Shown here one piece after another: positions 1 through 32,000 of a stretch of 32,000 nucleotides of DNA. Position 1 is the stretch's first letter. Every line of letters begins with the position of its first letter. The DNA lies in the NCBI GenBank assembly GCA_045631965.1, contig JAZQVR010000032.1, forward strand, positions 1 through 32,000. Reading direction: 5' to 3'. The notes beneath the pieces were generated by a model that saw only the letters and a program-made list of their open reading frames with translations, ran no database searches and was not told the DNA's origin. This DNA is from Acutalibacteraceae bacterium. GTDB taxonomy: Bacteria; Bacillota; Clostridia; Oscillospirales; Acutalibacteraceae. A program made the position numbers and the translations under genes.

Positions 1-81
1 ATACACTTTTACAACAACGAACGTATCCAATTAAAAACAAAACTGACTCCGCTCGAAAAACGAAGTCAGTATGTCGCTTAA
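1..81 (+). CDS. IS3-family (rve/DDE) transposase, C-terminal fragment; 5' end lies outside the window
   Basis: Frame 1 reads IHFYNNERIQLKTKLTPLEKRSQYVA then a stop at 79-81. The YNxxR-IQ-x-K-LTP-E tail is the conserved C-terminus of IS3-family integrase-core transposases. Confidence 0.6.
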   Translation: MHFYNNERIQLKTKLTPLEKRSQYVA

Positions 82-140
82 TTAAATATTTCTGCCATAG
101 GTGTTCTTTTTGTACTGTCCGCACAATTTGGGGCAGTTCA
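1..140 (+). mobile_element. Right end of an IS3-family insertion sequence (partial)
   Basis: The non-coding tail after the transposase stop ends in ...ggggcagttCA at 140. Its reverse complement begins TGAACTGCCCC, matching the 5'-TG...CA-3' termini usual for IS3-family inverted repeats. The left IR is not in the window, so the end point is inferred. Confidence 0.45.
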
Positions 141-156
141 GACAAATGTGGTTTTT

Positions 157-190
157 ATATGGTGCGAGTGTTCATAAGGGATTTACTCAA
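157..190. repeat. Left junction of the integrative element: 9-bp direct repeat (157-165) plus left terminal inverted repeat (166-190)
   Basis: atatggtgc at 157-165 is identical to 12975-12983. The reverse complement of 166-184 (gagtgttcataagggattt) matches 12955-12973 at 18 of 19 positions. The reverse complement of 185-190 (actcaa) matches ttgagt at 12938-12943. The right copy has a 10-11 nt insertion between these two blocks. Confidence 0.6.
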
Positions 191-273
191 AATACAAGTA
201 AAACCGGCTTCAAACATAGTATTCTTCACTTTGCTCACCTTGATTAAATAGAGTGAAAAGAAAGGATAATACT

Positions 274-636
274 ATGAAAACTAATTATATTACTTGCAGA
301 CGAGTTGGCGACTATAACATTCCTAATCTTGCATTACCACCCGAAGAAGCAAATATCAAACTCGGAAAATGGGGTATGCTACATAAGGATTACCTGCGTA
401 AACACAAGAAAGTATTGTTTGCAACCCTGCTCGCCGAAGGCAAATTGTGGCAGTATCTTGCAGATGTTGATAAACAGGCTCAAGAGATGTTTGATACCCT
501 TGCAGAACAGATGAAAGAAAAAGAAGATGTTACCGAACAGCTCAAAGCCGAAAACCAAATGCTGTGGGTGCAGAAAACGAGTAATATTGAAACAAGGGTG
601 AGAGATGTTGTTAATAAAGGAATAATATTCAAATAG
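274..636 (+). CDS. tnpV: TnpV-family transposon-encoded protein
   Basis: The translation (GDYNIPNLALP...LGKWGMLHKDYLRKH...GKLWQYLADVDKQAQEMFDTLAEQM...TEQLKAENQMLWVQ) follows the conserved TnpV pattern of clostridial Tn4451-like elements. ATG at 274 has an AAAGGA Shine-Dalgarno (SD) 7 nt upstream. The track ORF starts at an upstream GTG (253). Confidence 0.8.
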   Translation: MKTNYITCRRVGDYNIPNLALPPEEANIKLGKWGMLHKDYLRKHKKVLFATLLAEGKLWQYLADVDKQAQEMFDTLAEQMKEKEDVTEQLKAENQMLWVQKTSNIETRVRDVVNKGIIFK

Positions 637-643
637 TAGCAAT

Positions 644-668
644 AGCGACAGGAAATTACCCTGTCGCT
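644..668 (+). terminator. Stem-loop after tnpV (weak intrinsic terminator)
   Basis: agcgacagg (644-652) pairs with cctgtcgct (660-668) around a 7-nt loop. The following T tract is poor. Confidence 0.4.
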
Positions 669-685
669 ATTAATTTCTATCTGGA

Positions 686-714
686 TTGATTTTTTATGTA
701 TAAAAGAGTATAAT
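686..714 (+). promoter_or_regulatory. Sigma70-type promoter for the helicase/GNAT/HEPN cassette
   Basis: TTGATT (686-691), 17-nt spacer, TATAAT (709-714). GGAGG SD at 794-798 precedes the ATG at 806. Confidence 0.5.
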
Positions 715-805
715 TATCTTTAGATGAACTATCGAAGCTGAATAGAAAGTTTAACAATACAAAATATTGTGAATTATATCAATATTATAAAACGGAGGAA
801 CCATT

Positions 806-2830
806 ATGAGAAAGTATGGAGACTATAGCGAGTTAACAGAGATAAATGCAAGCGAAATTAATAATATTGTCCAAAAAATTGAATCAGCAAAAATAGAATG
901 CACATTATTCTATGGTTTTCCATTGATAGAACTCGATAATACATCGACAATAATGAAGGGTTGTATCATAAGTGCAAAAGGAATTATGATACTGCACGAT
1001 TCTGATATAGAAAAAAAGGTTTATTGGCGTCATATAAATAAAACAATTATGGAATGTCCTTCTGTGAGTGACCTCGCAATGGATCCCACAAGCGGATTGA
1101 TTTCCTTCAAAAAATGTAATGATGTTGATGGAATTCTTGAACATTTGCGTAATAGTAACGACCTTATGTCTATTAGTGATGTAGATTTATTGGTTGCCGT
1201 TATACAAAAAGCATATAATCTTTCAAAATTTGATAACCGAAGCATACAGAAAGAAGATTCAATTGGTAGCATTATAAAGAAACGAAACAATAAAGTTAGT
1301 ATTTTGGATGAGGAACAGTTTGAAACTATATATAAAACACAAACAGGACATGCTAGAATTAGAGGGTTAGCAGGTAGTGGTAAGACCATACTGTTGGCAA
1401 AGAAAATGGCATATTTACATTATAGAAATCCCGAATCAAGAATAGCATATGTATTTTATACTATTTCGTTAAAACAGTTTGTTGATAAGCTGTTTCGTTC
1501 TTTTTATAAAGAATTTGATCCCTATAACGAACCTGATATGTCTAAGATAAGTATTTTACACTCATGGGGAAACAAACATACCGATGGGTTTTATTCTACA
1601 ATTTGCAAGCATTTTAACGTAGAAAGAAAAACATTGAGTGATGTTTATGGAAAAAAAGATAAGTTGGATGCTGTTTGTACGGATTTATTAGAACAATTAA
1701 AAAAACAGGATATCGGTATTTTTGATTATGTATTTATAGACGAAGCACAGGATTTTTCAATTGGCTTTTTTAAATTAGCATTGAAATCACTTAAGCCTAC
1801 AGGAAAATTCATTTACGCATATGATGAATTGCAATCGCTTAACGAAGGAAATAAAATGCCATCAAAATATAGCATTTTTCATAATAAACCATGCGAAGAT
1901 ATAAATTTATCTGTTTGCTACAGAACTCCTAAGGAGATTTTGGTAACAGCACATGCACTAGGATTAGGTATTTATAAGAAGTCTGAAGATGGTTCACCTG
2001 ATATGGTAAATATGATTCAAGATATTGATACCTGGGCGGCAATAGGTTATGATGTTATTGAAGGCAATTTATCTTACGGCCAGCATGTGGTTTTAGGCAG
2101 AAAAGATGTTATTGATGAAAAGTGTAATGATAGTGTAATTATACTTGAAAAAGAAGACCAAATTGAACAGTATAAATATGTTAGAGACGAAATTCTTGAT
2201 TTGATTATCAATCAAGATGTAAGTCCAGATGATATAATGATTATTGACTTGGATTCAATAAACTTAAATGATGATTTTCTTTTATTTCGAAAGGTTTTCA
2301 CTGAAAAATCATGGAATGAAGAAAGTGAAGATTGGATTTGTGGAGTGAATCTTGTCAATAAGGATAATGCTGTTAAGTTTAGAATGAAAAATAATATTCC
2401 GTTTACTACAATTTTTAGAGCAAAAGGTAATGAAGCTAACATAGTTTTTATTTTAAATGCACATAAACTTAGGTCAATTTCCTCATATTCTAGAAACCGA
2501 ATCTTTACTGCTATGACGCGAGCTAGATTCAAAGTTTATTTGTTAGGTACAGGCAATATGAAAACATTTATCGAAGAAGCTGAAACTGTAAAAAGAAATA
2601 ATTATACTTTGAATTTCACATATCCAACAAAAACTCAATTACAGAAGATGTCAACAATTGCAAAAACTGAAATGCAAACTGCAAAGGATTACAATGCAAT
2701 TGTTGATTTGTTCAAAAATCTTAAGACAAACCCAGCATTAATTCAAGAAATTCTGTTAGAACAGATGGGAGCAGGTTCTTTAGAAGAACTGATGGATATG
2801 ATAAAAGAAAGTGACGATGGAGATGAGTAA
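806..2830 (+). CDS. SF1 (UvrD/Rep-like, COG3972-type) helicase-family ATPase with an unassigned ~180-aa N-terminal domain
   Basis: Walker A GLAGSGKT (nt 1364-1387). Motif II FIDEAQDF (1733-1756). CYRTPKEI. FRAKGNEANIVF. Motif VI-like TAMTRARF (2507-2530). Acidic C-terminal tail. Confidence 0.8.
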   Translation: MRKYGDYSELTEINASEINNIVQKIESAKIECTLFYGFPLIELDNTSTIMKGCIISAKGIMILHDSDIEKKVYWRHINKTIMECPSVSDLAMDPTSGLISFKKCNDVDGILEHLRNSNDLMSISDVDLLVAVIQKAYNLSKFDNRSIQKEDSIGSIIKKRNNKVSILDEEQFETIYKTQTGHARIRGLAGSGKTILLAKKMAYLHYRNPESRIAYVFYTISLKQFVDKLFRSFYKEFDPYNEPDMSKISILHSWGNKHTDGFYSTICKHFNVERKTLSDVYGKKDKLDAVCTDLLEQLKKQDIGIFDYVFIDEAQDFSIGFFKLALKSLKPTGKFIYAYDELQSLNEGNKMPSKYSIFHNKPCEDINLSVCYRTPKEILVTAHALGLGIYKKSEDGSPDMVNMIQDIDTWAAIGYDVIEGNLSYGQHVVLGRKDVIDEKCNDSVIILEKEDQIEQYKYVRDEILDLIINQDVSPDDIMIIDLDSINLNDDFLLFRKVFTEKSWNEESEDWICGVNLVNKDNAVKFRMKNNIPFTTIFRAKGNEANIVFILNAHKLRSISSYSRNRIFTAMTRARFKVYLLGTGNMKTFIEEAETVKRNNYTLNFTYPTKTQLQKMSTIAKTEMQTAKDYNAIVDLFKNLKTNPALIQEILLEQMGAGSLEELMDMIKESDDGDE

Positions 2831-3431
2831 ATCCAAGAAAGTGAAAGAAAGTGAAAGAATTTATCATGAATGGCAATGGATATATGAAAATTTTCCACAT
2901 TTTGATTCTTTATTAGACGTAAAAAGTCCAGTAATTTCAGGTTCTGTTATTGGATATAATGTTGGACATTTTAAACCTAACAACTATTCTGAAGTATACA
3001 ATAAGACTGTGGAAGAAGAATTATATTCTATTTATTTGTTAGATGAATCGTTGATTAATTTTTATTATATTTTTGATTCATCCGGAAAAATTGTTGGACA
3101 TAATTTGATGTACATTCCATCGCCAATTGACGAAAATGGTGTTATAAGTGAAGAAATTGCTTTTTCAAAATTTTTGCGTGTGGATTTTGACCAAAAAGGA
3201 TATGAGAACATTGTTCATACGCAGGTTCATTTACATGTTAGTATCTACAAAACGGAGTTTAGGGTTCCATTGGGGCATTACTTATCTCCAAAGGAATTCC
3301 TATACATAGTATTAAAGTATATATGTCATAGTAAAGAACCTTTTGTCGATAAGCTATTAACAAGTGACAAACATGATATATTACTTAATGCAGATGAAGC
3401 GGATAAATTACGATTATTATTTGGAGAATAA
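2811..3431 (+). CDS. Hypothetical 206-aa protein, no motif recognised; translationally coupled to the helicase gene
   Basis: Long ORF overlapping the helicase stop (2828-2830). Possible starts are GTG 2811, ATG 2817 and ATG 2823. It ends 1 nt before the next start. It has the same AT-rich codon style as its neighbours. Confidence 0.65.
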   Translation: MTMEMSKSKKVKESERIYHEWQWIYENFPHFDSLLDVKSPVISGSVIGYNVGHFKPNNYSEVYNKTVEEELYSIYLLDESLINFYYIFDSSGKIVGHNLMYIPSPIDENGVISEEIAFSKFLRVDFDQKGYENIVHTQVHLHVSIYKTEFRVPLGHYLSPKEFLYIVLKYICHSKEPFVDKLLTSDKHDILLNADEADKLRLLFGE

Positions 3432-3432
3432 A

Positions 3433-3933
3433 ATGAACACAATAATACGCAAAGCCAAACTTGGTGACGAAAAAACACTTGCATACATTCAAACGGAATC
3501 GTGGAAGTCTGCATTTACGGATATAATTTCTGCTGAAGATATGGAAAAATGTACTGATATCGTAAAAGCCGAAGCACTGTATGAGAATGTACTGAAATCC
3601 GGTTATGCTGAAATGTCAATTCTTGAAATTGACAGTAAACCTCATTGTATTGCTGCTTGGAGCAAAGCAAGAAACCCTCAATTTTCGGATTGTGCAGAAC
3701 TTATCTGTATTCACAGTTTGAGTGATAATCGGAGCAAAGGATATGGTTCAATAATGATGAATCATATTCTCAAAGAAATTCAAGATTCAGAATATGACAG
3801 TGTTATACTTTGGGTGTTTGAAAAGAATACTCTTGCTCGTAGTTTTTACGAAAAGCACGGATTTGAGCTTACAGATAACACACAGATTTCTTATGGTGCA
3901 GTTGAAGTTATGTATCGTAAAGAATTAGGGTGA
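3433..3933 (+). CDS. GNAT-family N-acetyltransferase (166 aa)
   Basis: MNTIIRKAKLGDEKTLAYIQ... start. Acetyl-CoA loop R-S-K-G-Y-G (RxxGxG). ARSFYEKHGFE motif. I chose ATG 3433 rather than the track start at 3364, because that extension would overlap the previous gene by 68 nt. Confidence 0.85.
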   Translation: MNTIIRKAKLGDEKTLAYIQTESWKSAFTDIISAEDMEKCTDIVKAEALYENVLKSGYAEMSILEIDSKPHCIAAWSKARNPQFSDCAELICIHSLSDNRSKGYGSIMMNHILKEIQDSEYDSVILWVFEKNTLARSFYEKHGFELTDNTQISYGAVEVMYRKELG

Positions 3934-3937
3934 TAAT

Positions 3938-4831
3938 ATGAGACAAGTATTAATGGACAATGCTTTTGAAGCGTGGGCATCAGCCATACGTTTTTGCAAT
4001 GATATTAAAGATGGAAAAGCAACGCTACAGTATCAAAAGAATTTTGTGTCGTCACTTCATAATGCTGTCGAGCTTATTATGAAGCAAATGATGTTGAATA
4101 ACAATGATCACCGTGTCGCAGAAATAAGAAATCCGGAAAATGAAGTTGACGCAAAACTGTTACTTAATTATTTTAAGGCAACTGATTTAAATCGCTTTTT
4201 CAATTCACTATCAGATGACGAACTATCGAAATTTAGCACAATTCAATTTAATAAGCTGATTGAATTGCATAAAAAAGTGTTTGGACATAGCCTTAAAACA
4301 GGAGAATCTTTGAAAACAGAACTCAAGCTGTTGCAACAGTTGAGAAACAACGAAACACATTTTATTATACATCAAGGTGGTTTCTTATCTGAAGAAGATT
4401 TCTGCGTACTTCATAATTTCATGGTTAGATTCTATAAAATTATGAAAACATGGTGTCCTGTGGATAGTGATGATATTGAATTATCTATCTTTCTTTATTG
4501 GGATTGTAATAATCCAACTGATGACGATAGTGTTTATGGATTTGATTGTGAGCCATTGCAGGAGTTTTCCTATGAAACTGCTGTTAAAAATTCAAAGTTA
4601 GCAAAGAATATAGCAGAAGTACTTAAAGGTGATTATCAGTATGGTGCTCCTGATTTTTCAGCTTACACTATTGCAAAAGATTTAGCAGAAGGATACAACG
4701 GACTTTTAGCAACATTTGATGAAATATGGGCAATAGTGTATATGATGCAATGTTTAGGGATAATTGTTATAAAGGATATACTAGATGAAGAAAATGGTAC
4801 AGTTTATTATGATATGAAAGTTCTTTTATGA
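3938..4831 (+). CDS. HEPN-domain protein (putative RNase), 297 aa
   Basis: The N-terminal half looks helical by eye. LQQL-R-N-N-E-T-H at nt 4343-4360 is an Rx4H motif with the typical polar residue after R. The start is 4 nt after the GNAT stop. Confidence 0.65.
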   Translation: MRQVLMDNAFEAWASAIRFCNDIKDGKATLQYQKNFVSSLHNAVELIMKQMMLNNNDHRVAEIRNPENEVDAKLLLNYFKATDLNRFFNSLSDDELSKFSTIQFNKLIELHKKVFGHSLKTGESLKTELKLLQQLRNNETHFIIHQGGFLSEEDFCVLHNFMVRFYKIMKTWCPVDSDDIELSIFLYWDCNNPTDDDSVYGFDCEPLQEFSYETAVKNSKLAKNIAEVLKGDYQYGAPDFSAYTIAKDLAEGYNGLLATFDEIWAIVYMMQCLGIIVIKDILDEENGTVYYDMKVLL

Positions 4832-4905
4832 CGCTTTTTATTGGTGTCGGCAAAATCGTCTCTTCTCTTTATAAAAAGCATTTAATTGTGCGAAATAATA
4901 AAAAC

Positions 4906-4934
4906 TTGACAAAGCAATATTTTTGTGTTATTCT
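4906..4934 (+). promoter_or_regulatory. Sigma70-type promoter with extended -10, inside a 7-bp inverted repeat
   Basis: TTGACA (4906-4911), 17-nt spacer, TG-n-TATTCT (-10 at 4929-4934). ttgacaa and ttgtcaa form inverted arms around it, a possible operator. Confidence 0.45.
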
Positions 4935-4961
4935 TGTCAAAATTCAATTTGAGGTATTATT

Positions 4962-5075
4962 ATGGACGCATATCTTCTCAAAAATCTTGATATGGATATG
5001 AATTGGCTTGCACAGGATGATTATCATTCATCAATGGGCAGGCTTATACCTCTATATTCATTTTGGGATAGATAA
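4962..5075 (+). promoter_or_regulatory. 37-codon leader ORF (MDAYLLKNLDMDMNWLAQDDYHSSMGRLIPLYSFWDR) upstream of a terminator
   Basis: ATG 4962 is preceded by a GAGG SD (4951-4954). Stop at 5073-5075. It is too short for the ORF track. It lies between the promoter and the 5098-5138 terminator. Confidence 0.3.
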
Positions 5076-5097
5076 CATTATTTTTCCATATGTTTAT

Positions 5098-5138
5098 AAC
5101 GGTGTAAGTTGCTGCAGAAACTTACACCGTTTATTTTT
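5098..5138 (+). terminator. Strong intrinsic terminator / attenuator immediately upstream of the methyltransferase gene
   Basis: aacggtgtaagtt (5098-5110) pairs perfectly with aacttacaccgtt (5119-5131). 8-nt loop. T-rich tail tatttttat. Confidence 0.75.
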
Positions 5139-5159
5139 ATATCCAAAGGAGAAATTTTC

Positions 5160-5993
5160 ATGAGATTTTTTGATTTTATAAGTAAAAGATTTTTTAAGAA
5201 ACAACCTTCAAAAACAGGCAATCATCTTGTGGATTTCTATAACCGCATTGATGAAGATTCCCGTCTTTTATCAAAACACGGAAGAATTGAATTCCTTACC
5301 ACTACAAAGTATATTGAGAAATATCTGAGTAACAATATGAAAATTATGGAAATTGGTGCGGCTACAGGCAGATATTCACATTACTTTGCGCAAAAAGGTT
5401 TCGAGGTTGATGCAGTTGAACTTATTGAACATAATATCGAAATATTCAAGTCAAAAACCTTGCCCGATGAAAAAGTCAGCATCAGACAGGGAAACGCTGT
5501 CAATCTTGCTGAATATCCCGATAACAGTTACGACATAACGCTTCTATTGGGGCCGATGTATCATCTTTACACTGCTGAAGGGCAGAAAAAAGCACTTTCA
5601 GAGGCAATCAGAATTACCAAACCCGACGGACATATCTTTGTTGCATACTGTATGCTTGAACCGAGCATACTAGGACAATTTAAAAGAAATCAGATGGACA
5701 AGCTTATTGAAATGGGATTATTCAATCCTAAAAGTCTTGATGCCTATTTTACACCCGAAGGTATTTTCAAGCTCTATACCAGAGATGAAATATTTGAGTT
5801 AACGGCAGACCTTAATGCGGAAAGAATGCATTTTCTTGCAACCGATGGTTATGCCTGTCATATGTGTGAAGTAATAGACAAAATGGATAACGAAACCTAT
5901 GAACTGTATTTGAGATATCATTTTAAAACCTGTGAAAGACAGGATTTAGTAGGCATATCACACCACACACTCGATGTGCTGAGGAAGGAGTAG
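5160..5993 (+). CDS. Class I SAM-dependent methyltransferase (277 aa)
   Basis: Motif I IMEIGAATGRY. Acidic residue at AVELIE. LLLGPMYHL post-motif. AAAGGAG SD at 5146-5152. The track start at 5109 would include the terminator hairpin. Confidence 0.85.
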   Translation: MRFFDFISKRFFKKQPSKTGNHLVDFYNRIDEDSRLLSKHGRIEFLTTTKYIEKYLSNNMKIMEIGAATGRYSHYFAQKGFEVDAVELIEHNIEIFKSKTLPDEKVSIRQGNAVNLAEYPDNSYDITLLLGPMYHLYTAEGQKKALSEAIRITKPDGHIFVAYCMLEPSILGQFKRNQMDKLIEMGLFNPKSLDAYFTPEGIFKLYTRDEIFELTADLNAERMHFLATDGYACHMCEVIDKMDNETYELYLRYHFKTCERQDLVGISHHTLDVLRKE

Positions 5994-5998
5994 ACACT

Positions 5999-7120
5999 AT
6001 GATTAAATATCCGAACTATGACAGAAGCATACTTTCAATTGCATCATCTGTTTTAAACCATTTCGGCGTAAAGGACTGTCAGCATAAGACCTTACCCGAA
6101 TTTGATAAATTACTTGAAAAAGACTACAAAAATATTATAGTAATTCTTTTTGACGGATTAGGGACTTCAACCCTGAACTGCCACCTTAAAGAAAATGACT
6201 TTTTGAGAAGGCATTATATAACCGATATTTCTTCTGTTTTTCCGTCAACAACTGTTGCTGCAACCACATCAATTTTAAGTGGCTATTCTCCGTTGGAATG
6301 TGGATGGCTCGGTTGGGACTTGTACTTTGAGGAAATAGGAGAAAATGTTGCAGTTTTCAAAAATACTTTACAGAGAAACGGTGAGCCTGCTGCAAAATAT
6401 AATGTTGCAAATAGGTATATCCCTGTTAAAAATGTTATGCAAAGAATTGAAGCGATAAAGGGCAGAAAAAGTGCTTACTGTGTAGCATTTTTTTCAAAAT
6501 TCCGCATCAAAAGTGTTGAAGATATTTGCAAGACAATATACAAGCTCTCGAAAAAGAGAAAGAAAAAATACATATATGCATATTGGCATCAGCCTGACAG
6601 TGCAATGCATAGGTACGGAGTAACAAGTCCTGAAGCACATAAAGAGATTCTGCATATCAACAGTGAGGTTGAAAAGCTTTGCAGTAATTTAAAGGATTCT
6701 CTTATAATCATAACTGCTGACCACGGGCTGTGTAATAGTGTAAATTTATTCCTTGAAGACTATCCTGAACTTTACAATATGTTGAAAATACCACCATCAA
6801 TTGAGCCCGGCAGAGCTATGAGTCTATTTGTAAAGGATGGCTTACAGGATGAATTTAAAAACGAGTTCAATAAACTTTTTGGTGATTTATTCATACTTAA
6901 GACAAAGGAAGAGGTATTCTCCGAAAACCTTTTAGGCTACGGTGAACCGCACCCGAGAACACAAGGATTTATTGGTGATTTTCTCGCCATAGCAACAACC
7001 GAAAAAACATTGTTTACAGCAAGAGAAGAACACGAATTCATTGGTGTTCACGCAGGGCTCACGGAAGAAGAAATGACTGTTCCGTTCATTGCCATCGAAA
7101 CAGAAAAGAGTCGAAAATAA
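5999..7120 (+). CDS. Alkaline-phosphatase-superfamily protein (type I phosphodiesterase / nucleotide pyrophosphatase-like)
   Basis: ILFDGLG...FPSTTVAATTSILSG (metal ligand plus nucleophilic Thr region). WHQPDSAMHRYG. ITADHG. The SD GAGGAAGGAG lies inside the 3' end of the methyltransferase gene. Confidence 0.75.
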   Translation: MIKYPNYDRSILSIASSVLNHFGVKDCQHKTLPEFDKLLEKDYKNIIVILFDGLGTSTLNCHLKENDFLRRHYITDISSVFPSTTVAATTSILSGYSPLECGWLGWDLYFEEIGENVAVFKNTLQRNGEPAAKYNVANRYIPVKNVMQRIEAIKGRKSAYCVAFFSKFRIKSVEDICKTIYKLSKKRKKKYIYAYWHQPDSAMHRYGVTSPEAHKEILHINSEVEKLCSNLKDSLIIITADHGLCNSVNLFLEDYPELYNMLKIPPSIEPGRAMSLFVKDGLQDEFKNEFNKLFGDLFILKTKEEVFSENLLGYGEPHPRTQGFIGDFLAIATTEKTLFTAREEHEFIGVHAGLTEEEMTVPFIAIETEKSRK

Positions 7121-7140
7121 TGACGCTGAAACAAAAAAAT

Positions 7141-7176
7141 AAAACAGATAAAACAGATAAAACACATAAAAAACAC
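7141..7176. repeat. 9-bp tandem repeat aaaacagat x2, then degenerate aaaacacat and aaaaaacac
   Basis: Read directly at 7141-7149, 7150-7158, 7159-7167 and 7168-7176. Confidence 0.8.
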
Positions 7177-7204
7177 ACCTGTTCTTGAAATAGAAAGTTT
7201 CTCT

Positions 7205-7242
7205 GATGGTGTCGGTGAAAACCGACACCATCTTTTATTTTT
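7205..7242 (+). terminator. Intrinsic terminator of the methyltransferase-phosphodiesterase operon
   Basis: gatggtgtcggt (7205-7216), GAAA loop, accgacaccatc (7221-7232): a perfect 12-bp stem. Followed by ttttattttt. Confidence 0.85.
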
Positions 7243-7253
7243 CGAAAAAGATC

Positions 7254-7282
7254 TTGACAAGGAAACAAATGTTCTATATAAT
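7254..7282 (+). promoter_or_regulatory. Consensus sigma70 promoter with no ORF downstream
   Basis: TTGACA (7254-7259), exactly 17 nt, TATAAT (7277-7282). Confidence 0.6.
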
Positions 7283-7288
7283 AATAAA

Positions 7289-7526
7289 TTGGTAAATAAT
7301 GTATTTGCCTTACAACTAAATATCAGCTGAAACACACATTTTTTTACTTATTGGCTTTATGCCAACACATATTATCTGACCGAAGAAAGTATAGTCCGAT
7401 ACTCGGTTAGTAACATACGGACAATCAGAGCTTAAAGATTAAGCCGTTACATAGTTTCAGTACAAACTGTGCGAGAGGATGAAATGTCCTCCCGCTATTT
7501 GTGCTGTCTATGTGACGGCTTTTTTA
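7289..7526 (+). ncRNA. Candidate ~240-nt structured non-coding RNA (unknown class)
   Basis: It lies between the consensus promoter and a terminator-like structure. The outer stem is agccgttacatag (7442-7454) with ctatgtgacggct (7508-7520), 13 bp including one G-U. An inner hairpin spans 7471-7496. The T run is at 7521-7526. Only very short ORFs (about 6 codons) start at ATGs inside it. Additional local hairpins are present, for example ttggc/gccaa at 7352-7366. Confidence 0.4.
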
Positions 7527-7860
7527 TTGTGCAATTTTAACAAAAATAAAAAAGTTTTCAAATTTGTTTAATTTTTTGCCGTTCTAAACCCTTACCCCTT
7601 GGGGGATGTTTTTTCTCGTGTACCTTGACAACTGAATGACCGTCTGAAAGTGATATGACTTTGCGATGATATGAGCGAGGCAACGTTCCGGTGAAATTCC
7701 GGGACAGGAACTATTTCGGGTGAAACGGCAAAAAGAGGTTTTTGATATGTAGTTAATGGAATTACCCTACTAAAGAAATAAAACTCATTTCAGACGAAAA
7801 AATCATCAAAAATCAACCCGAAAAGCTACAGTAAAAAGGAGTGTGATAGTTATTCCGAGG

Positions 7861-8028
7861 ATGACCAAAAGTAAAAAATCAGAATGGAGCCTGTTCCTGA
7901 ATGAACGAAACAGAATCTGCTATAACCATATTTGCAGAAGATGTGTTAAAAGCTGCAAACAGAGCTTCAGGGCTGTGGTTATATCCTGCAACTATGTATC
8001 AAAAAGGAGTGTGAAAGATAGTGGATAA
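7861..8028 (+). CDS. Small cysteine-rich protein (CxxC...C...C), putative zinc-binding
   Basis: MTKSKKSEWSLFLNERNRICYNHICRRCVKSCKQSFRAVVISCNY. It overlaps the next gene's start by 8 nt. The start is uncertain: ATG 7861, or GTG 7843, which sits only 1 nt after the GGAG. Confidence 0.45.
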   Translation: MTKSKKSEWSLFLNERNRICYNHICRRCVKSCKQSFRAVVISCNYVSKRSVKDSG

Positions 8029-8353
8029 TGAAATCTTCTTCAAAATGCCGAAGGTGTTGTTTACAGATAAATACAAAGGCTTATCTGCCGAAGCAAAGCT
8101 GCTTTACGGCTTGATGCTCGATAGGATGCAGTTGTCGGCAATTAACGGTTGGTGTGATAAAAACGGCGAGGTGTTTATCTTTTACACCATTGCCGAAACG
8201 AGTGAGGTGCTTGGGTGCGGTCATGACAAGGCAACAAGGCTACAGCGTGAGCTTGTGAAACGTAACCTGCTCTGTCGCAAATATCAGGGCAAGGGTAAGC
8301 CTGCAAAGCTGTATGTTTTAACTGTGCCGAAAACAAGCACTGAGCCTTCGTAA
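8021..8353 (+). CDS. Replication initiator A N-terminal domain (RepA_N) protein, probably truncated
   Basis: FFKMPKVLFTDKYKGLSAEAKLLYGLMLDRMQLSAINGWCDKNGEVFIFYT is the RepA_N signature. At 110 aa, only the N-terminal domain is present. Confidence 0.7.
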   Translation: MDNEIFFKMPKVLFTDKYKGLSAEAKLLYGLMLDRMQLSAINGWCDKNGEVFIFYTIAETSEVLGCGHDKATRLQRELVKRNLLCRKYQGKGKPAKLYVLTVPKTSTEPS

Positions 8354-8635
8354 AAGCCGCAAGTAATAAGACTGAGCAGAGTAAAACTGAAAGTTATATA
8401 CCAACCGAGAAAAGAGAAATATATCTTTAATTTAGTTAGTAGTAACTTTAAGTATATAAGGCGGCTTAGATGAATGAGAACGGCTGATGAAACATCGCAT
8501 TTCTTCTTCGGCTTGTAAAATATTTTAATAATCATGAACATTTTTGTAGTGCTTATTCTCATTGCAATTAGGGGCGGTTTTAATATATAAAAACTGCCCC
8601 CACTAATGTGAGAGCAGTGAAAATGTTCTTATAAA

Positions 8636-9070
8636 TTATATAAATCCTCTTTGCTTTGCTTCTTCAATCAGCTTTGGTTGAATTAATGGATATGTCCAAT
8701 TTTCCACTAATGTATCTGTAATAAAGACTTTTTCCATTTCACTATGTAATTCGTTTTCAAAAGTCTTAATATCTGCAAAAAACAACATGCCATAGGTCTC
8801 TTCACCTGTTTCGTTCACTTTGTTTTTGCCTGTTACAGAATAAACACAAATAGGAGAAATGTCGAAATCCAAGGCACCGGTTTCTTCTTTTAACTCTCTT
8901 TTCGCAGTTTCTAAAATATCTTCATTTTCCTCTCTATGACCTCCAGGAACTTCGTAAGTGTTTCTTTCTTTGTGCTTGCAAAACACCCATTTCCCATTTG
9001 TTTTAGAAATAATAACTGCAAACTTCAAACACTCATCTGCTACTTGGTTATAAAATTTAACTTCTAACAT
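8636..9070 (-). CDS. NUDIX hydrolase (144 aa)
   Basis: Nudix box GGHREENEDILETAKRELKEETG (Gx5Ex7REUxEExGU). Confidence 0.9.
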   Translation of the reverse strand: MLEVKFYNQVADECLKFAVIISKTNGKWVFCKHKERNTYEVPGGHREENEDILETAKRELKEETGALDFDISPICVYSVTGKNKVNETGEETYGMLFFADIKTFENELHSEMEKVFITDTLVENWTYPLIQPKLIEEAKQRGFI

Positions 9071-9151
9071 TTTATCAACATCTCCGTAAACCTTAATTAG
9101 TTTAGATGATTATATCACATACTTACCAAACAAATCAACATGAATACATAT

Positions 9152-9185
9152 CCTTGTACTTAAAGTTTCAGTACGAGGATTTTTT
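9152..9185 (+). promoter_or_regulatory. Terminator-like hairpin whose 3' arm contains the SD of the first RHH gene
   Basis: ccttgtact (9152-9160) pairs with agtacgagg (9170-9178), 9 bp with one G-U. T run at 9180-9185. GAGG at 9174-9177 lies 9 nt (8 nt if read as GAGGA) before the ATG at 9187. Confidence 0.35.
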
Positions 9186-9186
9186 A

Positions 9187-9699
9187 ATGCAAATTTTTAA
9201 AGTAAAGGAAGTGAAAAAATGCTTTAGCAAACAAACCGAAAAAACAGTAAAAAAGCGTGGCATAAGTCTTAACAAGCACTGGATTTGTGCATACAAATCC
9301 CACTTGTTAGGGACTGCCCCTAAAACCCGAAAGCCAGGAGGTGAAAAATTGAAGCTGACAAAAACAATATTTTTGTATCTGAATGAGAAAGAATTTTCAA
9401 TGCTCACAAAGGATGCCGAAAGAGCAAATATGAGCAGGTCACGGTATATCAGGCATCAGATTGATAATGCAAAAATGAAGCCCACTTTGGATATGGACTA
9501 TGAGAAATATATTAATCTGCTTGAGCCTATATGTGACAAGCTGAGCATCGTTTCAAAAAGAGTGTGGCAAACCAAAATGTTGGATGTTGTAATGCTTCGT
9601 GAAGTTCTTAAAAGCACAAATGAAATTATGCCCGAAATCATAAAAGCAAAGGAGGTGGCACAGTGCGTACAAGAGCGAGAAGAATCGCAGTTAGAGTAA
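9187..9699 (+). CDS. Ribbon-helix-helix (MobC/CopG-like) protein
   Basis: KTRKPGGEKLKLTKTIFLYLNEKEFSMLTKDAERANMSRSRYIRHQI fits the RHH/MobC pattern (beta strand, helix, G/N-x-S-x-S-x-YIR). Start chosen at ATG 9187 with its GAGGA SD. An alternative is TTG 9349 after GGAGG. The track start at 9106 is unlikely. Confidence 0.55.
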   Translation: MQIFKVKEVKKCFSKQTEKTVKKRGISLNKHWICAYKSHLLGTAPKTRKPGGEKLKLTKTIFLYLNEKEFSMLTKDAERANMSRSRYIRHQIDNAKMKPTLDMDYEKYINLLEPICDKLSIVSKRVWQTKMLDVVMLREVLKSTNEIMPEIIKAKEVAQCVQEREESQLE

Positions 9700-10001
9700 G
9701 TGAAGAGCAGTATAACAAAATCAGCCGTTTGACAGAGCGAAGCTTTTTTACTAAGGAGCAGGTGCTGAGGGATATTATCCTCGGCTATCCGATTCAGGAA
9801 GACAGAAAGCCTGAATGTATGGAGTTTATTCTGAAGCTCCGTGGAATTGCAAGTGCTTTAAACAATCTTTTCAGAAACTACGGCTTATCAGATTTACCAA
9901 TCGGTAAGGAAATGAAACAGACCGCTGATGCGGTTGAGGATACAGAGAATCTAATTGAAGATTGTATTTTTATCACAAGAATGAAAAGGAGAATTAAATG
10001 A
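9663..10001 (+). CDS. Second ribbon-helix-helix (MobC-like) protein
   Basis: RARRIAVRVSEEQYNKISRLTERSFFTKEQVLRDII. GTG start with a GGAGG SD at 9651-9655. It overlaps the upstream gene by 37 nt. Confidence 0.6.
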   Translation: MRTRARRIAVRVSEEQYNKISRLTERSFFTKEQVLRDIILGYPIQEDRKPECMEFILKLRGIASALNNLFRNYGLSDLPIGKEMKQTADAVEDTENLIEDCIFITRMKRRIK

Positions 10002-10915
10002 ATAAAGAAGAAAATTTTATTAACACCCTGTTTGAGAAAACAGAAGAAACAGAGGCTGTAGAGTCTCAGACAACCGAAATCATAAATATGGCCGTAGGAA
10101 GAATTGTTCCCAATTTTAAGAATCCGTACAAATGCCGTGAGGAAGATATGAAGCCGTTGGAAGACAGTATCCGTGAAAATGGTATTATACAGCCCATTAT
10201 GGTGCGAAAGGACGATAAGGCTGATGTGTATGAAATCATATCAGGTCACAGACGTTTTCTTGCAGCAACAAGACTTAATCTGACAGAGGTTCCCGTTGTT
10301 GTATTGGACATAAGCAAAGAGGAAGCAGATATTATTCTTGTTGACAGCAATCTCCATCGTGAGCATATTCTCCCCTCGGAAAAAGCCTTTGCATACAAGA
10401 TGAAAATGGATGCCATTAAAAGGCAAGGTAAACGCACAGATTTAACTTCGGACCAAGTCGGACCGAAGTTATCTGCAGATGAGATTTCTGACAGTGACAG
10501 TGCATCTCAGGTAAAAAGATATATCCGTCTTACTAACCTGATTCCAAGGCTTCTTACTTTGGTAGATAGCGGTAAAATCGCACTTGGTCCTGCTGTTGAG
10601 CTTTCATATCTCGGCCAAGGTCATCAGAACTTTTTGGCTGAGGCTATTGAGAAAGAGCTTGCTACACCTTCCCTTGCACAGGCTCAGAAATTGAAGAAGC
10701 TGGCACAAGAGGGAAATCTTGATGTCGGTACAATTCTTAGTATGGTTAAACAAACAAAACCTAATCAGGTCGTTACAGTTAAAATCCCCGAGGATAAAAT
10801 CAGTAAATATATGAAATCTACTGCTACCGTAAAGGAAAAGGAAGATTTTCTTGCAAAGGCGGTTGAATATTACGGTAAGTATCTTCAGAGACAGAAAGAC
10901 AGAGGTGCGAGATAA
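9998..10915 (+). CDS. ParB/Srx-like N-terminal domain protein
   Basis: IQPIMVRK...YEIISGHRRFLAATRLNLTEVPVVV...ILVDSNLHRE...PSEKAFAYK is the ParB N-terminal domain signature (GHRR box). ATGA start/stop overlap with the upstream gene. Confidence 0.85.
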   Translation: MNKEENFINTLFEKTEETEAVESQTTEIINMAVGRIVPNFKNPYKCREEDMKPLEDSIRENGIIQPIMVRKDDKADVYEIISGHRRFLAATRLNLTEVPVVVLDISKEEADIILVDSNLHREHILPSEKAFAYKMKMDAIKRQGKRTDLTSDQVGPKLSADEISDSDSASQVKRYIRLTNLIPRLLTLVDSGKIALGPAVELSYLGQGHQNFLAEAIEKELATPSLAQAQKLKKLAQEGNLDVGTILSMVKQTKPNQVVTVKIPEDKISKYMKSTATVKEKEDFLAKAVEYYGKYLQRQKDRGAR

Positions 10916-11151
10916 TGAAAAAGATAAAGGATTTTTACGGTCTTATTGGTGAAGAAGAATATGTTATTGACGGTGTCCTTTACAAGGTTTCTTCCAAGTT
11001 CGCACCCGTGAATATTTCAAAGATTGAAAACACCATAAGCGACAAAGCACAAAAATATGTTGGCAGTGATTTTGCACATTTGACAAGTGCCGATGATAGA
11101 AATACAATGAATGCAGAATATATATGTTTGACTGCCGGGAAGGAGGACTAA
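10915..11151 (+). CDS. tnpW: Small TnpW-like transposon protein
   Basis: 78-aa ORF immediately upstream of, and overlapping (TAATG), the serine recombinase gene. The central IDGVLYKVSSKF...ISDK and C-terminal ...EYICLTAGKED resemble TnpW-type proteins. The functional assignment is tentative. Confidence 0.5.
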   Translation: MKKIKDFYGLIGEEEYVIDGVLYKVSSKFAPVNISKIENTISDKAQKYVGSDFAHLTSADDRNTMNAEYICLTAGKED

Positions 11152-12854
11152 TGCAGTCTGATGCAAATATCGGAATTACTGCTATCTACTGCCGTTTATC
11201 GAGAGATGACGGTACAGAAACAGAGAGTAATTCAATCGGCAACCAAAAGAAAATGCTGACACAAAAGGCAAAGGAATTAGGTTTAACAAATACCAAGTAT
11301 TATGTTGATGACGGCTATACAGGCACAAACTTCAACAGACCTGCTTTTCAGGAGCTTCTTGACGATATTGAAATGGGATATATCTCAGTTGTTATTGTGA
11401 AAGACCTTTCCCGATTAGGACGAGATTATGTTTCGGTTGGTCATTATACGGACAACTATTTCCCTGAGCATAACGTAAGGTTTATTGCTGTTAATGATAT
11501 GGTTGACAGTGATGAGGGTGAAAACGAAATTGCACCATTCAAGAATGTTATGAATGAAATGTATGCGAGGGATATTTCAAGAAAAGTACGCTCTGCACAC
11601 AGAATCAGGGGTAATATGGGAGAGCCGTTATCACAGCCACCATATGGGTATATGAAGAATCTTGAAAACAAGAAAAAATGGATAATTGATACCGAAGCTG
11701 CTGAGGTAGTCAGGGACATTTACAAAATGTGCCTTGAGGGTATGGGTAATGAAGCTATTGCAGGAGAATTGCAAAAGAGAGAAATTCTTATCCCTATGGC
11801 ATATTGGCAAAGCAAAGGCTTGAATCGTGGCGGTAAGAAAACTCAATCGAATCCGTACAAGTGGTGCAAGACAACTGTACAGAAAATACTCTGTCAACAG
11901 GAATACTGCGGTGATGTTATCAACTTTAAGACCTATTCCAAGAACTTCAAGAACAAAACCCGTATAGATAACCCCGTAGAGAATTGGAAAATCTTCAAGG
12001 ATGTTCACGAGCCTATTATTGACCGTGATACTTGGGAAATGGTACAGAAGCATACTGCACAAACAAAACGCAGAGCACCTAAAAAAGAGAATGCAAGAAA
12101 GCATATCTTTAGCGGTCTTATCCGTTGTGCAGATTGCGGAAGTAATATGAGGTATCACACAAATACTGTCAACAAGGATATTCACTATTTCAGTTGCAGT
12201 AACTATGTAAAGGATACCCGTGGAACCTGTCAGGCTCGACACTATATTCGTGCAGATGCTCTTGAACAGATAGTAATCCTTGAACTGAAACGCCTTGCGA
12301 TAATGCTTCAAAAGGATGAGGAACTTCTAATAGATATTCTTGAAAAGAAGACTAACAAGGATTTCTATGACGAGAAGAAACACCTTGAAGAGCAGTTGCA
12401 GAAAGCAATAGTCCGTCAACAGTCAGTTGCTTCTCTTTATGAAAAGCTGTATGAGGACAATGCAACGGGCAAGGTTACGGATGAATGGTTTACCCACATG
12501 TCCCATAAGTATGAGGTTGAGAGAACAGAGCTGAAGGTCAGGATATTTAACCTGAGAGAAAAGGTTGCAAATATGCAGACAGTTCAGCACAGCAAGGATA
12601 TGTTTATCGGTGCAGTACGAAAGTTTCTTGATATGGATACAATCACAGCACCTCTTATACACGAGCTCATTGACCACATTGATGTGTATGAGGCAGAGGG
12701 CAAGGGTAAAAACAAGACACAGAGAGTTGTGATTCACTACAACTTTGTAGGTTATCTTGAAATACCTGAATCAGACACTCCTTGCTTCACAGCAGGTACC
12801 CGACAGGGAGTAGCAATAGGTTATATTGCGAAACCGACAGAAAAGTCAGCATAA
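11151..12854 (+). CDS. Large serine recombinase (TnpX-like; resolvase catalytic domain, recombinase domain, zinc ribbon, coiled coil)
   Basis: AIYCRLSRDD (catalytic Ser). VKDLSRLGRD. MYARDISRKVR. PYGY. CADCGSNM...FSCSNY...GTC zinc ribbon. ATG 11151 follows an AGGAGG SD. The track start at 11124 is less likely. Confidence 0.9.
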   Translation: MQSDANIGITAIYCRLSRDDGTETESNSIGNQKKMLTQKAKELGLTNTKYYVDDGYTGTNFNRPAFQELLDDIEMGYISVVIVKDLSRLGRDYVSVGHYTDNYFPEHNVRFIAVNDMVDSDEGENEIAPFKNVMNEMYARDISRKVRSAHRIRGNMGEPLSQPPYGYMKNLENKKKWIIDTEAAEVVRDIYKMCLEGMGNEAIAGELQKREILIPMAYWQSKGLNRGGKKTQSNPYKWCKTTVQKILCQQEYCGDVINFKTYSKNFKNKTRIDNPVENWKIFKDVHEPIIDRDTWEMVQKHTAQTKRRAPKKENARKHIFSGLIRCADCGSNMRYHTNTVNKDIHYFSCSNYVKDTRGTCQARHYIRADALEQIVILELKRLAIMLQKDEELLIDILEKKTNKDFYDEKKHLEEQLQKAIVRQQSVASLYEKLYEDNATGKVTDEWFTHMSHKYEVERTELKVRIFNLREKVANMQTVQHSKDMFIGAVRKFLDMDTITAPLIHELIDHIDVYEAEGKGKNKTQRVVIHYNFVGYLEIPESDTPCFTAGTRQGVAIGYIAKPTEKSA

Positions 12855-12930
12855 CAAAAAGTCGCACTCCGAAAGGAATGCGACGATACATAAAAAACTA
12901 TTATATTTAATACAAAACTCTATTTTAAGC

Positions 12931-12973
12931 AAAAAAATTGAGTATTCACAGGTCAAATCCCTTATGAATACTC
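12931..12973 (-). terminator. Intrinsic terminator downstream of tRNA-Leu, built from the element's terminal repeat
   Basis: ttgagtattca (12938-12948) pairs with tgaatactcaa (12964-12974). On the minus strand the hairpin is followed by TTTTTTT (complement of 12931-12937). Confidence 0.6.
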
Positions 12974-12983
12974 AATATGGTGC
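12938..12983. repeat. Right junction of the integrative element: right terminal inverted repeat (12938-12973) plus 9-bp direct repeat (12975-12983)
   Basis: See the left junction. ttgagta...aaatcccttatgaatactc, then a, then atatggtgc. The direct repeat overlaps the last 6 nt (tggtgc = GCACCA on the minus strand) of tRNA-Leu. Confidence 0.6.
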
Positions 12984-13064
12984 CGGTGACCGGACTTGAA
13001 CCGGTACGGTGTTGCCACCGAGGGATTTTAAGTCCCTTGCGTCTGCCGATTTCGCCACACCGGC
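12978..13064 (-). tRNA. tRNA-Leu (anticodon UAA), class II with a long variable arm, CCA encoded
   Basis: The minus strand reads GCCGGTG-TG-GCGAAATCGGCAGACGC-A-AGGGA-CT-TAA-AA-TCCCT-CGGTGGCAACACCGT-ACCGG-TTCAAGT-CCGGT-CACCGGC-A-CCA. All four stems plus the variable stem-loop pair correctly. Confidence 0.9.
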
Positions 13065-13116
13065 TTATATTATTCGGCTATGTAGATAATATAGCATAGC
13101 CGAAGTAATAAGTCAA

Positions 13117-14310
13117 TTATTCGGTTGTATAATTGTCAAAATAACCCTGGATAAATACGATGGGTGTACCCTTGTCGCCTGAACCGGAAGTAAGGTCACA
13201 AAGTGAACCGATGAGGTCAGTAAGCTGACGGGGAGTAGTACCTTCAGATGCCATCATACCAACAAGGTTGTCGTCCTTCTCCTGGATTTTGCCTTTGATT
13301 GCTTCTTTGAGCTCGTCACCGGAAAGATCAGAGAAATCGTTGTCGGCAAGATACTTGAGCTTGAGCTCGTTAGGTGTGCCTTCGAGGCCTGAAGTATATG
13401 CGGGAGATACAACAGGGTCTGCGAGCTCCCAAATTTTGCCAACGGGATCCTTGAATGCACCGTCGCCGTAAACCATAACCTCGATAGTTTTGCCTGTTGC
13501 ATCATAGAGCTTTTTCTGAATAGCGTCAACTATCGGCTGGCATTCACGCGGGAAAAGCTTAACCTGGTCTTCAGTTGCCTTGTTTGAGCCGAGAAGACCA
13601 TAGCTCTCGTTATAGCCGCTTCCGTTCACAGGAGCATTGAGTATCTCATCAAGACCGAGCACAATTTCGCCGCCGTTTGCCTTGATAATTCTCTTGGTGC
13701 GTGCACGTGTGTGAATGTCGCAGCAGAGAACATTCTTGGTGTAGTTGAGAATAGCCTTGGGATTGTTTGCAAAAATGATTTCAACATCTGCACCGCAATC
13801 TTTAATAAGACCCTCATAGTATTCAACATAGTCAACACCTGTGAATCTGTGCTTTTCGTATCCGAAGAGCTCACGGTATTTTTCAAGTGAAAGAACATCT
13901 GTATAGGGGTCGATGCCTTTTTCGTCAAGAGCGTCAATGCTTACAAGATGATTACCGACCTCGTCAGAAGGGTAGGAGAGCATAAGAACAACTTTCTTAA
14001 CTCCCTTTGCAATACCGCGAAGGCAGATTGCGAAACGGTTACGGCTGAGTATCGGGAAAATAACGCCGACTGTATCACCGCCGAATTTTGCTTTAACATC
14101 AGCTGCGATGTCATCAACAGTTGCGTAGTTGCCCTGTGCACGTGCTACTACAGCCTCGGTCATTGCAACAATGTCGCGGTCATTAAATTTAAATCCTGCG
14201 TCTGCTGAAGCCTCAAGAACAGAATCTGTAACGATTTGTACGATGTCATCACCCTGTCTGATAATAGGTGCACGGACACCGCGGGATACTGTACCGATCA
14301 TACGGCTCAT
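13117..14310 (-). CDS. CofE-like (F420-0:gamma-glutamyl ligase family) protein, 397 aa
   Basis: MSRMIGTVSRGVRAPIIRQGDDI...AMTEAVVARAQGNY...VIFPILSRNRF resembles the CofE/FbiB N-terminal fold family. ATG 14310 follows an AAGGAG SD. The track start at 14361 was rejected. Confidence 0.6.
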   Translation of the reverse strand: MSRMIGTVSRGVRAPIIRQGDDIVQIVTDSVLEASADAGFKFNDRDIVAMTEAVVARAQGNYATVDDIAADVKAKFGGDTVGVIFPILSRNRFAICLRGIAKGVKKVVLMLSYPSDEVGNHLVSIDALDEKGIDPYTDVLSLEKYRELFGYEKHRFTGVDYVEYYEGLIKDCGADVEIIFANNPKAILNYTKNVLCCDIHTRARTKRIIKANGGEIVLGLDEILNAPVNGSGYNESYGLLGSNKATEDQVKLFPRECQPIVDAIQKKLYDATGKTIEVMVYGDGAFKDPVGKIWELADPVVSPAYTSGLEGTPNELKLKYLADNDFSDLSGDELKEAIKGKIQEKDDNLVGMMASEGTTPRQLTDLIGSLCDLTSGSGDKGTPIVFIQGYFDNYTTE

Positions 14311-14605
14311 AATTGACACTCCTTGGTAATAGAAAATTGACATATTTGATGTTTGCATCATCTGTCATCTTAACAACTGAATTATTATATCACTAAACTT
14401 ATAATATTTCAATACATTTTTATATTCTTTTGCTTTAAAATATAATTTTAATACCGACATTTTAAAATGATTTGTAAACAATCTTGGCATAATTAACAAA
14501 AAACGAGTTTTATACTATACAAAGAAATTCTTTTGGTATATAATACATACACTGATTTTAAATATTATATTATTCTTTTATACTATATACGAAAGGAAAA
14601 GTACT

Positions 14606-15967
14606 ATGAGAATCATAGTTGCGGGTGACGGTAAGGTTGGTCTTGCGATAACCCGTCTGCTTTCACAGGAAGGTCACGATATAGTTGCAATTGACACCAA
14701 AGCCAATGTTTTGCAGGATAATCTTCAGAATTACGATGTAATGACAGTTGTAGGCAACTGCGCAACAATGGATACTCTCTACGAAGCCGGTGTCGAGCAA
14801 GCAAATGTGCTTATTGCTGCCACAAGTGCTGATGAGACCAATCTGCTTTGCTGCCTTACTGCACGCAAACTTAATCCTAAGCTCCATACAATCGCCCGAG
14901 TACGTAACCCTGAATATACCGAACAGCTTTACAGAATGCGTGAAGATTTCGGTCTTTCTCTGATTATCAATCCCGAAAAAGATGCTGCTAAGGAAATTTT
15001 CCGTTTGCTTCAGCTTCCCGGTTTCCTTAAACGTGAAACTTTTGCTAAAGGAAGAGTCGAGATTGTTGAACTGCGTGTTGAAGAGGAAGGTATTCTTGAC
15101 GGTGTACAGCTTACCCGTTTGCATTATGCACTTGGCGGTAAAAAAGTTCTTGTATGTGCTGTTATACGTGACGGAGAGGCTTTCATTCCTACAAGTGATA
15201 CTGTTTTTAAAGCAGGAGATCGTATTTACGTTACCGCACCTGTCTATATTCTTTCCCATATTTTAAAGAAATTAGGCGTAACACAAAAAAGAATAAAACA
15301 TGCTATACTGATTGGTGGCGGCAGGGTATGCTATTATCTTGCAAAACACCTGATAGAATCCGGAGTTCACGTCAAAATTATCGAAAATAATCCTGAAAGA
15401 TGTGAACATCTTGCTGAAATATTACCGTCGGCATCTATTGTATTTGCCGATGGTTCATCTCAGGATGTTCTTGAAAGCGAAGGGTTATCCGAGATAGATG
15501 CGCTTGTAACCCTTACCGGTCTTGATGAGCAGAATGTAATTTCATCAATGTACGGTAAAGTCAAAGGTGTTCCTCACGTTGTTACAAAAGTTAACCGTAT
15601 GGATATTGACGGTATGCTTGCAGACCTTTCAGTCGGCGGTATTGTCAGCCCTAAAGAACTTACAAGTGCCAACGTAGTTCAGTATATAAGAGCTATGGAT
15701 AATCAGGCCGGTGCGGCAATAACTCTTCATAAAATTGCCAACAGCCAGATTGAAGCACTTGAATTTGTTATCAATGAACGTTCACGCAATATAGGTGTAC
15801 AACTGAAAAAAATCCAACTCAAGAGTAAAATTCTTATTGCTTGTATAACTCATAATGGTGTAAACATTATACCTGACGGTAATTCTTCTTTTGATATAGG
15901 CGATACTGTTATTATTATAACAAACCGTGAAACACCGATTTTACAGTTTAACGATATTTTTGCCTGA
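14606..15967 (+). CDS. trkA: Trk potassium uptake system NAD-binding subunit TrkA
   Basis: Two Rossmann/RCK repeats (IIVAGDGKVG and ILIGGGRVC), each followed by an RCK_C-like segment. Adjacent to trkH. Confidence 0.9.
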   Translation: MRIIVAGDGKVGLAITRLLSQEGHDIVAIDTKANVLQDNLQNYDVMTVVGNCATMDTLYEAGVEQANVLIAATSADETNLLCCLTARKLNPKLHTIARVRNPEYTEQLYRMREDFGLSLIINPEKDAAKEIFRLLQLPGFLKRETFAKGRVEIVELRVEEEGILDGVQLTRLHYALGGKKVLVCAVIRDGEAFIPTSDTVFKAGDRIYVTAPVYILSHILKKLGVTQKRIKHAILIGGGRVCYYLAKHLIESGVHVKIIENNPERCEHLAEILPSASIVFADGSSQDVLESEGLSEIDALVTLTGLDEQNVISSMYGKVKGVPHVVTKVNRMDIDGMLADLSVGGIVSPKELTSANVVQYIRAMDNQAGAAITLHKIANSQIEALEFVINERSRNIGVQLKKIQLKSKILIACITHNGVNIIPDGNSSFDIGDTVIIITNRETPILQFNDIFA

Positions 15968-15984
15968 GGACGGTCTTAATTAAA

Positions 15985-17442
15985 ATGAATGTAAAATTTG
16001 TTTTCAGAATAGTTGCGTTAGCAGTATTGATAACATCTGCTTTTATGTTGCCGTCAGCAGGTATTGCTTTGTATGATGGTCAACCTCGCAATGCGGCTGC
16101 TTATCTTATCTCGGCTGCTCTGATGGCTTTTATAAGCCTTATCGTTATCTTTGTTACACGTAAAAACAAGCAGACTGTATACGCTCAGGAGGGTATTGCC
16201 GCTACTGCAATATCGTGGCTTGCAATATCGCTTTTTGGTGCATTGCCATTTTTCTGGAGCGGTGAAATACCCAACTATATTGATGCACTGTTTGAAATTA
16301 CATCAGGTTTCACAACTACGGGTTCTTCAATATTAAGTGATGTTGAATCTCTTTCAAGGTGCAATCTTTATTGGAGATCCTTCAGCAATTGGCTCGGCGG
16401 TATGGGTATGCTGGTTTTTATAATAGCTGTTATACCGCAAACGAAAAAAGGATCAGGTTCGGGTATTCATCTTATGCGAGCTGAAAGCCCCGGACCCAGT
16501 GTAGGTAAATTTACCCCTCATTTAAGAGAAACTGCTCTTATTCTGTATGGAATATATATATTGCTTACGGTAGCTTGTTTTGTTTTTCTTATTATTGGTG
16601 ATATGCCTCTGTTTGACAGTGTTTGTACTGCGTTAAGTACAGCAGGTACCGGCGGATTTTCCATTAAAAATACGAGTATGGGATATTATTCGCCGTATTT
16701 ACAATATGTTGTTGCTGTTTTTATGTTCCTTTTCGGTATTAACTTTAATATCTATTTTCTGATTATTCTCAAACAGTTAAAAACAGTTTTCAGAAACGAA
16801 GAGCTTCGTGCGTATATCGTTATTGCTGTTGGTTCAGTTTTGATGATAACGTTAAATATAGCACAAATGTATTCGGGAATTAAAGATGCTTTTCGTGATG
16901 CTGCTTTTCAGGTCAGCAGTATTATTACATCGACCGGATTTTCAAACGTTGATTTTGAGAAATGGCCTGCTTTTTCTAAAGCAATATTGTTTCTTCTTAT
17001 GTTTGTCGGTGCTTGTGCAGGTAGTACGGGCGGTGGCTTTAAAGTCTCGCGTGTATTGCTTCTTGCCAAAAATATCCGTCGTACAATCGGCAAAACTCTC
17101 CATCCCAGGAAGGTTTATCTTGTAACAATGGATGGTAAAAACGTTGATGAATCTATTTGTAACGGTGTAGATGCTTATCTTGCTGTCTATTGCGCGATAC
17201 TTTTATTGAGTTTTGCAGTTATTTCTTTTGACGGCTTTTCGATTGGTACGAATTTTTCTGCGGTAACTGCATGCTTCAATAATATGGGTCCGGGTTTTGA
17301 GCTTGTTGGAGCAACAGGCAATTACGGACATTTCGGCTATCTTTCTAAAATTATTTTAAGTCTTGATATGCTGCTGGGACGTTTGGAAATATTCCCGCTT
17401 CTTGCTTTGGCAAGTCCGGGACTCTGGAGCAGAAAGAGATAA
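15985..17442 (+). CDS. trkH: Trk-type potassium transporter membrane subunit TrkH
   Basis: Polytopic membrane protein with TrkH selectivity-filter-like repeats (TSGFTTTGSS, TAGTGGFS, TSTGFS, GSTGGG). Confidence 0.9.
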   Translation: MNVKFVFRIVALAVLITSAFMLPSAGIALYDGQPRNAAAYLISAALMAFISLIVIFVTRKNKQTVYAQEGIAATAISWLAISLFGALPFFWSGEIPNYIDALFEITSGFTTTGSSILSDVESLSRCNLYWRSFSNWLGGMGMLVFIIAVIPQTKKGSGSGIHLMRAESPGPSVGKFTPHLRETALILYGIYILLTVACFVFLIIGDMPLFDSVCTALSTAGTGGFSIKNTSMGYYSPYLQYVVAVFMFLFGINFNIYFLIILKQLKTVFRNEELRAYIVIAVGSVLMITLNIAQMYSGIKDAFRDAAFQVSSIITSTGFSNVDFEKWPAFSKAILFLLMFVGACAGSTGGGFKVSRVLLLAKNIRRTIGKTLHPRKVYLVTMDGKNVDESICNGVDAYLAVYCAILLLSFAVISFDGFSIGTNFSAVTACFNNMGPGFELVGATGNYGHFGYLSKIILSLDMLLGRLEIFPLLALASPGLWSRKR

Positions 17443-17449
17443 TAGAGAA

Positions 17450-17498
17450 AACCTCTTGTATTACCTTTAGGTATTGATACAAGAGGTTTTTTATTTTT
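17450..17498. terminator. Bidirectional intrinsic terminator between trkH and the convergent TIM-barrel gene
   Basis: aacctcttgta (17450-17460) pairs with tacaagaggtt (17478-17488). Followed by ttttttattttt. Confidence 0.8.
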
Positions 17499-18285
17499 AA
17501 AGTGTTCTGAGAAAACTTACAGAGTTTTTGACTTCTTCGGCAAAGTTGTCATATCTGCCTTCAAGTGAAATCCGCATTGTATTGTAGTTTGCGTTTCTTA
17601 CAATATCAAAAAATTCTTTGTAGTTTACATTGTCGATAGCTGTAGGGTAGTAACGGTTGTTTTTTGCACTTGCGATATGCATATGTTGAAGGTATCCTTT
17701 GTAATTGAGTATACTGCTTCTCTCTTCGTTTTCCATATCGAAATGAAAAAGATCTACAAGAAGCTTAACTTCAGGAACGTTTGCCAATCTACAGATTTCG
17801 TAACCTCGCGCAGCTGTTGTGATTACATTGCATTCACCACTGCGAAGCGGCTCAATAGCACAAGTAAGGGCGTATTTTTTCATATACGGAGCAATATGTT
17901 CACGGCAAAGCTCAGCGAGCTGTTCGGTTGCTGCATCATAGCTCCAATCATCAGGACAACGTCTTGCACCGCCTGAGCCGAAAACTACAGTATCTCCGCC
18001 GATTGTAGCGAGCTTCTCGCTTGCTCTGTCAAGATGTTCGTCAATCTGAATATAATCAACATCAGGGCCGACCAATTTCATTTCACCGGGGAACATACCG
18101 TTTGCAGCGTAGCAGGGGATTTGTATTTCCTTTAAAAAATCTTTAAGCTCTGCAATTTGTGAATTCTCTGCGTTCGAAATAGCGTTGAAATTGAATTCGA
18201 AATAATCAATTCCTGCATCTTTTGCCTGCTGCAATTTTTCGCGGTCATTATATCCTAAACATACACCAAATTTAAAATCAGACAT
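17497..18285 (-). CDS. Sugar phosphate isomerase/epimerase (xylose-isomerase-like TIM barrel)
   Basis: Length and pattern (FEFNF..., IEPL..., DLFH..., HMHIA...) are typical of the AP_endonuc_2 / xylose isomerase-like TIM barrel family. Confidence 0.7.
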   Translation of the reverse strand: MSDFKFGVCLGYNDREKLQQAKDAGIDYFEFNFNAISNAENSQIAELKDFLKEIQIPCYAANGMFPGEMKLVGPDVDYIQIDEHLDRASEKLATIGGDTVVFGSGGARRCPDDWSYDAATEQLAELCREHIAPYMKKYALTCAIEPLRSGECNVITTAARGYEICRLANVPEVKLLVDLFHFDMENEERSSILNYKGYLQHMHIASAKNNRYYPTAIDNVNYKEFFDIVRNANYNTMRISLEGRYDNFAEEVKNSVSFLRTL

Positions 18286-18426
18286 TTTAACTACCTCCGA
18301 ATGATTTGGTTCTTTTTCTTTATAATATATTATGTATTCAAAACTTTCAACCTGTTTTTATAAATTATCACCATAAGTTTTTATAATCATAAAATGTAGT
18401 ATTATAAAACATTAGGAGTTGATTTA

Positions 18427-19494
18427 GTGAGTGCATCATTTTTTATGGCGGCAAATTCAAGCCAAGGTTTTTTCTCTCTTTTTGATGAAATCTATTTTCC
18501 GCATGAAGGCTGGAAGCTTTATATTATTAAAGGTGGGCCCGGAACAGGTAAATCTTCTTTAATGAAAAAGATAGCTGATAAAGCTGTGGAAAAAGGATAT
18601 TACTGCGAAAGGGTATATTGTTCAAGTGATCCGAATTCGTTAGACGGCGTTATGATTCATGACCTTAAAATCAGTGTTGCTGACGGTACGTCACCACATG
18701 TAATAGAACCGAGATATCCGGGTGTGTCCGAAAAAATAATTAACCTTGGTGAATGTTGGGATGAAAACAAGTTAAAGAAAAATGCCGAACATATCATCAC
18801 GCTGTCAGATTGTAATAAAGCGCTTCACAAACGAAGCTCACGCTATTTATCGGCAGCTGCAGCATCGCTTAAAGATAACGCGAGAATTCTTTCAACGGTT
18901 CTGTTAGATGAAAAAGCAGAAAATTTTGCCATACGGTATGTCAACAGGTATGTTAACTGCAGAAATGCACTCGGCAGAGAAGAAAAACGATTTATCGATG
19001 CTGTTACTCCTGAAGGAAAAATTACACTGTACGAAACAGCTTTGTCGCTTTGTGATACATTGTTTTCGATAAGCGATGATTTTGCGTTTGCATCACAAAA
19101 TGTTGTTGATAAAATCAGAAAATATGCACTTGCTAACGGTGCGGATGTTATTACCTGCCTTGATCAGATTGACCCTATCGGTAATCCGCGACACGTGATA
19201 CTGAAAAATGAACGGATAGGATTTTTCAGTTCAGATTCAAATAATAGTTTTAAAGGCTATGCAACACGCAATATAAATGCCGGAAGATTTGTCAACGATT
19301 TGATGTTTGATGCTCATAAAAACAGAATTATATTCAACAAAAAGATAGCGGAAAGTCTGTTGGAGGAATCTGTTAAAATTCTCTCAAAAGCAAAATCTGT
19401 TCACGATGAACTTGAAAAATACTATATTTCAGCTATGAATTTTGAAAAAATTAATGATTTATCCAATAATGTAATTGAAGAAATATTCGGTTGA
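18427..19494 (+). CDS. P-loop NTPase of unknown function (PRK06851-like)
   Basis: Walker A GGPGTGKSSLM. GTG start after an AGGAG SD. Confidence 0.6.
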   Translation: MSASFFMAANSSQGFFSLFDEIYFPHEGWKLYIIKGGPGTGKSSLMKKIADKAVEKGYYCERVYCSSDPNSLDGVMIHDLKISVADGTSPHVIEPRYPGVSEKIINLGECWDENKLKKNAEHIITLSDCNKALHKRSSRYLSAAAASLKDNARILSTVLLDEKAENFAIRYVNRYVNCRNALGREEKRFIDAVTPEGKITLYETALSLCDTLFSISDDFAFASQNVVDKIRKYALANGADVITCLDQIDPIGNPRHVILKNERIGFFSSDSNNSFKGYATRNINAGRFVNDLMFDAHKNRIIFNKKIAESLLEESVKILSKAKSVHDELEKYYISAMNFEKINDLSNNVIEEIFG

Positions 19495-19502
19495 TTCCGT
19501 AA

Positions 19503-19542
19503 AAATAAATGCTTACACATTTATGTGCAAGCATTTATTTTT
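19503..19542. terminator. Bidirectional terminator between the ATPase gene and dapB
   Basis: aaataaatgcttaca (19503-19517) pairs with tgcaagcatttattt (19526-19540) with one mismatch. T-rich on both sides. Confidence 0.65.
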
Positions 19543-19569
19543 GTTATATGAAAATCGGATTATATATTT

Positions 19570-20328
19570 TCAGCTTTCAGCTACAAGCTCTTTCATTGAA
19601 TACATACCGGGCTCTTTTTTCGCAAGGAAGATAGCGGCATTGATTGAACCTGTAGCAAATACAGATTTTGAGCGAGCGCTGTGCGAAACTGTAATTATTT
19701 CGTCATTTCCAGCAAAAATAACTTCGTGTTCACCGACAATTGTACCGCCGCGTACTGCGTGAATTCCTATTTCGTTTTTAGTTCTTTTCTCACGCTTTGC
19801 GTGTCTGTTATATTCATAAACAGGCTGATATTCAAGGCCTTTGCTTACACTGTCCGCAAGCATAAGTGCAGTGCCGCTGGGTGCGTCGATTTTTTTGTTG
19901 TGGTGAGCTTCGATGATTTCTATATCGAAGTTGTTACCAAGTACGCTTGCAGCTTTTTTTACAAGCTCACTTACAAGTGAAACACCGAGTGACATATTTG
20001 CACTGAAGAAAATCGGAATCTGAGAAGAAGCAAGGTGAAGTGAATTTATCTGCTCTTCGCTCAAGCCTGTTGTTGAGATAACGGCAGGTGTTTTTGTTGA
20101 AAGAGCGTATTTAAGTACTCCTGCGAGTGCGGAAGGGTGCGAAAAGTCGATAATGACATCGGCATCCAAATTTATATCATCGGGAGAACCGAAAATCGGA
20201 TATTTGCCGTTTTCTGTGGTGTTTACATCAAGACCTGCAACTATACAACAATCATCGCGTTCGGCAACACAGTTGGTAATTACTTTGCCCATGGCGCCGT
20301 TACAGCCGCTGAGAAGAATTTTGAGCAT
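19570..20328 (-). CDS. dapB: 4-hydroxy-tetrahydrodipicolinate reductase
   Basis: N-terminal GCNGAMGK Rossmann motif and the EAHHNKKIDAPSGTAL signature. Confidence 0.95.
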   Translation of the reverse strand: MLKILLSGCNGAMGKVITNCVAERDDCCIVAGLDVNTTENGKYPIFGSPDDINLDADVIIDFSHPSALAGVLKYALSTKTPAVISTTGLSEEQINSLHLASSQIPIFFSANMSLGVSLVSELVKKAASVLGNNFDIEIIEAHHNKKIDAPSGTALMLADSVSKGLEYQPVYEYNRHAKREKRTKNEIGIHAVRGGTIVGEHEVIFAGNDEIITVSHSARSKSVFATGSINAAIFLAKKEPGMYSMKELVAES

Positions 20329-20393
20329 TATTTTTCTTCCTTTCTAAATATAAAGCCGGCTCATTTATTATGAACCGGCTGAATTAAACACTT

Positions 20394-21284
20394 TTATTTA
20401 ATGAGACCGTGTCTTTCAAGAGTAGCACGGAGCTTTGCACGAGCAGCTTCGTTCATAGGAGCAAGAGGCATACGTACTTCGCCGACATTCCAGCCAATCA
20501 TATTCATTGCTTCCTTAACGGGAATAGGATTGACATCGACAAAAAGGTCGTTACAAAGGTCAAGCCATTCAAGCTGAAGCTTTCTGCTGCCTTCGTAATC
20601 ACCGTTAAGGTAGAGAGTGGGAATATCGTGAGCAACCTTAGGTGCTACGTTTGAAAGTACAGAGATAACACCTTTACCGCCAAGTGACATAATAGCTGTA
20701 ACCTGGTCATCATTACCTGAGTAGATATCAAGATTGTCGCCGCAAAGTGCTGTAATCTGTGCTACTGCAGAAATATCGCCGCTGGCTTCTTTCGTTGCAA
20801 CAACATTCTTGAATTTTGAGAGCTCAAGATAAGTTTCAGGCTTGATTGTCATACCTGTTCTTGAAGGTACATTGTAAAGAATGATAGGTGTGCTGACTCT
20901 GTCATTGATATACTCGTACTGTTTGATAAGACCTGCCTGTGAGGTCTTATTGTAGTAAGGTGTAACCATAAGAAGACCGTCAACGCCGCTCTTTTCAGCT
21001 TCGTTTGAAAGTCTTACGGCATAGTCGGTATCGTTACTGCCGGTACCTGCAATAACGGGTATACGCTTTGCTGTGTGTTTTACGGCAAAATCAATAGCAG
21101 CTGCATGTTCCTCGTGTGTGAGTGTAGAGCCTTCGCCGGTTGTACCGCATATGATAATAGCATCAGTGCAGTTTTCAATCTGGTGATCAATAATTCTGCC
21201 AAGTTCGTCAAAGTTGATTTTGTTATCTTCGGTAAAAGGTGTTATAATCGCAACACCGGCACCTGTAAAAATTGTGTTCTTCAT
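20394..21284 (-). CDS. dapA: 4-hydroxy-tetrahydrodipicolinate synthase
   Basis: GTTGEGSTLTHEEH, VIAGTGSNDT and the KEASGD Schiff-base lysine region. Confidence 0.95.
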   Translation of the reverse strand: MKNTIFTGAGVAIITPFTEDNKINFDELGRIIDHQIENCTDAIIICGTTGEGSTLTHEEHAAAIDFAVKHTAKRIPVIAGTGSNDTDYAVRLSNEAEKSGVDGLLMVTPYYNKTSQAGLIKQYEYINDRVSTPIILYNVPSRTGMTIKPETYLELSKFKNVVATKEASGDISAVAQITALCGDNLDIYSGNDDQVTAIMSLGGKGVISVLSNVAPKVAHDIPTLYLNGDYEGSRKLQLEWLDLCNDLFVDVNPIPVKEAMNMIGWNVGEVRMPLAPMNEAARAKLRATLERHGLIK

Positions 21285-21307
21285 AATATCGGATTCCTCC
21301 TAAAGAA

Positions 21308-22387
21308 TCAGTCCATATAACCCTGTGCGCAAAGAAGCTCTGCAAGAAGAACAGCGCCGCCTGCAGCACCTCTGAGAGTGTTGTGAGAAAGGCAGACAAA
21401 CTTGTAGTCATACTGAGTGTCCTCACGGAGTCTGCCGATTGATACTGCCATACCACCTTCAAGCTCACGCTGAAGCTTTGTCTGGGGCATATTGTCTTCT
21501 ACAAAATAGTTGAGGAACTTCTTGGGTGCGCTGGGGAGGTTGAGCTCCTGAGGAACGCCCTTGAAGTTATCCCAGATTTCGATGATTTCTTCTTTGCTGG
21601 GTTTATTCTCAAATCTTACAAATACAGCGCCCATATGACCGTTTGTTACGGGAACACGGATACACTGTGCTGTGAAAGCAGGGCTTGTTGCGGGAACGAT
21701 TTCGTCACCCTCAACCTTACCGTAAATCTTGAGAGGTTCGATTTCGGATTTCTCTTCTTCGCCGCCGATGAAGGGAATTACATTATCAACCATCTCGGGC
21801 CATGTTTCAAAGTTCTTACCTGCACCGGAGATAGCCTGATATGTGCAGACGAGTACATCCTTAACACCGAACTTGTTAAGCGGGAATATAGCGGGTACAT
21901 AGCTCTGAAGTGAACAGTTGGACTTAACAGCTACGAAGCCGCGCTTTGTGCCCAGACGCTTGCGCTGTGACTCGATAACTGCTGTATGCTCGGGATTGAG
22001 CTCCGGGATTACCATAGGAACATCAGGTGTGTGTCTGTGTGCGGAGTTGTTTGAAACAACGGGGCACTCATGCTTTGCGTATTCTTCTTCAAGAGCTTTG
22101 ATCTCGTCTTTCTTCATATCAACAGCACAGAAGACAAAATCTACCATAGAAGCGATTTTTGCAATATCAGCTGTTGCATCCATAACGACCATCTCGCCGA
22201 CTTTTTCTGAATAGGGGACATCCATCATCCAGCGCTTTTCAGCTACTTCTTTGTACTGCTTACCGGCTGAACGTGAGCTTGCAGCGAGAACGGTAATATC
22301 GAACCAGGGGTGGTTATCAAGAAGCGTAATGAAACGCTGACCAACCATACCTGTTGCGCCTACAATACCAACCTTATACTTTTTCAT
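21308..22387 (-). CDS. asd: Aspartate-semialdehyde dehydrogenase
   Basis: VGIVGATGMVGQRF, the active-site SNCS motif and a C-terminal HNTLRGAAG. Confidence 0.95.
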   Translation of the reverse strand: MKKYKVGIVGATGMVGQRFITLLDNHPWFDITVLAASSRSAGKQYKEVAEKRWMMDVPYSEKVGEMVVMDATADIAKIASMVDFVFCAVDMKKDEIKALEEEYAKHECPVVSNNSAHRHTPDVPMVIPELNPEHTAVIESQRKRLGTKRGFVAVKSNCSLQSYVPAIFPLNKFGVKDVLVCTYQAISGAGKNFETWPEMVDNVIPFIGGEEEKSEIEPLKIYGKVEGDEIVPATSPAFTAQCIRVPVTNGHMGAVFVRFENKPSKEEIIEIWDNFKGVPQELNLPSAPKKFLNYFVEDNMPQTKLQRELEGGMAVSIGRLREDTQYDYKFVCLSHNTLRGAAGGAVLLAELLCAQGYMD

Positions 22388-22421
22388 TTGTGTTTACCTC
22401 CGAAAAAAATCTGCAAATAGC

Positions 22422-22450
22422 TTGCATAAAGCCGCACTTTGCAATATAAT
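22422..22450 (+). promoter_or_regulatory. Putative queA-tgt-yajC promoter
   Basis: TTGCAT (22422-22427), 17 nt, TATAAT (22445-22450). Confidence 0.45.
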
Positions 22451-22485
22451 ACAAGTAATAATAACATATACTTTGAGGAAATGCA

Positions 22486-24665
<2,180 letters not shown>

Positions 24666-24709
24666 ATCAACTATAATTGTAACAATTGACTAATCGGAGG
24701 TAAATTTTA

Positions 24710-25150
24710 ATGAATCCTATGTTTTTGATGGCAACTTCAGCTGCAGGTGGTAGCAGTTCAGGCAGCCCTGTTACAATGATTGTTATGATGGCAGCTCTCT
24801 TTGGTGCTATGTATTTCTTCACAATCCGTCCCCAGAAGAAAAAGCAGAAGGAAGAGCAGCAGATGCGTGATTCTCTTCAGATTGGTGATGAGATCACAAC
24901 AATCGGCGGTATTGTCGGCCGTGTTGTTACAATCAAGGATGATTCGATCGTAATTGAAACAGGTGCAGACCGTAACAAGATGAAGATTATGCGTTGGGCT
25001 ATTCAGACTAACAATACAGCTGCTGAAAAAGCACAGGCTGAGCGTGAAGCTGCAAAGGCTGCTCAGGAAGCTGAAAGAAACGCAAAGATTGAAGAAGAAG
25101 GCAAAAAGCACGCTAAGAAAAAGAAAAAGTCCGGCAACGACGAGCAATAA
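24710..25150 (+). CDS. yajC: Preprotein translocase subunit YajC with an A/E/K-rich C-terminal extension
   Basis: FFTIRPQKKKQKEEQQMRDSLQIGDEITTIGGIVGRVV is the YajC core. Located downstream of tgt, as in many Firmicutes. Confidence 0.85.
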   Translation: MNPMFLMATSAAGGSSSGSPVTMIVMMAALFGAMYFFTIRPQKKKQKEEQQMRDSLQIGDEITTIGGIVGRVVTIKDDSIVIETGADRNKMKIMRWAIQTNNTAAEKAQAEREAAKAAQEAERNAKIEEEGKKHAKKKKKSGNDEQ

Positions 25151-25216
25151 TTGTATTCAGGTATAAACTTGAAACAACCCTCATATCTTCTACTAAGGAG
25201 ATATGGGGGTTTTTCT

Positions 25217-25606
25217 ATGCAGCAAAAAGATAATTTAAAGAATATTCAGATAATTAAAGGTTCAATTTTCGGTGTGATAAGTTTGTTTGTAATCATTTTG
25301 ATGTTTTCATTTTTTATTTATAAGAGGAATTTAACGGATAAATTTTATGTGCCGTTGTTATTTTTGTCTTCGCTGTTAAGCGGCTTGATATCCGGTTTTT
25401 CAGGTACAAGAAAATTGCGTAAAAACGGCTTGGTAAACGGAGCAGTGTCTGCTATGATACCTGCTATCATTCTTTTGATTGCTATGATGGTTGCTAACGG
25501 TAAATTCGGAATATTTATGTTTCTACCGATAGCTGTTATAGCGGTTTCAGGTGCAATAGGCGGTATTTTAGCCGTAAATATTAAAAGAAAAAACAAGAAA
25601 AAATAA
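25217..25606 (+). CDS. Small polytopic membrane protein (YrzE/TIGR04086-like)
   Basis: Four hydrophobic segments and a position after yajC. The start at ATG 25217 is preferred over the TTG at 25151. Confidence 0.5.
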   Translation: MQQKDNLKNIQIIKGSIFGVISLFVIILMFSFFIYKRNLTDKFYVPLLFLSSLLSGLISGFSGTRKLRKNGLVNGAVSAMIPAIILLIAMMVANGKFGIFMFLPIAVIAVSGAIGGILAVNIKRKNKKK

Positions 25607-25618
25607 GGGGAAATAACA

Positions 25619-26248
25619 ATGAAAAAATCGCTGACATTAAATCTTAAAGAATTGAAAACTTACACATCAGAGTGGCTCGAAGAAATAATAAAAAACCGTC
25701 GCAAATTAATGCTGACGGTTTTATCTGTGTTTGGCTTATGGTATGGTACAAGATTATACATAAATTATTCTGCTAATATTATTGAGGTTCTGAACCGGTT
25801 AATACAGCCGTTTATTAATCATCTTACTTTAAAATCGTTTGTTGTATTGCTTATATTGAATCTGATGCCGGTATTATTATCTTTTTTAAGCGGCTTTTTT
25901 GTTTTCGGTATGCCGCTGTCAATGGTTAGCCCGTGCATATCAGGAGCTTTGACAGGCGCTGTAAATGCGTGGATTTTCAGCACATACAGACTTAACGGAG
26001 TCTTTTTTTCGCTGTTGTCAATTATTCCTTTTGCAATAGTGACAACAATAATGCTTCTTGTTTCTTGTAATGAATCCATCATTTTATCGGGTCAGCTGTC
26101 CAAATCTGTTTTTTTAAAAGAAACAGGCGAGAGGGGAGAGGTAAAAGATTTTTTTATAAGACACATAATAATAATGGCTGTTACGGTTGCAGTTACATTT
26201 TTGCAGGTTATTACAATAACAAATCTTTGCGGTAAATTACTTGTCTGA
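25619..26248 (+). CDS. Polytopic membrane protein, possibly stage II sporulation protein M-like
   Basis: About 5 TM segments, 209 aa, next to a Xer-type recombinase gene as for B. subtilis spoIIM/ripX. The assignment is tentative. Confidence 0.4.
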   Translation: MKKSLTLNLKELKTYTSEWLEEIIKNRRKLMLTVLSVFGLWYGTRLYINYSANIIEVLNRLIQPFINHLTLKSFVVLLILNLMPVLLSFLSGFFVFGMPLSMVSPCISGALTGAVNAWIFSTYRLNGVFFSLLSIIPFAIVTTIMLLVSCNESIILSGQLSKSVFLKETGERGEVKDFFIRHIIIMAVTVAVTFLQVITITNLCGKLLV

Positions 26249-27226
26249 TACTTTTTTCTTACCTTTTTTGTCTGCTAATGGGTTTGATGCAACCGCTTGT
26301 CTTATTTGTTCATTTGCTACGTGTGTATAAATCTGCGTAGTTGAAAGGTTTTCATGTCCTAAAATTTCTTTAAGCAGCATTACATCAACATTTCCGTGTT
26401 GATACATCAATGTTGCGGCTGTGTGACGAAGCTTATGTACGGAGTATCCTTCTTCAGTTATACCTGCATTTTCGAGATATTTTTTTACGATAAACTGCAC
26501 GTTTCTGCGGCTGATTCGATTTTTCTGTCTGCTTATAAACAGTGCGTTTCTGTCTTTCAATCCGTCTCGCGGTCTTACCTGAAGATATCGGTTGAGTGCG
26601 TGTATGCAAGCATCATTAAGATAAACAATGCGTTCTTTATTTCCTTTACCGATTATTCTGACACTGTTATCAGGACGGATACTGTTCAGGTTTAGTCCTA
26701 CAAGTTCCGATAAACGCATTCCGCAATTAAGAAAGAAAGTTAAAATACAATAATCACGCTCAAAAAACTGGCCGTCAACAGAATCGAGCAAATCCTGACT
26801 TTGTTCTAATGTCAGATACTTTGGGAGAGATTTATTCACATTTGGCGAATCGAGATCTTTAGCGGGATTGTTTTCAATAATACCTTGGCTCGAAAGATAT
26901 TTAAAGAACATTCGTACGGATGATACTTTTCTGGAACGTGTTTTTGCGTTGTTTTTGAGATTCATTGTACAATAAGAAAGAAATGAATAAATATCAGCGA
27001 TTTTGATTGATTTAATAAAGGCTTCATCTATATCATTAATTTCTATTGTATTTAACGGAGTATCCATCGGCAGTTTGTGTTTAATCATTTTAAGAAATCT
27101 GAAAAACGTTCGTAAATCAGAAGCGTATTCAAGCACAGTTAATTGAGATTTGTTTTTAACAGTTAATTGATAATAAACAAATTGTTGAACCAGATCAGGC
27201 AGTAAATAAATATCATCCTTGCGCAT
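26237..27226 (-). CDS. Site-specific tyrosine recombinase, XerC/XerD family
   Basis: Catalytic set: GMRLSEL (Arg), GKGNKER (Lys), HKLRHTAAT (His-x-x-Arg), LGHENLSTTQIYTHV (His, Tyr). N-terminal SAM-like core-binding domain. Confidence 0.9.
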   Translation of the reverse strand: MRKDDIYLLPDLVQQFVYYQLTVKNKSQLTVLEYASDLRTFFRFLKMIKHKLPMDTPLNTIEINDIDEAFIKSIKIADIYSFLSYCTMNLKNNAKTRSRKVSSVRMFFKYLSSQGIIENNPAKDLDSPNVNKSLPKYLTLEQSQDLLDSVDGQFFERDYCILTFFLNCGMRLSELVGLNLNSIRPDNSVRIIGKGNKERIVYLNDACIHALNRYLQVRPRDGLKDRNALFISRQKNRISRRNVQFIVKKYLENAGITEEGYSVHKLRHTAATLMYQHGNVDVMLLKEILGHENLSTTQIYTHVANEQIRQAVASNPLADKKGKKKVSDK

Positions 27227-27440
27227 ATTAAATACCTCAATAAAAAATCATTAATTTGATGTGTATTGCAAGAAAAATACAAAAAGTTGCTGAAACTATT
27301 GCCGATACACATATTTATTATAAAAAGCATATTTTTGTTAATTTAACTCCCCTTACTTGCACAAAACATTTATTTTGTGCAAGTGACAATTTTAGTTTAT
27401 CATATGTTTTAACGTTTGTCAAGCACCCTATTCTATTATG

Positions 27441-27474
27441 ATAAAATAAAAAAACCGCCGAAAAACGACGGTTT
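27441..27474 (-). terminator. Intrinsic terminator downstream of nrdR
   Basis: On the minus strand, aaaccgtcg/cggcggttt form a hairpin (one mismatch) followed by TTTTTTTATTT. Confidence 0.6.
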
Positions 27475-27481
27475 AATTTAC

Positions 27482-27937
27482 TTATTTCTCACTTAAGAGT
27501 TTTGAAAGTTCATTCATAAATGTATTGATATCTTTAAACTGACGATAAACAGAAGCAAATCTGACGTATGCTACTTCGTCAAGTCCCTTAAGCTTGTCCA
27601 TAGCAAGCTCACCGATATATACCGATGTTACCTCACGGTCAAGCGAATTCTGAATTGTAAGCTCAATATCGTTAACAACGCTGTCGATCTGAGCAATTGA
27701 TACAGGACGCTTTTCGCATGCACGAAGTAAACCGTTGAACAGCTTCTGTCTGTCGAAAGGCTCGCGTGATTTATCCTTCTTGACAACAATTATCGGAACA
27801 CTTTCAATTATCTCGTATGTTGTAAAACGCTTGGAGCACTTGATACACTCACGGCGACGACGTATACGCTCGCCTTCATCGGTCGGTCTGGAATCAATAA
27901 CTTTGCTTTCTTCAAAGCCGCAAAAAGGACATTTCAT
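27482..27937 (-). CDS. nrdR: Transcriptional repressor NrdR
   Basis: MKCPFCG...[17 protein letters not shown] zinc ribbon followed by an ATP-cone. Confidence 0.95.
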
Positions 27938-27999
27938 TTGATATCACTTCCTATATTTAGTATTATAATTATAACACATTAAAATTCTTTTGCAAGATA

Positions 28000-28779
28000 T
28001 TACAGCAATATTTTGTCAAATTTAACTGCTGCATCTACAATTTGTTGGGAATTCTTAAAGTTTTTTCGGTATAGTTCTATTATATATTTACCGCTATATC
28101 CTTTTGATTTTAGTGATGATACTATTTCAGCAAAATTTGTATCCCCTTCAAACGGCGGCAAACAATCTGAGTTTTGATTACCGTCGCTTAAGTGTATGTG
28201 ATCTATTTGTTCTCCAACGCTTTCGATAAATTTAAAAGGGCTCACCCCTGCCCTGCGACATTGCTTCAGATCAAGTGTCATCGAAAACTCATTTCCCAGA
28301 TAATCTGACATGTTTTTTATGAAGTCAGGTGATTGAGAACGAAAAAGAACAACGTTTTCCTGGGAAACGGTAACACCGAATTCACGCCCGATTCTGTAAA
28401 GCCTTGCATATCTTTCAAAATACTCTTCGTTATCGGCGTACGGTCCGATTTTTGCACCGTGAAGAATAAGGAATTTTGCCCCGAGCAGTGCTGCAAATTC
28501 GAAATAATGCTTATAAAAATCCATTCCGTCGTCTGTTCTTCGCGGATATGTGCCGAAAAGTACGGTCGACTCAGCAAATGATGTAAAAGGATGAATAGAT
28601 GTGATATTAAGGCCGTAATGGTCTTTTATAGCCTTGAATTCATTTTGCATCGGATTAATAAGCTCCGAATACGTGTTTACGAAAATCTCTACATTTGTAA
28701 AACCTGATTCACCGCAATTTATCAGCGCTCTCTCGGTTTCTAACGGATAAAAGCATGAGCTTGACATACCTGTAATCAT
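28000..28779 (-). CDS. Sugar phosphate isomerase/epimerase (xylose-isomerase-like TIM barrel)
   Basis: Family-typical pattern (NVEIF..., LILHG..., QENV..., HIHLSD). Confidence 0.7.
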   Translation of the reverse strand: MITGMSSSCFYPLETERALINCGESGFTNVEIFVNTYSELINPMQNEFKAIKDHYGLNITSIHPFTSFAESTVLFGTYPRRTDDGMDFYKHYFEFAALLGAKFLILHGAKIGPYADNEEYFERYARLYRIGREFGVTVSQENVVLFRSQSPDFIKNMSDYLGNEFSMTLDLKQCRRAGVSPFKFIESVGEQIDHIHLSDGNQNSDCLPPFEGDTNFAEIVSSLKSKGYSGKYIIELYRKNFKNSQQIVDAAVKFDKILL

Positions 28780-28861
28780 AATCGGTTCATTCCCCTGTTA
28801 CCAGAAATTTGCCTTTGAAATAATAAAATACGTATATTATAATTGCCTTGGTGATGTTTTG

Positions 28862-29110
28862 ATGAAAACATTTTTTATATTATATCATAGCTTATCTGAT
28901 TTTTCACGCATTTTGTTTGATATTTTATTGGCATTATCTTTCTCGCTGGTTATATTTTCTTTTATTTGCTTTAATTTTGCTGAATATAGCGGAGTTTATT
29001 ATGATATCAGAGTATTGAGCTTTGAACTTATAACTCTGCTAAGATCAACGTTTTTTATACTTTCCGCAGGTATAGTAATAACAAATTATATTGAAAAAAA
29101 AGAGCGATGA
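28862..29110 (+). CDS. Hypothetical small membrane protein
   Basis: 82-codon ORF with two or three hydrophobic stretches. No clear SD. AT-rich. It could be spurious. Confidence 0.3.
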   Translation: MKTFFILYHSLSDFSRILFDILLALSFSLVIFSFICFNFAEYSGVYYDIRVLSFELITLLRSTFFILSAGIVITNYIEKKER

Positions 29111-29125
29111 ATCATCGCTCTTTTT
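29094..29125. terminator. Bidirectional intrinsic terminator
   Basis: agagcgat (29101-29108) pairs with atcgctct (29114-29121), flanked by an A run on the left and a T run on the right. Confidence 0.7.
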
Positions 29126-30026
29126 ATGAAATTTCTTCGTTTCTGATTACATCTGCAACTTCACTTATTGTTACAAATGCATGAGGATCTATATTATGAA
29201 CAATCATCTTCATTTTAGATATCTGAAACCTGTTAAGAACAAAATAAATAACGGTTTTTTCGTTGTTGGAATATCCGCCTCTTGCATACAATTTGGTTGT
29301 ACCGCTTTCGAAAGCAGCCATAAGCGCATCGCTTATTGTATCAGGCTCATCGGTTACTATCATAGCAGCCTTACTTCTGTCAAGACCTTCAATTATAAAA
29401 TCTACTGTCTTAAGTGCGGCACCGTAAGTAATGATTGAATACAACGGTAAAATCCAGCTGTCTAACAGTATACCGGCAATTACATATAATATAACGTTAT
29501 ATATCATAACGAATGTGCCAACGGTGATGCCAATTTTTTTTGAAAAAATTACAGCCATAACTTCAATTCCGTCAATCGCTCCGCCATAACGGATTGTTAT
29601 ACCGCTGCCTATACCGGATATTACTCCACCAAAAAGTCCGCACAAAAACAAATCGTCACCTGCAAGCGGAGATGTAATACTGACATCAATAGGTAAAATA
29701 TATGTTATAAGCCACGCTACAGTTGAATAGACTGCGACTGTAAATATTGAGTAAACAGTGAAAACAATCCCCTGTTTTTTGAGACCGAAAATAAACATCG
29801 GAATATTTAGTAAAATCAGACATATTGAAAGCGTTATTTGTGGCGGTGTCAACTGAGAAATAAGCATTGATGTACCGGAAATACCGCTGTCGTACAGGTT
29901 TACCGGAGTCAGGAACATTGTAACACCAATCGAATTTATAATACCCGCAATAAACAAGAAAAAGAAATTTTTAAAATGAAACTTTTCAACAAACGCTATA
30001 TTTTTAATTGTCTTTTTATTAGCCAT
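29124..30026 (-). CDS. YitT-family membrane protein (with C-terminal DUF2179)
   Basis: Five or six TM segments, GGxxG-rich loops, then a soluble C-terminal domain (MIVTDEP...GTTKLYARGGY...FVTISEV), typical of YitT/DUF2179. Confidence 0.8.
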   Translation of the reverse strand: MANKKTIKNIAFVEKFHFKNFFFLFIAGIINSIGVTMFLTPVNLYDSGISGTSMLISQLTPPQITLSICLILLNIPMFIFGLKKQGIVFTVYSIFTVAVYSTVAWLITYILPIDVSITSPLAGDDLFLCGLFGGVISGIGSGITIRYGGAIDGIEVMAVIFSKKIGITVGTFVMIYNVILYVIAGILLDSWILPLYSIITYGAALKTVDFIIEGLDRSKAAMIVTDEPDTISDALMAAFESGTTKLYARGGYSNNEKTVIYFVLNRFQISKMKMIVHNIDPHAFVTISEVADVIRNEEIS

Positions 30027-30091
30027 AATTTCACCTGCAAAATTTAATAATTTATGTTTATTATATTAATGCAGGTAAGAAAAAATGAATA

Positions 30092-31051
30092 TTAAATCAT
30101 AGGTTTATTGTCACAAATCATACCGGCATTAACTTTATCAAAATACCATGATGATGTAGGCACAACAAATGTAATACCCTTTTCAACAATTTCAAAAGTA
30201 CAATCGGTTACATACTCACATTCGCCGTCAATGTTGACAGCTGCGGGCTTTTCACTATGGATTGTGAGCTTTTTACCGCGTTCAAATGTGGTAATATCCC
30301 AATCAAGATGCTCTCCACGCTTATATTTATTGATAAGACCGAGGAGTTTTACTCTGGGCATATTCTTCTTAACGTGAACAAAGTCAAGCAGGCCATCATC
30401 AGGCATTGCGTGAGGTGCAGCCATATAGCCGCCGCCATACCAACGTGAGTTACCGCAATAGCAGAAAAGTGTAGGTGCGGTAAATGGTTCTTTATCGTCA
30501 AACTGCACTGTAAACGTGCTCTTCATTTTACCGATAAATGAGTAGAGAAGTGATGCAGTGTATGCAGCTTCACCGCCCATAAAGGGAATCTTCTTGAATT
30601 TTGCCTGGCCTGCACAAACTTCAGCATCAAGACCCATCGAACACTGATTTATAGCGATTTTGCCAAGGCATTTGATAACGTCAAGCTGTAAGGGAGTTCC
30701 TTTTACCTGCGCCTCAATATTTATAAGGTCCTCTTTTGTGCCGAAAAGGCGGATAAAGTCGTTACCGGAGCCGAGGGGAATAACAGCAACCTGAGTGTTG
30801 GGTTTACCGTAAGCACCGTTTACAACCTCAAAAAGTGTGCCGTCACCGCCACAGGCATAAAACCTTACGGTTTCCTCCCCTACTTCGTAATTCTTTACAA
30901 AATCAATACCCTCATAAGCTGCAGTGGTTTCGTGGATTTCATAAGGTTCATCAAAATTTGCGAAAAACTCTTCAATCATCGGACCTATATATGCAAGACC
31001 TCTGTTTTTACCTTTACCTGCACATGGATTAACAACAAATATATGTTTCAT
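30092..31051 (-). CDS. Diacylglycerol-kinase-family lipid kinase (YegS/DagK-like)
   Basis: MKHIFVVNPCAGKGK, ACGGDGTLFEVVNG, PLGSGNDF. Confidence 0.85.
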   Translation of the reverse strand: MKHIFVVNPCAGKGKNRGLAYIGPMIEEFFANFDEPYEIHETTAAYEGIDFVKNYEVGEETVRFYACGGDGTLFEVVNGAYGKPNTQVAVIPLGSGNDFIRLFGTKEDLINIEAQVKGTPLQLDVIKCLGKIAINQCSMGLDAEVCAGQAKFKKIPFMGGEAAYTASLLYSFIGKMKSTFTVQFDDKEPFTAPTLFCYCGNSRWYGGGYMAAPHAMPDDGLLDFVHVKKNMPRVKLLGLINKYKRGEHLDWDITTFERGKKLTIHSEKPAAVNIDGECEYVTDCTFEIVEKGITFVVPTSSWYFDKVNAGMICDNKPMI

Positions 31052-31069
31052 ATTTTCATCTCTTTTCGT

Positions 31070-32000
31070 TTATTTAAAATACATATATACCTGGCACTTT
31101 ATCATGCCGTTGTAAAGCTTGCGTCGCTTATCTGCCTTTCTGCCGAAATCCTGTTCGAATGTTTCGGATGGACTGATAATTGTGTATGACCAGCCATGTT
31201 TGCGTTCAAACACACGACCCATTATTGAGTATAACCTTGAAGCCTCATTAATGTCAAGTAGTCTTTCACCGTATGGCGGATTGCAGATCAAAGTACCCTT
31301 TTCTGTTTCGCCTTTAAAATTACGAACATCAGCAACTGTTACCTTGACTTTATCGGCAACACCGGCTTGTTTAGCGTTAAGTAAAGCTAAATCTACAGCT
31401 TCCTGAGAAATATCAGACCCTATAGCTAAAAAATCACAGTCGCGTTTTTCAAGGTCGCGTGCACGCTCTTTTTCGGTTTTCCATATAGAACGGTCAAGCT
31501 GATCCCAACGATCGCAGGAGAAATTACGGTTGAGACCGGGAGCAATATTCATTGCCATCAAGGCGCCCTCTACAAGTATTGTGCCGGATCCGCACATAGG
31601 ATCATACAGTGTATGATAGCTGCGAAGACGTGATGCATTGCAAAGTGCTGCAGCAAGCGTCTCTTTTATAGGTGCAGCATTTGATTGAGGTCTGTATCCC
31701 CTTTTATGCAAACCTGCACCAGATGTGTCAAGTAAAAGCGTAACTACATCTTTATTAAAAGAAAATTGAATCTGATGAACAGGACCTGTTTCGTCAAACC
31801 ATTGCAGATTATATTGGCTTTTAAGTCTTTCAACTACTGCTTTCTTAATAATTGCCTGGCAGTCACGCACACTGAAAAGTGTTGAATTAATCGAATAACC
31901 CTTAACCGGGAAGGCATCTCTGCTGCCAATCCAACGTTCCCATTCAAGTGATTTTGTGCCCTGAAACAGTTCTTCAAATGTTTTGGCAACAAATGAACCT
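31070..32000 (-). CDS. THUMP-domain class I SAM-dependent RNA methyltransferase (RlmL/YpsC-like); N-terminus outside the window
   Basis: DPMCGSGTILVEGA (motif I) and NPPYGERL (motif IV). The frame stays open upstream of the track start to the window edge (...FVAKTFEELFQGTKSLEWERWIGSRDAFPVKGYSINSTLFSVRDCQ). Confidence 0.85.
   Translation of the reverse strand, partial: GSFVAKTFEELFQGTKSLEWERWIGSRDAFPVKGYSINSTLFSVRDCQAIIKKAVVERLKSQYNLQWFDETGPVHQIQFSFNKDVVTLLLDTSGAGLHKRGYRPQSNAAPIKETLAAALCNASRLRSYHTLYDPMCGSGTILVEGALMAMNIAPGLNRNFSCDRWDQLDRSIWKTEKERARDLEKRDCDFLAIGSDISQEAVDLALLNAKQAGVADKVKVTVADVRNFKGETEKGTLICNPPYGERLLDINEASRLYSIMGRVFERKHGWSYTIISPSETFEQDFGRKADKRRKLYNGMIKCQVYMYFK

Follow-up and report, generated by a model that had tools for sequence, protein, structure and literature searches.

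The tract at positions 686–4831 of the window (the whole 32,000-nucleotide stretch of contig JAZQVR010000032.1, from an Acutalibacteraceae bacterium) is very probably a stack of independently mobile cassettes, set between a TnpV gene and the backbone of an integrative element, rather than one system. We read it as a mosaic of defence-type cassettes because genes 1–2, gene 4 and gene 3 are distributed separately and because of the breakpoints in the DNA between them. Judged by their matches to sequence models, genes 1 and 2 are the already named two-gene Helicase+DUF2290 anti-phage system. The preliminary description of this DNA had proposed a single undescribed four-gene immunity or addiction module, and had named in advance several outcomes that would speak against it; two of these were found, as genes 1–2 belong to a named system and the four genes do not occur together elsewhere. 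The four genes as one new system were rejected on these grounds.

Gene organization and transcription signals

Four co-directional ORFs are tightly packed on the forward strand between 806 and 4831, with junctions, as called, of -20, +1 and +4 nt, as described before. They encode an SF1 UvrD-like helicase of 674 aa (gene 1, 806–2830), a DUF2290 partner protein of 202–206 aa (gene 2, 2817–3431, with a start at 2811, 2817 or 2823), a GNAT N-acetyltransferase of 166 aa (gene 3, 3433–3933, from ATG) and a stand-alone HEPN-like protein of 297 aa (gene 4, 3938–4831). Called from GTG (2811–3431), gene 2 has 206 aa; an overlap with gene 1 of 14 or 8 nt, rather than 20, is more likely, since homologues and gene calls start gene 2 at ATG 2817 or 2823 (the start being deduced by aligning homologues). 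Gene 3 has its ribosome-binding site (GGAG) embedded in the last codons of gene 2. The motifs GLAGSGKT (1364–1387), FIDEAQDF (1733–1756), TAMTRARF (2507–2530) and RNNETH (4343–4360) all translate exactly where they had been placed, and the calls of an SF1 helicase, a GNAT and a conserved R-x4-H motif were correct.

A bidirectional terminator-like hairpin follows TnpV (641–671; a 12–14 bp stem, found on both strands), and between it and the GGAGG ribosome-binding site before ATG 806 lies a forward promoter-like site, TTGATT-17-TATAAT (686–714), which may drive genes 1–4. The site falls in junction DNA (629–793) for which the related loci have no match. The promoter predicted there earlier does exist as a 10/12 match, but it is to be taken as a consensus match only, because promoter-like matches occur near chance frequency in the region (46 found, against 37.8 ± 5.8 in shuffles). 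No strong terminator-like site is present between 806 and 5098, in agreement with the earlier reading; the one site listed there, within gene 2 (3264–3276), is a weak hairpin of 5 bp. Genes 1–4 probably share one transcript from the site at 686–714. The AT-richness remarked on before was also reproduced, the GC content of genes 1, 2, 3 and 4 being 0.31, 0.29, 0.36 and 0.32, compared with 0.38 in the element backbone and 0.39 in the flanking chromosome.

The mobile element and its cargo slot

The tract is cargo of defence type, carried by a mobile, integrative element of ~13 kb from a gut Clostridia bacterium. The element runs from TnpV to RepA_N, NikA, ParB and a large serine recombinase, and its cargo slot is variable. 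The slot opens at TnpV (253–636, forward strand; Pfam PF14198, E 8.6e-40), the backbone gene on the left-hand side, whose DNA shares 79% identity with the TnpV regions of two related elements, L004 and L010. The remaining backbone comprises RepA_N (8021–8353), two NikA-like genes, ParB_N and a large serine recombinase with DUF4368 (11124–12854), so that the assignment to the cargo slot of a serine-recombinase element holds. At the right edge of the slot stand an intact terminator and a perfect promoter (TTGACA-17-TATAAT) on the forward strand (7198–7282), a unit that related elements also have at the boundaries between cassettes. An F420-ligase-like ORF of 414 aa lies on the minus strand at 13117–14361. 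The cargo had also been described as lying next to an IS; a transposase domain is absent from all scanned ORFs. The plasmid collection contained no near match to the element.

The Helicase+DUF2290 pair

Gene 1 matches the PADLOC model PDLC03002 ‘Helicase’ with an E value of 9.4e-116, exceeds the cut-offs of Pfam UvrD_C_2 and Viral_helicase1, and carries a Walker A motif with K193, motif II (DEAQ) and motif VI. It matches the NCBIfam STM2767-family helicase at E 2.4e-42, yet under the cut-off of that model, and there is a weak HelD-like NCBIfam match. The N-terminal ~125–160 aa have no family match, and residues 1–175 taken alone have no Pfam match; the earlier description had left the N-terminal ~180 aa unassigned. 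Gene 2, previously called an orphan, is a DUF2290 protein: it exceeds the gathering score of Pfam PF10053 (E 1.6e-12) and matches the PADLOC DUF2290 models (E 1e-15 and 2e-14). It contains a cluster of His, Asp and Arg that is invariant. Its AF2 model (pLDDT 87.7) has an alpha/beta fold that matches no structure in the PDB. The subfamily is rare (22 clusters at 90% identity); by tblastn (E <= 1e-3) no relatives of gene 2 were found in phage records or IMG/VR contigs, and one weak match was found on a plasmid.

The two genes always form an overlapping pair, with orthologues 72–90% identical for gene 1 and 53–84% for gene 2. The pair was found in seven other genomic contexts, none of which has gene 3 or gene 4, with neighbours that include restriction-modification, CBASS and AbiE genes; in L020–L023 it is surrounded by genes for DNA methylases, BpuJI/NOV_C, HNH, CBASS and DndB. 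What follows the pair varies: AbiEi_4, a peptide deformylase with CBASS, a 58-aa ORF and then DUF1016_N, a convergent gene, an ArsC-like gene or a DDE transposase. The system was described by Rousset et al. 2022, where it inhibits phage T7 (PMC9122126). A Helicase+DUF2290 system from lactococci did not protect against the phages with which it was challenged (PMC11381338). Helicase+DUF2290 is tracked by both DefenseFinder (‘Rst_HelicaseDUF2290’) and PADLOC (Helicase-DUF2290), and the PADLOC models place genes 1–2 in it, contrary to the earlier statement that the four-gene combination matches no familiar system. The subfamily of genes 1–2 is distant from the tested enterobacterial system.

Cassette boundaries

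The Helicase+DUF2290 cassette, as delimited by blastn, begins on the forward strand at the gene 1 ribosome-binding site and ends at the gene 2 stop codon (794–3428). It is 81% identical to L019 (5978–8612) and 70–76% identical to L020–L026 and L111–L112, with breakpoints at 794 and 3428. The adjoining GNAT and gene 4 block (3420–4878, forward strand) is 82.7% identical by blastn to positions 9484–10951 of one other element, L011, in a 1.47-kb stretch that begins at the GNAT ribosome-binding site; at the protein level the GNAT is 82.5% and gene 4 75% identical to the window. All loci other than L011 have in common only ~3925–4850, which is gene 4 alone. The change from one homology block to the next falls exactly between genes 2 and 3. 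When the DNA behind gene 4 is aligned with its counterparts in L011, L004 and L010 and with 7198–7282 of the window, 4831–4878 (forward strand) proves to be the truncated remainder of a terminator hairpin that usually stands after gene 4; the hairpin has lost its right arm where a methyltransferase/phosphodiesterase cassette begins. The tight gene junctions reflect cassette stacking and not a conserved operon.

The HEPN-like protein and the GNAT

Gene 4 is weakly similar, by sequence, to the HEPN family DUF3644, and we call it HEPN-like in that sense. The N-terminal domain (~residues 1–175) is helical and DUF3644-related; the C-terminal domain (~residues 212–297) is modelled as four helices and a beta-hairpin and is winged-helix-like (AF2, pLDDT 87). 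The family, of ~295 aa, is large, with 348 homologues (clusters at 90% identity) that are at least 66% identical, and 204 clusters at 50% identity. Its R-x4-H motif, R136-N-N-E-T-H141 (4343–4360, forward strand), stands out by conservation: R136, N137, E139, T140 and H141 are invariant in 34/34 close homologues, and all of 86 diverse family members have R136, while at least 90% of them keep N137, E139 and H141. The match to Pfam DUF3644 (E 0.0034) is under the cut-off, although 27 of the 86 members do match this family; PADLOC PDC-S19 is matched at E 2.5e-7 over the N-terminal domain only (residues 3–176), and by only 12 of the 86. DUF3644 was assigned to HEPN by Anantharaman 2013 (PMC3710099), and mutation of the histidine H128 in the DUF3644 Rx4-6H motif of HEC-08 abolished defence (bioRxiv 10.1101/2024.01.29.577857). 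A profile search gave no PDB sequence match, and Foldseek against the PDB and BFVD no significant fold match, the search being negative for HEPN with weak winged-helix-type matches only. Of the earlier HEPN assignment, the motif and the family link stand and the fold was not confirmed.

Gene 4 stands alone, both on mobile elements and in neighbourhoods of defence type. None of its ~12 other contexts has the helicase or DUF2290, and one (L011) has a GNAT. Upstream neighbours differ between contexts, an intergenic region of its own is usual, and neighbours elsewhere include HEPN_LA2681, SLFN/AlbA_2, SIR2 and DUF2971 genes.

Gene 3 matches Pfam Acetyltransf_1, FR47 and Acetyltransf_10, has sub-threshold NCBIfam matches only and matches no PADLOC model. 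Its relatives occupy unrelated contexts. Of 80 loci with GNAT relatives that we screened, 59 (48–60% identity) extend for 1 kb or more past the GNAT, and no relative of gene 1, gene 2 or gene 4 is encoded at any of these. The GNAT adjoins gene 4 at just two loci, the window and L011, and is not a required partner of gene 4.

Proposed function and alternative explanations

In the proposed arrangement the SF1 helicase would translocate on, or sense, foreign nucleic acid at the expense of ATP, and the DUF2290 protein, translationally coupled to it, would act as partner effector, possibly as a metal-dependent hydrolase; the effector role is inferred, since the DUF2290 model has no structural match. 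The literature searched gives no mechanism for this system. Gene 4 may be a latent RNase that is switched on by invasion, with the winged-helix-like domain as a sensor or nucleic-acid-binding part; HEC-08 and Ishtar, HEPN defences encoded by one gene each, would be its analogues. On the cassette reading, the DNA between the genes was lost as the cassettes were stacked, and an insertion that came later truncated the terminator 3′ of gene 4; co-transcription of genes 1–4 is then an accident of assembly and functionally not required.

It is hardly credible that genes 1–4 form one new immune or abortive-infection system, with a helicase sensor, a HEPN effector and DUF2290 and GNAT as accessory subunits. 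The compact co-directional layout (with -14 or -8 in place of -20 nt at the first junction), the single plausible promoter and the lack of a strong internal terminator would suit it, as would the gene 2–GNAT junction in L110, from another sample, which is near-identical (96.5%). However, L110 is of the same element lineage, so this is not independent conservation; outside that lineage the combination occurs in 0 of the 7 other helicase-DUF2290 contexts and in none of the ~12 other gene 4 contexts, the 59 GNAT loci likewise lack the set, the homology blocks end between genes 2 and 3, and genes 1–2 by themselves already make up a complete named system. Co-expression and some functional interplay of genes 1–4 may nevertheless occur, given the tight junctions and the L110 junction. 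A functional GNAT and gene 4 module separate from Helicase+DUF2290, in which the acetyltransferase restrains or modifies the HEPN protein or its target in a toxin-antitoxin-like manner, is unlikely, if somewhat less so. The 4-nt spacer and the recurrence as a single block in L011 argue for it; against it, at least 11 other gene 4 contexts have no adjacent GNAT, no gene 4 relative follows the 59 GNAT relatives, the GNAT lacks a PADLOC match, and the adjacency in L011 may be incidental because the cargo there holds several other unrelated GNATs.

Very unlikely, too, is a non-immune role, in which the helicase and DUF2290 protein would serve host repair or the processing of the element's own DNA, and the product of gene 4 would be a regulator (helical domain and winged helix) and not an RNase. 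The immune phenotype is predicted here from sequence, and the inactive lactococcal homologue, the missing mechanism, the HelD-like match and the fold search of gene 4 would all agree with such a role. The pair is unlike a backbone function, since it moves among unrelated elements and chromosomal defence islands with restriction-modification, CBASS, Dnd and AbiE genes; the related backbones L004, L010 and L011 lack it, T7 inhibition is published for the family, and gene 4 has a HEPN-type motif with an invariant arginine and a near-invariant histidine and lies elsewhere beside the defence-type neighbours listed above. With the tract read as stacked cassettes, the novelty left is modest: the gene 4 family, with its putative role, and a DUF2290 model that matches no solved structure.

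Comparison with known systems

The element resembles clostridial elements of the Tn4451/Tn5397 type, with TnpV and a TnpX/TndX-like large serine recombinase: TnpV is at one end, a DUF4368-tailed large serine recombinase at the other, and the cargo adjoins TnpV. The window element is larger (~13 kb) and has RepA_N, two NikA-like genes and ParB_N, and its cargo is of defence type, whereas that of the classical elements is catP or tet(M). Gabija (GajA OLD/TOPRIM nuclease and GajB UvrD-like helicase) is likewise a two-gene system with a UvrD-like SF1 helicase and a second protein, but the GajB models match gene 1 weakly and partially (E 1.9e-5 to 4e-3), and the window pair has no TOPRIM/OLD or ABC ATPase protein.

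Gene 4 was likened to HEC-08 (bioRxiv 10.1101/2024.01.29.577857) and Ishtar Ist1/Ist2 (bioRxiv 10.64898/2026.07.06.735840) by their descriptions, and to the PADLOC candidate PDC-S19. All are stand-alone proteins of ~300 aa. The N-terminal domain is DUF3644-related and has the Rx4-6H motif conserved, the C-terminal domain is of another kind, and the distribution on mobile elements and near defence genes is patchy. Gene 4 resembles these defences weakly and only within its N-terminal domain (DUF3644 E 0.003; PDC-S19 E 2.5e-7), and the four helices and beta-hairpin of its C-terminal domain contrast with the zinc-finger-like domains of HEC-08 and the 5–7 strands and 3 helices of Ishtar.

The closest counterpart is Helicase+DUF2290 itself, which has the same SF1 UvrD-like helicase of ~675 aa and overlapping downstream DUF2290 protein of ~200 aa, strong PADLOC matches for both window proteins, and the same occurrence on mobile elements and in defence islands. 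The window pair differs in being a rare, divergent clostridial subfamily (22 gene 2 clusters at 90% identity), with a helicase under the NCBIfam STM2767 equivalog cut-off, and is carried, with predicted activity, by a TnpV/serine-recombinase element instead of a P4 satellite.

Two cassettes in one cargo slot

Genes 1 and 2 encode a new clostridial representative of a system already known, and next to them lies gene 4, an uncharacterised single-gene HEPN candidate. The preliminary description had taken genes 1–4 (686–4831) for one undescribed defence system. That reading did not survive comparison with other genomes: genes of the stretch belong to a system that already has a name, and the four-gene combination does not recur elsewhere. 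Genes 3 and 4 are missing from seven other helicase–DUF2290 contexts, and genes 1 and 2 from about 12 other gene 4 contexts; in this survey of co-occurrence, only L110 (L numbers denote retrieved loci with relatives of genes 1–4), which is of the same lineage, has the gene 2–GNAT junction.

The reading frames themselves are as described. Gene 1 (806–2830, 674 aa), gene 2 (2811–3431, 206 aa from a GTG), gene 3, the GNAT (3433–3933, 166 aa), and gene 4 (3938–4831, 297 aa) are co-directional on the plus strand, and translation reproduces exactly, motif and coordinate, the sequence motifs that had been quoted. The junctions of −20, +1 and +4 nt hold for the frames as read, but the gene 1–2 overlap is more likely 14 or 8 nt, since alignment with homologues and the gene calls of those homologues suggest that the true start of gene 2 is the ATG at 2817 or 2823. 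A GGAGG ribosome-binding site lies ahead of the gene 1 ATG at 806. The promoter proposed at 686–714 exists as a TTGATT-17-TATAAT site, located between the TnpV terminator hairpin (641–671) and gene 1; however, such matches barely exceed the expectation from shuffled sequence (46 found versus 37.8 ± 5.8 in shuffles) in this AT-rich DNA. The low GC content noted earlier is borne out, with 0.29–0.36 in genes 1–4; the backbone of the element has 0.38 and the chromosome on its flank 0.39.

The helicase–DUF2290 pair

Gene 1 matches the system-specific PADLOC profile PDLC03002 ‘Helicase’ with an E value of 9.4e-116 and 386 bits (protein residues 125–666 on profile positions 148–704 of 707), and bears UvrD_C_2 and SF1 signatures and motifs. 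The product of gene 2, previously regarded as an orphan, is a member of the DUF2290 family: it scores 47.7 bits against Pfam PF10053 (cut-off 25) and matches the PADLOC DUF2290 models with E values of 1e-15 and 2e-14. By these profile matches, genes 1 and 2 are assigned to Helicase+DUF2290, an already named system that is listed in DefenseFinder and PADLOC and appears as such in later papers. The enterobacterial member was described as a P4-satellite hotspot system inhibiting phage T7 (Rousset et al. 2022, PMC9122126), while a lactococcal one showed no activity against the phages used to challenge it (PMC11381338); the literature searched gives no mechanism for the system.

Homologues of gene 2 are scarce: a search with the single sequence recovered 10, and a profile search gave 22 clusters (90% identity). 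Wherever the contig reaches far enough upstream (L019–L026 and L111–L114), the homologue is preceded by an overlapping helicase of 674–675 aa that is 72–90% identical to gene 1. The pairing is obligate in these loci: the two genes, adjacent, co-oriented and overlapping in the window, are inherited together in those recovered. The gene on the 3′ side of the pair is different in every lineage. It is AbiEi_4 in L019; peptide deformylase, followed by CBASS or DUF8370, in L020–L023; a 58-aa ORF and then DUF1016_N in L024; a convergent gene in L025; an ArsC-like gene in L111 and L112; and a DDE transposase in L113. The setting in L020–L023 is a classical defence island, where the pair is accompanied by two DNA methylases, BpuJI_N/NOV_C, HNH, CBASS and DndB. 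Neither a GNAT relative nor a gene 4 relative is encoded at the helicase–DUF2290 loci, with the exception of L110. This contig of 1065 nt, from a different metagenome sample, runs from the last part of gene 1 through gene 2 into the GNAT, and is 96.5% identical to window 2458–3522. Because of this identity it is placed in the same element lineage, so this very variant of the element also circulates in other samples. Searches of gene 2 by tblastn gave no match in phage records, none in IMG/VR viral contigs (E ≤ 1e-3) and a single weak match in plasmids, to a Corynebacterium DUF2290.

The AF2 model of the DUF2290 protein is a compact alpha/beta domain (pLDDT 87.7), for which Foldseek found no match in the PDB at E ≤ 0.001. 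The residues that are invariant among 23 sequences form a set rich in His, Asp and Arg: H49, K51, D74, H93, N94, R119, D121, H132, H136, H138, R147, H152 and H169 (202-aa numbering). This set would be compatible with a metal-dependent catalytic site, and it provides concrete targets for mutagenesis.

For residues 1–175 of gene 1 (window 806–1330), Pfam gave nothing up to an E value of 10. The N-terminal 125–160 residues fall outside the PADLOC Helicase match, and a weak match to PADLOC ‘NERD+UvrD’ begins only at residue 163.

Gene 4 is a widespread single gene

Homologues of gene 4 with at least 66% identity number 348 (clusters at 90% identity), nearly all of them 292–297 aa long, and the family comprises 204 representative clusters at 50% identity. 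In about 12 other genomic contexts, neither a helicase nor a DUF2290 gene is ever found nearby. The gene usually has its own upstream intergenic region of 140–485 bp, beyond which lie such different neighbours as an unknown 135-aa gene, DUF2971, an unknown 207-aa gene or an OMP-decarboxylase-like gene. The surroundings are often of defence type, with HEPN_LA2681, DUF6602 and SLFN/AlbA_2 genes in L001–L003 and a block containing SIR2_2 in L004, L005 and L010. Several of the loci (L004, L010, L011 and L018) are TnpV elements of the same kind as that in the window, with different cargo. Gene 4 gave no tblastn match in plasmids, and only three IMG/VR viral contigs carry relatives, which are distant (32–36% identical). 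These contexts show gene 4 as a single gene of wide and independent occurrence; as a HEPN candidate it is of a kind that is not unprecedented.

The Rx4-6H motif of the HEPN superfamily is present and conserved. In R136-N-N-E-T-H141, residues R136, N137, E139, T140 and H141 are invariant among 34 close homologues; across 86 diverse members, with 25–70% identity to the window protein, R136 remains invariant and conservation reaches at least 90% at N137, E139 and H141, while W13, G26, K34, E45 and K49 are likewise invariant. The profile evidence for a HEPN domain is weak but consistent. The window protein matches Pfam DUF3644, a family placed in the HEPN superfamily by Anantharaman et al. 2013 (PMC3710099), with an E value of 0.0034 and 17.4 bits, under the cut-off of 27.6; 27 of the 86 members match the same family (best E value 1.2e-5), and other HEPN profiles are matched by two members (HEPN_Apea) and one member (Csm6_HEPN). 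Alignment of the family with a neighbouring HEPN_LA2681 protein by hhalign showed no relationship, and the family profile found nothing among the sequences of solved structures even at E ≤ 10.

The AF2 model (pLDDT 87, pTM 0.87) has two parts. Residues 1–171 are all-helical, with the R-x4-H motif at the end of helix 126–140, and residues 212–297 form four helices and a beta-hairpin. Since the full-length model gave no Foldseek match in the PDB or BFVD at E ≤ 0.001, the HEPN assignment is founded on motif and profile rather than on structure. The sole Foldseek hints for the C-terminal part are low-probability winged-helix proteins (PadR, TFE-alpha, Orc1), and residues 200–297 match no Pfam family at E ≤ 10.

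In three loci a conserved block of four genes (about 211, 146, 447 and 424 aa) lies 3′ of gene 4: L004 9173–13053, L005 4595–8475 and L010 11389–15058. The last protein contains SIR2_2, and a small HTH gene stands ahead of the block in L004 and L005. Its matches to PADLOC models are weak, to SIR2 and PDC-M19A only; the block may be another uncharacterised defence module.

The GNAT gene

Gene 3 is a generic GNAT, matching Pfam Acetyltransf_1, FR47 and Acetyltransf_10, with only sub-threshold matches in NCBIfam and none to PADLOC models. Among 80 metagenomic loci with GNATs 48–60% identical to it, 59 have 1 kb or more of downstream sequence, and in none of these 59 is a relative of genes 1, 2 or 4 encoded. 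A GNAT directly precedes gene 4 in just one other locus, L011 (82.5% identical), where the cargo includes several further GNATs, a GrpB gene, an S51 peptidase and similar genes. The ORF of the L011 orthologue (9094–9999) carries about 135 additional in-frame residues at its N terminus, which could be a fusion to, or read-through of, an upstream gene.

Mosaic boundaries and the mobile element

Comparison of window 1–13500 with all retrieved loci by blastn divides the stretch into sharply delimited blocks. The segment 794–3428 matches helicase–DUF2290 loci only (81% to L019), 3420–4878 matches L011 (82.7%), and about 3925–4850 matches every other gene 4 locus (73–90%); the segments 152–628 and 7198–10118 are backbone shared with L004, L010 and L011 (79–93%). 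The two cassettes meet within the final codons of gene 2, where the GGAG that serves as the ribosome-binding site of the GNAT is located.

Downstream of gene 4 in L011, L004 and L010 come a terminator hairpin and a perfect TTGACA-17-TATAAT promoter. This unit is intact at window 7198–7282, and a truncated copy follows gene 4 (4831–4878). In agreement with the preliminary description, no convincing terminator was found across 806–5098, and none is seen after gene 4 because only the truncated unit remains there.

The unit consists of the hairpin ATGGTGTCGGTGAAAACCGACACCAT, a T-run and TTGACA-17-TATAAT, and is found repeatedly at the borders of cassettes within the cargo slots of related TnpV elements. 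Copies lie at L011 10899–11224, at L004 8898–9010 and 13109–13500, where they are duplicated around the SIR2 block, and in L010 just past gene 4 (10892 onward) and at 15116–15566. The unit may supply homology for cassette swapping.

The cargo-slot context was confirmed: TnpV (253–636), the backbone genes and a large serine recombinase (11124–12854; Resolvase, Recombinase, Zn ribbon and DUF4368) are all present. The element is about 13 kb in size (window ~152–13000), in the order TnpV, cargo, RepA_N (8021–8353), NUDIX (minus strand), two NikA-like genes, ParB_N and serine recombinase. It is inserted beside an F420-ligase-like gene and trkA/trkH, and housekeeping genes (TrkA, TrkH, Dap genes, QueA, Tgt) lie beyond the recombinase. 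Its backbone is 88–93% identical to those of L004, L010 and L011, but its cargo is entirely unlike theirs. Megablast of window 200–13000 against plasmids (PLSDB) gave no match. The insertion sequence said to adjoin the cassette was not recovered, there being no IS transposase in the ORFs scanned. A tyrosine recombinase (Phage_integrase and SAM-like N-terminal domain) is encoded at 26237–27226 on the minus strand among housekeeping genes, and Pfam gave no match for a 355-aa ORF at 18427–19494; neither of the two resembles the IS described.

A further cassette (4878–7198) encodes a class-I SAM methyltransferase (5109–5993) and a type-I phosphodiesterase/alkaline-phosphatase-superfamily protein (5999–7120). 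The former matches PADLOC ‘mad2’ with an E value of 7e-16; the PglZ match of the latter is borderline (25.6 bits, cut-off 25). The cassette has its own promoter-like site (4906–4934), and a 13-bp terminator-like hairpin (5098–5131) lies just ahead of the methyltransferase start codon. An Rfam scan of 1–13000 found no RNA family, this hairpin included.

Proposed roles of the two modules

The helicase, with Walker A K193, DEAQ and motif VI, would be a sensor or motor driven by ATP, with the DUF2290 protein, translationally coupled to it, as its effector. Gene 4 would be a self-contained, latent HEPN RNase with its C-terminal domain as the nucleic-acid-binding or sensor part, and the GNAT is presumably unrelated accessory cargo. 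Genes 1–4 would then be co-transcribed only because stacking of the cassettes removed the spacers and the terminator. It could be argued that co-transcription in this element couples both modules functionally, as the closely spaced junctions might suggest; we consider such a coupling very improbable. Tight packing in transposon cargo can mimic an operon-encoded system, and here it reflects a stack of independent cassettes.

The value that remains lies in the gene 4 family as a candidate and in the structurally unmatched DUF2290 domain. It is possible, if somewhat doubtful, that the former is a stand-alone anti-phage or anti-plasmid immune gene and, separately, that DUF2290 is a His/Asp catalytic effector with an unmatched fold. 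As an immune protein, gene 4 would be of about 295 aa, with a predicted N-terminal DUF3644-like R-x4-H domain and a modelled C-terminal winged-helix-like domain, in hundreds of variants on mobile elements of gut Clostridia. The family is a sizeable uncharacterised set of HEPN-like single genes, and since its members occupy the same cargo slot with varied neighbours, it is a reasonable candidate for defence screening. The window also shows gut Clostridia to carry a divergent Helicase+DUF2290 pair on a TnpV/serine-recombinase element, a further indication that elements of this type transport defence genes.

Relation to known systems

Gabija, Hachiman, Nhi/Hna, Mokosh, HEPN-MNT and GNAT-RHH pairs were considered and rejected on domain content. 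Gene 1 has weak, partial matches to GajB, but a GajA-like (ATPase-TOPRIM/OLD) protein is missing here. In contrast with HEPN-MNT pairs, gene 4 of the window is flanked by the GNAT and the methyltransferase, with no MNT, and its variable neighbours elsewhere include no nucleotidyltransferase family of Pfam. Unlike GNAT toxins of the TacT/AtaT type, which pair with RHH/DUF1778 proteins, the GNAT is preceded by DUF2290, whose gene ends 1 nt before the GNAT start.

The closest likenesses of gene 4 are to single-gene systems. HEC-08, a validated single-gene defence, has an N-terminal DUF3644, and mutation of its motif histidine H128 abolished defence (bioRxiv 10.1101/2024.01.29.577857). Of the Ishtar anti-plasmid proteins, one has an N-terminal DUF3644 HEPN domain and the other DUF4145 (bioRxiv 10.64898/2026.07.06.735840). 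PADLOC PDC-S19 is matched by the N-terminal domain of gene 4 only (E 2.5e-7, 28 bits; residues 3–176 on profile positions 7–164 of 330) and not over the full length, and 12 of the 86 family members match it at E ≤ 0.001. The domain combination of gene 4 differs from those of HEC-08, Ishtar and PDC-S19.
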